IMG/VR virus record: IMGVR_UViG_3300009012_000003
Span: 1-44,857 of that record
Direction: 5' to 3' (one strand)
Origin: a virus
Length of the DNA: 44,857 nucleotides
Below, piece by piece: positions 1 to 44,857 of this stretch. How positions within the stretch are numbered: the stretch's first letter is position 1; each line of letters starts with the position of its first letter. The translations under genes were made by a program, and so were the position numbers. The notes below the pieces were generated by a model. It was given only the letters and a program-made list of their open reading frames with translations, ran no database searches and was not told the DNA's origin.

Positions 1-123
1 GGGCGCGCTTCAAGCACGCCACCACGAGCTGGATCGCCTTCTGCTCCAGTGACTTGCGTGACGCGTTGGCGCGGCGGCTCACGGCGTCACCTCCGTCATG
101 CTATCCTTGTTCCAGTTCGGACC
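1..123. repeat. Terminal direct duplication, left copy (identical to 44735..44857)
   Basis: Read directly: bases 1-123 match the last 123 bases exactly. The repeat spans the polymerase stop codon and the next gene's start. Confidence 0.95.
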
Positions 124-2397
124 CTGCTTGATCACGACCGGCACGCGGAATCCCGGCGCCACCTCCGGCCACTCGGCTTCCATGACCTGGCGCATGACCA
201 CGGCGACCGTGCGCACCGCCCCCGCGGGCGCATCCACCAGCACCTCGTCATGCACCACGGTCACGATCCACGCGTCGAGCGGCGCTAGCGCCACCGCCAG
301 CGGTCGCAGTGTGCGCCACAAGATGCACGCCGCTCCCGACTGCGGGTGAAAGTTGACGGCGCGACTCGCATCCTGGCGCCCGCGCGGAAATGGCGCCCAC
401 TTGCCGAACACGTTCCGCAGCTCGCGTTCGCGCTCCACGCTGGCGATCACCGCGCGGCGCCACGCCTCCCACGCCAGATAGCGCGCAAACAGCCGCTGCT
501 GGAATGTCTGGCACTCGGCAAACGTGATCGTGATACCGTGAGTGCGCATTTTGCGGTGCAGCAGCCGGGGCGTACCAAGGTACGCGGACAGATAAATGCC
601 AGTCTTCGCTACCTTGCGCGTGCAGCCGATCGCCGTTGCCGCCTGCGCGTGGATGTCGCTCGCCAGGTCCGCCTGCATGACCTGGTCGCCCGCCAGTGCC
701 GCCGTCAACCGCAGCTCAATCTGATTCCAGTCGGCTGCCACGAGCACACGCCCTGGCGCGTGCGGCACCACGAGCGTGCGAACGCTGGGCGGTAACTGCT
801 GCACGTTGGGATCGCGCGCCGTGGGTCGCCCCGAGTACGCAATCCCCTTGTTGCCAGCGTCGTCGTCCTTGGCGCCCGGCAAGTAGCTGGGGTGCACGCA
901 CCCATCCGCGCCAATGAAGCGCTCAGGCAGCTTGCGTGCCGCCACCGCAGCACGCATTTCCAGCAGCGCCGTCGCAGCGCCCGCCGTGTCCATCCCGCGC
1001 GCAATCCAGTCCACGAGCGTATCCACGTCCGTGGCGTCCACGCCAAGCGCCCGTGTGAGCTGCGCTGGTGATTGCGGATTGACGCCAGGGTGCACCTCAT
1101 GGAATCGCGCCCGTGCCGCAGCTTCGCGCATCGTGCTTTCGTGCATCCAGCGCGGCAGTCCCGCCTGGTCGATGCGCAATCCGCGCTCGGTCATGCCGAT
1201 CAGCACCGGCAGTGCTGGCATCATCGTGCTCTCGAACCACGCGCGCTGTCCGGTGCGCACTAGTTCGCGCACGAGCGGTTCGCGCAAATCGAACGTGCGC
1301 CTCACATCGAGCGCGTTATACCGCGCTGGCTCCTGCTCCGCGCGGTGCTTGTGGCGCTGCGCATCCAGAAACAGCGAGATGGCCCAGTTGAGTCCCTTTT
1401 TGCCATCGGGCTGCACCTGGTAGGTCGCGAGCATCGTGTCAAACAGCGGCCCGGTGATGGGCGCTCCCGCAGCGCGCAGTCGCGGCTCATCGAACGCCGC
1501 ATTGTGCAGTACGATTTCACGCCCCGACGCCAAGTGGGCGCGCACCGACTGCGCGTTTTGCTGGTTCCATGCGACGCTCCAGACGCGTAACTCATCCGCC
1601 ACGCCCACGCGTACGATCTCCCCGCCCCCGTCGGTCTCGATGTCGGCCGCAAGCGGTCCCGTGCCCGCGAAGTAGGTCACGAACTCGTCGAACGCCACCG
1701 TGCCCAGCCGCAGCTCGCCGCGCAGCGCGCGACCGGCGCGCCTGAGGTCAGCCGCGAGCACAGGCGCGAGCGCATACCCGCTGCGCACGACCGCCGCCGG
1801 GTGCAGCACCGGCAGGATCGCGCTCACGCCGGCGCGTGCCAGTTCGGGTGCCACCTCGATCGTCTGGCGCACCAGGCGCATGTCGCCCGCGCGTGCGGCC
1901 CACCCGGTGCCGCCGCACACGCCGCACGCTGCGTCGGCAAGCCAGCGCTGGCGGCGCTGCCGCTGCGGTGTGGGCGTCCCAGCTGGCCCCACCCCACCAC
2001 CCCACCCCCCAGCCGCTACCGTCGCAGTTGGTGCGGCAGGGTCGGACGGGAGTGCCACCGCCGTGACGGGCTGGCGGCAGCGGCAGGCGCGCCCCGACTT
2101 GCGCGCCACCTCCACCGTGCGCTTGACGCTAACCCACTGCGGTAGCTCGCTCGGCAGCACCACGTAGCCGCGCCACGCATCGATCCCGCCCACGAGACCA
2201 GTTTCGCGAATGGCATCGCCCAACAGCAGCACGGTAACGCCCGCACTGCCATCGAGTTCGCTGGCACTGTCAAGAAACTGGACAGCGCTCGTCCCGATGC
2301 CCGCGGCACCGAGCAGCTTCCACAGTAGCCGCTCTCCCGCAGCCACGAACGGGCGCAAGCGCGGGCTTGCGGGCGTGCGCCCCAGGACTGCGAGCAC
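79..2397 (-). CDS. polA: Family-A DNA polymerase with 3'-5' exonuclease domain and an extra N-terminal (UDG-family-4-like?) domain
   Basis: Exo motifs AADIETDG, HNAAFDEPRL, YNALDV. Pol motifs DPNVQQLP, KTGIYLSAYLG, VTVVHDEVLV. Start is uncertain: GTG 2397 lies 1 nt after the upstream stop, and the longest option is TTG 2460. Confidence 0.9.
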   Translation of the reverse strand: MLAVLGRTPASPRLRPFVAAGERLLWKLLGAAGIGTSAVQFLDSASELDGSAGVTVLLLGDAIRETGLVGGIDAWRGYVVLPSELPQWVSVKRTVEVARKSGRACRCRQPVTAVALPSDPAAPTATVAAGGWGGGVGPAGTPTPQRQRRQRWLADAACGVCGGTGWAARAGDMRLVRQTIEVAPELARAGVSAILPVLHPAAVVRSGYALAPVLAADLRRAGRALRGELRLGTVAFDEFVTYFAGTGPLAADIETDGGGEIVRVGVADELRVWSVAWNQQNAQSVRAHLASGREIVLHNAAFDEPRLRAAGAPITGPLFDTMLATYQVQPDGKKGLNWAISLFLDAQRHKHRAEQEPARYNALDVRRTFDLREPLVRELVRTGQRAWFESTMMPALPVLIGMTERGLRIDQAGLPRWMHESTMREAAARARFHEVHPGVNPQSPAQLTRALGVDATDVDTLVDWIARGMDTAGAATALLEMRAAVAARKLPERFIGADGCVHPSYLPGAKDDDAGNKGIAYSGRPTARDPNVQQLPPSVRTLVVPHAPGRVLVAADWNQIELRLTAALAGDQVMQADLASDIHAQAATAIGCTRKVAKTGIYLSAYLGTPRLLHRKMRTHGITITFAECQTFQQRLFARYLAWEAWRRAVIASVERERELRNVFGKWAPFPRGRQDASRAVNFHPQSGAACILWRTLRPLAVALAPLDAWIVTVVHDEVLVDAPAGAVRTVAVVMRQVMEAEWPEVAPGFRVPVVIKQGPNWNKDSMTEVTP

Positions 2398-2398
2398 C

Positions 2399-2941
2399 CT
2401 ACGACGCAGCCGCTGGCGCAGCTGGCGGTGGCGTGGGCGCCCGGCGCCGCGGCCGCGCAAGCGGCCCGCGCGGCTTGCGCTTGAGCCCCCCGACCTCCGC
2501 CACGAGCGCCTGCGCCCGCGCCTCCAGCTCGCGCCTAATCGCGCCCACCACGATCCGGCGCGCCTCCCCCAGCTCGCGCTCGGTCAGCGCGAACGCGCTA
2601 CCGTGCCAGAAGCCCCTGCCGTCGCTCAGGCCAACGTGCTCCATGGCGGTGACGCCCTGCAGTGCTGTCGTGGTCGGCGCGATCGTCCCGGTTGGCCCAC
2701 CCCCCACACCCCCACCCCCCAACCGCTCCATCGCTTGCTCGTCCACAGCGTTGTCCGCAACCGGCGCCGTGAGCTGCGCGCGCGCCTCCCCCGGTACCTC
2801 GATCCGCCCCGGCTCCAGCTCGCTCCACTGCGGTACCACGGGGCTGCCATGCTCATCCACGTACCCCACAGCGGGTGGCCCCGTCGTGCGCCCCTCATGC
2901 TGGTTGATCAGATCTATCGTTTGCAGCGGTGTCAGTCCCAT
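2399..2941 (-). CDS. Hypothetical protein, Gly-rich centre, basic Pro/Ala-rich tail
   Basis: 180-aa ORF with balanced composition. GGAGG lies 7 nt upstream of ATG 2941. The stop lies 1 nt before the polymerase GTG. Confidence 0.6.
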   Translation of the reverse strand: MGLTPLQTIDLINQHEGRTTGPPAVGYVDEHGSPVVPQWSELEPGRIEVPGEARAQLTAPVADNAVDEQAMERLGGGGVGGGPTGTIAPTTTALQGVTAMEHVGLSDGRGFWHGSAFALTERELGEARRIVVGAIRRELEARAQALVAEVGGLKRKPRGPLARPRRRAPTPPPAAPAAAS

Positions 2942-3410
2942 GCGTCACCTCCATGATCCACGCGGCCATTGTCCCAGGTTCTAGACCAGTTAGTAGCTGC
3001 GGTAGGCTAGCCGGCGTCGGGTGCCACCCTGGATTGTGATAATGCCTGCCATGCGCAATCATCCACCGATTGCGCAGCTCCTGCAGCATGCACGCTGGCC
3101 ACGGCCAGCGGTAACCAGCGTGCGTCCACACATCCCCCGGCATCGGTTGCGCCTGCGCCGGCGCATCGTCGGGGTCCCAGTGGAAGTCCGGCACAGTACC
3201 TGCCGCCACCGCATGGCAATAGTCAACATGATCTCCATGCCACAAGCGCAGGTGCAGCGGTAGATCCCCGTACCCGCGCCACGCGCGCCTGCACATCCTG
3301 CAGTTTTTGCGATACCCGCTTCCATCGTGCACGCGTTTGAACCACGCCACCGTCTGCTGCACCGCGGTCAGCACCACCCCGAGCAGCAAAATCTGCGTCC
3401 CGACGCTCAC
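2895..3410 (-). CDS. Membrane-anchored Cys/His/Trp-rich protein
   Basis: GTG 3410 overlaps the upstream stop (GTGA). N-terminal hydrophobic helix GTQILLLGVVLTAVQQTVAWF. CRMCRR and HLRLWHGDHVDYCH clusters. Confidence 0.55.
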   Translation of the reverse strand: MSVGTQILLLGVVLTAVQQTVAWFKRVHDGSGYRKNCRMCRRAWRGYGDLPLHLRLWHGDHVDYCHAVAAGTVPDFHWDPDDAPAQAQPMPGDVWTHAGYRWPWPACMLQELRNRWMIAHGRHYHNPGWHPTPASLPQLLTGLEPGTMAAWIMEVTHGTDTAANDRSDQPA

Positions 3411-4528
3411 GCCAGCTCTGTCCACGGAATCCACGCCGGCGGTACCAGCGCCGAGTTGCCGCCCACGCGCACCACCAATACGCGCTTGCTGGGCCGCTGT
3501 GGTGGCCACGCCGTCTCACAGTCCGTCACTACGAACACGCAATCACATGGCTGCCGGCACGCCCACGCAATGGCCCCTGCCATGTCGGTCCCACCCCCGG
3601 TGTACTTGAGTTTCGCCAGGTCGCGCGCGCTGCGCACCGCCTGCCGCACATGCAACACGGTGTCCCACGCCGCCACGTCCACGCGCGCACCCACGCTGCG
3701 CACCACGCTGAGCACCGCCTGCGTTGCCGCTGCGAGATGCTCTTCCATGCTGCCGCTGACATCCAGCACGCACAGTGCCCGCAGCGGATGCGCCACCATC
3801 GCCGGCAGCACCACGCCCGCCGCAGCCTGCTGGCGCCGGCTGGGGCGCCCGAACGCATAGTCCTGCACCCCACGCGCCGTCAGCGCTCCCTGCATCGCCG
3901 CAATCATGCCGCTGCGCTTGCCAATCCCCAGAATGCGCAACGCCTCGTCGCGCATGCCCGGGTCCACGCCGGCCGCATTACCACGCACAATCTCGTGCGC
4001 ACTCTCGACGCGCGCGTCGTGCCGCTCCCGCTGCGCCTGCTCGCTGTCCACACCGCCCGCGGCGTGATTCCCGCACGGCTTGCCCACAGCGAACAGTTTG
4101 GGCAGCCGCGGGTAATACCACTCCGCGAGCATCCGATCTTGCAACCCAAACGTTGTCGGCGTCAGGCACTGCGGTGGTCGCACGTACTGCGCAATCTCCA
4201 GATCATGCGCTACGTTCCACGCCAGCGCTTGCCGCCCCAGCTGTCGCTCCCAGTACCCTAGAAACACATGCAGCGCCTCGTGCTTGATAACTTGGATGAG
4301 CGCTTGCTGCACACCATCGACTGCTCCCGTGCGCCCAACCAGCTGCTCCACGAACTTGGGATTAACGAGTATGCCAAGGTCCGGCAGCGTCCCGAACGTC
4401 TCCACCTGCTCGCTCAACCGTGGCTTGAGCCGCAAAATAATGGGCGCCATGTAGGGCAGATCGCGTGCAGCATGCACCTGCGCTAGCCACATGTTGCGCA
4501 GTACGTTTGAACTAGAGAGCTGCTTCAC
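3407..4528 (-). CDS. VWA-domain protein with N-terminal HExxH metallopeptidase-like domain (DUF2201-like architecture)
   Basis: MIDAS-type motifs VLDVSGSM, GGGTD, VVTDCET in the C-terminal half. VIKHEALHVF in the N-terminal half. GTG start overlaps the stop of the 41-aa ORF (GTGA). Confidence 0.8.
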   Translation of the reverse strand: MKQLSSSNVLRNMWLAQVHAARDLPYMAPIILRLKPRLSEQVETFGTLPDLGILVNPKFVEQLVGRTGAVDGVQQALIQVIKHEALHVFLGYWERQLGRQALAWNVAHDLEIAQYVRPPQCLTPTTFGLQDRMLAEWYYPRLPKLFAVGKPCGNHAAGGVDSEQAQRERHDARVESAHEIVRGNAAGVDPGMRDEALRILGIGKRSGMIAAMQGALTARGVQDYAFGRPSRRQQAAAGVVLPAMVAHPLRALCVLDVSGSMEEHLAAATQAVLSVVRSVGARVDVAAWDTVLHVRQAVRSARDLAKLKYTGGGTDMAGAIAWACRQPCDCVFVVTDCETAWPPQRPSKRVLVVRVGGNSALVPPAWIPWTELA

Positions 4529-4650
4529 TGGCGCCCCCGCCGGCGCTCAAGCCAATCAAACACCTTGTCGCACCCACTCCAGATCCACCATCCCATGGTG
4601 AGCCCGCAGCCGTAGGCCCAGATCAACCACACCCACGCGACCTGCTTCAT
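4525..4650 (-). CDS. 41-aa Trp-rich single-pass membrane peptide (absent from ORF track, below length cut-off)
   Basis: Hand translation: MKQVAWVWLIWAYGCGLTMGWWIWSGCDKVFDWLERRRGRQ. The ATG overlaps the AAA+ stop (ATGA) and the stop overlaps the VWA start (GTGA). G/C-rich third codon positions. Confidence 0.6.
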   Translation of the reverse strand: MKQVAWVWLIWAYGCGLTMGWWIWSGCDKVFDWLERRRGRQ

Positions 4651-5768
4651 GGCTTACCCGCCGGTCGCTTGCCGTGCGGCGCCGCAAGCGGCGCATCCGC
4701 CGTCAGCTGCGCCAGCACCTCGAACACCCGCCGCTGCGTATCCGTAATTGGCAGCCGTGACAGCGCCTGCTGATGGCTGCCGAGCGTGGTATACACAACC
4801 GGCGCATGCAGCACGCACAGCACCTCCGCCACCTGCCACAGCGTGTCCGGCTCGGCCCCGCTCAGCACGCGCTCCACCGCCCGCTGCAGCATTCGTCGTG
4901 CCATGTCCGGGTCCACGATCTCGTGCAGATTGACACCCACGCTCTGATCCCGTCGCGCCTGCTGCCACGCCACCGTCTCGCCCTGGCCCACACACCCCGC
5001 CACGAGCACGCCTTCCAGCTCCGGCAGCTGCGCCACCTGACACAGCGCCGCAAGCTTGAGCGCATTGTGCCACGCGCGCGGACTTGCAAACGCCCCCGGC
5101 GCAGGCTTACCGTACAGCTCACTGGTTTGCATCACGCTGCGCGCTTCGCGCACCAGCTCGCGAAATGCCTTCGCGTACGCATCCGCATCATGCACCAGCA
5201 GCGCCTCGCCCTCCGCGAGTGTCGTCCCCTCCAAGTACTGCGTCCACGCCGCCACATCCGGCCCCGCGATCTTGAGGTGCACAAACCGGTTCGCAAACGC
5301 GGGCGCCAGTTCCCACCCGTTCGCCGCATCATCCACCGCATTCATTGCCGCCACGATCCGCACTTCCGGCCCCAGTGCCAGCTCCCCCACCACGCGATCC
5401 AGTACCACGCGCAGCAACGCAGCCTGCGTTGCCGGCGCCGCCGTATTCACCTCGTCCAAGAACAGCACACCCGCGCGCCCCGCCAACCGGCGCGCCCACT
5501 CCGGCGGCGCCAGCCTGACACCGCCCTCCACCACGAGCGGCAGCCCCGCAAAGTCCGTGGGCTCGCGCAAGCTCGCAACCACCACCTCACACGCCAATCC
5601 GGCCGCGCGCGCCACCTGCGTCACGAGGCTGGTCTTGCCAATCCCCGGCGGCCCTTCCAGCAGCAGCGGTGGCATGTCCGCGCGCGCCCACACCAGCCGC
5701 AGCACCGTGCGTGCCGCTGCCAGGCTCAAGTTCCCTTCCACCGCGTTCGGGACCGCGGTAGTACTCAT
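4647..5768 (-). CDS. MoxR/CbbQ/NorQ-type AAA+ ATPase (AAA_5-like)
   Basis: Walker A LEGPPGIGKTS, Walker B VLFLDEVN, sensor-1 IVAAMN, ANRF arginine region. GGAGG lies 6 nt upstream of ATG 5768, which is preferred over 5819. Confidence 0.85.
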   Translation of the reverse strand: MSTTAVPNAVEGNLSLAAARTVLRLVWARADMPPLLLEGPPGIGKTSLVTQVARAAGLACEVVVASLREPTDFAGLPLVVEGGVRLAPPEWARRLAGRAGVLFLDEVNTAAPATQAALLRVVLDRVVGELALGPEVRIVAAMNAVDDAANGWELAPAFANRFVHLKIAGPDVAAWTQYLEGTTLAEGEALLVHDADAYAKAFRELVREARSVMQTSELYGKPAPGAFASPRAWHNALKLAALCQVAQLPELEGVLVAGCVGQGETVAWQQARRDQSVGVNLHEIVDPDMARRMLQRAVERVLSGAEPDTLWQVAEVLCVLHAPVVYTTLGSHQQALSRLPITDTQRRVFEVLAQLTADAPLAAPHGKRPAGKP

Positions 5769-5828
5769 TCGCTGCCTCCGCCATTGGGAGTGTTGTTTAT
5801 AGCCCCACACGCCGGCCACGCCGCGCTG

Positions 5829-6344
5829 CTAGCCGCGCTTGAAGCCATTCATGTTGAACCGCGCCGTCTCGGGGTCCACCTTGTCGCTCTTGATGCTGAT
5901 GCGCGCCACGACGACACGCCCATCCAGCATAGCAACGTTCATCCCGCTGAATGCCTGCAGCAGCCCCTGCGTGATGTCCAGATCAATGGCCTTCGCCAGC
6001 TCCAGCAGCGTGCGCACGCTGATCTTGCTGGGCTCATCGTCCGCCATTGCCGCACGTGACTGCAAGCTGGCCTTTGTGATCCAAAACGAGTACCTGAACT
6101 CCTGCAGCGCATTCTCCCGGCTGCCGTTGTCCGCCACCTTGAAGCTCACTTCCACCACCAGCTTCCCCTCTGGCAGCTTGGTCGCCGGCCCGCCCACGTT
6201 CACATTCGCACCCATGATCTTGATGGGCTCGGTCCACCGTACCGTCTGCCCCGGCTTCCACCCACCCGGCGGCTTGAGCGGCAGCTGCGACTGCACTTCC
6301 TGCATCACGTCCGGTGCGATATACAGATCACTGAAGTCTGTCAC
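5829..6344 (-). CDS. Hypothetical protein; position suggests a DUF669-like ssDNA-binding partner of the Sak4-like ATPase
   Basis: 171-aa ORF. GTG 6344 overlaps the upstream stop (GTGA). The function guess rests on synteny only. Confidence 0.55.
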   Translation of the reverse strand: MTDFSDLYIAPDVMQEVQSQLPLKPPGGWKPGQTVRWTEPIKIMGANVNVGGPATKLPEGKLVVEVSFKVADNGSRENALQEFRYSFWITKASLQSRAAMADDEPSKISVRTLLELAKAIDLDITQGLLQAFSGMNVAMLDGRVVVARISIKSDKVDPETARFNMNGFKRG

Positions 6345-6544
6345 TGTGACACCCCCTTCTTGATAGAATACAACGCGTCGAAATCCGGCAACCGCGTATC
6401 CAGATCAACACCCAGCTCTGCAAGAATCGCCGCTACCGCAGAGCCAACCAGCGCTTGACTCACCTTGGGATCGTTGGCTAGGATCAATCCCTGCAGCAAC
6501 TTGCGATACGTCAGCTTCCCCTCACGCACCAGCTCGTGGCTCAT
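6341..6544 (-). CDS. Hypothetical small protein (67 aa)
   Basis: ATG 6544 overlaps the stop of the upstream ATPase gene (ATGA). Begins MSHELVREGKL. Confidence 0.55.
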   Translation of the reverse strand: MSHELVREGKLTYRKLLQGLILANDPKVSQALVGSAVAAILAELGVDLDTRLPDFDALYSIKKGVSQ

Positions 6545-7386
6545 GGCGCCACCGGCGCCGGCGGCCACAGCATCGCCGGCTGCTGTCGCGCCAGCTCGCG
6601 GCGCGCCTCCTGAATCTTGGTAAACGCGACCCAGAACTTCTCCGGCGCCCCCGTCACATCCGTCACCGGGATCGGATTCGCGAGCGCCCCGGTCGGCATC
6701 TTGGCGCTCCAGAAGCCGTGATTCGCAGTGTGCACGAAGTACCGCATCCCCTTGCCGTCCGACTCACGCCGCAGGTAGAACACGTGATCAAACTCCCCCG
6801 CGATGTCCTTCGACATGGTCATGTTGACGGTCGCCGGTCCGCCATACAGCCCACCCGGCTCACCCGACTGCGGCTCCTGCCAGTCGGACCAGAACAACGC
6901 AATCACATTCAGCCGGCTGGCCTTAATCTTGGTAACTACGTTATTGATCATGGTGTGCGTGACGCCATAATGCGGCTTGTCGGGCATGCCGAACGCATAC
7001 GCGCCGGTGCCGATCGACTTCTTGCCATACAAGCTCGACTGGGCCGCGGCGTACAACACCTGTCGACTCAAGCTCGTGACGGTATCAAGAATGATCGTGT
7101 TACACCCCGCCGGCGCTTTCCAGTCCAGACACTCCATGGCGAACGTATACGGGTCGTATGCCCCATCCGCTGGTGCCATGACGTGTAGCCGCGCATGATG
7201 CTCCGGCAGCACGCCCAGTAGGCTGCGCTCTTTCATGTCGAACGGCACGTACGCCGCACTCTCACCCCAGATCTCGCTGCCCCACGGCAAGCTAGTCGCA
7301 AGCGTAGTCTTACCGTCCCCCGGATTACTGTGCAGCAGAATCTTGTACGGCTGCGCGATGATCTCACCCGGCGTCAGGATCTTCAT
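6541..7386 (-). CDS. Sak4-like / AAA_24 RecA-fold ATPase (recombination-replication)
   Basis: MKILTPG..., Walker A NPGDGKTT, Walker B IILDTV. GGAGG lies upstream of ATG 7386. The N-terminal 46 aa of the track ORF look non-coding. Confidence 0.75.
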   Translation of the reverse strand: MKILTPGEIIAQPYKILLHSNPGDGKTTLATSLPWGSEIWGESAAYVPFDMKERSLLGVLPEHHARLHVMAPADGAYDPYTFAMECLDWKAPAGCNTIILDTVTSLSRQVLYAAAQSSLYGKKSIGTGAYAFGMPDKPHYGVTHTMINNVVTKIKASRLNVIALFWSDWQEPQSGEPGGLYGGPATVNMTMSKDIAGEFDHVFYLRRESDGKGMRYFVHTANHGFWSAKMPTGALANPIPVTDVTGAPEKFWVAFTKIQEARRELARQQPAMLWPPAPVAP

Positions 7387-7532
7387 GACTTGCCTCCCCA
7401 GCACTTGCTCCAGCGCTCTAGCGGCGGGCGCAGCAGCTTGACCGCGTAGCCGACCACACCCACCACCGCCAGCGCGTACGCCGCAACGCCCAGTACCAGC
7501 AGTGCCAGCAATCCCAGCACCCACGCGCTCAT
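7383..7532 (-). CDS. Small membrane protein (49 aa)
   Basis: MSAWVLGLLALLVLGVAAYALAVVGVVGYAV... ATGA overlaps at both ends (7529-7532 and 7383-7386). Confidence 0.55.
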   Translation of the reverse strand: MSAWVLGLLALLVLGVAAYALAVVGVVGYAVKLLRPPLERWSKCWGGKS

Positions 7533-8074
7533 TTCGACAGCTCCATGTTCAAGATCACGCTCTTGACCGCGAGCGGCTGGTCCGAGATGTGCACGATCTG
7601 CCCGCCCGACAAGTAATGCTGATGATACACACCCTTCGCGTCCCACCAGTACAGGTAATCACCCGAAGCGCCATACGTTCCATCATCACCCAGTACCTCG
7701 TCCGTGTAGTACGTATTATCGCCAATAACGAGCGGGAAACCCCACGCACTCTCATGCCCATTGATCGCACTGGGCGTCAGCCGCTTGCCGCCTGACGTGA
7801 CCTTGCCGCGCACCGTTGAGTAAATCAGCACCTGCCCTGAGTACGCGCTAATCACATACAGATGCTTGATCGCGCCCGGCTTGTTGTCCGCAAGCAACCT
7901 GTCGTGAATGTTCTGCTGCTCGATCGTGAGACCCGCGCTGTTGGTCGGCACCGCAACCTGCGCCCGCGCGAGTCCCGATGCCGACAGCTGCCGCGGCGCC
8001 TGGTCGCACCCCGCAATCACCAGCAACGCAATCCCCACTGCTCCTACCGCTGCCGCCAGCCAGCGCATGCTCAT
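7529..8074 (-). CDS. Lipoprotein (181 aa)
   Basis: Signal peptide with lipobox LVIAGC (MSMRWLAAAVGAVGIALLVIAGCDQ). ATGA overlap with the upstream gene. Confidence 0.7.
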   Translation of the reverse strand: MSMRWLAAAVGAVGIALLVIAGCDQAPRQLSASGLARAQVAVPTNSAGLTIEQQNIHDRLLADNKPGAIKHLYVISAYSGQVLIYSTVRGKVTSGGKRLTPSAINGHESAWGFPLVIGDNTYYTDEVLGDDGTYGASGDYLYWWDAKGVYHQHYLSGGQIVHISDQPLAVKSVILNMELSK

Positions 8075-8523
8075 TCCTCCACGTATGGTTTGAACTCCCG
8101 CGGCAGCGGCTCAGTCGCCCCCTGGGGCAGCATGCCGCGGTTGGTGAACCGCCAGTTCCACTTGGCCATCTGCGCGTTATAGTCCGCCGCCAGCGTGTTG
8201 TAACTGGCGCGCACTCCCGCCACCTCCGACTGCCAGATCGCCCACTGCTCCCGGTCATCGCGCGCCCACGCGCTGCGCGGCTTGCCGGCATAACTCGCTT
8301 CCAGCTGCTCGAACCGCTTAGCGTACACGCTGACCGTCGCGCGTTTCTGGTCTAGCTGCGCCGCTGCATCCTTGAACCACTCATAGCGCCGCTGCAGCTC
8401 GGCGGGATCAAGCTGCGCACTCACGACGCTGACCGCGCGATGTGCAAACGCGAGCGGCCACAGCACCACGCGCGCCACCAGTCCAAACATGAGCAGCACG
8501 AACACCAACAGCGCCCACTTCAT
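8071..8523 (-). CDS. N-terminally anchored membrane protein, weak LemA-like flavour
   Basis: TM helix MKWALLVFVLLMFGLVARVVLWPLAF followed by a helical region. YNTLAADYNAQMAKWNWRFTN recalls the LemA YN..V..YN motif. ATGA overlap with the nuclease gene. Confidence 0.6.
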   Translation of the reverse strand: MKWALLVFVLLMFGLVARVVLWPLAFAHRAVSVVSAQLDPAELQRRYEWFKDAAAQLDQKRATVSVYAKRFEQLEASYAGKPRSAWARDDREQWAIWQSEVAGVRASYNTLAADYNAQMAKWNWRFTNRGMLPQGATEPLPREFKPYVEE

Positions 8524-9314
8524 GTCGCTACCTCCGGTGCATAGCGTTCCTCCACCTGCACAAACTCACTATCGGTCAGCGCACGCCCGCCGTAGCACAC
8601 GCCAAAATACTGGCAGCGCGAGTTCCAGGTGGTGCAGCTGCGCCGGTTGGGAATCAGGTCGAGTGCCCCAACGCGCTCCAGCATGATCATGTCACCCACA
8701 CGCTCCAGCTCCGCCAGTGCCGTCGCCACTTGCTCCGCGGTGCGCGCAAGCGGTATCAGCATAAAGCTCTGCTCACCGCGCGCGCGCGCCGCACCGCTGA
8801 GCTTGCGCCACACGCCGAGCAGTGTCCCTGCCACGCTGCGCTCGTAGTCGCGCTCTACCATCGCTTGATATGCACACTCATGCCACGACACGCGCACCTG
8901 ATCCCACAACAGATCGAGCGGCTGCCCACTCGCAGTGGTCTTCCACTGCAGTAGGTAGAGCGCCTCACTGGCGCGCTGGCGCACCGTGCCGTCGGGCGTC
9001 CCCACGAGTGTATGCGCCCCCAGCGCCCCCAGCTTGATTGCGTGCGGACGTTCGATTTCCACAACATCCCAGTCACGCGTCAGCTCCGCGAGCGCCGTTG
9101 GCATGAATGCATGCATCGCCCGTTGCGCATCGTTGAGCGGTTCGGGATCTGGTGTGTTAGCGCTCGGCACGAGCGCGTGCCGCGCCAGCTCATGCCAGTA
9201 CGTCCCGTCGTCCATGGTCTGCGTGGGCGGCACGCTGCGCCTGACCACGTTGCGGTTGTACCAATACCGCTGACACCGCATCCAGTCGAGCGCTTCGCTA
9301 ACGCTAAATTGCAC
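8520..9314 (-). CDS. Cas4/RecB-like PD-(D/E)xK exonuclease with Cys cluster
   Basis: N-terminal Cys (MRCQRYWY). GTPDG and LLQWKT core. C-terminal CTTWNSRCQYFGVC. Start is uncertain (GTG 9314, ATG 9362 or ATG 9392). Confidence 0.65.
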   Translation of the reverse strand: MQFSVSEALDWMRCQRYWYNRNVVRRSVPPTQTMDDGTYWHELARHALVPSANTPDPEPLNDAQRAMHAFMPTALAELTRDWDVVEIERPHAIKLGALGAHTLVGTPDGTVRQRASEALYLLQWKTTASGQPLDLLWDQVRVSWHECAYQAMVERDYERSVAGTLLGVWRKLSGAARARGEQSFMLIPLARTAEQVATALAELERVGDMIMLERVGALDLIPNRRSCTTWNSRCQYFGVCYGGRALTDSEFVQVEERYAPEVAT

Positions 9315-9537
9315 CCGGCACCTTGATTGGCGGTAGCTCGGGGAACATACGCCGAGCTTCATAGAACGCGTTAGCCGATAGGCTTTGTACACCGTACGCT
9401 ATAACCGGATCTTGCGGACGTACGCCCTTAATAGCCGAAGCAAATAGCGCGAAGGGTGCCAGAACCTCACGCAGTTCTTCGACTTCCGCCACGGCTTGAT
9501 TCAAATCGCTCTGTAGCTGTTCTACGCGCGATGTCAC
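9304..9537 (-). CDS. Hypothetical small protein
   Basis: ORF in a somewhat lower-GC patch. GTG 9537 is preceded by GGGAGCGAGCATT, the same leader type as other early genes. Confidence 0.45.
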   Translation of the reverse strand: MTSRVEQLQSDLNQAVAEVEELREVLAPFALFASAIKGVRPQDPVIAYGVQSLSANAFYEARRMFPELPPIKVPGAI

Positions 9538-9654
9538 AATGCTCGCTCCCGTCGAGCCCAATTCGTTTACGAATGCCGAGCGGGCTGCGCCTGGACTCGC
9601 ATGAGCGCCCGCGCCGTTGTGCGCCGCGGTGCCCGCCCGGCAAGCAGCTTGCTG

Positions 9655-9984
9655 CTAGGGCGTGGGCACCGACGCCACCGCTCCCGCCAGCGCATCCGCA
9701 CTACCCTTCAAGCTGTCCGACAGCGCCACGAAGTCCGCCCCAGTGCCGCCCTGCGCCGCCAGCGCCGCAATCTGCGCCGCCACGCCCTGTATGAGCGCAA
9801 TTGCGCTCTGCTCCACACCCACAGTCTGCGCGACCTGCGCCCTCAACGCATCCAGTTCTGCACTCACCTGCGCGCCCTCCCGCTGCAGCAGCTGCCTGAT
9901 CTGCCACAGCTCCACGAGTATGCGTTCCAAGATCACAAGCGGTACCACGTCCAGCCGGTGCCGCAGCTCATCGCGTTCGCTCAT
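9655..9984 (-). CDS. Hypothetical coiled-coil protein (109 aa)
   Basis: An internal ATG (MSERDELRHR...) is preferred. GAAGG lies upstream. Heptad-like Ala/Leu/Gln-rich sequence. Confidence 0.55.
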   Translation of the reverse strand: MSERDELRHRLDVVPLVILERILVELWQIRQLLQREGAQVSAELDALRAQVAQTVGVEQSAIALIQGVAAQIAALAAQGGTGADFVALSDSLKGSADALAGAVASVPTP

Positions 9985-9999
9985 ACTGCTGCCTTCGCC

Positions 10000-10025
10000 G
10001 GCAAGCCCGCGCCGTCGGGCTTGCC
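10000..10025 (-). promoter_or_regulatory. Perfect 10-bp GC-rich hairpin in the leader of gene 9655..9984
   Basis: GGCAAGCCCG (10000-10009) pairs with CGGGCTTGCC (10016-10025) around a 6-nt loop. It lies 15 nt upstream of ATG 9984. Confidence 0.4.
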
Positions 10026-10320
10026 ACGCCCCTGCCCGCACTGCGCTACCACGCTCAACAGATGTACCGCCCGTATGTACGGTACGACGCACGCGCTAGC
10101 TTCCAGCCGCCACGTGCGTCTCGGCGTTCGCCAAGAAACGCCTGTCATGGAATGTCTACTACGCACAAGTACGAACCTCCCTACGATGCCGCGAGCGCAA
10201 ACCTCCGGCGCAAGGTCCGCGGGATCGCGAGTCCCCCTGACAGCGGGTACTTGGGGCTTGCGCGCACGAGGCACGCCGAAGGAGCAGCTAGTCTAGCACG
10301 ACACTCGCGCGCGCCGAGCG

Positions 10321-10725
10321 TCAAATCTCGGGCTGCGCAAACATCCGCGCTAGCTCCGCGCGCACCGCTTCACCCACCAGTGCCACGAGCGCTTGCGCGA
10401 ACGCCTCCGCCGGTGGCGCATTACTTGCTGCGCGCCGCTGCTGCCACATCCGCCTTGCCGCCAGCGCCTGCCGCGCACGCACATCGGGCGTGCGCACGTA
10501 TCTACCATGCGCTCGCGAATACTGCTTGCCGTCGCGCGCCGCCCCGTTCAGGCGCTTGGCTTGGGCACGCGCTCGCGCCCGCCCAGCCTGGACCTTCTTG
10601 AGATTGCGCTTCATGCTCAGCGCTTGCCGGCGTCTGCGCTCGGGCGTCCACGATGCACGCAGCTTTTGCTGCATGCGCTGCTTGCTTTCCGCGGTCCACC
10701 CCTGCACCCCTGTTGGATTAGCCAT
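10321..10725 (-). CDS. Basic, probably DNA-binding protein (NUMOD3-like repeats?)
   Basis: 134 aa, Arg/Lys-rich. GWTAESKQRMQQKLRASW and TPERRRRQALSMKRNL resemble NUMOD3-type motifs. Confidence 0.55.
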   Translation of the reverse strand: MANPTGVQGWTAESKQRMQQKLRASWTPERRRRQALSMKRNLKKVQAGRARARAQAKRLNGAARDGKQYSRAHGRYVRTPDVRARQALAARRMWQQRRAASNAPPAEAFAQALVALVGEAVRAELARMFAQPEI

Positions 10726-10737
10726 GCGAGTCCCTTT

Positions 10738-10950
10738 CTAGTCATGCGCCCGCGGCCGGAACACGCCTCGATACCACGCACGCCTGCAATTCCGCGAGCA
10801 AAAGAAGTGATACCGCTGGTGCGCACTGAACTTGACGCCGCACGTTGCGCACACGCGCTTGTGCTCGCCGCCCACGAACGTCTTGATGGCGCCCGCGATC
10901 TGCACCGCGATCGTCTGATCACGCAGCTTGAGCAACGTCCCGCGCGTCAT
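10738..10950 (-). CDS. Small zinc-ribbon protein
   Basis: CATCG...FFCSRNCR Cys pairs. ATGA overlap with the upstream gene. Confidence 0.6.
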   Translation of the reverse strand: MTRGTLLKLRDQTIAVQIAGAIKTFVGGEHKRVCATCGVKFSAHQRYHFFCSRNCRRAWYRGVFRPRAHD

Positions 10951-11141
10951 GGCCGGTTGGGACGCGGATGCGCCTCGTCCCAGCTCACATCGGCAACCTC
11001 GAAATCCTCTTCATCCTCGTGAGACGCAGTCTCACCCCGCATGACGCCCAGACAGTAATCCGAGCACACGGGCACTCCGTAGCGCGTGGTGTTCCCGTCG
11101 CACACGCTGCCGCACACGAAGCACGTCGCGGGCGCGCTCAT
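10947..11141 (-). CDS. Small Cys-rich protein with acidic tail
   Basis: CFVCGSVC...VCSDYC. ATGA overlaps at both ends. Confidence 0.6.
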   Translation of the reverse strand: MSAPATCFVCGSVCDGNTTRYGVPVCSDYCLGVMRGETASHEDEEDFEVADVSWDEAHPRPNRP

Positions 11142-11596
11142 GCGCCCTCCGCGAACCTGCCGACCAGCTTCGCGAGATGGTGCTTGACGATGCGCTTGTG
11201 GCCACGCTTGTCACCATATCCACGCGTACCGCTACTACCGCCATGCGACCGCGTCTTCGCAATGCACCGCGGCGCCGGCGCCATGAGCTCCGGAAATCCG
11301 CCCACATCAAACTTGCGCACAAACGTTGCCACGTTGTCGGGCGTGCGCACTTGCTGCACCCCCTGTGGCGTCCGCCGCGCAATGTACTTGCGCCCGATCA
11401 CGAACGTGCCCGTTCCAATCCCTGCCATCAGCAGCGCGAGCGGGCACTTGGTGGTCGTGCCGGTGCGCCCCTTGATGTGTGCGCGCCGCACCATGTCCGC
11501 GATCTGCACTGGTGTCTTGTTGCGGAAGTGCGCCAGCACGTCCTCCAGCACATTGACGCGCGCGATCTTGCCAGGCCCCGCCACGCCGCGGCTCAC
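11138..11596 (-). CDS. Hypothetical protein (152 aa)
   Basis: GTG 11596 overlaps the upstream stop (GTGA). Balanced composition. Confidence 0.55.
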   Translation of the reverse strand: MSRGVAGPGKIARVNVLEDVLAHFRNKTPVQIADMVRRAHIKGRTGTTTKCPLALLMAGIGTGTFVIGRKYIARRTPQGVQQVRTPDNVATFVRKFDVGGFPELMAPAPRCIAKTRSHGGSSGTRGYGDKRGHKRIVKHHLAKLVGRFAEGA

Positions 11597-11832
11597 AACG
11601 CACCATACCGTGCATCAAGCAGCTCCTTGATCGCCGTGCGCAGTCCGCGCAGCGCATCGCTGACAGCCACGTCGCCGCGCGCATCGCGCAGCGCCCACGC
11701 TGCATTCGCAATCTGCATCTCGTGGTCAAACCTGAGCTGCAGCATGTCCTGCCTGACCTCCGCGGGCGGCGGCTCGTCGCAGCCGCTCGCAGCCTGCACC
11801 AGTTCCAGTCCCAACTTGTCATGCGTGTCCAT
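11593..11832 (-). CDS. Hypothetical small protein
   Basis: ATG 11832 (MDTHDKLGLE...) is preceded by GGGAG inside the end of the helicase gene. Confidence 0.5.
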   Translation of the reverse strand: MDTHDKLGLELVQAASGCDEPPPAEVRQDMLQLRFDHEMQIANAAWALRDARGDVAVSDALRGLRTAIKELLDARYGAL

Positions 11833-11834
11833 AT

Positions 11835-12980
11835 TCACTCCCGTTGTTCGTGTTCGCCCCGGGCTTTCGCTAATCCTTGATACACCACGTGCCCGTCCCA
11901 TGGCTCAGGTGTCTTCATCCAGATACCGCGCCGCACCTGCATGATCCGGTGCCGTTGATGCAAACTACCAAGCGCTCCGTCAACCAGCCGCTTGCACTGT
12001 GCCATGCGCCATGGTCCCTGCGCTTGCAATGCTGCTGCTAGCTCTTGCCGATTGCGCGATCCATCGACCAGCTCGTATACCGCCCGCTGCGCGCTGCTCT
12101 TGAGGCGCAATTTCTCGCGATCACTACTGCGCTCCACCAGCTCAACTACCAAAGCACCTTCCGCACTCACAGTCAAGTCAAACTTGTAGGTGTCGCCAGC
12201 ATTTGGCATACCACGCGCTTTCATAACCCGCAGTTCACACTGATCCTTGCGCCGTTGCGCATGCCACACAGTATCGGCCATCGCTTCCTTGACGCTACTG
12301 CCGCGCGCTTGGTACACACTGCGCTGAATACGCCCCGCAACTGGCGTATGGTCCGTGACCATGACACACACGCGTGCAGTCTGCGCCACATACGCCAACC
12401 GCTCCATGACTTCTTGCATCACACCGCGGTTGTTCTCATCGGCGCTGCACAGATTGCTGAAGCAGTCCAGGAACAGGAATTCCGCGCTTTGACTGACGCA
12501 CGTTTCGATCAGCGCTGCCGTGTCGTGGTTAGTCGCCAGATCAAGCCGGAAGTCCGGTGCGCGCCCACGGTAGCAGACCATGTCGCCCAGTTCAGCGTAC
12601 GGCGCTCGCAGGCCGCGCCCCGCTGCGAGCGCCTCAAACTGCGCGCGCATGCCCCACAGCGGGCTGTCCACGAACAGCGCAACACTGCGCACGCGCTTCA
12701 CGGGCTTGACCGCGAGGAACTCCTGCCCTAGCGCAAGCGCCATCATCAAGTCAAGCCCCAGCATGGTCTTACCGACGTGCGGCTCGCTCACGAACAGCGC
12801 CACAGCGCCCTTGACCAGCAAGCCGGGCAGCAGCACCTCCGGCATGGCGTTGTGGCACAGCTCGGGCAGCGCGTGCACGCGCAGCAGATTGACTGCCTCC
12901 GGCGCCACCGCAAGCGCTAGGTCGCGCTCGTCGTATGTCGCCATGATGTTCGGTATCCCGTCGCCCCAATCGTCCGGCAT
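11835..12980 (-). CDS. RepA/DnaB-like replicative helicase (AAA_25-type RecA-fold NTPase)
   Basis: Walker A SEPHVGKT, Walker B FLFLDCF, VMVTDHT. ATG 12980 (MPDDWGDG) with a G-rich SD is preferred over TTG 13004. Confidence 0.65.
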   Translation of the reverse strand: MPDDWGDGIPNIMATYDERDLALAVAPEAVNLLRVHALPELCHNAMPEVLLPGLLVKGAVALFVSEPHVGKTMLGLDLMMALALGQEFLAVKPVKRVRSVALFVDSPLWGMRAQFEALAAGRGLRAPYAELGDMVCYRGRAPDFRLDLATNHDTAALIETCVSQSAEFLFLDCFSNLCSADENNRGVMQEVMERLAYVAQTARVCVMVTDHTPVAGRIQRSVYQARGSSVKEAMADTVWHAQRRKDQCELRVMKARGMPNAGDTYKFDLTVSAEGALVVELVERSSDREKLRLKSSAQRAVYELVDGSRNRQELAAALQAQGPWRMAQCKRLVDGALGSLHQRHRIMQVRRGIWMKTPEPWDGHVVYQGLAKARGEHEQRE

Positions 12981-13004
12981 GGAAACGTCCCCCCGGCGCA
13001 GCAA

Positions 13005-13546
13005 GCTGCGCCCCGCGCACGGCGGTTAGCGTCACCTTCCCCTTCCGCGTTGCGCGCCCTGGCGAGCGTTCCCGTTGAAACGTGGTAGCGCATCTGCAAG
13101 GTATGTCCGCACGGTTTGACCGTCAAGACCCCCTGCGCCGCGACGCTGCCGCGACGCTGCGGCATGTAAAGCTAGCTTGACTACAATCGTGCGTGCCCGC
13201 GCGTGCCCTAATTGGTCCGAATGTCGCATAACACTCGTCACTGTAAACCTGAGCCGGTTTGGCGCTAACTCGTTTAATGACAACGCATTTTGTCTATATT
13301 TCGCGCGTTTGGTAACGCGCTGTGCCGCAACGCATTACAGAAATCTATAAAATTCAGATCCTATACACCACTCGCGATACTCACCCCCCCCGCTGCGCAC
13401 CCCGCTCACGCGGGTGCGCCTGCAGGGAGGTTCGTGAGTCGCAAAAACCCAACAAAATGAACAAACTACAGTCTAACGTGCTGCGTAGCTTGAGCTTACA
13501 GTCAGTCTTTTGGTAGCGTCAGCGGATGCTCACTCGCAGTGAGCTG
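13005..13546. promoter_or_regulatory. AT-richer 540-bp intergenic region upstream of the helicase operon (candidate origin/promoter region)
   Basis: No convincing ORF and visibly lower GC. Hairpins at 13303-13320, 13395-13419 and 13528-13544. GCGTGCCC is repeated at 10-bp spacing (13191-13208). Confidence 0.4.
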
Positions 13547-13795
13547 CTACGTGCGCCACGGTGTGAGGCGCCACAGCTCGAAGGCGCGGAGCTTGCGCTG
13601 CTGGTGCCTCGCCGCTGCGTGCCCGGCCATGACGCGCGGATGCACACCCAGCTCCCGCAGTGCGCGCTTGACCACACGCTCGCGTTCTCGCAACGTGAGT
13701 GTCTCGCCCTCGCTGGGTAGCGCAGCCGCGAGTTGCGCCACGGTCGCGCAACCCATGCGCCCGAGCAGCCGCTTGACGCGCACGGTGTAGGTCAT
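13547..13795 (-). CDS. Hypothetical small protein, possibly HTH DNA-binding
   Basis: ATG 13795 overlaps the upstream stop (ATGA). MTYTVRVKRLLGRMGCATVAQLAAALP looks helix-turn-helix-like. Confidence 0.5.
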   Translation of the reverse strand: MTYTVRVKRLLGRMGCATVAQLAAALPSEGETLTLRERERVVKRALRELGVHPRVMAGHAAARHQQRKLRAFELWRLTPWRT

Positions 13796-13995
13796 GACAC
13801 ACCACACGCGCGCAGGAACCACTCGCGGTTGAAGTTAACGTTATCACGTCCGAGCACCACTGCGATCTGCGCGCAATCGCGCTCCCATTGCCGGTGCACA
13901 AGCTCGCGCTCCGGGTGTAGCACCATGTCAACGTTACCGTTGGGACGCGCATCCAACAGCGCCTCCGCCAGTAGCACGTAGTCCTTCCAGCTCAT
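13792..13995 (-). CDS. Hypothetical small protein (67 aa)
   Basis: The ATG is preceded by G9-CGAAC, the shared early leader GCGAACATGAG. Confidence 0.55.
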   Translation of the reverse strand: MSWKDYVLLAEALLDARPNGNVDMVLHPERELVHRQWERDCAQIAVVLGRDNVNFNREWFLRACGVS

Positions 13996-14017
13996 GTTCG
14001 CCCCCCCCCTTGAAAGA

Positions 14018-14049
14018 GCGCGTACGTACGCGCTAACGTACGTACGCGC
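14018..14049. repeat. 16-bp perfect palindrome GCGCGTACGTACGCGC plus a second CGTACGTACGCGC copy
   Basis: Read directly in the 67-nt gap between 13995 and 14063. The 13-mer copies sit at 14021-14033 and 14037-14049. Confidence 0.8.
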
Positions 14050-14062
14050 ATCCCATTACCTG

Positions 14063-15070
14063 CTACCGCCTACACTCCACGAGCACCGCATTCAGCACGC
14101 TGGCCTTGAGGCTCGCAATGCGCCCGTCCTTCATGCTTGCGAGCCGCAACATGGCGTCGCCGCGCACCGGGAACGTATCCACGTCATGATCTAGGCACTC
14201 CACGGCGCCGTTGTAGGCCTCCCACGCGCTGTGATCGCCCACGTGTCCAGCTCCCTGCTCCCACGCGCCTGCGACCGTTATACGGCGATCTAGCGCACGC
14301 TGCTTAACAAACCCCTGCGCATCGCTCGCCGGTAGCGGCGCCAGTGTGTCGAGCACGCTCCGCTCGAACGCCTCGACGCTCAACACCGTCTTGCGCATGA
14401 GCTTGTAGTCTTGCGCTATCGCAACGTAGCGCTCCGTCAGCTTGCGGAACATCTCCTGCGCCGCTTCGACCATGCGGCTCGCTCCGTCGCCCGTGTGTTT
14501 GACGTACACACCTCCCTCAGCGGCATGCGCAGCGCCCAGCGTGTTTGCGCACACAACACGGATGGGCGTCTCCTGAATTCGCGCTGCGCGCCGTGCGCTA
14601 TGGTTGTTGCTGATAAGCGCATAGGGCACTACCTCGTTTGCGAACACTTCCCTCACGACGGGATCGTCCACGTCAAACCGCGCGAGCATCCACACGTCCG
14701 CTCCCTCGCGCAGCGTACCGCCCGTTTCGAGGTGCGCAATCCCGCGCTCCAGCAACGGCTCCAGCACGCGGAACGCGTCCCAGTTCTGGAGCGGCTTGTA
14801 GCGCTCCCCCGTGACGGCGAACACGCTGCCCGTGTCGGCACGCGATATCGCCTGCCCAGGCGCCAGTTCGTACGTGACGCTATCAGCGCTGCCGCGCTTG
14901 ACATACAGCGGCTCTGTGCGCACGTGGAAGTCCGCCGCCGCAAGCTTGACCGCTTCGTTGAGCGTCGGCGCCTGCGCTAAGCCAACGCCCAGTTCATGCC
15001 ACGGCGTCTCGCCCACGTAGAACATGCTGCCGCGACCATCGTTCGCGCTCTCAATCAGTTCGTGACTCAT
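14063..15070 (-). CDS. DUF932-like (phage/plasmid-like protein family) protein
   Basis: The N-terminus MSHELIESANDGRGSMFYVGETPWHELG matches the conserved start of that family as I remember it. 335 aa. Confidence 0.65.
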   Translation of the reverse strand: MSHELIESANDGRGSMFYVGETPWHELGVGLAQAPTLNEAVKLAAADFHVRTEPLYVKRGSADSVTYELAPGQAISRADTGSVFAVTGERYKPLQNWDAFRVLEPLLERGIAHLETGGTLREGADVWMLARFDVDDPVVREVFANEVVPYALISNNHSARRAARIQETPIRVVCANTLGAAHAAEGGVYVKHTGDGASRMVEAAQEMFRKLTERYVAIAQDYKLMRKTVLSVEAFERSVLDTLAPLPASDAQGFVKQRALDRRITVAGAWEQGAGHVGDHSAWEAYNGAVECLDHDVDTFPVRGDAMLRLASMKDGRIASLKASVLNAVLVECRR

Positions 15071-15091
15071 GTTCGCTACCTCCCGTGTTTG

Positions 15092-15382
15092 TCATGCAAC
15101 TTGAATGTGCCATTTGCGCAAATCTCCCACGCTGCGCAATGGAGTCCCGATCATCTTGAGCGCCTTTTTAGCCAATAGATCTCCAGCATCGGCGCGGCCT
15201 GTAACATAAGCCGCTGCAGCATGATCGTCAAAAAACCGATCGGTGGATTGATTTACTACTATTGCATCGTCCAGCCGTTGAATCACACGTGTTGTACCGC
15301 CGAGATAATCTACGCTAAAGATTCCCCAGCCTTGACGATACGCTGATTCTTGATCAGCGTCGGTCCATCTTGCGTGACTCAT
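15092..15382 (-). CDS. Hypothetical protein on a low-GC (~50%) cassette
   Basis: 96-aa ORF. I counted about 145/291 G+C. It shares an identical 17-nt start region with the DUF932 gene. Confidence 0.55.
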   Translation of the reverse strand: MSHARWTDADQESAYRQGWGIFSVDYLGGTTRVIQRLDDAIVVNQSTDRFFDDHAAAAYVTGRADAGDLLAKKALKMIGTPLRSVGDLRKWHIQVA

Positions 15383-15416
15383 GTTCGCTCCCCCCGTTTG
15401 GTACGCGTCATGCTCT

Positions 15417-15449
15417 TCACGTACGTGCGTACCTCACGTACGCGTGCGC
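15417..15449. repeat. Two TCACGTACG copies 17 nt apart (CGTACG-centred motif) in an early intergenic region
   Basis: Copies at 15417-15425 and 15434-15442. GTACGTGCGTAC inverted arms at 15421-15432. Confidence 0.7.
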
Positions 15450-15495
15450 TTGAAATTGCTGTCAAGCGGAATCGCGCTTGCGCTTGACCCGGGCG

Positions 15496-15714
15496 CTAGA
15501 CGATCCCTGGCGTGTGCGGCAAGCGCGCAATCAAATCGTCAATTGCGTGGCCCGCTGCGTCCCATTCGCGTGCTAGCGCGGCATCGGCAAAACTGGCGCC
15601 AATGTGCGCAGCCTTCTCACTGCACACTGTCGCAAGCGCGGCCAGAACCGCGCTCAGGCTGCTGCGGGCAATCATTGCTTCGATCGTTTCGCTCACTGGC
15701 TTGACATTCGGCAT
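15496..15714 (-). CDS. Hypothetical small protein (72 aa), paralog-like to 15802..16068
   Basis: ATG 15714 with GAGGGG SD. ATVCSEKAAH...W motif shared with the neighbouring gene. Confidence 0.5.
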   Translation of the reverse strand: MPNVKPVSETIEAMIARSSLSAVLAALATVCSEKAAHIGASFADAALAREWDAAGHAIDDLIARLPHTPGIV

Positions 15715-15801
15715 TTTGATACCCCTCACGTTGCGACCCAAACTTTCGCATCGCGAAAGCGTGCGGCACCGTTGGATGCGCACCGCACGCCCCACGATCT
15801 A

Positions 15802-16068
15802 TCACACCATGAGGGCGTGACTCAGCAGCAGCAGCCGCCGCGATGCGTACGCCCACGCTGTGACCTGCTCTGCCGAGTTCGGCTCCATCGCCGGGACCTG
15901 TCCGGCGCGTTTCTCGCAGCACACTGCGAGCGTGACGATAATTCTGCGAAGCCCGTGCGCATCAACCAGCGCTGCGAGCGCCGCGGCGTCCGGCGCGGGC
16001 TGCGGCGGCCGCGCGAGCGCCCGCACAACCGCTTGCGCCAGCTCCTGATCGTGCGTTAGGCTTTCCAT
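15802..16068 (-). CDS. Hypothetical small protein (88 aa)
   Basis: ATG 16068 (MESLTHDQ). LAVCCEKRAG...W motif. Confidence 0.5.
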   Translation of the reverse strand: MESLTHDQELAQAVVRALARPPQPAPDAAALAALVDAHGLRRIIVTLAVCCEKRAGQVPAMEPNSAEQVTAWAYASRRLLLLSHALMV

Positions 16069-16331
16069 ATGCACCGCTCGAATGGCTGGTCCGAGTCGAT
16101 CAGACCATCTCGATGTGCGCGGCGGAACATCTCGACGTTCGCGTCGGTCGGCTGGATCTCTTCGCAGTCGCCCGATGTGGGGATCTGCCACGGCTGCAAC
16201 GCTGGCGCGTCTAACGTGGCTTGCGCGTTGGTGTTCGGCGGTTCAGACTGCTCGATGGCGCTGGCGCGTGTGCGTGGCGCCGCAGGCGCAGGAAAGTTAG
16301 CTTCCCAGCCCGGCAACGGCTTGGCGTGCAT
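16056..16331 (-). CDS. First gene of the leftward arm; acidic 91-aa protein
   Basis: ATG 16331 is preceded by GGGAGCGAACGTC. Net-acidic composition. Confidence 0.5.
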   Translation of the reverse strand: MHAKPLPGWEANFPAPAAPRTRASAIEQSEPPNTNAQATLDAPALQPWQIPTSGDCEEIQPTDANVEMFRRAHRDGLIDSDQPFERCIWKA

Positions 16332-16419
16332 GACGTTCGCTCCCGTAGCGCGGTCGCTGCCGACCCGAGGCGGGCGCCTCTGCGATCTTGCGAGCGAGTC
16401 CATCCGCGTTACTGCGGGT

Positions 16420-16448
16420 AAGGTAGTACACTTCCTGGGCGCTGTCAA
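16420..16448 (-). promoter_or_regulatory. Candidate sigma70-type leftward early promoter
   Basis: On the minus strand: TTGACA (16448-16443), 17-nt spacer, TACCTT (16425-16420). About 85 nt upstream of ATG 16331. Confidence 0.4.
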
Positions 16449-16500
16449 GCGGTTTCTGCGTGCGACAGTGAGATAGTTCGCTAGTCTCGCCGTGGTCCCG

Positions 16501-16518
16501 GTGTAGATATATCGACAC
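16501..16518. promoter_or_regulatory. Operator-like 18-bp near-palindrome GTGTAGATATATCGACAC
   Basis: 8 of 9 symmetric pairs with an AT-rich centre. Lies between the divergent promoter candidates. A second palindrome, GTTTCACGTGGAAC, sits at 16544-16557. Confidence 0.35.
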
Positions 16519-16726
16519 TTCCGCGGTGCCCGCGTGTGCGCATGTTTCACGTGGAACACCGCTCGCGCGATACCGTAACCGCTTGCGCCGCAACGGCTTG
16601 CGCAGTCGCCGCAGCGCTTGCGCCGTCCCCGGGTGTCCCCCAACGGCGCGCGCGAGTACTGGTACTTAGTCCCCCACACACCCGCCAGACGCTAGCTCAA
16701 TTTACAAACCCGGGACAAAATTTCCC

Positions 16727-16754
16727 TTGACGCGCGGCCAGCGCGCGTGATACT
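16727..16754 (+). promoter_or_regulatory. Candidate sigma70-type rightward promoter P1
   Basis: TTGACG (16727-16732), 16-nt spacer, GATACT (16749-16754). An A/T-rich UP-like stretch (ACAAAATTT) lies just upstream. Confidence 0.45.
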
Positions 16755-16909
16755 ACGCATAATGCCCCCGGAGGGGTATGCGCCCGGCGCGCTGTGCACG
16801 AACCTCAGCGTATACTGCGCTTCATACTGGGCTCCGGAGGGAGTGCACGCCGCGGCAGCACGAACCGCCGCGCGCCGACCACACCGGCACCACGTGCGCG
16901 TGATCGTCC

Positions 16910-16940
16910 TTGACGCAGCGTGGGGCGAACGCAGTATCAT
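16910..16940 (+). promoter_or_regulatory. Candidate rightward promoter P2 (long spacer)
   Basis: TTGACG (16910-16915), 19-nt spacer, TATCAT (16935-16940). Confidence 0.25.
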
Positions 16941-16979
16941 GCGCGGCACCTCCGGTGTCCCCCGGCGGCGCGGTACGCG

Positions 16980-17030
16980 AGCGGTGGCACGAGCGCAATT
17001 GGGAAGCGCGGTGCCACCGCTTCGTTGTGC
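16980..17030 (+). terminator. 11-bp GC-rich stem-loop followed by a U-containing tail (terminator-like, plus strand only)
   Basis: AGCGGTGGCAC (16980-16990) pairs with GTGCCACCGCT (17011-17021), then TCGTTGTG follows. The minus-strand version has no T tail. Confidence 0.3.
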
Positions 17031-17098
17031 GCACCGGCGTTGCGCGCCCGCAGTGGCAGCAACGATTGCGTCCGCTGCTGGCGCGGCTTGCGCACATG

Positions 17099-17128
17099 TT
17101 GACAGCACGCGGCACCGGCGTGCATCGT
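17099..17128 (+). promoter_or_regulatory. Candidate rightward promoter P3 (weak -10)
   Basis: TTGACA (17099-17104), 18-nt spacer, CATCGT. The hairpin GGGTGCA-ccgc-TGCACCC at 17132-17149 follows. Confidence 0.2.
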
Positions 17129-17266
17129 AGTGGGTGCACCGCTGCACCCGGCGCCAGTCGCGTGCGCGGGGCTGTTCGCTACGCTCGGCGTCGTGTGAGT
17201 TCGTCCGCGGCGCCGAGCACCCGTCGCGCAGCGCGCTGCGCACCCCACCACGCGAGGACCCCGCGG

Positions 17267-17554
17267 GTGCCGCCCGAACCTATCGCTGCGAGCGCGCGCG
17301 AGCGTGAAGCCGCCCTGAAGCCCATCATTGAGACCTGCGCGGAAGTGCGCATCGTGCTCGGCGCCGCTGGGCTTGTCATCACGAGCGCGAGCGGCGCGGG
17401 CGGTGTCCTCACGCTCGACGTGGACAACGCACGCCAGCTCGTGGGTGCGCTGGCGCGCGCATTGGCGCGCTACGACGGAGCGCGCAAGCGCAGCGCGTAC
17501 GCGCGGCGCAGCTGGCTTGCGCGGCACCCGAGCGGTGCGGTCGATGGTGCGTAG
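17267..17554 (+). CDS. Possible first rightward gene (95 aa), hypothetical
   Basis: GTG 17267 with GAGGA 7 nt upstream. Only the C-terminal part of track ORF 16910..17554 looks protein-like. Confidence 0.35.
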   Translation: MPPEPIAASAREREAALKPIIETCAEVRIVLGAAGLVITSASGAGGVLTLDVDNARQLVGALARALARYDGARKRSAYARRSWLARHPSGAVDGA

Positions 17555-17754
17555 CGCGTGGGTGCGCCCCGAGACGCGAACGATCCCGCGGTGCGGCCCC
17601 GCGGCCGGGCGCGTCGGAGGGCGCACATTTTCGCTGCCGCGAAAATAGCGTTCGCGCCACCCGCGCTGCGCAACGCAGTTCGTGTCGGTGGCGCGAAATC
17701 AGTTGACACGCGCACCGCGCGTGCGCACGCTCGCGCACGTGATTGACGACCCCC

Positions 17755-17818
17755 ACGATACGCGCACTGACGAGGCGGATGGCGACATGCGCGCACCCGA
17801 CGATACGCGTACTGACGA
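17755..17818 (+). repeat. Two 19-nt direct repeats ACGATACGCG(C/T)ACTGACGA, 45 bp apart
   Basis: Copies at 17755-17773 and 17800-17818, 18/19 identical. They lie at the 5' end of the gene preceding the terminase block. Confidence 0.8.
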
Positions 17819-18485
17819 CTCGCTCGATGCGCTCGACAAGGCGCTCGCAGGCGCGGCGACGCGCCTGCCCGGCCGCCCGCGCGGTAGCAAGAACAGCTTC
17901 CCCAAGCGCAACGCGCGCCTGTTCCCCCCGCCCTCGCGCACGCGCCCCGAGGCGGTAGACCCGCTGCTCGCAGCCCCGCGCGCCCTCGCCCTGAGTGCCA
18001 TCGCCGATCGCGACGAGCGCGCCCGGCGCCTGACTGAGCTGCTGCGCAGTGACGGTGTCAGCGGGGCCGAGATCGTAGCTGCCGTGCGGCAGCTGGAGAA
18101 CATGCAGGGCACAAGCGCGGGCGGCGCGGACGTGCACCTGACCTACGCCGACCAGTTGGCGCTGCTGGTGCGTCTGCTCGCGAGCGTCCCGCACGGCATG
18201 CTGAGCGAGGCGCTCGCGCGGCTGGGCCGCCGCCGCAGCCAGCAGCAGGTGCGCGTGTCGGCGATGGGGCCACCCACGCTGCCCACGTGGAGCAGCGCCG
18301 ACGCAGTGCCCGTCGCGCCAGCGGTTGAACTGCCGCGCGACGGCGCCGGTGTGGTCGTCCCGGCGGGCCCGGCGGGCCACCCCAAAAACTCCCACCCCAC
18401 CCCCGCCATCAGCACTGCGGTCCCGAGCTTCGAGCCACCCGCCGCGGAGACGATCCATGCCGGAATCGACCCCCGCAGCTGCTGA
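17787..18485 (+). CDS. Hypothetical protein; weak candidate for small terminase / DNA-binding
   Basis: ATG 17787 (alternative GTG 17682). GRPRGSKN AT-hook-like motif. Lies four genes upstream of the large terminase. Confidence 0.45.
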   Translation: MRAPDDTRTDDSLDALDKALAGAATRLPGRPRGSKNSFPKRNARLFPPPSRTRPEAVDPLLAAPRALALSAIADRDERARRLTELLRSDGVSGAEIVAAVRQLENMQGTSAGGADVHLTYADQLALLVRLLASVPHGMLSEALARLGRRRSQQQVRVSAMGPPTLPTWSSADAVPVAPAVELPRDGAGVVVPAGPAGHPKNSHPTPAISTAVPSFEPPAAETIHAGIDPRSC

Positions 18486-18750
18486 CGCAGCTGCGCCAGA
18501 AACCGCAGCGGCGCCTGTCGCGCGGGCGGAACTGGCGCCCGAACCGCTGCCGCCCGCACCCGCCGAGTGCGCGAACTGCCGCGAGCTGCGCCGGCTGCTG
18601 GCACTGATGCGCCAGCGCGTAGACGAAGTCGAGCGCGAGTACGTGCTGCTGCAGCAGCGCGTGGACGCGGTCGTGAATGCACGCCCGCAGATCGAGGTCA
18701 TGAGCGACTTCGACGGCGTGGCGGCGCGCGCACTCAAGTCTGCGCCATGA
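18457..18750 (+). CDS. Hypothetical protein (97 aa), coiled-coil C-terminus
   Basis: ATG 18457 with GGAGA 6 nt upstream. Confidence 0.5.
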   Translation: MPESTPAAADAAAPETAAAPVARAELAPEPLPPAPAECANCRELRRLLALMRQRVDEVEREYVLLQQRVDAVVNARPQIEVMSDFDGVAARALKSAP

Positions 18751-19010
18751 CGCCGCCCGTGCTCTCGCCGCTCGAAACCGCGTGGGACGAGCTGTGGCAT
18801 GCGCTTGTGGCGCTCGATCCCGCTGACCGCAACGCCATTGCCACCGCGATCTACATGTACGTGTGTGCGCTATCGCTCGACATGCGCGCCCGCGTGGACG
18901 CCACGCGCGCTGGCAACCGCGACGACGTGAGCTACGCCGTAATCGACCACCTGCTGACGTGCATGTATCAAGACCACGCGCCGCTCGTGGAGGACCGTGA
19001 TGCCACTTGA
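18747..19010 (+). CDS. Hypothetical protein (87 aa)
   Basis: ATGA overlap with the upstream gene. Begins MTPPVLSPLETAWDELWHAL. Confidence 0.55.
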   Translation: MTPPVLSPLETAWDELWHALVALDPADRNAIATAIYMYVCALSLDMRARVDATRAGNRDDVSYAVIDHLLTCMYQDHAPLVEDRDAT

Positions 19011-19206
19011 GCGCACGCCCCCCAGTGCGCGCAGCAAGCTGCGCAACGAGATCCGCAGTCGCAACGTCAAAGAGCTGGTAGATAGCTACCAGTCGAGCGG
19101 GAAGATCGGGACTTCGACGCCAGCGTCGAAGTCAGCTGCCGTGAAACAGGCCGTCGCGATCAGCTATGCGCAAGAGCGGCGTGGTGGCAAGCGCAAGCGC
19201 AGCTAG
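19000..19206 (+). CDS. Small basic protein (68 aa) with KQAVAISYAQERRGG motif
   Basis: GGAGGA lies 5 nt upstream of ATG 19000. The motif resembles a widespread small basic protein family (recalled, not searched). Confidence 0.5.
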   Translation: MPLERTPPSARSKLRNEIRSRNVKELVDSYQSSGKIGTSTPASKSAAVKQAVAISYAQERRGGKRKRS

Positions 19207-20935
19207 CATCACGTCGGCGCCGCCCAGTGCCCGCACGCTGTGGCCCACGCGCTGGGCACCGGACGTGCTGGAGCTGGACCTGCTGCGTGCAGTCTGCCGC
19301 AGTCACTTCTGGCCCTTCTTCATGCATGCGTGGGGCACGATGCACGGTCCCCATGCGCGCGACTGGTGGATCGACCGCGCCGAGATCGCAGAACCGCTCG
19401 CTGCGTGGTTTGAGACGCAGATCCACGAATGGCAGCAGGCGCGCGCCGCGCACAAGAAAACCCAGCGCCACCTGATGGTGATCGTGGCACGCGAGTTCGG
19501 CAAGACCACACTGATCACGCAGGCGGGTCTGCTGTGGCTGCACCTGCAAGACCCCGACTTGAGCTGCTTCATCGGCAGCGAAAAGGTCGAACTGGCGGCG
19601 GGCATGCTGAGTGCCATCCGCGCCGTCCTGACCGGCACCGACAAGCACGCCCAGTGGACACGCCTCTATGGTGACTGGATCGCGAGCGACGGCATTGCGC
19701 GCAAGACCGCAATCGTGCACACACATCGTTCGACCACGACGCGCAAGGAACCCAGCTTTGGCGTGTGGGGCGTCGAGACGGGCCTGACCGGCAGCCATCC
19801 CGACGTGCTGTGCCTGGACGACCCCAACACCTACGAGCGCGCCGCCGCGGACGTGGGCTGGTACGAGCGCGTGGTGCAGCATTGCGCCTCGCTGACCCCC
19901 GTGGTGCGCGCCGATGGGCTCGTGATCTACGTGGGCACGCCCTACAGCGATGCCGACCACCTGCACAAGACGCTCAAGCGTGACGGCATCGCAACGCTGA
20001 CCGGCATGCCGATGGTTGACTTCCGCCCGCGCGCTGACGGCCGCTGGCACGTGTTTCACCTGCCCGGCCGTGACGCCCGCGGCGCACCCACCGTCCCCAA
20101 CGTGTGGAGCGAGCAACGCATGCAGGAGTTCGAGCACGAGAACACCGACAAGTACAGCGCTCAGATCCTGTTGCGCCCCGACGTGAGCGAGCACAACCCG
20201 CTGACGCTGGAGCAGATCCGCGATTGCCTGGTGGACGTGAAGGACGTGCCGCATGGGATGCTGCGCTACACCGCCCACGTGGACACGGCATTCGTGCAGC
20301 CGGGACGGCTCATGTCAGGCGACGAAACGGTAATCGAGATCTGGGGCCACCTGCGCGATGGCAGCGGTGACGTGATCTACATCGAGGGCTACGGCAGCAA
20401 CCTGTGGCGCGGGGAGGACTTCTACCGCACCGTGGTCAGGCTGCTGGAGCGCTACGAACGGCTCGGGCGCAAGCTCACAGCGATCACCGACGAAGCGATC
20501 CCCGGGCGCCCCGACGAGGTTGCGCGCAGCTACCGCTCGTTCGTCAACGGTAGCAGCTTGAAGCGCACCTGTCCGCAGATCATCGAACTACACCGCGGCG
20601 GCAAAAAGAAGCTGCAGCAGCGCATCATCCCCGCCGCGGCGTTCTGGGCTGACGGCCACGTGAAGCTCACGCGCGACGCCCCTGGCTTGGATCGCCTGAT
20701 GGAGCAGATGTCGCGCATCGGCCGCACCGCCAATGACGACTGGGCTGACGCCGCCGCCGACGTGTTCAACCCCGCGGTGTACCAGCCGCAGCGCAAACTC
20801 GCCCAGCCCGAGACGCCACCGTGGCTCGCATCGCCCCAGGACGTGATACTCAAGGGCACCGCCAACGCCGATGAGCTGCGCGCGCTCTACGACAGCTGGG
20901 TCAAACGCGACGAGGTGAACTTTGAGCCAGTCTGA
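19166..20935 (+). CDS. terL: Terminase large subunit
   Basis: Walker A VAREFGKTT, Walker B DVLCLDDP, VGTPYS coupling motif. C-terminal nuclease-like Asp residues (HVDTAF, DDWADAAAD). Start is uncertain (ATG 19166 or GTG 19265). Confidence 0.85.
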   Translation: MRKSGVVASASAASITSAPPSARTLWPTRWAPDVLELDLLRAVCRSHFWPFFMHAWGTMHGPHARDWWIDRAEIAEPLAAWFETQIHEWQQARAAHKKTQRHLMVIVAREFGKTTLITQAGLLWLHLQDPDLSCFIGSEKVELAAGMLSAIRAVLTGTDKHAQWTRLYGDWIASDGIARKTAIVHTHRSTTTRKEPSFGVWGVETGLTGSHPDVLCLDDPNTYERAAADVGWYERVVQHCASLTPVVRADGLVIYVGTPYSDADHLHKTLKRDGIATLTGMPMVDFRPRADGRWHVFHLPGRDARGAPTVPNVWSEQRMQEFEHENTDKYSAQILLRPDVSEHNPLTLEQIRDCLVDVKDVPHGMLRYTAHVDTAFVQPGRLMSGDETVIEIWGHLRDGSGDVIYIEGYGSNLWRGEDFYRTVVRLLERYERLGRKLTAITDEAIPGRPDEVARSYRSFVNGSSLKRTCPQIIELHRGGKKKLQQRIIPAAAFWADGHVKLTRDAPGLDRLMEQMSRIGRTANDDWADAAADVFNPAVYQPQRKLAQPETPPWLASPQDVILKGTANADELRALYDSWVKRDEVNFEPV

Positions 20936-21257
20936 GCCCGCGGTGCACTGGGATGGCTTTAATGAGCGGTTTGCGCAGGACGCGTACGCGACGCAAATCG
21001 CGGGCGCCATGCAGCAGATCAATCAGCAGCTAGAGCAGTGCGTGTGGGACATCGGATCGCAGCTAGCGCAGCCGCAGCCGCAACCGCCCACGATCTGGGA
21101 CGAACTGTACCCGCGCGCCGGCAGCACAATCACGTTCGTGGACAACGCGCAGTCCACCTTACGCATGCCCATCACGTCCACTCAGATCTACCAGCGCGAC
21201 CTGGGCGTGCTGGAGCTGCTGGACCCGCACGCGGCTGCGCCGCTACCCCGCCCATGA
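20922..21257 (+). CDS. Hypothetical protein (111 aa)
   Basis: TTG 20922 with GAGG 4 nt upstream. Confidence 0.45.
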   Translation: MSQSEPAVHWDGFNERFAQDAYATQIAGAMQQINQQLEQCVWDIGSQLAQPQPQPPTIWDELYPRAGSTITFVDNAQSTLRMPITSTQIYQRDLGVLELLDPHAAAPLPRP

Positions 21258-21496
21258 ACCTGTTCGCGAAGCAGCGCCTAACAACCACCGGCAGCGTGAA
21301 CGTGCCGCTCGTGTGGACGAGCACGAGCGTAACCGGCTTCGCAAGTGCGTTCGCAACTGCGTCTGGGATGAGCACCACCAGTTCTGCGCAGCCCCGCCAG
21401 CTCACGCCCACCGAGCGCGCTCAAGCCGTGCTGTGGCGCACGGTCTACCACGAGCCCACGCCCATAGTCGATGCCGACGAGGACGACGACACATGA
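21254..21496 (+). CDS. Hypothetical protein (80 aa), acidic tail
   Basis: ATGA overlap with the upstream gene. Confidence 0.5.
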   Translation: MNLFAKQRLTTTGSVNVPLVWTSTSVTGFASAFATASGMSTTSSAQPRQLTPTERAQAVLWRTVYHEPTPIVDADEDDDT

Positions 21497-21744
21497 CGCT
21501 AGACCCACCCTACCTGTCGCGCGATCAGCTGGCGGCGCTGACGCAGCGCCACGAACACATGCTCGCGAGCGCCCACGCCAGTGCCACGTTTGGGCGCCTG
21601 CGCTGTGTGCGCTGCGGGCGCGAAGCCGCCCGCATGTGGCTCGTGCGCCACGCGCAACGCATCGGCATGCTGCGCGTGGTGCGCGAGTTCGCGCTGTGCT
21701 GGAACTGCGCCCGCCATTACGCGACGGCAGGGCGGCGCACATGA
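21493..21744 (+). CDS. Small zinc-ribbon protein (83 aa)
   Basis: ATGA overlap. CVRCG...CWNC pairs. Confidence 0.55.
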   Translation: MTLDPPYLSRDQLAALTQRHEHMLASAHASATFGRLRCVRCGREAARMWLVRHAQRIGMLRVVREFALCWNCARHYATAGRRT

Positions 21745-22298
21745 GTCGCGCAGCGTACCTGGTCAGCAACACGGCACCGATCGACCTAGCTGCCGTGCGC
21801 ACCGCCATGCCGCCCCCGGAGGTGCTGGCGTGGTGCGACGGTGACGGCGCCGGCGACTACCAGCCGTTATGGGCACTGACGTGCGCCCTCGCTCCGCGCA
21901 CGATCGTCGAGTTGGGCACGCGTGACGCCCGCAGCACGCGCGTGGTCGCCCACGCCGCACCGCAAGCGGCGTTGACGACCATCGACATCGCAGATTGCAG
22001 CGCCGTCGTCCCCGCGGGCGCCACCTTCGTCCACGCTGACGCCGCCAGCGCGTTTGGCGCTTGGCGCGACCCGATCGACCTGCTGTTCGTGGACACCGAC
22101 CCCCACAGCGCGCTCCAGACCACGGGCTGGCTCAACACGTGGGTCGCGCGGTTCGCTCGCGCCGCCGCATGGCACGACAGCCTGACGACGCCGGTGGGCG
22201 CAGCGCTGGTCACGTGGCTCGCGCACCACCCTGAGTGGTCCGGCGCCGAACTAGGCACAAACCACGGCATGTATCTGATGTGGCGGCACACGCCATGA
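21741..22298 (+). CDS. Class I SAM-dependent methyltransferase (Methyltransf_24/CmcI-like)
   Basis: Motif I IVELGTRDARST, LTTIDI, motif IV DLLFVDTDPH, terminal WHD. ATGA overlaps at both ends. Confidence 0.65.
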   Translation: MSRAAYLVSNTAPIDLAAVRTAMPPPEVLAWCDGDGAGDYQPLWALTCALAPRTIVELGTRDARSTRVVAHAAPQAALTTIDIADCSAVVPAGATFVHADAASAFGAWRDPIDLLFVDTDPHSALQTTGWLNTWVARFARAAAWHDSLTTPVGAALVTWLAHHPEWSGAELGTNHGMYLMWRHTP

Positions 22299-24280
22299 GC
22301 GCAACGTTCTCGCAAACCGCCAACGCCACACGCGCAACGCTGGACGCCAATTCGCTCGTGGGGCTCGTGCGCGAGCGCAAAGCCCACAGCGAGCGCACGT
22401 TCCTCGCATACTACAACAAGTTGGCGAGGTGGTACGACCGCTACCGTGGCATCTACAGCGGCAAGTTCGCAGCGTTCCGCAACAACATTCACATACCATT
22501 CATATATAGCGTGATCCAGTCGGACGTGGCGCGCAAGATCCAGATGTCGCTCGGCAACTGGCCCTTGATCAGCTTCGAGGGCTATCCGCCGGAGCAGGAG
22601 CCCACCGCCCGCAAGAACGAGATCCTGGTCAGCGTGCAGTGGGAAGACTTGCACATGTACTTGAAAGCCGTGGACTTCCTGACCACGCTCGACCTGTACG
22701 GCGTTGCGATCATGCGCTGGGGCTGGAAGCGCGACTTGCGCCAGCAGCGCGTGCGCGAGCCGCTGCCGGTAGCGCCCGGCTTGACGTTCGAGCGCACGGT
22801 CCAGCGCTGGCAGACCTACTTTGACGGTCCCGACGGGTACGTGGTCGATCCACTCGACTTCTTCCCGCAGCCGGGCTTCCGCCACCCCGACGACATGGCG
22901 TGGGCGGTTGAGCGCTACTGGCGTGATCTGGACGACATGCGCGCGCAAGTGCGTGCCGAGCAAGCCGCCGGTACGCCACGCGAAGAGCTGAGCTTCGATC
23001 CGCGCGCACTCGAAGACCTGGCGCTAACCGGGAGCGAGAGCGATGCCGGCAGTCGCCTGATCGAGCGCATCAGCGTCTACCGCAACGCCACCGACTTCCA
23101 GATCCGCAAGGGCGAGAAGTACGCGAAGCCGGTCGAGGTGTGGGACCACTGGGGCACAGTGCCGGACGAGCTGCTGCCGGCGGACGGTGAGCGCATGCGC
23201 CGGCTCGTGGTACTGAACGGGCGCGTACTCGCAAAGAACGTGGGCAACCCCTACTGGCACGGGCAAAAGCCGTGGACGACCTGTGCCATCGGCGATCCGC
23301 ACTACTTTCACGGCGTCGGCAAAAGCGAGCTTTTGGAGAAACTGCAGGCCGCGAGCAACCGCCTGCTCAACCACAAGCTCGACTCGCTGGACTTGTCGAT
23401 CTCGCCCGTGTTCCTCGCGAACAGTTCAATCGTCCAGGCGCAGAACCTGGTCACGCAGCCGGGGCGCATCATCTCGATCGACGGACCCGTGGGCGAGGAC
23501 GTGATCCGGCCGCTGCTGATTGATCGAACGGGCATCCAGCAGGTCGGCCCCGAGGTCGAGCTGCTGTGGCGCTACATGCAGCAGGGCAGCGGGATCGTGG
23601 AGGACACGGTGCAGGGCGGCGCCAGCTCGCGTCAGACGGCGCACGAGTTCCAAGGTCGCCAAGAAGCCGTTATGACGCGCCTGATGAGCGAGTCGCGCCA
23701 GCTCGAAGAGGGCTGGCTTGAGCCCAGTGCCAACCTGTGCCGTGCCTTGAACCGCCAATTCTTGACGGTGCCGAAGCAGATCAACATGCTTGGTTCGCTC
23801 GCGCGAACCAATCCGATCACCGGTGCGCCGCTGCCGCCCGACACGCTCGCAATCGACCATCATGACCTGTGGCCCGACTACCGGGCGCGCGCCGTGGGCG
23901 CCAACCAGACCATGATGCGCGCCGCGACGCAGCAGAACGTGATCCAGCTGCTGCAAGCCGCATCGGCCAACCCTGCGCTCATGCAACTCATCAACTGGAC
24001 AAACTTTGCGCGCCAGCTCTTGGAAACGTTTGGCTTCCGCAACATCAACGAGATGCTGAACGAGACAGCGCAACAGCAGCAGCTGACGGACGCAACGCAG
24101 GGCGCCGCACGCGCCGGTGTGCCAATCCAGCAGCAGATGCAAGCGTTGTGGCCACAGCAGGGCTTCGCGGGCGGCGGCAACGGCGCCTCCGGCAGCCCTG
24201 AGACGCTCGACCCCGCACACATGATGGCGATGATGGCAGCGAGCGGCGCGCGCCAGCCCATGCTGCCGCTGACGCGGTAG
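22295..24280 (+). CDS. Portal (head-tail connector) protein
   Basis: 661 aa. Lies downstream of terL and upstream of scaffold/capsid. The N-terminal YYNKLARWYDRYRGIY region is typical of podovirus connectors. ATGA start overlap. Confidence 0.75.
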   Translation: MSATFSQTANATRATLDANSLVGLVRERKAHSERTFLAYYNKLARWYDRYRGIYSGKFAAFRNNIHIPFIYSVIQSDVARKIQMSLGNWPLISFEGYPPEQEPTARKNEILVSVQWEDLHMYLKAVDFLTTLDLYGVAIMRWGWKRDLRQQRVREPLPVAPGLTFERTVQRWQTYFDGPDGYVVDPLDFFPQPGFRHPDDMAWAVERYWRDLDDMRAQVRAEQAAGTPREELSFDPRALEDLALTGSESDAGSRLIERISVYRNATDFQIRKGEKYAKPVEVWDHWGTVPDELLPADGERMRRLVVLNGRVLAKNVGNPYWHGQKPWTTCAIGDPHYFHGVGKSELLEKLQAASNRLLNHKLDSLDLSISPVFLANSSIVQAQNLVTQPGRIISIDGPVGEDVIRPLLIDRTGIQQVGPEVELLWRYMQQGSGIVEDTVQGGASSRQTAHEFQGRQEAVMTRLMSESRQLEEGWLEPSANLCRALNRQFLTVPKQINMLGSLARTNPITGAPLPPDTLAIDHHDLWPDYRARAVGANQTMMRAATQQNVIQLLQAASANPALMQLINWTNFARQLLETFGFRNINEMLNETAQQQQLTDATQGAARAGVPIQQQMQALWPQQGFAGGGNGASGSPETLDPAHMMAMMAASGARQPMLPLTR

Positions 24281-24322
24281 CAGTCGTAAACGACTGCAGT
24301 AAATCACAGTTAGGAGACGCTC

Positions 24323-24691
24323 ATGCCCGAGCAGCCGCTACCCCCGCCGAGCGAGCAGATCGAAAGCCTGCGCGGCACGATCCTGTCGCGCGGCTGGACC
24401 GAGATCATGCTGCCGCAGCTCTCGCAGCGCATGGACCAAGCCAAGGAAGCGCTCGTGCTGCCGCCCGAGCTGCGCACCGGCGAGTGGAAGGACCTCTCGA
24501 ACGAGCGCTTGGCCGGCATGGTCCAGGGCCTGGGCTGGGCGCGCAACGTGTGGCTGATCGCGATCCAGCGCCACGATGCGGCGCGCGCGCTGCTGGCGCA
24601 ACAGCGCGCCAGCGACCTGGATGGTGAGCGCGGTATCGGTCACCCCCACGCCCCTGACGTGGACCCGGAGCAAGCGCGCATCCTCAGCTAG
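24323..24691 (+). CDS. Hypothetical protein (122 aa)
   Basis: TAGGAGA lies upstream of ATG 24323. Confidence 0.55.
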   Translation: MPEQPLPPPSEQIESLRGTILSRGWTEIMLPQLSQRMDQAKEALVLPPELRTGEWKDLSNERLAGMVQGLGWARNVWLIAIQRHDAARALLAQQRASDLDGERGIGHPHAPDVDPEQARILS

Positions 24692-24923
24692 CGCACCACG
24701 TTGCGGCGCCGCCCTGCGGGGCGTGACAAGCGGGTAACTGCCCTAGGTAACCGAGGGGAGCGCCGCAAGCGGCGTGTCACCAGCGCCGCGCGCGCTGCCC
24801 AATTCCCCGATTGACAGCACCCCCCGCCGCAGTGGTGGTCTTCACGCCACGAGCTAGCCTGCGTCGCAGAACGCGACGCACCTAAGAACTAGGTCACCGG
24901 CTGGCGCACACATGGAGGCCACA

Positions 24924-25685
24924 ATGGCAGTCGATCCCATGGCACCGGTGCAGAACGCGCCTGCGCCGCAGCCGCCGCAGAACGCGCCCGCTGCGCCACC
25001 CGACCCCTACCTATCGCGCGTGGGCTATGGCAACTACGAAGACTGGGTCAAGGCCACGATCAGCAGTGCCAACGAGAGCACGCGCCTGGCGCAGCGCGTC
25101 CGCGAGCTGGAGGGCCAGCAGCAGCAGCTCGCCCAAACGCTTACCGGCCGCAGCGGTGACCCCGCGCAGGAGTTAGACCGGCTGGGCATCCCGCTCGACG
25201 CGCTCGACGCCTACCTGGATCGTAAGGTCCAAGCTGGCGTGAGCGCCCGCCTGGACCCGATGCTCAAAACCTCAACTGCCATCAATCGCGTCAAGCAAAC
25301 CTACCCTGACTTCGCCACGCACGAGCCGCGCTTCAATGCGTGGCTCGCGACCAATCCTGACCTGAATGCACGCCTTCAAGATGCGCTCACGCGCGACCCC
25401 GACGGCGCTGAGCTAGCAATCCGCGGCGCCTTCGCACTGTGGGAGCAGCAAGCCCGCGCCCAGGCGCCCGCGCCGGAGCCGCCGCGCGTGCCGACCGACG
25501 CGCGCCTGCCCGCAACGCAGGGCAACGCCGCTGCCGCGCGCGGCACGACCGTGCCGCAGCCCACGCCCGAAGAGATCGGTCGGCTGCTCGTACGCGCCCG
25601 CGCCGGCGACGATCGCGCCAAGATCGCGCTCGTCAAGATGCGGCTCGGCAACCAGCCGCATCCCGAGATCCCCGCGAACCCGTGA
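24924..25685 (+). CDS. Scaffolding protein (candidate)
   Basis: Helical, Gln/Ala/Pro-rich 253 aa between portal and capsid. GGAGG lies 5 nt upstream of ATG 24924, which is preferred over 24912. Confidence 0.6.
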   Translation: MAVDPMAPVQNAPAPQPPQNAPAAPPDPYLSRVGYGNYEDWVKATISSANESTRLAQRVRELEGQQQQLAQTLTGRSGDPAQELDRLGIPLDALDAYLDRKVQAGVSARLDPMLKTSTAINRVKQTYPDFATHEPRFNAWLATNPDLNARLQDALTRDPDGAELAIRGAFALWEQQARAQAPAPEPPRVPTDARLPATQGNAAAARGTTVPQPTPEEIGRLLVRARAGDDRAKIALVKMRLGNQPHPEIPANP

Positions 25686-25726
25686 GCGCGAGCGCACCCT
25701 GAAGGCGTGCCGTGGAGACATAAACC

Positions 25727-26719
25727 GTGGCTAACGACACCAACCTCTGGTCAGTCTACGACCTGGGTGGCCCGTTCGCGGGCGGCACCAGCGTGCTCAA
25801 GGAAGATCTCGCTGACGTAGTCATCAATATCGATCCCACCGACACGCCCGGCTGGAGCACGTTCGCCAAGACCGTGGCCAAGAACACCGCCCACGAGTGG
25901 GTCGCAGCCGCCCTGGCCGCAACCTCGACCGCGGGCACCGCAGAGGGTTTCGACTTCACATCCGCGAACCGCACTGCGCGCGTGCGGCTCCAGAACTTGA
26001 CGCAGATCTTCAACGTGCCGGTGATCGTGTCGGACACCGCACGCGCCGTTGACCCTGCCGGCGTGTCCGATGAGTACATGCTGCAGATCATGTACGGCAT
26101 GCAGGAAGAGTCGCGCAACATCGAAGCCGCGCTGTTCAAGGCCGCAACCGCGTCGGCAACGGGCGATGACGCAAGCGCCGCACGCGTCTTGAAGGGCTTC
26201 CGCGGCTTCGTTGGCATGACCGGCACCCCGGCATTCAACATCCAGCAGATCAACGAAGCTGGCAACGCGTCGTTCCTGATCTCAACCGCTAACATCATTA
26301 ACCTGCACGAGACGATGTACACACTGGGTGCCAAGCCCGACTCGCTGTGGTGCAGCCCCGGCGTCAAGGCCGACTTGACGCGTGCATTGGTCGCTGCGGG
26401 CGGCAACTTCCGTCTCAACATCGCAGCCGCCGACAACACGATGATCAACAATATCGAGGTGTTCCACAGCGACTTCGGCGTGCTGCCCATCATCACCGAC
26501 CGGTTCATTCCGCAGGCCACTGGCTTGTCGGCATCGAGCGCCAGTGCTGCCTGGTTCCTGATCGAGCGCAGCAAGGCGCGGCTCGCAGTGCTGCGTCCGA
26601 TGCACCACGTGCCGATGGGAAAGAGTGGCGACCACACGCGCGGCCTGGTCGTGACCGAGCTGACGCTAGAGCTGCAGCATCCCTACGCAGTCGGTGTCGG
26701 TACCGGAGTTGGTACGTAG
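25727..26719 (+). CDS. Major capsid protein
   Basis: 330 aa directly after the scaffold. GGAGA SD before GTG 25727. Composition and size fit HK97-fold capsid proteins. Followed by strong hairpins. Confidence 0.75.
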   Translation: MANDTNLWSVYDLGGPFAGGTSVLKEDLADVVINIDPTDTPGWSTFAKTVAKNTAHEWVAAALAATSTAGTAEGFDFTSANRTARVRLQNLTQIFNVPVIVSDTARAVDPAGVSDEYMLQIMYGMQEESRNIEAALFKAATASATGDDASAARVLKGFRGFVGMTGTPAFNIQQINEAGNASFLISTANIINLHETMYTLGAKPDSLWCSPGVKADLTRALVAAGGNFRLNIAAADNTMINNIEVFHSDFGVLPIITDRFIPQATGLSASSASAAWFLIERSKARLAVLRPMHHVPMGKSGDHTRGLVVTELTLELQHPYAVGVGTGVGT

Positions 26720-26729
26720 CAGAAGGTGG

Positions 26730-26788
26730 CTGCCCGGTCGAGGGACGGGCAGTTGCTGGCGCGAGCAGGACGGTGCGAGCCGTCCTGC
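26730..26788 (+). terminator. Two tandem perfect hairpins just downstream of the capsid gene
   Basis: CTGCCCG/CGGGCAG (26730-26752) followed by TTGCTGG, then GCAGGACGG/CCGTCCTGC (26765-26788). Confidence 0.4.
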
Positions 26789-26866
26789 CGCGTCACCGCC
26801 CTGACGGGCGTGGCCACAATCACTGCATGTCAAGCCTTTTACAAGCTGCTAGCAAGGGAGACACCA

Positions 26867-27190
26867 ATGGCATACACGAGTCACGGCAAGCCGCGCCGCC
26901 CTGACCGGAGCAAGGTCCAGCCCCCGGCGAACGTACTGGACGCGAACAACCGCTACGACATCAACGCTCAGCTTGAAGCGCTGGCGCGCGTGACGCGCTC
27001 GTGGGGCATGGACCCTGACGCGGGCCTCGCGATCACCGCTGAGGGCAAGTTGACGATCGGCGGTCCCGACGAGTCGCAGGGCGTTACGTACGATCCCAGT
27101 CCGCAGCTCGACCCGCCGACGATCCCCCAGGCGCGCCCGCCCAAGACGGGCGCCGCGGCTGCGCCCGGCGCCGGTACGAAAGGTTTCTAA
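26867..27190 (+). CDS. Hypothetical virion-module protein (107 aa)
   Basis: GGGAG SD before ATG 26867. Confidence 0.55.
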   Translation: MAYTSHGKPRRPDRSKVQPPANVLDANNRYDINAQLEALARVTRSWGMDPDAGLAITAEGKLTIGGPDESQGVTYDPSPQLDPPTIPQARPPKTGAAAAPGAGTKGF

Positions 27191-27194
27191 CGCC

Positions 27195-27593
27195 ATGGAG
27201 CGCAAGTCCCTCGCCCCCGACGTACCCGCAACCAAGTCTTGGCCCGACACGCCTCCAGCCGCCGAGTTCTACGTCAGCAACCCCGACCGCAGCGCACTCG
27301 ACACCGTCACCGACGCCCGCTGGATCACCGACCGCTTTCCCAGCATGGCAACCCAGTTCGCTGCCATTAGATCGTTGCGCGACCACTACTGGGATCTGCG
27401 TAAGATTACCTCGCACGGTTCGATTGTGGGCGGCGCAGGTGGCATGAAGCACGTCGCGTCGATCCCGCAGCGCATCCTGTTCGCAGCCGAACGCGCCGCC
27501 AAGCTCGATGGCGTTGACTTCTGGGACGAGCGTGTGTTCTACGCCTGGCTTGGGCGCAACCCGCAATACGCCTTAAAGGACGCCGACAAGTGA
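27195..27593 (+). CDS. Hypothetical virion-module protein (132 aa)
   Basis: ORF track. Tight spacing to neighbouring genes. Confidence 0.55.
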   Translation: MERKSLAPDVPATKSWPDTPPAAEFYVSNPDRSALDTVTDARWITDRFPSMATQFAAIRSLRDHYWDLRKITSHGSIVGGAGGMKHVASIPQRILFAAERAAKLDGVDFWDERVFYAWLGRNPQYALKDADK

Positions 27594-28939
27594 CACAGCC
27601 CCTGCGCATCTACACCATGATCAACACGCTGACCTACAACGCCAGTACCTACTATCGCCTGGACGTGCCACTCACGACCATGGAAGAGCTGGGCTTGCCG
27701 GTCGAGCCAATCGTAGACAATGGCGATCCCACGATCCCAAACCGCAACCGCATCCTCGCAGTCTGCCAAAGCGACATCAACCTGCTCTACCAACCCGTCT
27801 CGCCCTCGCTGCGCGAACAGATCCTGCGCCTGGACAGCCTGTTCCCCGCCAAGACTGCCACCGGTGACTGGCACTACCCACCCTCATTCATCTGCGACAC
27901 CGACGACAACCTGTTCCAGGTGCACCCCATGAATCCCGCCTACCGCACCCTGGGCATCCGCATGCCCGACGGGCGCCTGCTGCGCGAAGGCGACGAGGTG
28001 GGTGTCGTAGACCAAACCGGTGCACGCCGCGTACTGTGGAAAGACGGCGTTGACGGTTTCAACATCGCTGACAACTTGCTCAAGCTGCAGAGCTATCGCG
28101 ACATTCTGGCGACAGCAGCCGGTGTCACGTGCAGCACCCCGCGCGTCGAGAACTACGTCCGCACCGAATCCGGCAACGATCGCACATTCATATCTCCCAA
28201 CATGGTCCGGTTCGATCACTACGAGCCGGTAGATCTGCGCCCGCACCCAGACGAGGTGCGCATCCTGTGGCAAGGCTCGACCACACACTTTGAAGACTTC
28301 TACGACATCCGCCAGTCGCTGCCGCTGATTGTGCGGCGCTATCCGCACGTGAAGTTCATGTTCTGGGGCGCACTCCACCCCTGGATCATCCAGAACATGC
28401 CCAGTGACCGCTTTCGATACATCCCGTGGTGCAACTACGCCGAGTACAAGCTGCGCCTCGCGACAATCGGCCACGACATCGCAATCGCCCCGTTGCGCCC
28501 GCACCGCTTCAACGTCTGCCGCAGCGCCATCAAGTTCTACGAAGCCGCAGTCCTGACGCCGCCGGTGGCGTTCCTGGGTCAGGGCGGTGGCACGCCCTAC
28601 AGCGACGAAGTGCTCGATGGCGAGACGGGCGCGATCTGGGACACGCCGCAGCAGTTCGTCGAGCAGCTATCGCGCCTAATCGAAGACGCCCCCGAGCGCA
28701 AGCGTCTCGCCGCCAACTCGCGTGATTGGCTCAGCGAGCACCGCGACGCCATGAAGCTCGCCCCTCGCCTATACGAGTTCTACCGCGAGGTGCGCACGCG
28801 TAAGCAGCGCGACACGCCGCTGCCCACACCCGAAGCCTGGGCCACGCGCAAGCAGGAGCTGCTGGCGGCGGTCGCCGCGCAATTGGCCAACACGCCTGTG
28901 CCGAACGGCGAGCCCGCGGATGCCGCTGTTCACGCCTAG
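27590..28939 (+). CDS. GT-B fold glycosyltransferase (GT1/GT4-like C-terminal domain)
   Basis: SAIKFYEAAVLTPPVAF...DEVLDGETGAIWDTPQQFVEQLSRLIEDAPERKRLAANSRDWL matches the nucleotide-sugar-binding half of GT4-type enzymes. GTGA start overlap. Confidence 0.6.
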   Translation: MTQPLRIYTMINTLTYNASTYYRLDVPLTTMEELGLPVEPIVDNGDPTIPNRNRILAVCQSDINLLYQPVSPSLREQILRLDSLFPAKTATGDWHYPPSFICDTDDNLFQVHPMNPAYRTLGIRMPDGRLLREGDEVGVVDQTGARRVLWKDGVDGFNIADNLLKLQSYRDILATAAGVTCSTPRVENYVRTESGNDRTFISPNMVRFDHYEPVDLRPHPDEVRILWQGSTTHFEDFYDIRQSLPLIVRRYPHVKFMFWGALHPWIIQNMPSDRFRYIPWCNYAEYKLRLATIGHDIAIAPLRPHRFNVCRSAIKFYEAAVLTPPVAFLGQGGGTPYSDEVLDGETGAIWDTPQQFVEQLSRLIEDAPERKRLAANSRDWLSEHRDAMKLAPRLYEFYREVRTRKQRDTPLPTPEAWATRKQELLAAVAAQLANTPVPNGEPADAAVHA

Positions 28940-29843
28940 CACCCTGGTCGTGACGGCGGCGCAGTCGGTGGTCGCTGAGTCCGCGGGCGCCCAAGCCGAC
29001 ACGGACATGCTGACGCGGGCGCTGCGTGCACTCGACGCGACGGCCCAGCGCTGGAACCGCTTAAAGTGGAAGTTCCTGCAGCAGGAGCAGATGCTGGTGC
29101 TGGTGGCGCCCTTCACCGTGACGGGCGTTTCGACCACCGCAGGCGGAACCACGATCACCACCAGCGTCGCCGCCGGCTTCGCGAGTGTGCTGGCGCAAGA
29201 CATGGTGCTCGACGGCAGCACCGTATTCCACGGCGACACGCAAGTCGCAGCCACGGGCTCGACTGCACTTACGCTCAACGTGGGCGCCCGGACGACCGTG
29301 ACGGGCGCCACGGCAATATTCCAGCGCGCAGTTTACAGCCTCGCAAGCGACTTCAAAGCCGTCTACGACGTGCGCCTCGCCGACAACCCGCGCCCGCTGT
29401 TCTACCTGCAGCGCCGCATCTACGACCGGCTCATCAGCGACCAGCAGTCCGCTGCCGCGACCGTAGCCTACGAACTCTACAGCCAGGGCGCCGCGGGACA
29501 GATCCGCTTCATCGCCCCGCCCGCAGCCGCCGACGTGGCCCACATCCGCTACATGCGCCGCATTAGCATGCCGTCCAGCGCCACCGCCGCAGTGCTAGAC
29601 GTGCCCCAGGACTACGAAGACGTATTCCTCGCCGCCGCCAAAGCCTACTTCCTGGCCGACAAGAAGGAAGACCTACCACGCGTCCAGTACTGGGCCGAGT
29701 ACGCCCGCGCTGGCATGGCGCAGATCCGCAGCGACGAGCACTGGGTACCCGACGAGCTGCTGGCACTCGAAGCCCCCTGGCAGGGCGTCTACAACTACAC
29801 CAACCCCAACGCAAGTCCCCCTTGGTGGGACTCATTCTGGTAG
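28920..29843 (+). CDS. Virion structural protein (adaptor / tail-tubular-A-like by position)
   Basis: 307 aa immediately upstream of the nozzle-like gene. No motif-level assignment. Confidence 0.45.
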   Translation: MPLFTPSTLVVTAAQSVVAESAGAQADTDMLTRALRALDATAQRWNRLKWKFLQQEQMLVLVAPFTVTGVSTTAGGTTITTSVAAGFASVLAQDMVLDGSTVFHGDTQVAATGSTALTLNVGARTTVTGATAIFQRAVYSLASDFKAVYDVRLADNPRPLFYLQRRIYDRLISDQQSAAATVAYELYSQGAAGQIRFIAPPAAADVAHIRYMRRISMPSSATAAVLDVPQDYEDVFLAAAKAYFLADKKEDLPRVQYWAEYARAGMAQIRSDEHWVPDELLALEAPWQGVYNYTNPNASPPWWDSFW

Positions 29844-29885
29844 AATGAGTTACACGGTGCGGTTAATGTATTGCGCGAGGTGCGC

Positions 29886-32519
29886 GTGAGCCGCCTGATC
29901 GAAACCGTCCAAGGCGGCCTGATCACCGCGCGCGACCCAGCGCAGCTCGCGCCCGGCGAGCTGCAGTTCCTGCAGAACGCAGTCTACGACCCCGGCAGCC
30001 AGGCGCTCAGGCGCGCCACCGGCCGCACCCAGTTCGGCGCCGCCAACGCCAACGCGTCGGCCATCAACGGCCTGCGCGACCCCGTGTTCCTGAACGGCGA
30101 TCACCTACTGCTCGCGCTGTGGGGTAGCGCCCTCTCGACCGCAACGTTGGGCGACACCGGGACGTTCGCTCTCGCAACCACGCTATCGACCAGCGCTGCG
30201 ACAGCGCTCGACGCCGTCCAAGCCAACGACGAGTGGTACCTATTCACGGGCGTGGACCGGCTTGCGATGTACGTGTCCGCCACCGCCGCGGGTACGCCGG
30301 TGAGCTTCCGCCCCCACGGCTTGGTCCCCGTGAGCGGCAGCATCAGTGCCAGCGCCACCGCCGGCACCTTCAGCGCCAGTGCCACCGGCTACTTCGAATA
30401 CTGGACGACCGAGGTGTTCGACTACACGCGCGACGGAGCTGCTGCGCAACTTGAAAGTACCTACACCGGCGCCACGACGAACTTTTTCGTGGCGACGACC
30501 GCAAGCGCCGTCCGCGTGGTGCGCCCACCCACCGCCAACGCCAACGCCACGCGCTGGCGCCTCTACCGCAACAGCGCCCCCAACACTTCCGTCGCCGACC
30601 GCAACTTCCCCACCGGCTTTTTCGTGTCGGAAGCTCCCATGAGTGCCACCGCCATGATCGACGGCGTGGGTCAGGGCGGTGGATACTTTTTCGGTAACGC
30701 CACCGCCACCGGCTTCGGCGGTGTCCCGGCGCCGCTCTTCCCCTACAGCAGCGCCACCGCATTCGAAGCGAGCTGGATCACCGCTGAGCGTGTGACCGCT
30801 CAGGACGCCACGAACGCTAGCGCCACCGCCACAATCCGCGATCACGTGACCCTGGGCGGTGGCGTGCTGCTGCCCACCGGTCTACCGCCGTTCGCGCGAT
30901 TCTTCGTCAACGGCACCAACGTGACAGGTCTCACAGACCCAATCACCGGTGTCGAGGTCGCAGTCGGCGGCAGCGTCAACGCCACTGGCACGAGCCTGGG
31001 CGTGCGCTTCCACCGCCTGGTCGCAGGCTCGATCTACAGCAGCGTTCAAAAGACCGTCCCGCTCGTGAGCGGCGCAAACGTTGACTACATCGTGGGTGGC
31101 AACGGTGACGTGTGGGGCGCCGGTACCGCCAGCGCCTACGGCCCCAACCTCTTGTCGTCCGACTTTGCCAGTGCCAACTTCGCGCTCTCGGTTCTGTTCA
31201 CGAGCGAGAACATGCAAGCTGCCGCGACGGCGCTCGTAGACTATGTCAAGCTCAAGATCTATGGCGGCGGTACCGCGGGCACTACGATCGCCACCGACAC
31301 GCCGTTCCCGGCCCTGAACATCGACATCGCGGGCACCACGCTGGGCCACGTCGGCTCGCACGGCCAGCCGCCGATCGCCACCACCGCGGACTTCTTCCAG
31401 GGCTCGCTCGTGACGAACGACATCGCCACGCCTAACCTGACGCGCCACTCGCTACCGCTCGCGTACGACTACTTCCCCAGCATCTACTTCATCGACTACA
31501 ACATGGGCCACGGCGAGCGCGTGACCAACATCAAGCGCCTCAATAACAGGCTGGCGGTCATGACCACGCAGCGCCTGTTCCGCGTCAACTACCTGCCGAC
31601 CGAGGCCGACAGCAACTTCCAGTCGGGCGGCGGGCCGGCGTTCGAAGAAGTCAACCCCGACGTTGGCTGCGTAAACGCCATGTGCGCCTGCACTTACACG
31701 GGTGCCGCACGCCGCACCGAGCTGGCCTTCGTGTCCAACATCGGCATCCACACTACTGACCTGTTCACCGTGAACCTGCTCACGAACGACCTGGACTGGC
31801 GCCTGATCATGGCCACCGCCGCCACCGCCAACGCGCGCCCGATCGCCCTCGTGAACGACCAGGAGCAGCGCGAGCTGCTGTTCTACTACCGTAACGACAG
31901 CTTGGGCCAGGAGCGCTACAAGTGCTTGCACCTGTTCTACGATCAGACACACGTGACACGCGAAGGCGGTCTCAAGCTGGGCGGTCAGGTCAACATGCGC
32001 AACTACGCAAGCGGCGCCGGCGTCAGTGCCGACCTGTACAGCGCCTGGTCGGTGACGCGCGCCGCCGGCAACGTAAACGTGTACCTGGGCTACGGGGGCG
32101 CCGGTTTGGTCGCAACTGCCGCAGGTGCAGGTTTCGTCTACCGCGAAACCGGTAACGTGCTGCCGGCATTCGACCCGACCATGCAGTACACGCTGCGCCG
32201 GATGTACCTCGCTGGCGCAGGTGGTGAGTTCCAAATGGGCGAAGTCTACACCTACAACGTACTCAGCGACACGACCAGCACCCAGGACTGGAACTGCACG
32301 CCCTCCACGACCAAGACCAACTTCGCGGGCGCCATCGCTCAAACCACCAAGAACCACGTTTGGGGTGGCGAGGTGCAGTGGAAGCACCAGTTCAACCTGC
32401 TGGCCGAGTCGGTCGATCTGGCGTTCGCGCAAGGCACCGCCAGCGCCAACAACTCGTGGAGCGTGCAGCACCACATCATCGACGGTCAGAACTTTGGCGA
32501 GGAAGACAGTGGCCGCTGA
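29886..32519 (+). CDS. Large tail/nozzle protein (tail-tubular-B-like)
   Basis: About 877 aa. The N-terminal LIETVQGGLITARDPAQL...LQNAVYDPGSQALRRATG pattern recalls the T7 gp12 start (ISQSIKNLKGGISQQP...). GAGG lies 5 nt before GTG 29886. TTG 29871 is also possible. Confidence 0.55.
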   Translation: MSRLIETVQGGLITARDPAQLAPGELQFLQNAVYDPGSQALRRATGRTQFGAANANASAINGLRDPVFLNGDHLLLALWGSALSTATLGDTGTFALATTLSTSAATALDAVQANDEWYLFTGVDRLAMYVSATAAGTPVSFRPHGLVPVSGSISASATAGTFSASATGYFEYWTTEVFDYTRDGAAAQLESTYTGATTNFFVATTASAVRVVRPPTANANATRWRLYRNSAPNTSVADRNFPTGFFVSEAPMSATAMIDGVGQGGGYFFGNATATGFGGVPAPLFPYSSATAFEASWITAERVTAQDATNASATATIRDHVTLGGGVLLPTGLPPFARFFVNGTNVTGLTDPITGVEVAVGGSVNATGTSLGVRFHRLVAGSIYSSVQKTVPLVSGANVDYIVGGNGDVWGAGTASAYGPNLLSSDFASANFALSVLFTSENMQAAATALVDYVKLKIYGGGTAGTTIATDTPFPALNIDIAGTTLGHVGSHGQPPIATTADFFQGSLVTNDIATPNLTRHSLPLAYDYFPSIYFIDYNMGHGERVTNIKRLNNRLAVMTTQRLFRVNYLPTEADSNFQSGGGPAFEEVNPDVGCVNAMCACTYTGAARRTELAFVSNIGIHTTDLFTVNLLTNDLDWRLIMATAATANARPIALVNDQEQRELLFYYRNDSLGQERYKCLHLFYDQTHVTREGGLKLGGQVNMRNYASGAGVSADLYSAWSVTRAAGNVNVYLGYGGAGLVATAAGAGFVYRETGNVLPAFDPTMQYTLRRMYLAGAGGEFQMGEVYTYNVLSDTTSTQDWNCTPSTTKTNFAGAIAQTTKNHVWGGEVQWKHQFNLLAESVDLAFAQGTASANNSWSVQHHIIDGQNFGEEDSGR

Positions 32520-32730
32520 CGCGCACACGCTGCGCACATACGAACCGGGGCCGCGAGCGGGGGACACCGCCATGCTACCCGACGACCTGAGTGACGCAGA
32601 CGCACTCGATTTCGTGGGCGCCCACGCGCGCGAGCTAGAGCGCCTGGACGAGCTGCTGGCGCAGCTGCTGCGCGCCCAGCAGCAGCTCAGCGCCATGACT
32701 GCCAGCGCCAGCGCGAGCGCCCAGTCATGA
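32509..32730 (+). CDS. Small coiled-coil protein
   Basis: GTG 32509 with GAGGA 5 nt upstream (alternative ATG 32572). The stop overlaps the next ATG (ATGA). Confidence 0.45.
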   Translation: MAADAHTLRTYEPGPRAGDTAMLPDDLSDADALDFVGAHARELERLDELLAQLLRAQQQLSAMTASASASAQS

Positions 32731-34067
32731 GCCGCGACTACAAGGGCGTGATCTTCCATCGCATCGAAGACACGCCCACGCGCGAAGCTATCGCCGTGAT
32801 TGACGACTTCCTGCGCCAGATCGGCGCCACCGTCAACCGCGTGGCGCAGAACCTGCAGCCCGACGCCAGCGGTAGCGTGATTGTGGTGCCGTTTGACCAA
32901 AGCGTGCTCGCGAATTACGTGTACATGCCGGGGCGCACCGCCGACCAGATCGTCAATGCGCTCGGCCCTGGCAATGTGGCACTCACGATCAACTCCGCGC
33001 CGGGCGCCACCGCAGACATCCTACGCGTCCAGAACAGTGGTACCAACTTCATGAAGATGGACCACTTTGGCGTGACCACGTTCACGAGCAACTCCAGCTC
33101 CGACAACGTCAAGGTGATCGGGACGCTGCGCGTCGGACTGGACGGCACGAGCGGCATTTGCGCCATCTCGGGTGGCGCCGCTGACCTGTTCATCGACTGC
33201 ACCAACACCAGCGCCGTAACGCGCACGCAGTTCTTGGGCACCGCCAACTATGCGTGGCAATTCCAGGGGACGGCGCGCGTGGGACCGCGCGGTGGTGACA
33301 GCATCAACAACATCATGCTCACACTGGCGCAGGACGCCGGCCACACTGGCGACATGCTACGCATACTGGACGGCAGCAGCAACGTGCTCGCGCGCATCAC
33401 CAGCGCCGGTTACTACGAAACGCAGCGCCTGCTGCTCGATGGCAGCACGAGCGGCACCATCACGGTGAAGCCGCCCGCCGCGCCGACCACCCACACCCTG
33501 ACACTCCCCGGCGCCCCCGTTGCCGGCAACTTCCTTCAGACGGATGGCTCGGGTGTCACGTCGTGGACCGCCGCCCCGACCAGCATCAGCGTAGACAAGA
33601 ACGGCACGCTCGTGGGCACGCGCGGCACGCTCAACCTGATCGAAGGCACGAACGTCACGCTCACGATGGCCGACAACGCCGGTGCCGGGCGCGTGGACGT
33701 GACGATCGCCAGTAGCGGCGGGGGCGGCAGCGGCACCAACGTGCAGCACCGCTGGGAAGCCAACGGTCCGTTCAAGATCGACACGAGCGTAGACGGCACC
33801 TACGTGGCGCCACACGCGGTCACGATTACCCAGACGCGTCTGCACCGGCGCGCCGCGGGCTCCAGCGGCACCACCACGGTTGTGCTCAAGCAGAACGGTG
33901 TTACACAGGATACGCGCAACGTGACTGCCGCCGCCGGCACGGACGCCATTGACACCTCGGGGGCGCTCAGCGTTAGCGTCGCAGCCGGAGACCGGCTGAC
34001 CGTGGACGCAACCGCCGTGGAAGCCGGCGTACCGCTGGATTACGACTTCATCATCGAGGCAGCCTGA
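32727..34067 (+). CDS. Tail fibre / spike-like protein
   Basis: 446 aa, Gly/Thr/Ser/Asn-rich and beta-type composition. Located in the tail module. Confidence 0.5.
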   Translation: MSRDYKGVIFHRIEDTPTREAIAVIDDFLRQIGATVNRVAQNLQPDASGSVIVVPFDQSVLANYVYMPGRTADQIVNALGPGNVALTINSAPGATADILRVQNSGTNFMKMDHFGVTTFTSNSSSDNVKVIGTLRVGLDGTSGICAISGGAADLFIDCTNTSAVTRTQFLGTANYAWQFQGTARVGPRGGDSINNIMLTLAQDAGHTGDMLRILDGSSNVLARITSAGYYETQRLLLDGSTSGTITVKPPAAPTTHTLTLPGAPVAGNFLQTDGSGVTSWTAAPTSISVDKNGTLVGTRGTLNLIEGTNVTLTMADNAGAGRVDVTIASSGGGGSGTNVQHRWEANGPFKIDTSVDGTYVAPHAVTITQTRLHRRAAGSSGTTTVVLKQNGVTQDTRNVTAAAGTDAIDTSGALSVSVAAGDRLTVDATAVEAGVPLDYDFIIEAA

Positions 34068-35434
34068 TGGCGACATACACAAGTCAGTACGCTGACGGCA
34101 CCAGCAACGCCGGGGCGCTGGGCAACCTGGCGCTGGGCGACGACGGTACCAACCTGCAGTCACTGCTCGTGTCGAGCGCCGGCAGGCTCAGCATCGACGT
34201 GAACAGCGGGACAGTGACCGTCACGCAGGCCACCGGCACCAACCTGCACGCTGTGCTGGACGCGCTCACGCCCGGTGTGGCCGCGGCAAACCTGGGTAAG
34301 CAGCACGACGTAGCTGCCGCTGCCGCCGACGTGGGCATCGCCGCCCTGGGCATTCGCAACGACGCGCTCAGCAGCACGATCAACAACACGAACTTGGCGT
34401 ACGGGTCGTTCGCAGTGGACGCCGCGGGCCGCGTCTGGATTGCCGGCAGCGCGCTCGACAACACGAGCTGGACCCAGGGCTCGTCGCGCGACGTGATCAT
34501 CGCAGGCGTGTTCGACGACACGGCGCCTGTCATCGCACTCGAAGACAAAATCAGCACCTTCCGCATCAGCAGCCGGCGCGAGCTGTACACGCAGCTGCGT
34601 GACGCCGCCGGCGGCGAGCGCGGCGCCAACGTGACCGCCGCCAACGAGCTGCTGGTCAACGTGAATGGCGGCACGGTAGCAGTTACCCAGGGCACCGGCA
34701 CTGCACTGCACGCTGTCATCGACGCACTCGTGCCTGGTGTTAACACGACAAGCTTGGGCAAAGCGGTGCAGACCGGGCTCTACGCAAGTGGTGACACCGG
34801 CGTACTGGCGCTCGCGGTGCGCAACGACGCGCTCGCGACGATCAACTCGACCAACTTGAACTATGGTGCGCTGGCGGTCGATGCCGCCGGGCGTATCGCC
34901 GTGACCGCGAGCCAGTTCGACGACGCGGTGTTCACGCCCGAGGTGTCCGGTCTGACGGTCGTGGGTGGCGTGGCGTTCGAGACCGCGCCCGACATGGTGG
35001 GCGAGAGCGACGCCGGGGCGCTGCGCATGTCGCGCCGCCGCGAGCTGTACACGCGCAGCGAGGTGATCGAAACGCTGCTCAAGAACTTGAACGACATGAT
35101 CGAGCTATCATCGCTACCGTTCGCAGCGCAAGACATCAAGAACATGCTGCTCGGGCTCTCGATTACGACCAGCGTGGTGACGACCACGATCCCAGCGCAG
35201 AGCGTCAACATCACGCTGCTGCGCCCCAACGCGAGCCGCCGCACCGCGAGCATCGTCAACGACTCGACTGGCACGCTCTACGTCAAGTGCGGCGCCGGCG
35301 CTACCACCACGAGCTACACCGTCAAGATGCCCATCGGCAGTTACTTCGAGTTACCGCAGCCACCGTGGATTGGACAAGTCGATGCGCTGGGCACCACCAC
35401 CGTGGGCAACTACCTCGTCACCGAATACGCCTAG
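34067..35434 (+). CDS. Tail fibre-like protein with an internal ~137-aa tandem duplication
   Basis: aa 40-176 and aa 194-330 align throughout (VNSGTVTVTQATGTNLHAVLDAL vs VNGGTVAVTQGTGTALHAVIDAL ... SRRELYT vs RRRELYT). Confidence 0.55.
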   Translation: MATYTSQYADGTSNAGALGNLALGDDGTNLQSLLVSSAGRLSIDVNSGTVTVTQATGTNLHAVLDALTPGVAAANLGKQHDVAAAAADVGIAALGIRNDALSSTINNTNLAYGSFAVDAAGRVWIAGSALDNTSWTQGSSRDVIIAGVFDDTAPVIALEDKISTFRISSRRELYTQLRDAAGGERGANVTAANELLVNVNGGTVAVTQGTGTALHAVIDALVPGVNTTSLGKAVQTGLYASGDTGVLALAVRNDALATINSTNLNYGALAVDAAGRIAVTASQFDDAVFTPEVSGLTVVGGVAFETAPDMVGESDAGALRMSRRRELYTRSEVIETLLKNLNDMIELSSLPFAAQDIKNMLLGLSITTSVVTTTIPAQSVNITLLRPNASRRTASIVNDSTGTLYVKCGAGATTTSYTVKMPIGSYFELPQPPWIGQVDALGTTTVGNYLVTEYA

Positions 35435-35443
35435 GGGGCGCGC

Positions 35444-36055
35444 ATGATCCTAGAGGGCAGAGTTGGTCCCGCGACGCTGCAGGACGGTGTGCTGCGCGAG
35501 ATCCGCATTGGCCGGAGTGGTGAGCAGGTCGTAGCCGATGCGCACGGCCGCTATCACGAAGCCGTGGTCAGGGGCAACGTCTTCATCGCCGCCAACAGCG
35601 CCACGCAGGCGTTGTCGGTCAACAGTACGACGGCGACCGGGCTCATCCTCTACAACCCCGCGGGCTCGGGCCGCAACGTTGCGCTGCTGGACGCGAGCGT
35701 CCAGATCGCATCGCTCCCCGCCGCCGCCTATCAGCTCGTGTGGACGGGCGGCGTGCAGACCGCGGCGCCCACTGGGCTGACGGCACTCACGGTACGCAAC
35801 GGCTTCATAGGCGGTGCAGCGACTGGCGTGGGGCTGGCCTACTCGGCCGCCACCATCGCCACCGCCAACATTTTGCGCGTCATCCCCGGCGGCGGTGCGG
35901 CGACGATGGCGACATCGACGGCCTACACGCCCTTCATCCGCGACGAAATCTCGGGGTTGCTCATCCTCGCACCGGGCCAGCTCATCTCGCTCCAGGCGCT
36001 CACCACCGCCGTCACCGTGCTCGCGTCGATCACCTGGGAAGAGGTCCCGGTCTAA
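35444..36055 (+). CDS. Hypothetical tail-module protein (203 aa)
   Basis: GGGGG SD before ATG 35444. Confidence 0.5.
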   Translation: MILEGRVGPATLQDGVLREIRIGRSGEQVVADAHGRYHEAVVRGNVFIAANSATQALSVNSTTATGLILYNPAGSGRNVALLDASVQIASLPAAAYQLVWTGGVQTAAPTGLTALTVRNGFIGGAATGVGLAYSAATIATANILRVIPGGGAATMATSTAYTPFIRDEISGLLILAPGQLISLQALTTAVTVLASITWEEVPV

Positions 36056-36912
36056 TGCCGCTCATCCGCGATCTGCCCTCCGAGAGCAACACCTACACCG
36101 GGAGCAACATCTTCCTGGGCGGTCAGACGCAGCTCAACACTACCCAGATCAATGGCCAAGCGCAGTTTGGTAATAGCATTGACGATGAGCCCATACCACA
36201 ATTCCAGACTCGCTTTAGCACCGGTACTGGTGGCAACGACTTCCTCAAGATCGCTGACGCCTCCAGCGTCGGCAGCGGTCATGTAATGACGCTCGGCTTA
36301 GCCGGACTCATGCCCGGCGACATCCGCCTATCGCTGCCAACTGACGCCACCGGAGCGCTGATGTCGAATACCAACACGGCCGCCATGACCAACAAGACCC
36401 TTGGCGCGCCCGGCGGTATCCGCTGCTCCACCTCCACTGGCACCGGCGTCAAGTTCCAGAACGTCAACAGCATCACTCAGTTCGCGATGCTCGACCTCTC
36501 GACGCTGACGGCGCAGCGCAACTGGAAGGGCCAGGACGACGCAGCGACAATGCCGCTCGTGGTGGCGCCCACGAGTGCCACCACCGACAAGACTGCGCAG
36601 ACCGCAAGCATCGGCGCTACCACCGTCTACACAACCACGCACACCGGCATGTACCGCATGTCGGGCTACGCGGTATTCACAGCTGTCACCACTCCTGGCA
36701 ACCTAACGCTAACCGCCAAGTACACCGACCCGCAGCAGGCGCAAACGATCAACTTCAACCGCAACAACGTGGTCGCCTATACCGCCGCGGGCTCCGAGGA
36801 AGATGGCGAGATCACCTTTTACGCGACGAGCGGCAGCGTGATCCAGTTCTCGACGACGCTAACGGGCGTTGGCACCTACAACGTCTACATCCGCGTGGAG
36901 GGGCTGTCATGA
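36055..36912 (+). CDS. Tail fibre-like protein (285 aa)
   Basis: ATG 36055 overlaps the upstream TAA (TAATG). Thr/Gly/Asn-rich. Confidence 0.5.
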   Translation: MPLIRDLPSESNTYTGSNIFLGGQTQLNTTQINGQAQFGNSIDDEPIPQFQTRFSTGTGGNDFLKIADASSVGSGHVMTLGLAGLMPGDIRLSLPTDATGALMSNTNTAAMTNKTLGAPGGIRCSTSTGTGVKFQNVNSITQFAMLDLSTLTAQRNWKGQDDAATMPLVVAPTSATTDKTAQTASIGATTVYTTTHTGMYRMSGYAVFTAVTTPGNLTLTAKYTDPQQAQTINFNRNNVVAYTAAGSEEDGEITFYATSGSVIQFSTTLTGVGTYNVYIRVEGLS

Positions 36913-37106
36913 GTGTCGCTGTCGCGCGCATCGACCGCAGCGTCACAAACGGTCCCGTGATCTACACCTTCCGCGTGGACGACGTAGTGCAGAAGTCCGA
37001 GATCGGCATCGCCACGCTCAACGCCGCCATCGACCTGATCAAACCCCAGATCGCGGCGGTGCCGGGCACGGTCCAGAGCGCAACGATCACGGTGACGATA
37101 ACGTGA
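36909..37106 (+). CDS. Hypothetical small protein (65 aa)
   Basis: ATGA overlap with the upstream gene. Confidence 0.5.
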   Translation: MSVAVARIDRSVTNGPVIYTFRVDDVVQKSEIGIATLNAAIDLIKPQIAAVPGTVQSATITVTIT

Positions 37107-37113
37107 GGTACGC

Positions 37114-37323
37114 ATGAACCTTGTTGCGATTCAACAGCGGATTCGGCGCCAAGCAACAGGTTGCTGGGAATGGATGGGTACGCGGCAAAAATCTGGCTAT
37201 GGCGTAATTATGCAACGCATTGACGGTTGGGCCAAGTCTAGTTATCTAGTCGCTAAGCGATACGGTGTAACGTCCGAAGTCATTCGCAGTATATGGCACG
37301 GGCGGCACCGTAAACGCGGATAG
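37114..37323 (+). CDS. Degenerate HNH-type homing-endonuclease remnant (69 aa, catalytic core missing)
   Basis: The GCWEWMGTRQKSGYGVI signature of HNH_3-type phage endonucleases is present, but no AHR / DH..C..C.NP.HL core. About 52% G+C (counted) against about 66% in the flanks. Confidence 0.5.
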   Translation: MNLVAIQQRIRRQATGCWEWMGTRQKSGYGVIMQRIDGWAKSSYLVAKRYGVTSEVIRSIWHGRHRKRG

Positions 37324-37441
37324 GAGGTGGATCATCAATCCCCTGCTGCTGGCGAGCCTGTTCGACCTGGGCGGCGGACTGCTGGGCGGACTGCTGGGAC
37401 GCAGTCAGCAGTCTGCGCAAGAGCGCTATCGCCGCCAGCTA

Positions 37442-37909
37442 ATGGCGCTGTTCGCACCCCAGAACGTGCTGAACACGACGAACCAGTTCTATGGTCAGTT
37501 CCTGCAGTCCCCCGCCTACGCCCAGGCGCTGCAGCACGCCTACACTGGCGGCAACGCGCTCCAGAACACGCTAGCCGCATCGCTGGGTGCGCGCGGGCTC
37601 GGCTCAACCGGCATCGGAGCAATCGCGCCAGGCTTGGCGACAAGTGCTGCCAGCGGGATGGCCGGCCAAGTGCGCACCCAGGGCTACGATCAAGCGCAGC
37701 ACGCCGCATTCGAGTCGCTGCTGGGGCAGCTGCACGGCCTGAGCGCTGCCGGACCGCCACCGCAGAGCGCGTTCGCGCAGGGCATCGGCGGTGGCATCCA
37801 GGACTTCAGCCAGTTCCTCGGTAACTACCTGCTGCCGCGCGGCGGGCAGCCGAGCATGCCGTACGGTCCAACCACGGGCTACCCGCCCTACAGTGGATAC
37901 CCGCGCTGA
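37442..37909 (+). CDS. Internal-virion-like Gly/Ala/Gln-rich protein; coding signal extends upstream to 37328
   Basis: First ATG is at 37442. The same frame is open and protein-like from 37328 (WIINPLLLASLFDLGGGLLGGLLGR...), with GGAGG at 37323-37327. Confidence 0.55.
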   Translation: MALFAPQNVLNTTNQFYGQFLQSPAYAQALQHAYTGGNALQNTLAASLGARGLGSTGIGAIAPGLATSAASGMAGQVRTQGYDQAQHAAFESLLGQLHGLSAAGPPPQSAFAQGIGGGIQDFSQFLGNYLLPRGGQPSMPYGPTTGYPPYSGYPR

Positions 37910-39246
37910 TGAGCGTCGCAGACCCCAGCAACTACACGCTGTTCGGCCAGCCTGGCGGGCTCACGGGACCACCCACGGCGCCGCCTACCGATCCCGGCAT
38001 GGACGTGCTCGCAGCGCAGGCCGCAGCGGCGTCGCAGGCCGCCCAGGCGCAAGCCGCACAGTCCGGCAGCGCCTACCAGGCCGCAACGCTCGCGCCGCCC
38101 AATAACCTATTTGCGCTGCACCCGCTCGCGATTGCGGCGATGCAGGGCCTGTCGCGCGTGGCCCAGGGGCTGGGCCAGCGCGCGGCCCCCGAAGACACGC
38201 AGCGCGCCCTCACCGAGCACCAGCAGCAGCTGATGGTGCGGCGCTTGCAAAACTTGCAAGCACTCCACGACGTGTACGAGCAGCAAGCCACGCGCGCGAG
38301 CAAGCTCGCTGACACCGAGACCGAGATGAAGTATCGCGCGCTGAGCGAGCGCACCGCGGCAATGCGCGCCAAGCTGCACGACGAGATCACGCAAGAGATT
38401 GCACTGCACGCGCAGCAGGGCGAGACTGAGCGCGCACGGCTAGGGCGCCAATCTGCGCAGGACATCGCTACCGCCCACGACCGGACGCTGCTCGCAATCG
38501 AAGGCATGAAAGCCGCCCAGAGCCCACTTGCGCTGCTCATGCACATGAACTCACCACAGCTTGCCAAGCCGGGCGAAGTTCCGCAGCCGCTCGTGGGCTA
38601 CGCTGAGAAGACCGACACCGGTACCGTATGGATCGACAAGACGCGCCTGCCTGCGGGCGACACCGGCAACGTACTCAACGTGCTGGCCTCACAGCAGCCC
38701 AACAAGGAGCGCAGCGGATACCCCGTGCTGGATGCGCAAGACGCCCAAGCCGTGCGTCAAATCAGCAGTACGCGCGCCAACTTGCGCAACATGCTCAACG
38801 TGTTGGCGAGCATTGCGCCTGCCGATGCAATCCGCCGCGCCGCTGGCGCTCCACAGCGCGCCTTCAGCACCTTTCTTCAGACCGACGACCAGCGCGTGGC
38901 GTTCAAAGCATGGGGCATCAATGCGCTCAAGCTCTTGCGCGCAGCCGGCCCCGGCGGCCTGCGCATCACGCAGCAGGAATACAACCGCGCCCTGGGCCAG
39001 CAACCCACTGCCAACGACACGTGGGGCACGATCATGCGCAAGTATACGAACTTGTCGCACTTGCTGGACAACAGCGAGCGCTCGGCGCTGGGCCTGCCCT
39101 ACAGCGCCAAAGCCCAGCCGTTCACGATCTTGGTGCGTGACATGCTCGAACCGCAGCGTGCGCCCATCCCGATCCCGGTCCAGTACCTGCAGCGCTCGCT
39201 GGCCGACAAGACACACCAGTTCGTGATCGAGCCGGTGCAGGAGTAG
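37909..39246 (+). CDS. Internal virion / ejection-type protein (445 aa, long coiled coil)
   Basis: TGATG overlap. Ala/Gln-rich helical composition. Assignment is by position. Confidence 0.45.
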   Translation: MSVADPSNYTLFGQPGGLTGPPTAPPTDPGMDVLAAQAAAASQAAQAQAAQSGSAYQAATLAPPNNLFALHPLAIAAMQGLSRVAQGLGQRAAPEDTQRALTEHQQQLMVRRLQNLQALHDVYEQQATRASKLADTETEMKYRALSERTAAMRAKLHDEITQEIALHAQQGETERARLGRQSAQDIATAHDRTLLAIEGMKAAQSPLALLMHMNSPQLAKPGEVPQPLVGYAEKTDTGTVWIDKTRLPAGDTGNVLNVLASQQPNKERSGYPVLDAQDAQAVRQISSTRANLRNMLNVLASIAPADAIRRAAGAPQRAFSTFLQTDDQRVAFKAWGINALKLLRAAGPGGLRITQQEYNRALGQQPTANDTWGTIMRKYTNLSHLLDNSERSALGLPYSAKAQPFTILVRDMLEPQRAPIPIPVQYLQRSLADKTHQFVIEPVQE

Positions 39247-39252
39247 CACGCC

Positions 39253-40368
39253 ATGCCTGACTTCTGGGACCAGTTTCGCACTGACCTCTCGCCCGCCGAC
39301 ACGACCGCACTGCGCCAGTCGCGCACACTCGCGGCACCACCCGAGCCACCACCCGCAGCGCCCGGCTGGATGGCGGCGGCACCCCAAGCCGCTGGCTTCG
39401 CTGCCACGCTGGGCGGACCCTCGATGGCGGGACTCGCGGGCGCCGGCACCGAAGCCATTGCGCAGGTGCTGGGTGGGCTGGGCGAAGCCCAGCAGCTGGG
39501 CGCATTCCCGGGCCACGGGCTCGAAGGGCTGCGCAGTTACGCAGCGGGGTCACCCGCCGAGGCGCTCGGGCGCATCGCGCGCACCGGTGGGCAGCAGGCA
39601 GCTTACGCAGCGCTGCCAGCGATGCGCCTCGCTAACCCGCTTGCGCGCTTCGCCGGACCCGCGGTGCTGCCGAGCGCCGAGCAGGCGCTGGCGCGCGGCG
39701 CCGGTTTCGTGGCCCAGCCGCTGCGCACCCTGATGCGCGCGGGCGGACGCCAGGTGCGCGCCACACTCGCAGCTGCCGAAGCCGCAGGCAAGCGCTTCTT
39801 TATTCCCGGTAGCGACGGCCTGATCGCGCAGCTCCCCTCGGCCGCCGACCGTGCCTACTACACGAAAGCGCTCGCCGAAGCCGGTGGCGAATGGACACCC
39901 ACGCTGTTGCACGAGCTGCGCCAGGGCGCTGACGCCCTGGCCCAACGCGTGTACGCCGATCTCAAGCGCGGCCTCCCGTGGTCCAAGATCCGCGCCACCG
40001 AGCCCGCCGAGGCGATCGACGCTTACAAGCGCAGCGAACTGGCGCGCACCCTGCTCACGACCGAAGTGCCCGGTTACGCCGCCGCGCAAGTGCCCGTCGC
40101 CAAAGCGGCGCGCTTCCAGGCTGCGCTGGGCTCGCCCGCCGCCCGCGCCCTGGGTCGCGCCACGCAGTACGGTGCCACGGGCGCTGGCGCCATCGCTGGC
40201 TACCACGCAGGCCAGTGGGCGGGCGGTTTCGGCGGTGCTGCCGCGGCGCGCGCCCTGATGGACCCCCACCTCTGGTCCGGCGCCGCCCAGCTGTTCGAAA
40301 ACCCTGTCCTAGCGCGACTTGCGCTCCAGACTGGATTGCGCACCGCGGGCGCCGCATACTCGCCCTAG
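39253..40368 (+). CDS. Internal virion-type Ala/Gly-rich protein (371 aa)
   Basis: ORF track. Assignment is by position and composition. Confidence 0.45.
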   Translation: MPDFWDQFRTDLSPADTTALRQSRTLAAPPEPPPAAPGWMAAAPQAAGFAATLGGPSMAGLAGAGTEAIAQVLGGLGEAQQLGAFPGHGLEGLRSYAAGSPAEALGRIARTGGQQAAYAALPAMRLANPLARFAGPAVLPSAEQALARGAGFVAQPLRTLMRAGGRQVRATLAAAEAAGKRFFIPGSDGLIAQLPSAADRAYYTKALAEAGGEWTPTLLHELRQGADALAQRVYADLKRGLPWSKIRATEPAEAIDAYKRSELARTLLTTEVPGYAAAQVPVAKAARFQAALGSPAARALGRATQYGATGAGAIAGYHAGQWAGGFGGAAAARALMDPHLWSGAAQLFENPVLARLALQTGLRTAGAAYSP

Positions 40369-40399
40369 CGCACGCCCGGCCGTGCCGCGGAGGTACCCC

Positions 40400-40753
40400 A
40401 TGGACGCAATCTTCGGCTTCCTGAACAACCCGCTCGTCCTGAGCACACTCACGATCGGCTTCGGCTTGCTCGTGACCTACCACCCCAAGGCGCGCAACGT
40501 GCCCAACGCACTCATCACCTACCTGAACGCAGTCCTCGCGTTCATGATCAAGCTCACGTCGCCCACGCCTGCCGCCGCGGCCGAGCTGCACGTGCTCGCG
40601 TTCCCGCTCGCAGCGGTCGGCACGGGCGTGCTGGGGCTCGTGACCAGCTCGCTATGGCAAGCGCTCCAGAGCTATCTCGTGTTCAAGGGCTTCCTGCACG
40701 ACCCGCTCGAACAGGGGCTGGGCTGGCGCAAGCCCGAGCCGGTACGCCCATGA
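40400..40753 (+). CDS. Membrane protein with about three hydrophobic helices (holin-like candidate)
   Basis: GGAGG SD before ATG 40400. Hydrophobic helices PLVLSTLTIGFGLLVTY, ALITYLNAVLAFMI, LAFPLAAVGTGVLGLVTSSLW. Confidence 0.5.
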   Translation: MDAIFGFLNNPLVLSTLTIGFGLLVTYHPKARNVPNALITYLNAVLAFMIKLTSPTPAAAAELHVLAFPLAAVGTGVLGLVTSSLWQALQSYLVFKGFLHDPLEQGLGWRKPEPVRP

Positions 40754-40989
40754 GGCTGCTCCCGAGCGTGGTGCGCACGATCCGCGGTCGCTACCTCAAG
40801 CACTTCAAGTCGCTGGATACGCGCTTCGCGCCCAATGACGACGGCTCACTTACGCAGTCACTACCGCCGGCAACCGAGCGCAGCGCTGTGACGCTGCGCC
40901 GCGCGCCCGCACGCCCGTCCACTCCCACCGGCGCTGAGCGCCGACCGAGCCTGAAGGAGGTACCCCAGCGTGGCATCCGCCCGCAGTAA
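40750..40989 (+). CDS. Hypothetical basic protein (79 aa)
   Basis: ATGA overlap with the upstream gene. Confidence 0.45.
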   Translation: MRLLPSVVRTIRGRYLKHFKSLDTRFAPNDDGSLTQSLPPATERSAVTLRRAPARPSTPTGAERRPSLKEVPQRGIRPQ

Positions 40990-41140
40990 GCCCACTGCCG
41001 CACGCGCCGCTCGCGCCAAGGCCGCCCGCGAGGGCGAAACCGTGGCCCAAGACCGGGGCGACACGCCAGCCCAGGATCGCGCCGAGCGCACAGCGTTCCT
41101 GCGCAAGCGCAAGAAGGGAGCACGCTATGGCGCGCAGTAA
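40970..41140 (+). CDS. Small basic protein 1 of 3 (56 aa, not in ORF track)
   Basis: GTG 40970 with GAAGGAGG 9 nt upstream. Hand translation begins (M)ASARSKPTAARAARAK and ends at TAA 41138-41140. Confidence 0.45.
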   Translation: MASARSKPTAARAARAKAAREGETVAQDRGDTPAQDRAERTAFLRKRKKGARYGAQ

Positions 41141-41333
41141 GCCCAGCAACGCCGCTGGCAAGCGCAAGTGGATCAGCGGCGCCATCAAGCACCCTGGTGC
41201 GCTGCACGCTGAACTCGGCGTGCCCGAGGGCGAGAAGATTCCCGCCGGTAAGCTCGCCCACGCTGCGAAGGCGGGCGGCAAACTGGGCAAGCGCGCACGC
41301 TTAGCCGAAACGCTCAAGAAGTTCCACCACTAG
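41127..41333 (+). CDS. Small basic protein 2 of 3 (68 aa)
   Basis: GGGAG SD. MARSKPSNAAGKRKW...HPGALHAELGVPEGEKIPAGKL...KRARLAETLKKF. Confidence 0.6.
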   Translation: MARSKPSNAAGKRKWISGAIKHPGALHAELGVPEGEKIPAGKLAHAAKAGGKLGKRARLAETLKKFHH

Positions 41334-41349
41334 CTCCAGGGAGGCCACC

Positions 41350-41565
41350 ATGGCCCGCACCAAGCCCAGCGCCGTAGCCGCCGTCCGCAACAAGTCGCGC
41401 ATGACCGCCGAGAACAACTACGAAGCCCCAATCCCTGCGGTCCAGCCGCACATGTCCGACCCCGGCTCCAAGCCGGGCGTGATCAAGGGCGGCACCGGCA
41501 GCGGTGGCAAACTGCAGGGACTCAAGCCCGCGAGCCGCGCTGGCGCAGGCGGCAGGCCCGCTTGA
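41350..41565 (+). CDS. Small basic protein 3 of 3 (71 aa)
   Basis: GGGAGG SD. Begins MARTKPSAVAAVRNK. Confidence 0.55.
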   Translation: MARTKPSAVAAVRNKSRMTAENNYEAPIPAVQPHMSDPGSKPGVIKGGTGSGGKLQGLKPASRAGAGGRPA

Positions 41566-41613
41566 CGTCATGAACTGGTCGCACGCATCAACCATTGCCG
41601 CTGGGGGACACCC

Positions 41614-42195
41614 ATGCTGTTCAAGACTGCAATCGCAGCACTCACCGCCATGGCCGCGCTCGTGCTGGCACCCGCCGCCCACGCTCTCACCACCCTCTCT
41701 GGCGTAACCTGGACCGGCACCGCAACCGGCATCACTGTCACCGCCACGGTCAGCGACGCCGCGACACTTGGTGCGTGCGGTGGCTGGGGCTACAAACTGG
41801 GCTTCGCCCCCGCCGGCGCCACCTATAGCTACTTCGTGACGCAGGACGGCGCCACCGGTGACATCATCCGCACTGACACCGAGGGCATCATTGGCCACGC
41901 CACGGTCAGCAGCGGGGGCCAGCTGCTCACGATCGACCTGCCGACCGCGGTGATCGGCCGCCCTACCGATCTCGCGTGGCAGCTCGACAGCTACAACCTG
42001 GGCGACGGTGTGACCGCACCGTGCGAAGCGCTCTGGTACACGTTCCGCTCGCAGGGTGGTCAGGCGCTCGTGAGCTATCCTGCGGCGGCGCCCACCAACC
42101 GCGGCAAGCACCGTGGCGGGGGCGGGCGCACTGCCGCACCCACCACTCTGCGCGGTCGCACCACCTGGTCCGCACTCAAGCTCCACTATCGCTAA
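41614..42195 (+). CDS. Secreted protein with Sec-type signal peptide (193 aa)
   Basis: MLFKTAIAALTAMAALVLAPAAHA-LTT (AXA cleavage-type site). GGGGGACAC leader. Confidence 0.6.
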   Translation: MLFKTAIAALTAMAALVLAPAAHALTTLSGVTWTGTATGITVTATVSDAATLGACGGWGYKLGFAPAGATYSYFVTQDGATGDIIRTDTEGIIGHATVSSGGQLLTIDLPTAVIGRPTDLAWQLDSYNLGDGVTAPCEALWYTFRSQGGQALVSYPAAAPTNRGKHRGGGGRTAAPTTLRGRTTWSALKLHYR

Positions 42196-42216
42196 CTCAC
42201 CGACTGGGGGACACGC

Positions 42217-42399
42217 TTGCCGCACATTGACTGCTGCAACGAAATGCACCACGCCCAAACGCAGGGCACCGACACCGAGGGCTACGCACCCCTCGTCTAC
42301 TACGATCGTGTGTTCCGCGGATTCATCACCGGCAGCAGCCTGCCGCCGCTCAAGTTCTGTCCCTGGTGCGGCAAGCATGTCGCCGTAGGGCCAACGTGA
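42217..42399 (+). CDS. Small Cys-rich protein (CC...CPWCG)
   Basis: TTG 42217 is preceded by the same CTGGGGGACAC leader as the previous gene. Confidence 0.45.
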   Translation: MPHIDCCNEMHHAQTQGTDTEGYAPLVYYDRVFRGFITGSSLPPLKFCPWCGKHVAVGPT

Positions 42400-43007
42400 T
42401 TGCGCACCTGCTGGCGGTGCTGCTGCTCGCGCTTGCGCACCGCGACTCCCTGCCGCCCGGCGCACGCATGGTCATTATCCAGCACGACCACCCCACGAAC
42501 CTGGGCCGCATGATCGACACGCTGTTTGAGATACCCGCGCGCCCGCGCCCACGCCACGCCGTCGGTATCGCGCTGCGGGGCGAGCTGACGATCTTCAACG
42601 CCGCCATGGCTGCCCTCACCGGCGCCACCGGCGGCGAAACCGACACCTTCACCGTGCAGCTGCCCAGCGTACGCGAGGCGCTGATGCAGCTCCACGTGGG
42701 CGGCGCTACGCTCAAGCTGCGCGCCGTGCGCGACACGGTGATCCCGCCCTGGGTCACGGGGCAGCCGCCAGCACTACCGGGCGTCGCGTGGCGCGCTCGC
42801 ATGTACCTGCGCGACACGCTTTTGATGTGGGGTTACGACGCAGACGGCGCCTGGGAGGGACACCTGGCGCTACACACAACCACACCCACGGGGCGCGACA
42901 CGACCTACCAAGGCGTCTGGCGCACGTTCGGCCCCGCTACCGCGCTGCCGGCGCGCCGCCACGGGCCGCCGCGGCAAATCAAGTTCAAACCGGCCGATCG
43001 GAGATAG
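42396..43007 (+). CDS. Protein with N-terminal hydrophobic signal/anchor (203 aa)
   Basis: GTG 42396 overlaps the upstream stop (GTGA). N-terminus VIAHLLAVLLLALAH. Confidence 0.5.
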   Translation: MIAHLLAVLLLALAHRDSLPPGARMVIIQHDHPTNLGRMIDTLFEIPARPRPRHAVGIALRGELTIFNAAMAALTGATGGETDTFTVQLPSVREALMQLHVGGATLKLRAVRDTVIPPWVTGQPPALPGVAWRARMYLRDTLLMWGYDADGAWEGHLALHTTTPTGRDTTYQGVWRTFGPATALPARRHGPPRQIKFKPADRR

Positions 43008-43011
43008 CACC

Positions 43012-43149
43012 ATGCAGAGTTACAACTTCCTGAGCCTGCTGATTGCGGGTATCGCGTTCGGAATGGGCTTCACCGTGGGCGCCGGTGTCATCACCGGGCT
43101 CGCAGCGCCCGCGCTGATGGCGATCTTCCATCGCGTCAAACCCGACTAG
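43012..43149 (+). CDS. 45-aa membrane peptide (not in ORF track)
   Basis: GGAGA lies 7 nt upstream of ATG 43012. Hand translation: MQSYNFLSLLIAGIAFGMGFTVGAGVITGLAAPALMAIFHRVKPD. Confidence 0.5.
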   Translation: MQSYNFLSLLIAGIAFGMGFTVGAGVITGLAAPALMAIFHRVKPD

Positions 43150-43164
43150 CGCACCGCGTGCGCC

Positions 43165-43503
43165 ATGAGCCCCGAGCTGCTTGAGCTGAACGGCGGGCGC
43201 AATTCCAGCCCGCTCGTGATGTTCGCCAAGCGCACCGGCATTGTGGCGGGCGCCGCAATCGCGGTCTACACGCTGTGGGGTATCGTGACGCGCTTGGTCA
43301 TGCTACCGATCGAGGCTGAGATTGCGCGCCAAGTCACCGAAGAGCGCGTGGCGCGCACCCAGGCTGACGACCACATCGTGGACGCGCTCAAGTCGTTCAA
43401 GAAGGGCCTCGTGATGCCGCACAACATCCATGTGATCGTGCGCGACACGGTGCGCGTGGCGCAAACGCACGGCGCACTGGGACCACGGCTGTTCGGGCGC
43501 TGA
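43165..43503 (+). CDS. N-terminally anchored membrane protein with charged helical ectodomain (112 aa)
   Basis: TM helix GIVAGAAIAVYTLWGIVTRLVML followed by EAEIARQVTEERVARTQADD. Last gene of the rightward arm. Confidence 0.55.
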   Translation: MSPELLELNGGRNSSPLVMFAKRTGIVAGAAIAVYTLWGIVTRLVMLPIEAEIARQVTEERVARTQADDHIVDALKSFKKGLVMPHNIHVIVRDTVRVAQTHGALGPRLFGR

Positions 43504-43511
43504 CCGCACTG

Positions 43512-43530
43512 GCTAGCGATTCTCGCTGGC
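43512..43530. terminator. Short hairpin at the convergence point of the two arms
   Basis: 8 pairs (one G-U) with a 3-nt loop, GCTAGCGA-ttc-TCGCTGGC. Lies between/over the two converging stop codons. No U tract. Confidence 0.25.
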
Positions 43531-43701
43531 GTGGCGCTTGAGCGCCCGCCGCACCGCCTCCGCCACCAGCCGCTGCTCGCGTCGCTTGATGAACGCCTCC
43601 AGCCGGATCAGCAGCTCGTCGCGCGCATCGCCATCTAGCTCGACGTGTACTGTGTCGAGCAGAAACCCGAGCGTCTCGCGCACGGTGCGCTGCACCATCA
43701 T
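43513..43701 (-). CDS. Hypothetical small helical protein (62 aa); last gene of the leftward arm
   Basis: ATGA overlap with the upstream gene. Confidence 0.5.
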   Translation of the reverse strand: MMVQRTVRETLGFLLDTVHVELDGDARDELLIRLEAFIKRREQRLVAEAVRRALKRHASENR

Positions 43702-43874
43702 GGCTTGCGCGCCACGTCCGCGCGCGCCTGTGCATCCAGCAGCTCCCAGATGCGCCGCAGCTCTACCGCCACCAGCGCCAGCGCCGCCACGATCGCCTTC
43801 GCGTCCTGCCCATGCGCGAACCTGAATATCGACTCACCCGCCACGCGCGGATCTTCGTCCTGGTGGATGCTCAT
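43698..43874 (-). CDS. Hypothetical small protein (58 aa)
   Basis: ATG 43874 overlaps the endolysin stop (ATGA). Begins MSIHQDEDP. Confidence 0.5.
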   Translation of the reverse strand: MSIHQDEDPRVAGESIFRFAHGQDAKAIVAALALVAVELRRIWELLDAQARADVARKP

Positions 43875-44398
43875 GGCAGCTGCGGCTCCATGAACTCTGC
43901 ACATCTACTTAGCCAACCTGCCGCAAACACTGCCTGCGTGTGGTCCGCCGCGATCAGTCGCCCATACAGCCGGATGCGCTCACCCAGCACGCGGTAGTAC
44001 ACGCTCCCCTGCACCGCCGCCACCAGCGTCGAGTTGAGCGCCTTCAGCGTCTGCGGTCCCCAGATCCCGTCACCCGCGAGGCCCAGTGCGCGCTGCACGA
44101 TCAGTGCACTGCCGCGCAGCCCATGCGCTACCGCCATGTCCACGCACAGGGCGCGCAGCTGCGGGTCGCGCACCTGGTCGATCCCCGGCCCTTCCACGTA
44201 GCGTGCGCGCAATATGATGCGCGCCTCGGTCTCGTCCAGCGCCTTCACGGCGTCCACGCCGAGCGCTTGCGCGTGGTGCCAGTCGCGCAACGTGGCAAGC
44301 GTGATGCCATACTTGGTAGGCCCCCCGTGGTCGAGCGGTGCATCCACGAACGCCCCCTCGCGCGTGATCACGTCGCTCAGGATGTCGTCGGTGGTCAT
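43871..44398 (-). CDS. Endolysin: GH108-type muramidase with PG_binding_3-like C-terminal domain
   Basis: ITREGAFVDAPLDHGGPTKYGIT (GH108 signature), GDGIWGPQTLKAL, AAGWLSR. ATG 44398 is preferred over the 233-aa track ORF. Confidence 0.8.
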   Translation of the reverse strand: MTTDDILSDVITREGAFVDAPLDHGGPTKYGITLATLRDWHHAQALGVDAVKALDETEARIILRARYVEGPGIDQVRDPQLRALCVDMAVAHGLRGSALIVQRALGLAGDGIWGPQTLKALNSTLVAAVQGSVYYRVLGERIRLYGRLIAADHTQAVFAAGWLSRCAEFMEPQLP

Positions 44399-44547
44399 AA
44401 TGGCGATAGCTTGCGCGCCAGTGGCCAGAACTCGATCCACAGTGGTCCCAGCGCTACGCACCACACGACCATGCCACCATGCGGCAGCACGAGTCCCACG
44501 GTCCAGTTCTGCCAGCACCACCGTACCTGCAGCTTGCGCATGTGCAT
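44395..44547 (-). CDS. 50-aa Trp-rich membrane peptide directly upstream of the endolysin (holin/lysis-regulator candidate; not in ORF track)
   Basis: Hand translation: MHMRKLQVRWCWQNWTVGLVLPHGGMVVWCVALGPLWIEFWPLARKLSPL. TAATG overlap at the start and ATGA overlap with the endolysin start. Confidence 0.55.
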   Translation of the reverse strand: MHMRKLQVRWCWQNWTVGLVLPHGGMVVWCVALGPLWIEFWPLARKLSPL

Positions 44548-44816
44548 TAGTGCACCGGCTCGTCGCCGGCATCGTCAGCGCCAGGTGGCACCGTGCCGGC
44601 GTGCATCTCTAGCGCTGCGCGCAGCTCGCGCACCAGCTCCACGTCACTCGCATCATCAGTCGCCACCGCCACTGCCTGCACCGCATCCCCGACCGCGCGC
44701 AGCCCCACGAGCACCAGTGTGCCGGGACGCTCATGGGCGCGCTTCAAGCACGCCACCACGAGCTGGATCGCCTTCTGCTCCAGTGACTTGCGTGACGCGT
44801 TGGCGCGGCGGCTCAC
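44547..44816 (-). CDS. Hypothetical protein (89 aa); its GTG start lies in the terminal duplication
   Basis: GTG 44816 equals position 82 of the left copy. It overlaps the polymerase TGA (79-81) as GTGA once the circle is closed. Confidence 0.55.
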   Translation of the reverse strand: MSRRANASRKSLEQKAIQLVVACLKRAHERPGTLVLVGLRAVGDAVQAVAVATDDASDVELVRELRAALEMHAGTVPPGADDAGDEPVH

Positions 44817-44857
44817 GGCGTCACCTCCGTCATGCTATCCTTGTTCCAGTTCGGACC
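44735..44857. repeat. Terminal direct duplication, right copy (identical to 1..123)
   Basis: Read directly, 123/123 identical. Confidence 0.95.

Follow-up and report, generated by a model that had tools for sequence, protein, structure and literature searches.

The window analysed here, the whole 44,857-nt stretch of viral DNA recorded as IMGVR_UViG_3300009012_000003, carries four consecutive overlapping ORFs for a MoxR-type AAA+ ATPase, a 41-aa Trp-rich peptide, a peptidase-VWA protein and a 171-aa protein, which the initial annotation put forward as a candidate for an undescribed, membrane-tethered system. The locus raises the question of whether the four genes form one machine. All four minus-strand ORFs, the motifs quoted for them and the overlaps at their junctions (ATGA at 4647-4650, GTGA at 4525-4528 and 3407-3410) were confirmed in the sequence (Table 1). 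The AAA+ gene has a GGAGG 7 nt 5' of its ATG. One gene caller places the VWA start 12 codons later (361 aa), in which case the GTGA overlap would be lost, although the 373-aa start is favoured by alignment to homologues. As had been proposed, the pair lies inside the replication operon, with a Sak4-like AAA_24 gene on one side and the DNA polymerase gene on the other; the SU10-type portal and capsid genes occupy the opposite strand. A further ORF separates the cassette from the polymerase gene. No close relatives of the phage were found, and the genome recurs in other assemblies with 100% identity.

Table 1. Features of the cassette and its surroundings (positions in the window)
Feature	Position	Strand	Remarks
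AAA+ ATPase gene	4647..5768	minus	373 aa; ATG start at 5768
41-aa Trp-rich hydrophobic orphan ORF	4525..4650	minus	fills the AAA+/VWA gap exactly
Peptidase-VWA gene (DUF2201_N + DUF2201)	3407..4528	minus	373 aa; N4 gp25-like
HEALH, putative zinc-binding active site	4268..4282	minus	residues 83-87, peptidase domain of the VWA protein
MIDAS DxSxS motif (DVSGS)	3749..3763	minus	residues 256-260; completed by T314 (GGGTD) and D336 (TDCE)
171-aa orphan ORF	2895..3410	minus	hydrophobic segment ~6-24, C2H2-type spacing, His/Trp-rich tail
C2H2 spacing within the 171-aa ORF	3237..3302	minus	C37-x2-C40-x3-W-x5-L-x2-H53-x4-H58
Further 180-aa ORF	2399-2941		between the cassette and the DNA polymerase gene

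By profile and motifs the AAA+ protein is a MoxR/midasin-clade (AAA_5) ATPase. Its translation has intact Walker A (GPPGIGKT), Walker B (VLFLDEVN), sensor-1 (AAMN, within IVAAMN) and Arg (ANRF) motifs, and it scores 45.4 bits against Pfam AAA_5 (cut-off 22, E 1.1e-11) and 29.7 bits against AAA_3, or MoxR proper (cut-off 27). It matches phrog_1297 at E 1.2e-36 and the ATPase of phage Presley in blastp at 3e-8, while its top sequence matches in the PDB are midasin AAA domains (7e-14).

The translated VWA protein contains HEALH, DVSGS, GGGTD and TDCE, and two Pfam families follow one another along it from N to C terminus, both above threshold: DUF2201_N over residues 16-193 (35.3 bits, cut-off 23.2, E 1.2e-8) and DUF2201 over residues 254-366 (44.9 bits, cut-off 26.4, E 1.5e-11), as in COG3864-type 'predicted metal-dependent peptidases' with a VWA domain. 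With a match to phrog_1314 at E 1.4e-27 as well, the pairing of a MoxR-type AAA+ with a DUF2201-type peptidase-VWA protein is borne out by Pfam and PHROG matches far beyond chance. In an alignment of 68 family members H83 and H87 are invariant and E84 and D109 are kept in at least 90%; the MIDAS residues D256, S258, S260, T314 and D336 are likewise invariant, and all are present in the window protein. An AF2 model of the protein (pLDDT 76) found as its best PDB folds NorD in the NorQD complex (9qhe) and the MIDAS domain of MDN1. In the model of the N-domain (pLDDT 85, pTM 0.83) HEALH lies on a helix (70-89) after a three-stranded sheet, and despite this confident model no significant structural match was found in the PDB. 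The HExxH motif, the Pfam family and this zincin-like topology point to a putative zincin-type peptidase. The family has at least 2,302 members at E<=1e-10 and is as widespread as had been stated; literature searches returned no experiment on any peptidase-VWA member, in keeping with its lack of an assigned function.

We then asked what accompanies the pair elsewhere. In tblastn the VWA protein matches gp25-like genes of Presley, Pollock, SBP1, TR2 and CRP-7, and the gp24/gp25 loci of Presley and Pollock are homologous to the window locus with identical gene order. AAA+ homologues are present in 75 related loci. In 75 of the 77 related loci having both genes, AAA+ precedes VWA and shares its strand, as in the window; the spacing ranges from -4 to about 3,050 nt, and across the 77 loci these two genes alone are shared. 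Among 149 neighbouring proteins the Pfam families include DNA_pol_A, DUF5906, AAA_24, PDDEXK, RNR, RecT, ligase, DnaG and ThyX. In phage N4 the corresponding genes, gp24 (AAA ATPase) and gp25 (vWFA protein), belong to the 14-gene core of N4-like phages and are expressed as middle transcripts (PMC4193335). N4 gp24/gp25 and their Schitoviridae homologues (PHROG 1297/1314) share with the window pair their families, gene order and strand, placement among middle or replication genes, and conservation of the HExxH and MIDAS residues. The Schitoviridae proteins are, however, only about 21-27% identical to those of the window, whose 44.7-kb high-GC genome differs from N4-like phages in its SU10-type capsid and portal and in lacking a giant virion RNA polymerase (its largest ORF has 882 aa). 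A further difference is the 41-aa ORF between the two genes, with an orphan zinc-finger-like ORF following them. Judged from sequence, the window pair is a very divergent member, at about 22-30% identity, of the module typified by N4 gp24/gp25, which has a wide distribution in phages and is usually located among early or middle replication genes. The same domain architecture is known in group 2.2 jumbo phages, where a MoxR AAA+ is paired with an N-terminal metallopeptidase-vWA protein (Iyer et al. 2021, PMC7824862). The pair is therefore of a type already known (PMC4193335, PMC7824862), not an undescribed system, and what is new here is a divergent member of the module together with two lineage-specific orphan genes.

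The two small ORFs show coding signal but stand alone. The 41-aa ORF (7 Trp in 41 residues) has a GC3 of 0.86 and codon log-odds of +0.23 and +0.39. No family match was obtained in Pfam, PHROG and further profile searches, its cluster is a singleton, and searches of 1.84 billion representative proteins and of the neighbouring ORFs in related loci gave no homologue. It is probably a real small membrane protein, and probably a lineage-specific orphan in a slot that varies among relatives. The 171-aa ORF has codon log-odds of +0.20 and +0.11. It retrieved only itself in searches of 5.8 billion proteins and 1.84 billion representatives, with no homologue in related loci and nothing in Pfam even at E=10. 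Of the two transmembrane segments ascribed to these proteins on hydropathy, that of the 41-aa ORF is strong on the Wimley-White scale (19-residue sum -14.9; Kyte-Doolittle maximum 1.11), whereas the segment of the 171-aa protein includes two Gln and is borderline, its 19-residue Kyte-Doolittle maximum of 1.56 falling just below the usual 1.6. The Cys and His clusters described in the 171-aa translation (CRMC and HLRLWHGDHVDYCH) are present, and beyond a generic Cys-His cluster they include the spacing of a classical C2H2 finger: C37, C40, W44, L50, H53 and H58 fit C-x2-4-C-x12-H-x3-5-H with its aromatic and Leu positions, in the exact spacing C-x2-C-x3-aromatic-x5-L-x2-H-x4-H. This stretch gave weak PDB sequence matches to BCL11A and ZBTB7A fingers (E 0.03-0.05), and its lone non-self match in an exhaustive search was a C2H2-repeat protein (E 7e-4). 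Unlike classical fingers it falls below significance in every profile tried, and it stands alone in its protein, a phage product that begins with a hydrophobic segment. By sequence, the product resembles a C2H2-type zinc-finger protein with one finger and a hydrophobic N-terminal segment.

The alternative that all or the C-terminal third of the 171-aa ORF is not a gene, but non-coding or decaying sequence between the VWA and 180-aa genes, is unlikely. In its favour, the GC3 of the ORF is 0.69 against about 0.8 in neighbouring genes, a codon score that is positive for the first ~120 codons gives way to values near zero or below it in the final 51, the Shine-Dalgarno before the GTG start is weak, the ORF overlaps the next gene by 47 nt, and homologues are absent from the databases searched. 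It is nevertheless the sole frame with a positive coding score over 3051-3410, competing ORFs across the stretch scoring negative, and it leaves the otherwise gap-free operon without a gap; a random frame would be unlikely to give a well-formed C2H2 spacing, and gene calls on the Logan contigs give the identical 171-aa product. We therefore regard it as probably a real gene, and a lineage-specific orphan in a variable slot. Whether it belongs with the pair is another matter. The initial annotation had all four products forming one remodelling machine, the small proteins anchoring the pair at the inner membrane and the genes being co-translated stoichiometrically. The start/stop overlaps at all three junctions and the coding signal in both small ORFs favour this, as does the N-terminal hydrophobic segment followed by basic residues in each, an arrangement that would put the C-terminal part of each on the cytoplasmic side with the pair; tight packing and this plausible N-out/C-in topology are compatible with interaction. 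A few relatives likewise have small membrane-like ORFs in the slot separating the two genes (loci L028, L035, L086 and perhaps L082). Yet such 4-base overlaps run along the whole minus-strand operon (also at 6341-6344, 8071-8074, 8520-8523, 10947-10950, 11138-11141 and 11593-11596), so that they do not delimit a four-gene unit. In 19 of the 77 loci the two genes are directly adjacent, and the remainder have unrelated inserts. Membrane-like ORFs are not enriched in the slot between the two genes (7/87 against a background of 52/915, p=0.34) and do not occur in the first slot downstream (0/52), and the frequency of zinc-motif (Cys/His) ORFs beside the pair does not exceed that in the rest of these loci. 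Homologues of either small ORF are absent everywhere searched, and the survey proposed for a conserved four-gene order including the 41-aa ORF found these small ORFs beside the pair in no related locus. The small genes being orphans absent from related phages, the four-gene machine is not supported and we consider it very unlikely; the apparent novelty of four coupled genes with two membrane partners fails on comparison with relatives. There is only a slim chance, too, that in this lineage the module acquired two partners of its own, namely a membrane-anchored C2H2-type zinc-finger protein and a single-pass peptide rich in Trp, which would gate or localise an ATP-driven protease at the inner membrane; if true, they would be the first handle on the target of a gp24/gp25-type module. 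The reading we favour, and think probable, is a two-gene module of the N4 gp24/gp25 type that would remodel a client for limited cleavage, with the 41-aa and 171-aa products as lineage-specific bystander orphans.

Two other roles for the pair itself have to be weighed. Many cyanophages carry CobS/CobT-type chelatase pairs, which are likewise phage-borne AAA+ plus VWA pairs, and the AAA+ protein does have a weak match to phrog_249, 'porphyrin biosynthesis' (2e-6), and 17.8 bits against Mg_chelatase, under the cut-off of 20.3. However, phrog_1297 is the better match by 30 orders of magnitude, the VWA protein matches DUF2201 and DUF2201_N and no CobT family, CobT has no counterpart of its putative peptidase domain, and cobalamin genes are absent from the window and from the neighbours of relatives. 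The family assignments effectively refute CobS/CobT membership, and the likelihood of this or another metal chelatase is close to nil. A virion-assembly chaperone with a maturation peptidase is less remote, but still unlikely. It has been proposed for the jumbo-phage pair (PMC7824862) and has a precedent in p618/p892 of Acidianus two-tailed virus, a MoxR/VWA pair without peptidase whose role in virion assembly has been shown (PMC7824862, PMC7911831); in roseophage RPP1, moreover, the gp24/gp25 homologues have some virion-protein genes in their vicinity (PMC4193335). Against it stand the position of the window pair in the replication operon, opposite in strand to the portal and capsid genes, and the expression of N4 gp24 and gp25 as middle, not late, transcripts (PMC4193335). 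Unlike the setting proposed for the jumbo-phage pair, the context in the window and the 77 related loci is replication and nucleotide metabolism, and the top 25 Pfam families of the neighbouring proteins include no structural family. The window adds a small, unrelated, high-GC podovirus-type genome to the range of the module, again among replication genes, which strengthens the case for a replication-phase role over virion assembly.

The most likely way for the two-gene module to work can be sketched by analogy with NorQ/NorD, CbbQ/CbbO, RavA/ViaA and midasin. The AAA+ protein would form a ring on which the VWA domain would dock, its MIDAS metal gripping an acidic residue of a specific client; ATP hydrolysis would then remodel the client and present it to the fused peptidase for limited cleavage. 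Gene position suggests that the client is required or eliminated during the replication phase and is not a virion protein. The cellular systems, CoxD/CoxE among them, share with the window pair a MoxR/AAA_5-type motor and a VWA-MIDAS partner, a likeness at fold and superfamily level only, but none of their partners has a zincin peptidase domain, and nothing in the window corresponds to their clients (NOR, Rubisco, respiratory complexes and pre-60S particles). The MoxR-vWA ternary conflict systems (Kaur et al. 2020) were also considered and rejected: the bpMoxR profile gave 20.1 bits (cut-off 27), no third component (beta-propeller, VMAP or FtsH) was found among the window ORFs, and a PADLOC search of the window returned no meaningful match. 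Among the non-structural modules of N4-like phages the MoxR/peptidase-VWA pair ranks with the most conserved, and it also occurs in jumbo phages, cyanophages and crAss-like viruses; the same fold family is present in Bacillus phage PBS1 and cyanophage S-TIM5.

In the replication operon of the window, an AAA+ gene, a 41-aa ORF, a peptidase-VWA gene and a 171-aa ORF follow one another in transcription order. The AAA+/VWA pair belongs, as a divergent new member, to a known but functionally uncharacterised phage module; the two small ORFs are orphan genes. Pfam and PHROG matches bear out the initial annotation of the pair as a MoxR-type AAA+ protein and a DUF2201-type peptidase-VWA protein. The ATPase exceeds Pfam thresholds for AAA_5 and AAA_3, matches phrog_1297 (1e-36) and has midasin AAA domains as its best sequence matches among solved structures; the VWA protein is above threshold for both DUF2201_N (putative metallopeptidase) and DUF2201 (VWA-like) and matches phrog_1314 (1e-27). 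A tblastn search with the VWA protein matched 34 records, which with few exceptions are N4-like phages; there its homologue is the 'N4 gp25-like' gene that comes after the 'N4 gp24-like' ATPase, and pairwise comparisons upheld the homology of both pair members. In N4, gp24 and gp25 are middle transcripts of unknown function, and both belong to the set of 14 core genes of N4-like phages (PMC4193335; PMC2784036). Group 2.2 jumbo phages likewise carry a MoxR AAA+ protein plus a vWA domain fused to an N-terminal metallopeptidase, for which a role in virion assembly was proposed (PMC7824862). With the pair already known from these phages, the claim of an 'undescribed system' is not supported.

The VWA family comprises at least 2,302 members at E<=1e-10 in a profile search. 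Across 68 members there is no variation at either HExxH histidine or at any of the five MIDAS residues, and almost none at the catalytic Glu and at an Asp downstream of it. No relative closer than ~30% identity emerged from 5.8 billion proteins (NCBI, JGI, ENA, Logan), nor any close relative from a single-protein IMG/VR scan. RefSeq copies in N4-like phages (e.g. in NC_023581.1 and NC_027381.1) and PHROG 1314 label gp25-type genes 'HNH endonuclease', and the original GenBank records read 'metallopeptidase' or 'hypothetical'. Since Pfam yields only DUF2201_N/DUF2201, the label looks like a propagated mis-annotation.

The window is a complete circular or terminally redundant phage-like genome of ~44.7 kb, as its ends are identical (bases 1-123 repeat 44735-44857) and the independent Logan contigs L006 and L007 bridge them at 100% identity. 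The same genome was recovered in several samples (five contigs, the longest 44,983 nt), G+C is 61-70% across its profile windows, a search of the window for tRNA genes found none, and a nucleotide search of 50,697 deposited phage records gave no match. A long, gap-free minus-strand operon begins near position 18.8 kb and extends down to base 79. Among its members are a gene resembling primases/helicases, a Sak4-like AAA_24 gene, the cassette, a 180-aa ORF and a family A DNA polymerase gene; the majority of its remaining ORFs have no family match. Promoter and terminator scans gave no signal within the cassette and none exceeding shuffle expectation.

Features of the window and of related loci
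Feature	Position	Strand	Match or E-value
AAA+ gene	4647-5768	-	
41-aa ORF	4525-4650	-	
Peptidase-VWA gene (373 aa)	3407-4528	-	
171-aa ORF	2895-3410	-	
180-aa ORF	2399-2941	-	
Stretch with no clear coding frame	2885-3060		
Repeated junction sequence	4525-4535; 4640-4650	-	
Sak4-like AAA_24 gene (operon)	6541-7524	-	
70-aa ORF with HNH-like zinc motif	10738-10950	-	phrog_1271, 9e-6
DUF932 protein	14063-15070	-	1e-31
SU10-type portal	22235-24280	+	6e-13
SU10-type major capsid protein	25727-26719	+	1e-58
gp25-type gene, NC_023581.1	14948-15949		
gp25-type gene, NC_027381.1	13397-14374		
Split ATPase gene, phage Pollock (L002)	4136-5924		
57-aa ORF after VWA gene, L069	5496-5669		
DUF6744-like gene after VWA gene, L009	6163-7110		
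DUF6744-like gene after VWA gene, L012	6111-6968		
DUF6744-like gene after VWA gene, L018	5474-6298		
DUF6744-like gene after VWA gene, L036	2985-3800		
DUF6744-like gene after VWA gene, L063	2804-3664		
DUF6744-like gene after VWA gene, others			

The four ORFs, their coordinates and their three start/stop overlap junctions all agree with the initial annotation, and each motif it quoted was found in the translations. Most adjacent genes of the minus-strand operon are connected by four-base overlaps, which are therefore an operon-wide property, not the mark of a four-gene unit. ATG 5768, with GGAGG ahead, is the start codon of the AAA+ gene. The 41-aa ORF bears the codon-position signature of genes here (GC3 0.86, log-odds positive against both other frames); along the 171-aa ORF its own frame scores best and competing ORFs are negative, although its coding signal is weaker and fades over the final ~50 codons, where G+C falls too. 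Two membrane products had been described: judged by hydropathy alone, the 41-aa peptide is convincing on the Wimley-White scale and the 171-aa protein borderline. A short repeated junction sequence, xTGAAGCAG (Met-Lys-Gln), opens both the 41-aa ORF and the VWA gene, each of which overlaps the prior stop codon. Across the final third of the 171-aa ORF, including the 47 nt shared with the following gene, G+C drops to ~0.5-0.6 at all codon positions and no frame is clearly coding; this sequence may have been acquired recently or may evolve fast. The following gene has a strong GGAGG ahead of its ATG at 2941.

The related loci comprised 79 from IMG/VR, plus ENA and NCBI loci and two cultured phages; the locus scan worked with a four-sequence VWA alignment, a nine-sequence one being too diverse. 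Both genes occur in 77 loci, and 75 of these have the ATPase gene on the strand of the VWA gene and upstream of it. The spacing is anything from a 4-base overlap to ~3,050 bases, and 19 of the 77 have the two directly adjacent. In Escherichia phage Pollock an HNH homing endonuclease gene splits the gp24-like ATPase gene in two; its C-terminal piece, annotated hypothetical, can still be aligned with the ATPases of Presley and of locus L005. Given this variable spacing and the split gene, the slot of the 41-aa ORF is a variable insertion point.

The pair is also all that the window shares with these loci. In an all-against-all comparison, none of the 41-aa, 171-aa, 180-aa and upstream 171-aa ORFs had a homologue among neighbours in related loci, and recurrent neighbour families of the relatives (DUF6744, several unnamed ~285-aa families) are absent from the window. 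The 41-aa ORF forms a singleton cluster. For the 171-aa ORF, 5.8 billion clustered proteins held no true homologue, exhaustive HMMER against 1.84 billion representatives recovered itself and two spurious repeat proteins, and a single-protein IMG/VR scan gave no close relative. A search for variation among other assemblies of the genome, meant to gauge selection on the small ORFs by dN/dS, found the Logan contigs 100% identical. As a check for recurring partners that are analogous rather than homologous, membrane-like ORFs were counted: they account for 7/87 ORFs in the intervening slot, 52/915 in the rest of these loci (p=0.34 for the difference) and 0/52 in the first downstream slot, and CxxC/His motifs are not enriched near the pair. 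Given orphan small ORFs, a variable slot and no neighbour enrichment, the four-part membrane-tethered machine is not supported comparatively and could, with low probability, hold in this one lineage; what stands of the initial annotation is its observation of the genes and the identity of the pair.

The CRMC/H...WH cluster of the 171-aa ORF has exactly the classical C2H2 spacing (C37-x2-C40-x3-W-x5-L-x2-H53-x4-H58). Its weak database matches are confined to this stretch and are all C2H2 fingers, no profile being significant. The hydrophobic N-terminus leads into Lys-Arg, an arrangement that would leave the finger on the cytoplasmic side. On L069, an unrelated viral contig, the VWA gene is directly followed by a 57-aa ORF whose CPLC...HTWHG loosely recalls the CRMC...LWHG of the 171-aa ORF, with spacings of 14 and 2 vs 12 and 4; it has a TTG start and may not be a gene, and the likeness is probably chance.

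Among solved structures, an AlphaFold model of the whole VWA protein (pLDDT 76) best matches NorD in the NorQD complex and the MDN1 MIDAS domain. Modelled alone, the peptidase domain is confidently predicted (pLDDT 85, pTM 0.83) as a sheet, then the HExxH helix, then another helix. Foldseek against the PDB gave no significant match for it, and thus showed no kinship with SprT/Wss1-type or other solved zincins. Among predicted viral structures, the same family occurs in Pseudomonas phage Zuri, cyanophage S-TIM5, Bacillus phage PBS1, Klebsiella and Ruegeria N4-like phages and crAss-like viruses. Literature searches on the peptidase-VWA family found no experiment. Taking NorQ/NorD, CbbQ/CbbO, RavA/ViaA and midasin as models, we infer every step of the pair's action by analogy: the VWA domain would be docked by the AAA+ ring and would hold a client through an acidic residue bound by the MIDAS metal, and the energy of ATP hydrolysis would go into remodelling that client. 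The strict conservation of the HExxH site argues that the client of this pair would be cut as well.

As to what the pair might otherwise be, family assignments lend no support to a CobS/CobT identity, nor do family searches to a bpMoxR ternary system. Origin from a known defence system was rejected because the AAA+ protein drew nothing beyond generic P-loop matches from NCBIfam and PADLOC, and the other ORFs drew none. Recognisable neighbours across relatives are DNA polymerase A, DUF5906 and DnaG primases, AAA_24, PD-(D/E)XK nucleases, RecT, ligase, ribonucleotide reductase and ThyX, and the 25 commonest neighbour families include no structural family. These neighbours, together with middle-gene expression in N4 (PMC4193335), favour a replication- or host-takeover-phase protein as client rather than a virion protein. 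That the pair counts among the core genes of N4-like phages is a weak argument for a part in the basic infection cycle rather than in dispensable counter-defence. In a subclade of related viral contigs a DUF6744-like protein of ~270-315 aa is encoded directly after the VWA gene, and DUF6744 matched seven members among the neighbours scanned; in that lineage the pair may have this protein as a third partner or as a client.

Follow-up and report, generated by a model that had tools for sequence, protein, structure and literature searches.

A non-coding divergent control region, and candidate junction of virion DNA ends, in the genome of an uncultured phage

Why does a phage genome leave 935 bp without a gene between two genes that point away from each other? 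The question arises at positions 16332-17266 of a viral stretch of 44,857 nucleotides (IMG/VR record IMGVR_UViG_3300009012_000003), which is called the window here and has no non-coding gap larger than this one. The window represents a 44.7-kb genome assembled as a circle, with the genes arranged in two units pointing away from the gap. The minus-strand genes extend from 16331 round to 43513, with the endolysin gene at the far end of this leftward unit, and plus-strand genes run from 17267 to 43503. The two genome-spanning transcription units converge near 43.5 kb. A first-pass annotation, made from the letters alone, had described the gap as a divergent control region. The layout of the two units agrees with this description, and the gap appears to be the origin of all transcription.

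The reading preferred here, held with moderate confidence, is that the phage is an uncultured podovirus in which the gap is both a control region with early promoters and the junction of the ends of linear virion DNA. Host RNA polymerase of the sigma-70 type would fire leftward at a promoter called PL into the replication and lysis arm. Rightward starts at P1 and P2, and perhaps at P3, would serve an arm of small ORFan genes, the terminase, and the structural genes. A hairpin, T1, would probably end or attenuate part of the transcription from P1 and P2, resulting in short leader RNAs. Finally, the virion DNA would carry a short direct terminal repeat that begins at a run of C residues near 16627. 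The region reveals no new kind of mechanism. It is ordinary in kind, because phages T7, LUZ24, and tf are known to have the same arrangement.

Table 1. Features in and around the divergent gap (window coordinates).
Feature	Position	Strand	Details
First leftward gene, 91 aa	16056-16331	-	No family matches
Non-coding divergent intergenic region, 935 bp	16332-17266		Between first leftward (91 aa) and first rightward (95 aa) gene
PL, sigma-70-like promoter	16420-16448	-	TTGACA (16448-16443), 17-nt spacer, TACCTT (16425-16420)
Near-perfect 14-bp palindrome	16544-16557		GTTTCACGTGGAAC; PL-P1 spacer; read by eye; possible operator
Three direct copies of GCTTGCGC	16581-16623	+	Spacing 15 and 20 bp
Conserved C-run element	16627-16675	+	CCCCGGGTGTCCCCC, 25 nt, TAGTCCCCC
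Candidate direct terminal repeat, about 94 bp	16627-16720		Inferred from alignment; right boundary uncertain
P1, promoter-like site	16727-16754	+	TTGACG, 16-nt spacer, GATACT; predicted start about 16761
P2, promoter-like site	16910-16940	+	TTGACG, 19-nt spacer, TATCAT; predicted start about 16947
Second direct C-run copy	16949-16972	+	CCTCCGGTGTCCCCCGGCGGCGCG; 20/24 identical to 16627-16650; repeat family D9
T1, strong hairpin	16977-17029	+	Perfect 10-bp core GCGGTGGCAC/GTGCCACCGC, then TTCGTTGTG
P3, weak promoter candidate	17099-17128	+	TTGACA, 18-nt spacer, CATCGT; downstream of T1
Hairpin	17183-17218	+	Just 5' of ribosome-binding site of 95-aa gene; z -1.87, marginal over chance
First rightward gene, 95 aa	17267-17554	+	GTG start; ORFan; coding score +0.22 per codon
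Second non-coding gap	17555-17720	+	Hairpins 17556-17648; nested palindrome 17651-17697 just before TTGACA at 17703

The gap does not code for protein. Codon log-likelihood scores are non-positive in all frames from about 16440 to 17220, and codon periodicity leaves no residue in the gap. Every ORF of at least 20 aa that is preceded by a Shine-Dalgarno sequence scores negatively (-0.2 to -0.5 per codon); the five small flanking genes score +0.11 to +0.36. Two independent metagenome assemblies of this phage come with stored gene calls, and in both the 935 bp are empty. The shadow ORFs have no match in Pfam or PHROG. The first-pass claim of about 0.93 kb with no credible ORF is upheld by these scans, gene calls, and searches. 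The remainder of the genome had been described as gap-free, and here the description fails: further gaps are found at 2942-3406, 9315-9654, 9985-10320, 12981-13546, and 15071-15495. A tRNA search of the gap found none. Rfam, which the first-pass annotation had proposed to search, gave no family for the gap or for the rest of the window when all covariance models of release 15 were applied at their gathering thresholds (best local scores 15-23 bits, against thresholds of 65-112). Both flanking proteins, of 91 and 95 aa, are blank in Pfam and PHROG, and a search of 1.84 billion representative proteins with the 95-aa protein found only itself.

A gap of this kind is common among relatives. About 25 distinct and distant relatives have a minus-to-plus gap of 260-1600 bp located 1.5-4.5 kb upstream of the terminase gene. 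The DNA within it is a different matter: comparison of the gap with about 100 related loci by blastn (word size 9) and nhmmer gave no significant alignment, and the gap shares no more 10-mers with the gaps of relatives than with random coding segments. Two blocks that looked conserved by eye, ACAAAATTTC and CGGTGTAGATA, were dropped for the latter reason. Because the gap has no alignable conservation in relatives, covariation analysis is impossible. The closest relatives, L003 and L006, have neither the long leader between P1 and the first gene nor T1. The C-run motif is the sole element of the gap that is conserved among relatives.

On the plus strand, the first-pass annotation had listed TTGAC(A/G) hexamers at 16727, 16910, 17099, 17703, and 17743 and had read stacked, strong promoters in them. 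All five positions are reproduced, as is the architecture of P1 with its A/T-rich tract upstream (16700-16723). P1 has in addition a second -10-like hexamer, CATAAT, at 16758-16763, and is the only one to pass the sigma-70 scan. P2 has a good -10 (TATCAT) only with a 19-nt spacer, and P3 fails the -10 criterion. At 17703 and 17743 a usable -10 is lacking, and these two hexamers lie at or inside the next ORF. Two to three of the five are credible, and the tandem battery in the gap consists of two credible promoters and one weak one. Nor does "strong" fit well, since the gap promoters match the consensus at 9-10 of 12 positions, whereas the same scan gives 11 of 12 for the validated LUZ24 and tf promoters. 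The hexamer cluster alone is weak evidence, because the window has 66 copies of TTGACR where 33 are expected, with clusters inside genes too. The longer pattern TTGACN-N16-19-TAnnnT occurs six times against 0.74 expected, and three of these sites, including PL and P2, are intergenic. Judged by their motifs, tandem rightward sigma-70-like promoters at P1 and P2 are plausible.

PL has a predicted start at about 16413, which would give a leader of ~80 nt to the Shine-Dalgarno sequence GGGAG (16344-16340) and the ATG at 16331. Its exact -10 and spacer recur at the promoter of the primase gene at 13126. PL and the C-run element at 16627-16675 were both missed in the first pass. Two further ideas about the rightward array were rejected. 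The three units of 185 bp are not a tandem duplication, their aligned identity being only at chance level, and the TGGCAC arms found in T1 and in a palindrome of L006 have a GG-to-GC spacing off the sigma-54 promoter consensus in a check by eye.

The C-run element is a candidate for a physical genome terminus or for a site recognized by the terminase. Its bipartite pattern occurs once in the window, where 0.00 occurrences are expected, and among relatives in L014 and L019, within divergent gaps only. Across the divergent gaps of 26 loci, a composite form of the motif shows a 13-fold enrichment (Poisson p 4e-5, for a pattern defined post hoc), and it is carried by only 5 of the 26 relatives. 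A scan of IMG/VR with the bipartite pattern gives more than 119 matches, mostly unrelated, and among these a terminase homologue is found only in relatives that were already known. The element looks like the opening bases of LUZ24 (CCCCCAGGAGTCCCCC) and tf (CCCCGGG...), whose termini are experimentally mapped. C-runs of this terminus type can be read at 16627 in the window (CCCCGGGTGTCCCCC) and in L003 (CCCCCCGGAGTCCCCCC), a likeness of sequence at a putative cleavage site.

The right end of the candidate repeat can be placed in a similar way. In LUZ24 and tf, the repeats end right before ATCCCTTGA(T/C), and the window has TTTCCCTTGACG at 16721. For the candidate repeat of about 94 bp, the equivalent distances in L003 and L006 are about 99 and about 105 bp. 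An inverted G-run copy at the right boundary, as in LUZ24 and tf, is absent from the gap. The second, direct C-run copy reaches an identity that only 1 of 60 simulations attained. It would form the 5' end of the P2 transcript and holds an anti-Shine-Dalgarno-like sequence (CACCUCC/UCCCCC). Contig ends of three relatives (L049, L092, and L057) were considered as physical ends and rejected: they lie near the terminase gene but within coding DNA of near-complete contigs.

Further evidence for physical ends comes from the terminase. Its family profile matches that of T7 gp19 in hhalign (probability 93.5%, E 2.3e-7, 229 columns). Only two PDB sequences match the protein, and both are T7-type terminases: 8dgc_E, a terminase large subunit (E 0.012), and 4bij_A, named DNA maturase B (E 0.21). 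In the window the large subunit has 589 aa, and a candidate small subunit is encoded at 17721-18485. The T7-type terminase (gp19) packages genomes with short direct terminal repeats, and the terminal repeat of T7 is 160 bp long. T7 also has 924 bp of non-coding DNA before gene 0.3, with the leftward promoter A0 and the rightward promoters A1-A3, much like the 935 bp of the window. Both have one leftward and three rightward host-polymerase promoters, 125-190 bp apart, those of the window being predicted sites of which P3 is weak. The likeness to the T7 A1/A2/A3 battery suggested in the first pass is thus better than could have been known from the letters, given the terminase match and the non-coding stretch of T7.

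The likeness has its limits. The genes of the window lie on two divergent arms, whereas those of T7 lie on one strand, and the promoters of the window match the consensus less well. T7 ends carry a direct terminal repeat; that of the window is a candidate. No phage RNA polymerase was found among the ten largest ORFs searched against PHROGs or the smaller ORFs searched against Pfam, and the only ORF of suitable size (882 aa) has no PHROG match and lies within the tail module.

A second comparison can be made with LUZ24 (Bruynoghevirus) and tf (Krylovvirus), from a group that includes phiM5. Their ends have 0.6-1.1 kb of non-coding DNA with two to four tandem sigma-70 promoters each, adjoining a terminal repeat of 184-357 bp (PMC3517423; PMC10914365). 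In the LUZ24 record, the repeat spans 1-184, promoters of sigma-70 consensus are annotated at 517 and 621, and the first gene is at 1020; the other end has 861 non-coding bp with two promoters. The LUZ24 promoters have been assayed with a promoter trap, and ONT-cappable-seq confirmed four of them (PMC10914365). In tf, the repeat spans 1-186 and is followed by four tandem promoters and a first gene at 1130 (PMC3517423). T7, LUZ24, and tf each have about 0.9-1.1 kb of non-coding DNA made up of terminal repeat, tandem host promoters, and leader.

LUZ24 and tf have two units that start at the genome ends and converge, which makes them divergent on a circular map, like those of the window. Unlike in these phages, the promoter array of the window points to the terminase arm instead of the replication arm, the candidate junction measures 0.94 kb instead of 1.7-1.9 kb, and tRNA genes are lacking. 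The capsid protein of the window is 26-31% identical to phage capsids including those of Pseudomonas phages SL4 and Bjorn and of Sinorhizobium phage phiM5. The phiM5 record mentions LUZ24-like conserved proteins. A tblastn search of a phage collection with the portal protein gave no LUZ24-like record, and the terminase has no detectable similarity to those of LUZ24 and phiM5. Because the terminases differ, the likeness of the terminus motifs could be due to convergence, or to chance in C/G-rich DNA.

Could the gap do without physical ends? It may be a divergent promoter and operator region only, in a circularly permuted genome that is packaged by the headful mechanism. We consider this rather unlikely. 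The same doubt applies to its account of the short motifs, in which the GCTTGCGC copies, C-run motifs, and palindromes are sites through which phage or host regulators set the timing of the early and late arms, on the pattern of phi29 A2b/A2c/A3 and lambda PR/PRM. Promoters in both directions, with short repeats and palindromes between PL and P1, are what such a region would contain, and every relative has its own set of repeats at the same place; but the one element conserved across relatives looks like mapped termini, and a DNA-binding regulator was not detected among about 30 scanned proteins. The assemblies also close as circles with arbitrary break points. Three assemblies of the phage break at unrelated places (window positions 1, about 2671, and 14001), as also fits a circularly permuted genome. 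They are identical across the gap and differ solely in a homopolymer near 14010. Many Bruynoghevirus records are themselves deposited permuted, with the repeat buried inside, as would hold here. The T7-like terminase profile speaks against headful packaging. Among the functions that the first-pass annotation had considered, the comparative evidence favours a packaging region.

Returning to the control region with virion ends, RNA leaving P1 and P2 would meet T1. The segment 16977-17025 folds with -33 kcal/mol (z -4.66; 1 of 200 shuffles as good), a strength comparable to that of the double hairpin 3' of the capsid gene (z -4.8). The 10-bp core stem extends to about 14 bp and is followed by the tail UUCGUUGUG, an imperfect U-tract. 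T1 passes a terminator scan for a G+C-rich stem-loop with a U-rich tail, and lies about 82 nt past the P2 start and about 268 nt past the P1 start. By these features it looks like a terminator or an attenuator.

Three stable hairpins and a highly structured RNA had been reported at first. Only T1 exceeds chance; the hairpins at 16768-16785 (z -0.8) and 17132-17149 (z -1.3) have no stability beyond that of shuffled sequence. Taken as a whole, the 507-nt leader has a modest folding advantage over its shuffles (z -2.6; 2 of 100 as good), a signal carried by the one hairpin. The 70-nt segment starting at 17161, which covers the hairpin at 17183-17218, ranks 8th of 4479. Strong RNA structure is not a family-wide trait, as the gaps of relatives contain moderately stable 70-nt segments that are rarely the best of their genome. 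The initial observations therefore stand for the gap, the hexamers, and P1, and fall for the gap-free remainder, the promoter count, and the hairpins. Their interpretation stands for a divergent control region with tandem promoters P1 and P2 and a likeness to T7, and falls for five promoters, "strong", and "highly structured".

In lambda, the PR'-tR' 6S RNA goes together with Q antitermination. A Q-family antiterminator gave no Pfam match among about 30 scanned small proteins of the window. The window resembles lambda PR'-tR', and the leader RNAs detected by ONT-cappable-seq in Pseudomonas phages (PMC10914365), in having a constitutive-looking promoter, a strong putative hairpin terminator 80-270 nt further on, and then a long operon of terminase and structural genes. 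Unlike in those systems, T1 is not conserved in the closest relatives, and termination and read-through are only predicted.

Some leader RNAs may have a function of their own. The main product of the gap would then be a regulatory non-coding RNA, either from P2 to T1 (~82 nt) or from P1 to T1 (~268 nt), which we regard as unlikely. How it would act is equally doubtful: the CACCUCC/UCCCCC sequence might pair with G-rich ribosome-binding sites of phage or host, or the RNA might affect RNA polymerase in cis. In favour of this proposal are a promoter with a strong terminator-like hairpin after it and phage ribosome-binding sites of the form GGGAG/GGGGGA; in addition, premature termination is reported to yield short leader-derived RNAs in six Pseudomonas phages, LUZ24 among them (PMC10914365). 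Against it, the best Rfam score over 16934-17025 is that of CcsR1, at 14.8 bits with a gathering threshold of 65.3 (E 1.9), the predicted fold has some of the C-rich 5' part in base pairs, and the U-tract is poor. The segment is conserved in no relative, and because of this it has no covariation support. In its most specific form, which is more improbable still, an sRNA of ~82 nt from P2 (about 16947) to T1 (about 17029) would mimic the anti-Shine-Dalgarno end of 16S rRNA with its 5' end, CACCUCCGGUGUCCCCC, and set the timing of translation by pairing with the unusually G-rich GGGAG/GGGGGA sites in mRNAs of the phage or the host. One C-run sequence would then work at two levels, as a packaging signal in DNA and as a seed in RNA.

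An origin of DNA replication, in which the GCTTGCGC copies are iterons and promoter transcription is activating, as in the primary origin of T7, is likewise not expected. GCTTGCGC occurs 32 times in the window against 10.6 expected, with a local cluster of eight in 16031-17522, and promoters adjoin. The sign of the AT skew also flips at the gap, which is uninformative because the flip coincides with the change of transcription direction. Yet the gap has 61-75% G+C and no AT-rich segment for unwinding; the lowest GC of any 120 bp in the genome (44%) falls at 13241-13360, in the gap 5' of the primase/helicase gene. Very improbable, finally, is that the gap is decayed coding DNA with remnants of genes still intact in relatives: the 500-nt leader from P1 to the first gene is peculiar to this lineage and early regions are highly variable across the family of the phage, but the shadow ORFs match none of about 100 related loci nor any Pfam or PHROG family, periodicity is gone, and where the first-pass annotation had allowed for intact genes, the gaps of relatives at the same position are also long and empty.

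In a podovirus clade that is widespread in soil and sediment and wholly uncultured, the region is where all transcription is likely to begin and where the packaging ends probably lie. The nearest cultured relatives of the clade have below 30% protein identity. Such genomes could be linearised and annotated correctly, and the terminus motif can be tested. There is also a warning in it: circular metagenome assemblies hide terminal repeats in seemingly odd intergenic gaps.

RNA structure is also predicted just outside the gap. The second non-coding gap, at 17555-17720, folds better than shuffles (z -2.27), and a z of -3.69 is reached there with 0 of 200 shuffles as good.

The 935-bp gap between the divergent gene arms (16332-17266) is read here as a genome-end and early-promoter region of the known T7/LUZ24 type, in this case in an uncultured phage lineage; confidence in the genome ends is moderate. 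The gap is real, as the first-pass annotation had claimed on finding no credible ORF in it. Under a codon log-likelihood model built from 16 confident genes, no frame scores positive from about 16440 to 17220, and gap ORFs of at least 20 aa with a Shine-Dalgarno sequence all score -0.2 to -0.5 per codon, against +0.11 to +0.36 for the five small flanking genes. The stored metagenome-assembly gene calls leave the identical 935 bp empty. Shadow ORFs of the gap match nothing in Pfam, PHROGs or about 100 related loci, no tRNA was found in it, and no Rfam family matched there even at permissive thresholds.

Overlap of its two ends by 123 bp (1-123 and 44735-44857, identical and inside the DNA polymerase gene region) shows that the window was assembled as a circle of about 44.7 kb; this identity is an assembly overlap, not a biological repeat. 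Contigs from other metagenomes, arbitrarily broken, are identical to the window except at one homopolymer. Genes of the minus-strand arm run from 16331 to 79 and then round the circle to 43513 (DUF932 protein, AAA_25 primase/helicase, Sak4-like protein, ATPase, HNH endonuclease, DNA polymerase A, GH108 endolysin). The plus-strand arm runs from 17267 to 43503 (five small ORFs, terminase large subunit, SU10-type portal and major capsid protein, adaptor, tail genes). No close relative is present in the phage collection, and even the best protein matches to cultured phages stay under about 30% identity. Contrary to what had been supposed, the rest of the genome also has gaps: 336-566 bp are empty at each of 2942-3406, 9315-9654, 9985-10320 and 12981-13546.

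Features of the gap
Feature	Position	Strand	Description
PL	16448-16420	minus	leftward promoter-like site, TTGACA-17-TACCTT, some 80 nt before the first leftward gene
PL-P1 interval			three GCTTGCGC copies, 14-bp palindrome, C-run element
C-run element	16627-16675		candidate genome terminus/terminase site
P1	16727	plus	promoter candidate
P2	16910	plus	promoter candidate
Second C-run copy	16949-16972		direct; 20/24 positions match
T1	16977-17029	plus	terminator-like hairpin downstream of P2
P3	17099	plus	promoter candidate

Most likely, host RNA polymerase transcribes both arms from the gap, which would serve as a control region. The five TTGACR hexamers of the first-pass annotation are where it placed them; genome-wide, TTGACR has twice its expected frequency and clusters within genes too. 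Of the proposed stack of promoters, only P1 passes a sigma-70 scan: P2 has a good -10 solely at a 19-nt spacer, P3 has CATCGT, and the hexamers at 17703 and 17743 lack a -10 and are located at or inside the next ORF. TTGACN-N16-19-TAnnnT sites number 6 against 0.74 expected, half of them (3/6) intergenic and co-oriented with genes. The -10 and spacer of PL recur before the primase/helicase gene, at 13126.

Three hairpins had also been proposed. Those at 16768-16785 (z -0.8) and 17132-17149 (z -1.3) are no better than shuffles, but the one at 16977-17025 is exceptional (z -4.66; tail UUCGUUGUG). Folding of the whole leader gives z -2.6, and the minus strand z +0.1. T1 equals in strength a double hairpin immediately 3' of the major capsid gene (26725-26795, z -4.8, U-tracts only weak), which is probably a terminator. 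T1 would probably attenuate transcripts from P1 and P2; in Pseudomonas phages, transcription commonly terminates early within 5' leaders (PMC10914365). The initial observation is confirmed in part, and its interpretation partly supported.

Relatives were reached via terminase homologues of 31-64% identity, giving about 100 loci in metagenomes of soil and sediment. About 25 distinct phages switch from minus to plus strand across a 260-1600-bp gap that precedes the terminase gene by 1.5-4.5 kb, which makes a long divergent gap characteristic of the family. Gap sequences fail to align among relatives, the small flanking genes are not common to them, and the two closest relatives lack the long P1-to-gene leader and hairpin. 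The sole conserved gap element is a composite, C{3,}N{2-6}GTC{5,}, with 14 occurrences in 480 kb; five fall in divergent gaps, which account for 3.9% of that length (Poisson p 4e-5, for a pattern defined post hoc). The bipartite form GTCCCCC-N20-25-TAGYCCCC occurs once in the window (0.00 expected) and elsewhere only in the gaps of two distant relatives, L014 and L019, with the same orientation and spacing. The match of the second C-run copy was reached in 1/60 simulations.

With moderate confidence, the two ends of the virion DNA meet in the gap as a collapsed junction, where a short terminal repeat starts at about 16627. Phages of the LUZ24 type have linear genomes bounded by direct terminal repeats; a transcription unit starts at each end, and the two run inward until they converge. 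In LUZ24 the repeat spans 1-184, sigma-70 promoters are at 517 and 621 and the first gene is at 1020, with two promoters in 861 non-coding bp at the opposite end. The LUZ24 promoters came from a promoter trap, and ONT-cappable-seq confirmed four of them (PMC10914365). In tf the repeat spans 1-186, the four tandem promoters lie at 338-821 and the first gene is at 1130 (PMC3517423). Drawn as circles, these genomes have a non-coding divergent gap of 1.7-1.9 kb packed with tandem promoters, the anatomy of the window's gap. LUZ24 starts with CCCCCAGGAGTCCCCC and tf with CCCCGGG; at 16627 the window has CCCCGGGTGTCCCCC, where L003, a closest relative, has CCCCCCGGAGTCCCCCC. By analogy, the repeat may end near 16720, directly before P1 (TTTCCCTTGACG), since in LUZ24 and tf the repeat is followed by ATCCCTTGA. 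It would then be about 94 bp long, against about 99 bp in L003 and about 105 bp in L006, the other closest relative. Several Bruynoghevirus records begin at the same base as LUZ24; many others were deposited permuted, with the repeat buried internally.

Cultured-phage capsid proteins that share 26-31% identity with the window's include those of Pseudomonas phages SL4 and Bjorn and of Sinorhizobium phiM5; the phiM5 record mentions LUZ24-like conserved proteins. The window's terminase, in contrast, shows no relationship to its counterparts in LUZ24 and phiM5. The terminase-family profile matches T7 gp19 (probability 93.5%, E 2.3e-7), and a PDB sequence search returned only 8dgc_E (terminase, large subunit) and 4bij_A (DNA maturase B), both of them T7-type terminases. 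This points to genome ends via T7, not LUZ24. The T7 left end has 924 non-coding bp carrying leftward A0 and rightward A1, A2 and A3.

Alternatively, the gap possibly holds just operators and promoters, and no genome end. A regulatory small RNA running from P2 to T1 is also possible, although conservation gives it no support. An origin of replication is unlikely: the gap is 61-75% G+C, and the second-largest non-coding gap, 12981-13546 (566 bp, upstream of the AAA_25 primase/helicase gene), is a better candidate, containing the genome's lowest-GC 120 bp (13241-13360, 44%). Also in that gap are a tandem GCAGCGTCGCGG repeat and, on the minus strand at 13126, promoter-like TTGACG-17-TACCTT. A reading of 16332-17266 as decayed coding DNA is unsupported.

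Several other elements were observed. A nested palindrome at 17651-17697 (TTCGCGCCACC...GGTGGCGCGAA, z -3.69, 0/200 shuffles as good) immediately precedes the TTGACA at 17703, with arms similar to those of T1 (GGTGGCRC). The L006 gap holds a nested palindrome of about 90 bp (1050-1143, z -4.07, 0/200 shuffles as good), flanked by ATGCAT repeats; its core, TGGCACGC/GCGTGCCA, resembles the TGGCAC/GTGCCA arms of T1. The T7 terminal repeat (24-39) includes the palindrome TTCCCCCATAGGGGGTA (C5-ATA-G5), loosely like C5/G4-6 palindromes in gaps of the window's family (window 16765-16776, CCCCCGGAGGGG; L006, GGGGGGTCCCCCC). The divergent gaps of L014 (~8470-8500), L019 (~7990-8025) and L070 (~2100-2130), all distant relatives, share a block of about 28 nt, TAGTTGACATAATGG(N2)CTTAT(N)CGAC. 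About 70-80 nt separate this block from the C-run motif, but the relative orientation of the two is reversed in L070; in the window the block was not found.

Within the arms, a 254-aa ORF preceding the terminase gene, kept in L003 and L004, could encode the small terminase subunit. Its 5' part contains a 23-nt direct repeat (17751-17773 and 17796-17818, 91% identical, 45 bp apart) giving a repeated DDxxDTRTD peptide. A poly-C/G run in the DUF932 ribosome-binding region (~14001-14010) varies by assembly of this phage: C9 in the window and C10 in L001, with contig L002 beginning precisely there. A 96-aa ORF (15092-15382, minus) matches PHROG 38215 (E 3e-5) and is absent from the stored metagenome gene calls; it has a negative codon score and lies in a low-GC patch. 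CGTACGT-rich palindromes (for example GCGCGTACGTACGTTAGCGCGTACGTACGCGC) directly upstream of the DUF932 gene and this ORF (13996-14062 and ~15400-15440) may be a shared operator.

Follow-up and report, generated by a model that had tools for sequence, protein, structure and literature searches.

A GT-B fold glycosyltransferase encoded in the head-tail operon of SU10-like podoviruses, with a possible role in virion glycosylation

Does a glycosyltransferase (GT) gene that lies between the capsid and tail genes of an uncultivated podovirus serve to glycosylate the virus particle? Phage particles are commonly taken to carry no glycans, and to our knowledge the only established exceptions are some actinobacteriophages. 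Phage GTs of this kind are usually read as enzymes of host O-chain modification or DNA glucosylation (PMC7029224). The gene considered here is carried by a 44,857-nucleotide stretch of DNA, positions 1 to 44,857 of IMG/VR record IMGVR_UViG_3300009012_000003 (the window). An exact 123-bp terminal repeat indicates that the genome, at 44.7 kb, is complete. No tRNA genes that might give a clue to the host were found in the window, and the endolysin of the phage is of the GH108 type. Binning hints at a host among the Acidobacteriota (Solibacteraceae).

A glycosyltransferase gene within the head-tail operon

The GT gene and the features that surround it are as follows.

20936..22234, + strand: terminase-portal island, a slot of variable cargo, occupied by sugar-tailoring genes in relatives; in the window it includes a 111-aa ORF
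21313-21744: Cys-rich HNH-like ORF of the island
21741-22298: probable class I methyltransferase of the island
22235..24280, + strand: portal protein (SU10 type; PF23899, E 6e-13)
25727..26719, + strand: major capsid protein (MCP), SU10 type (PF17236, E 1.2e-58; PHROG 1328); candidate acceptor
26864..27190, + strand: small Pro/Ala-rich protein after the capsid gene, common only to the closest relatives
27195..27593, + strand: conserved 132-aa protein directly upstream of the GT, its stop overlapping the GT start
27590..28939, + strand: GT-B fold GT, 449 aa (AF2 model, Foldseek, PHROG, homologue alignment)
28920..29843, + strand: head-to-tail adaptor (SU10-type), positional orthologue of PF24175 SU10_adaptor
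29871..32519, + strand: nozzle-sized tail protein, 882 aa (positional assignment)

The original prediction of a 449-residue ORF at 27590-28939 on the + strand, chained by GTGA into the structural operon, is borne out. The ORF starts with GTG at 27590-27592, overlapping the upstream TGA at 27591-27593, and the junction reads ...AAGTGACACAG... (GTGA); its TAG stop at 28937-28939 lies beyond the ATG of the next gene at 28920, which gives a 20-nt overlap with the adaptor gene. The GT is thus translationally chained, by start and stop codons that overlap both flanking genes, into the head-tail morphogenesis operon. The start position is matched by homologues beginning at the same site, and the codon-position GC content (GC1/2/3 = 0.64/0.44/0.83) is typical for genuine genes of this 66% GC genome. 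A scan of positions 24000-33000 found no promoter-like or terminator-like sites.

The predicted position of the gene also holds, with the MCP and two small ORFs upstream, and an SU10-type adaptor followed by a nozzle-sized protein downstream. Residues 21-328 of the 330-residue MCP align to positions 7-291 of the 292-position SU10_MCP profile, which covers nearly the whole protein and leaves no C-terminal acceptor extension. The MCP C-terminus is conserved within the family, and loop insertions rich in S/T/A occur in the MCPs of the soil GT-bearing lineage. For the Pro/Ala-rich protein the listed ORF starts at 26726, yet its first 46 codons look out of frame. A homologue of the 132-aa protein adjoins the GT in 53 of 57 loci (3 homologues were found by word-based search and 22 by profile search); its AF2 model is poor (pLDDT 64), and Foldseek gave no fold match. 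Adaptor orthologues match PF24175 SU10_adaptor in related loci L002 and L003, and weakly in L004; the adaptor protein of the window itself has no significant Pfam match. The 882-aa protein has no family match in Pfam or PHROG, and a conserved gene of 850-1050 aa follows the adaptor in all relatives.

Fold and conserved residues of the glycosyltransferase

Structure prediction and family searches confirm the assignment as a GT-B fold GT, which holds for the full two-domain protein. The protein matches PHROG 7162 "glycosyltransferase" (E 7e-21), and the AF2 model (pLDDT 93.7, pTM 0.90) has two Rossmann-like alpha/beta domains, with a cleft between them, that form a full GT-B fold, with an N-domain at about residues 1-215, a C-domain at about 216-405, and then an acidic C-terminal tail closing with a short conserved motif. 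The structure search proposed with the original prediction returned exclusively GT-B glycosyltransferases (Foldseek), with no structural-protein fold among the results. The closest solved structures, matched over the full length at E 4e-13 to 1e-9, are of the GT4 type, namely PimA, MshA, BshA, PglA and the protein-O-glycosylating SdgB. Family-level matches are uneven: the GT itself has no Pfam match at E<=0.01, while 42 of 55 homologues match PF13524 and 39 of 55 match PF00534 (best E about 1e-7 to 4e-8), and the NCBIfam match of the GT reaches 21.5 bits against a cut-off of 400. A PDB sequence search with the single protein gave only noise, and with the family profile the matches to GT4 enzymes were confined to their final 80 residues, so that the catalytic motifs are not alignable by sequence. 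The idea that the slot is filled by a relative of the SGNH hydrolase detected in virions of Sinorhizobium phage phiM5 was rejected, as the two show no homology (hhalign probability 0.1%).

Both motifs quoted in the original prediction, KFYEAAVL...PVAF and DGETGAIWD, are present in the translation. The N-terminal half, described there as having no recognizable features, is a GT-B N-domain with invariant YYR and TDDN motifs, the family-invariant N162, and a beta-hairpin insertion at about residues 122-158. Across 55 homologues the motifs YYR, TDDN, GGxxHxxD and [R/K]SxxKxxE are invariant, as are residues D105, D106, H233, D236, R311, S312, K315 and E318, and the motifs are retained in a subfamily of 24-30% identity. 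This conservation argues for a working GT active site. By sequence register, E318 falls where the second Glu stands in the EX7E motif of GT4 enzymes, and this Glu is the only part of the canonical EX7E and GRxxxxKG phosphate-loop motifs to be kept; the first Glu is replaced by C310, and the GRxxxxKG loop by GSTTHFED (H233, E235, D236). Since these canonical phosphate-binding motifs are not conserved, activity and donor are not readable from sequence.

The GT has a pI of 5.9, and its N-domain has a pI of 4.9 and a net charge of -8. There is no hydrophobic segment, the maximum 19-aa hydropathy being 1.03. Such an acidic N-domain lacking a hydrophobic segment is unlike what would be expected for DNA-binding or membrane-surface GT-B enzymes. 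The C-terminal tail is predicted to be disordered and ends in the short motif PVPA(LNESG)/VHA. By analogy with encapsulin cargo, this motif was sought on other proteins as a shared C-terminal targeting peptide, and it was confined to the GT.

Inheritance with the particle genes, and linked sugar-tailoring genes

The arrangement, thought at first to be unusual in a podovirus-like layout, is the rule in this lineage. Counting related IMG/VR loci with more than 1.7 kb of sequence downstream of the capsid gene, 49 of 50 have the order MCP, small genes, GT, SU10-like adaptor and nozzle, and the GT, where present, is always directly before the adaptor. Its pairwise identity tracks that of the portal, MCP and adaptor (Pearson 0.96, 0.94 and 0.94, respectively), with mean pairwise identities of 0.51 for the GT, 0.52 for the MCP, 0.54 for the portal, 0.39 for the adaptor and 0.42 for the nozzle. 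About 619 cluster representatives (50% identity) match the GT at E<=1e-30, and a scan of 185,579 species genomes for the family in cellular genomes gave one match, on a contig that is itself a phage fragment. The GT is therefore inherited vertically with the particle genes, diverges at the same rate as they do, and belongs to the core of the structural module rather than being a stray accessory gene; such co-divergence would be expected if its substrate were a phage protein.

The same GT-adaptor pairing is found in a second, aquatic lineage (GC 41-50%), in which a 5.5-kb glycan gene cluster lies between the capsid gene and the GT homologue, followed by a probable adaptor. The evidence for that adaptor is weak: one ORF per locus matches PF24175, with an hhalign E of 0.036 and a match to PDB 9k09, tail tubular protein A, at E 0.05. 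A P0260 scan gave no matches. In the soil lineage, no extra sugar enzymes were found between the capsid gene and the GT; the genes additional to the usual set are homing endonucleases and PA14-domain proteins. Sugar-tailoring enzymes are encoded in the hypervariable terminase-portal island of relatives, with 13 TcaB9-like C-methyltransferase architectures, 11 FkbM methyltransferases, a PseC/WecE-like aminotransferase and a GT2. The vertical inheritance of the GT and the presence of these genes in the same arm together fit a virion glycan better than an accessory host-modifying gene.

The window phage itself has no sugar-biosynthesis genes. A SAM-methyltransferase in its island had been proposed as a possible modifier of the sugar; its match to PF13578 is sub-threshold (22.6 bits against a cut-off of 26.3), no homologue occurs in any related locus, and matches to the PDB are at noise level. 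Its link to the sugar is conjecture.

Virion glycosylation, rival explanations and known systems

That virtually all relatives inherit the GT along with capsid and portal points, without amounting to proof, to virion glycosylation. In the reading that we favor, tentatively and at a little under even chances, a conserved priming GT, acting in the cytoplasm, would attach sugar to a virion protein. The GT-B enzyme, soluble, cytoplasmic and competent for catalysis, would be produced alongside the head and tail proteins, and it would move a sugar from a nucleotide-sugar donor, which the window phage would draw from the host pool, to a structural protein (capsid, adaptor, nozzle or fiber) before or during assembly. 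This would be the conserved priming step of a virion glycan; in many relatives, the swappable terminase-portal island would contribute a second GT along with enzymes for the synthesis or modification of unusual sugars (C-methylated, O-methylated or amino), and the glycan would accordingly vary between strains. Enzyme activity, a virion protein as acceptor and the identity of that acceptor are what we infer here. Counted against this reading are the MCP, which has no glycan-bearing C-terminal extension, and the consideration that gene position is no proof of function. The usual assignment of phage GTs to host or DNA targets, the DNA-glycosylating clusters known from beside structural genes, the loss of the canonical GT4 phosphate-binding motifs and the lack of sugar-biosynthesis genes in the window phage also weigh against it.

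The main rival, which we judge unlikely though deserving of serious weight, is modification of the host envelope. The late GT, with the tailoring enzymes of relatives, would alter a lipid-linked precursor of LPS O-antigen, capsule or EPS, and would thereby mask receptors and block superinfection or the trapping of progeny on debris. This is the standard interpretation for GTs of aquatic phages (PMC7029224), and it gains from the lipid- or polysaccharide-directed GT4 enzymes among the closest structural relatives (PimA, PglA, ManT and TarM) and from island and cluster genes of the sort usually seen in O-antigen loci (WbqC, GT2, hexapeptide acyltransferase, UDP-glucose dehydrogenase and PseC/WecE-like aminotransferase). 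Host-directed accessory genes are, however, usually patchy and host-exchanged, whereas this GT occurs throughout the lineage, diverges in step with portal and capsid, belongs to a family essentially absent from cellular genomes, and has its place within the head-tail operon, not in the variable island. The acidic N-domain has no membrane-binding segment, the complete genome contains no Gtr-type membrane proteins or other Gtr families, flippase or integrase, and a late gene of a lytic phage would leave little time for surface remodeling. If the host-envelope explanation were nonetheless true, an unusual host-surface-modifying enzyme would have become fixed as a core structural-operon gene.

Two further explanations have far less in their favor. 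Glycosylation by the GT of a modified base in phage DNA near packaging, guarding the genome from restriction, would be consistent with the resemblance of 5hmC-glycosylating phage GT-B enzymes to MshA, PglH and T4 beta-GT and with the location of their gene clusters, a number of which include kinase-like enzymes of sugar activation, close to structural genes (Pyle et al., 10.1101/2023.12.21.572611); variable sugar chemistry would also suit an arms race with restriction systems. We nevertheless regard it as very improbable: Pfam and PHROG searches found no thymidylate-synthase-like hydroxymethylase, TET/JBP (5mYOX) dioxygenase or C5-cytosine methyltransferase among the 64 window ORFs, nor any such base enzyme among 70 island ORFs of relatives or 67 cluster ORFs of the second lineage; T4 beta-GT is outside the top 50 PDB matches of the GT model; and both the protein and its N-domain are acidic. 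There is, at best, an equally slim chance that the fold now serves a non-enzymatic or assembly role, the protein being a chaperone or a structural or ejected component of the virion that its C-terminal tail would recruit to the portal vertex. Conservation to the same degree as portal and capsid, a constant place before the adaptor, and a disordered acidic tail with a docking-peptide-like motif would all suit such an assembly role, as would the virion-detected carbohydrate esterase that fills the equivalent slot in phiM5, although that protein is not homologous to the GT. The invariant residues, however, are those expected at a GT-B nucleotide-sugar site and persist at 24-30% identity, no structural-protein fold is matched, and the linked sugar-tailoring genes would be senseless without catalysis.

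A broader form of the virion glycosylation reading is possible, though we hold it with less assurance than its core. Glycosylation would be an ancestral, obligatory morphogenesis step in a large uncultivated clade of SU10-like podoviruses that spans high-GC lineages from soil and mid-GC lineages from aquatic habitats; a priming GT-B enzyme exclusive to phages, locked genetically to the adaptor gene and possibly docked by its C-terminal peptide, would place the first sugar on a particle protein, and the islands would diversify the coat in the manner of O-antigen variation. If so, a whole podovirus clade would use a glycosyltransferase as part of its particle-building toolkit, with strain-variable sugar chemistry from exchangeable islands. 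The view of the virion surface would have to be revised with respect to adsorption, stability in soil, and recognition by hosts, grazers or antibodies, and the GT-adaptor gene pair would provide a sequence marker for finding such phages.

The nearest functional parallel is virion glycosylation in mycobacteriophages (Che8, Rita and other cluster F1 phages; Freeman et al. 2023), as outlined in PMC12619734 and PMC11256854. There too, phage GTs have been proposed, or demonstrated, to add sugars to virion proteins within the host cytoplasm, producing a glycan coat. As described in these sources, the GT genes of mycobacteriophages are found toward the 3' end of the genome and not within the structural operon, and the glycans are attached to C-terminal extensions of capsid and tail-tube subunits, whereas the present GT belongs to the core gene set, within the head-tail operon, and the MCP has no such extension. 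Those phages are temperate actinobacterial siphoviruses, while the present phage is an uncultivated podovirus with a GH108 endolysin and a virion glycan that is hypothetical. Phage DNA sugar-hypermodification clusters (10.1101/2023.12.21.572611) and the T4 alpha- and beta-glucosyltransferases likewise involve GT-B phage enzymes, sometimes near structural genes and with sugar-activating or -tailoring enzymes, but the hallmark of those clusters is a neighboring C5-methyltransferase together with 5mYOX, or else a homologue of thymidylate synthase, neither of which is in the complete genome or the clusters of relatives. The Gtr-type seroconversion module of temperate phages, composed of the GtrA flippase, the GtrB bactoprenol GT and a GT-C membrane protein with integrase/attP, differs in that the Gtr families and integrase are absent here.

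Giant viruses, as in the capsid glycans of chlorovirus PBCV-1 and the fibril glycans of Mimivirus, use their own GTs and nucleotide-sugar tailoring enzymes (aminotransferases and methyltransferases) to build a virus-specific particle glycan independently of host machinery; these are eukaryotic viruses with large gene sets, and the homology is of fold only, in another structural context. With retaining GT-B enzymes of the GT4 type (PimA, MshA, BshA, PglA, sucrose-phosphate synthase and the protein-directed SdgB), the GT shares the two Rossmann-like domains and a C-domain helix Glu (E318) at the EX7E position, but it is only 10-14% identical to them and has its own family motifs (YYR and TDDN), beta-hairpin insertion and acidic C-terminal tail. 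Its nearest full-length homologues in cultured phages are gp5 of Streptomyces phage Zuko and gp165 of Arthrobacter phage Atuin, at 23-27% identity over 97% of the P0246 subfamily query. They belong to uncharacterized actinobacterial siphoviruses and large myoviruses in which the GT gene is not between capsid and adaptor. The gene for Zuko gp5 is paired with a UDP-glucose dehydrogenase gene and lies directly upstream of the terminase and structural genes.

Gene context and fold of the glycosyltransferase

The window (44,857 bp, ~66% GC) carries an exact 123-bp direct repeat (1–123 and 44735–44857), and because its ends are identical over these 123 bases the genome is taken to be complete, either circularly assembled or terminally redundant, at ~44.7 kb. 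No tRNA gene or integrase was found in it. The glycosyltransferase ORF (27590–28939, +) reads without stops from a GTG start through 449 aa, with a codon-position GC of 0.64/0.44/0.83 that matches the pattern of the window's confirmed genes. In the raw sequence the GTG at 27590 overlaps the TGA of the upstream ORF, and the TAG (28937–28939) sits 20 nt within the next ORF. Homologues share this start position, which supports the GTG. Neither a promoter-like nor a terminator-like site was found in 24000–33000. Translation, codon-position GC and homologue starts thus confirm the gene as originally predicted, and its position between the capsid and the adaptor and nozzle genes is borne out by the PF17236 match of the capsid protein and by positional orthology.

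Genes surrounding the glycosyltransferase
19166–20935, terminase large subunit
22235–24280, SU10-type portal
between portal and major capsid protein, scaffold-sized protein
25727–26719, SU10-type major capsid protein (PF17236, E 1e-58)
between major capsid protein and glycosyltransferase, two small ORFs
ATG at 28920, directly after the glycosyltransferase, adaptor (positional orthologue of PF24175 SU10_adaptor)
after the adaptor, nozzle-sized protein of 882 aa
after the nozzle-sized protein, fibre genes

Several gene models in the window deserve comment. The initial 46 codons of ORF 26726–27190 look out of frame, and the true gene probably starts at an ATG near 26864, encoding a 108-aa Pro/Ala-rich protein common only to the closest relatives; in other relatives the same slot is occupied by small repeat-containing proteins of two families, rich in Gly/Ser/Thr/Pro. 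Likewise, the Arg/His-rich N-terminal part of ORF 35740–36912 reads as out-of-frame sequence, and the true fibre-like gene probably starts at an ATG near 36055, right next to where 35444–36055 ends. The replication arm contains a gene pair encoding a DUF2201 VWA-like/putative metallopeptidase protein and a MoxR-like AAA+ ATPase (3407–4528, −, and 4647–5819, −).

The window glycosyltransferase has no Pfam match at E ≤ 0.01; its PHROG match is family 7162 "glycosyltransferase" (E 7e-21). Among 5.8 billion proteins searched, at least 140 are full-length homologues (36–72% identity), all metagenomic and many on 40–45 kb contigs; among those aligned, 42 of 55 match PF13524 (Glyco_trans_1_2) and 39 of 55 PF00534. 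The family is large: of 1.84 billion cluster representatives scanned in full with HMMER, 619 proteins match at E ≤ 1e-30. In Foldseek against viral models, the named matches of the window protein are all glycosyltransferases or sugar-related methyltransferase fusions, with no structural protein among them. The AlphaFold2 model, built with the alignment of homologues as input (pLDDT 93.7, pTM 0.90), is composed of two alpha/beta domains and a helical C-terminal extension, with the last seven residues disordered. The Foldseek matches listed against the PDB are all GT-B glycosyltransferases and cover the full length, which bears out the predicted enzyme class. The best are the GT4-type sucrose-phosphate synthase, ManT, PimA, BshA, MshA and PglA (E 4e-13 to 1e-11), followed at ~1e-10 by the wall-teichoic-acid enzyme TarM and the protein O-GlcNAc transferase SdgB.

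The N-terminal half, in which no recognizable features had been seen, is a GT-B N-domain, because the full-length fold matches are GT-B enzymes. Its family-invariant residues are A18, S19, Y22 and R23, D105–D106 in TDDN, and N162, and a beta-hairpin is inserted at residues ~122–158. In the C-domain, G229, H233 and D236 (WQGxxxHxED) are invariant, as are F307, R311, S312, K315 and E318 (FNxCRSAIKFYE); E318 stands where the GT4 EX7E motif has its second Glu. That motif's first Glu and the GRxxxxKG loop are not conserved in the family, so the protein, which belongs to the GT-B superfamily, is not filed as GT4 despite its GT4-like fold. The invariant residues are kept in a shorter subfamily only 24–30% identical, and this retention suggests that the active site is functional. 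The C-terminal tail (28805–28936, residues ~406–449) is acidic and modeled with low confidence; it ends in PVPA(LNESG) in many relatives and in AAVHA in the window, and the PVPA(LNESG)/VHA motif, which no other ORF carries, could serve as a docking peptide.

Co-divergence with the particle genes and linked sugar chemistry

Related IMG/VR loci (67) were gathered through the capsid alignment, and terminase, portal, capsid, glycosyltransferase, adaptor and nozzle were mapped in them by profile HMMs. The glycosyltransferase is present in 49 of the 50 loci whose sequence continues for >1.7 kb past the capsid gene, the sole exception being L076, whose capsid is only 24% identical; the other 14 loci lacking it have <1.7 kb past the capsid gene. 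Gene order is invariant (terminase, gap of 0.2–5.4 kb, portal, scaffold, capsid, gap of 0.3–3 kb, glycosyltransferase, adaptor, nozzle), and the glycosyltransferase abuts or overlaps the adaptor gene in every locus. Directly upstream, a homologue of the 132-aa protein at 27195–27593 is found in 53 of 57 loci; for this protein neither a family nor a fold match was found, and its structure model is poor. Across 35 non-redundant loci, pairwise glycosyltransferase identity correlates with that of portal, capsid and adaptor (Pearson 0.96, 0.94 and 0.94, respectively), and its mean identity (0.51) is close to that of capsid (0.52) and portal (0.54) and above that of adaptor (0.39) and nozzle (0.42). 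The glycosyltransferase is therefore a core gene, inherited vertically with the particle module, rather than a recent accessory acquisition. Among 185,579 bacterial and archaeal species (one genome each), the only family match is L077 (CAZIRH010000166.1), a 9.7-kb contig in a MAG binned as Solibacteraceae that is itself a capsid–glycosyltransferase–adaptor–nozzle phage fragment, and the family therefore appears to be phage-exclusive. L077 is either mis-binned or a hint of an acidobacterium host.

Venkman, phiM5 and L007, more distant cultured relatives of the capsid, lack the gene. In phiM5 (L006, 7728–9038), an SGNH/GDSL hydrolase of 436 aa, whose annotation records its detection in the virion proteome, lies between the capsid and tail tubular protein A; it is not a homologue and represents a different carbohydrate-active enzyme in the same position. 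Distant full-length homologues occur in cultured Streptomyces and Arthrobacter phages, including gp5 of Streptomyces phage Zuko (L103, 1319–3384), which forms a pair with a UDP-glucose dehydrogenase immediately upstream of the terminase; phi92-like coliphages (phi92 gp163 and Phapecoctavirus relatives) have only the C-domain in common. These cultured phages could be experimental entry points.

The terminase–portal gap is a hypervariable cargo island of 0.2–5.4 kb. A Pfam survey of 70 island ORFs from 25 loci identified 13 proteins matching PF08421, PF13489 and PF08484, which we take to be the domain set of TcaB9/TylC3-type nucleotide-sugar C-methyltransferases, as well as 11 FkbM-family methyltransferases, one DegT-family aminotransferase, one GT2 and one GT4-like N-domain. 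The DegT protein comes from the closest relative (glycosyltransferase 72% identical) and scores best against the sugar 4-aminotransferases PseC, WecE-type and ArnB.

Relatives listed for island cargo
L011, L014–L016, L022, L026, L031, L035, L043, L044, L051, L063, L065, L075

The window's own island (20936–22234) is small, comprising a 111-aa ORF, a Cys-rich HNH-like ORF and a 185-aa protein. The last had been put forward as a SAM-methyltransferase that could modify the sugar; a class I methyltransferase match was indeed obtained, but it is sub-threshold and the protein has no homologue in any related locus. The extra genes that relatives carry between capsid and glycosyltransferase are homing endonucleases and PA14-domain proteins, with no sugar enzyme among them.

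The short subfamily leads to a second, aquatic podovirus lineage (L078–L085; GC 41–50%, contigs of 40–44 kb), in which an SU10-like capsid gene is followed by a ~5.5-kb glycan cluster, a glycosyltransferase homologue (24–30% identical) and a probable adaptor. A WbqC-like protein, a GT2 and a kinase/APH-like protein are present in 6 of 6 clusters, accompanied by methyltransferases, hexapeptide acyltransferases, PIG-L deacetylases and UDP-glucose dehydrogenase domains. One ORF per aquatic locus matches PF24175, and weak evidence places it, most probably, as the 225-aa gene directly after the glycosyltransferase. In each of two Manatee Spring podovirus genomes a comparable block of glycan genes follows the capsid gene, and one of these blocks ends in a glycosyltransferase distantly homologous to the window family.

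Candidate acceptors and alternative roles

The most economical reading, to which we give somewhat less than even weight, is that the enzyme glycosylates a phage virion protein. It would prime a phage protein with which it co-evolves, leaving the remaining glycan free to vary; one conserved transferase with variable tailoring enzymes is the pattern expected of such a priming enzyme. The original prediction of virion glycosylation is plausible, and comparative genomics has improved its support. As to candidate acceptors, the major capsid protein lacks a C-terminal extension like those that carry glycans in mycobacteriophages. Capsids of the high-GC soil lineage, which bears the glycosyltransferase, have S/T/A-rich loop insertions (columns ~175–200 and 355–372 of capsid alignment A12), which are absent from phiM5, Venkman and L007, all lacking the enzyme, and also from the aquatic lineage, which has it. 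The adaptor contains a Thr-rich central segment, and fibres and nozzle are 17–20% Ser+Thr.

Modification of host O-antigen or capsule, the usual reading of phage glycosyltransferases (PMC7029224), is unlikely here yet deserves serious weight, as the tailoring genes of the relatives resemble O-antigen genes. For a host-directed enzyme, however, one would expect a patchy distribution and exchange with hosts, whereas this gene occurs throughout the lineage, diverges in step with capsid and portal, has no counterpart in cellular genomes and lies inside the head–tail operon, with the variable genes in the island instead. The window genome is also without an integrase or Gtr-type membrane proteins. 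Membrane-surface GT-B enzymes such as PimA, MurG and WaaG use basic or amphipathic N-domain patches; the window enzyme has no hydrophobic segment and an acidic N-domain (pI 4.9, net charge −8; whole protein pI 5.9), which counts only weakly against a membrane-surface role. Host clues are only hints: the GH108 endolysin with a PG_binding_3 domain is of a type typical of Gram-negative-infecting phages, and fragments were binned with Solibacteraceae and Methylomirabilis MAGs.

Glycosylation of phage DNA has a real precedent among phage GT-B enzymes: those acting on 5hmC resemble MshA and PglH, and their gene clusters lie near structural genes (10.1101/2023.12.21.572611). Such systems require a C5-methyltransferase and a TET-like oxygenase, or a thymidylate-synthase homologue (10.1101/2023.12.21.572611), and none of these was found by Pfam and PHROG in 64 ORFs of the complete genome; the relatives' islands and clusters contain none either. 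T4 beta-GT is outside the top 50 structural matches, and the acidity of the protein, most marked on its acceptor side, also makes this role improbable. A purely structural, non-catalytic role is very doubtful, because residues of catalytic type are conserved and sugar genes are linked to the enzyme. The remaining probability falls to other acceptors.

Relation to known glycosylation systems

The closest known system is virion glycosylation in mycobacteriophages. There the glycosyltransferase genes are at the 3′ end of the genome, whereas in the window the gene lies between capsid and adaptor; acceptor architecture and phage type also differ, and glycosylation in the window phage is inferred from genes. 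For the combination of a glycosyltransferase with nucleotide-sugar tailoring genes, the closest functional analogy is provided by the glycan machineries of giant viruses.
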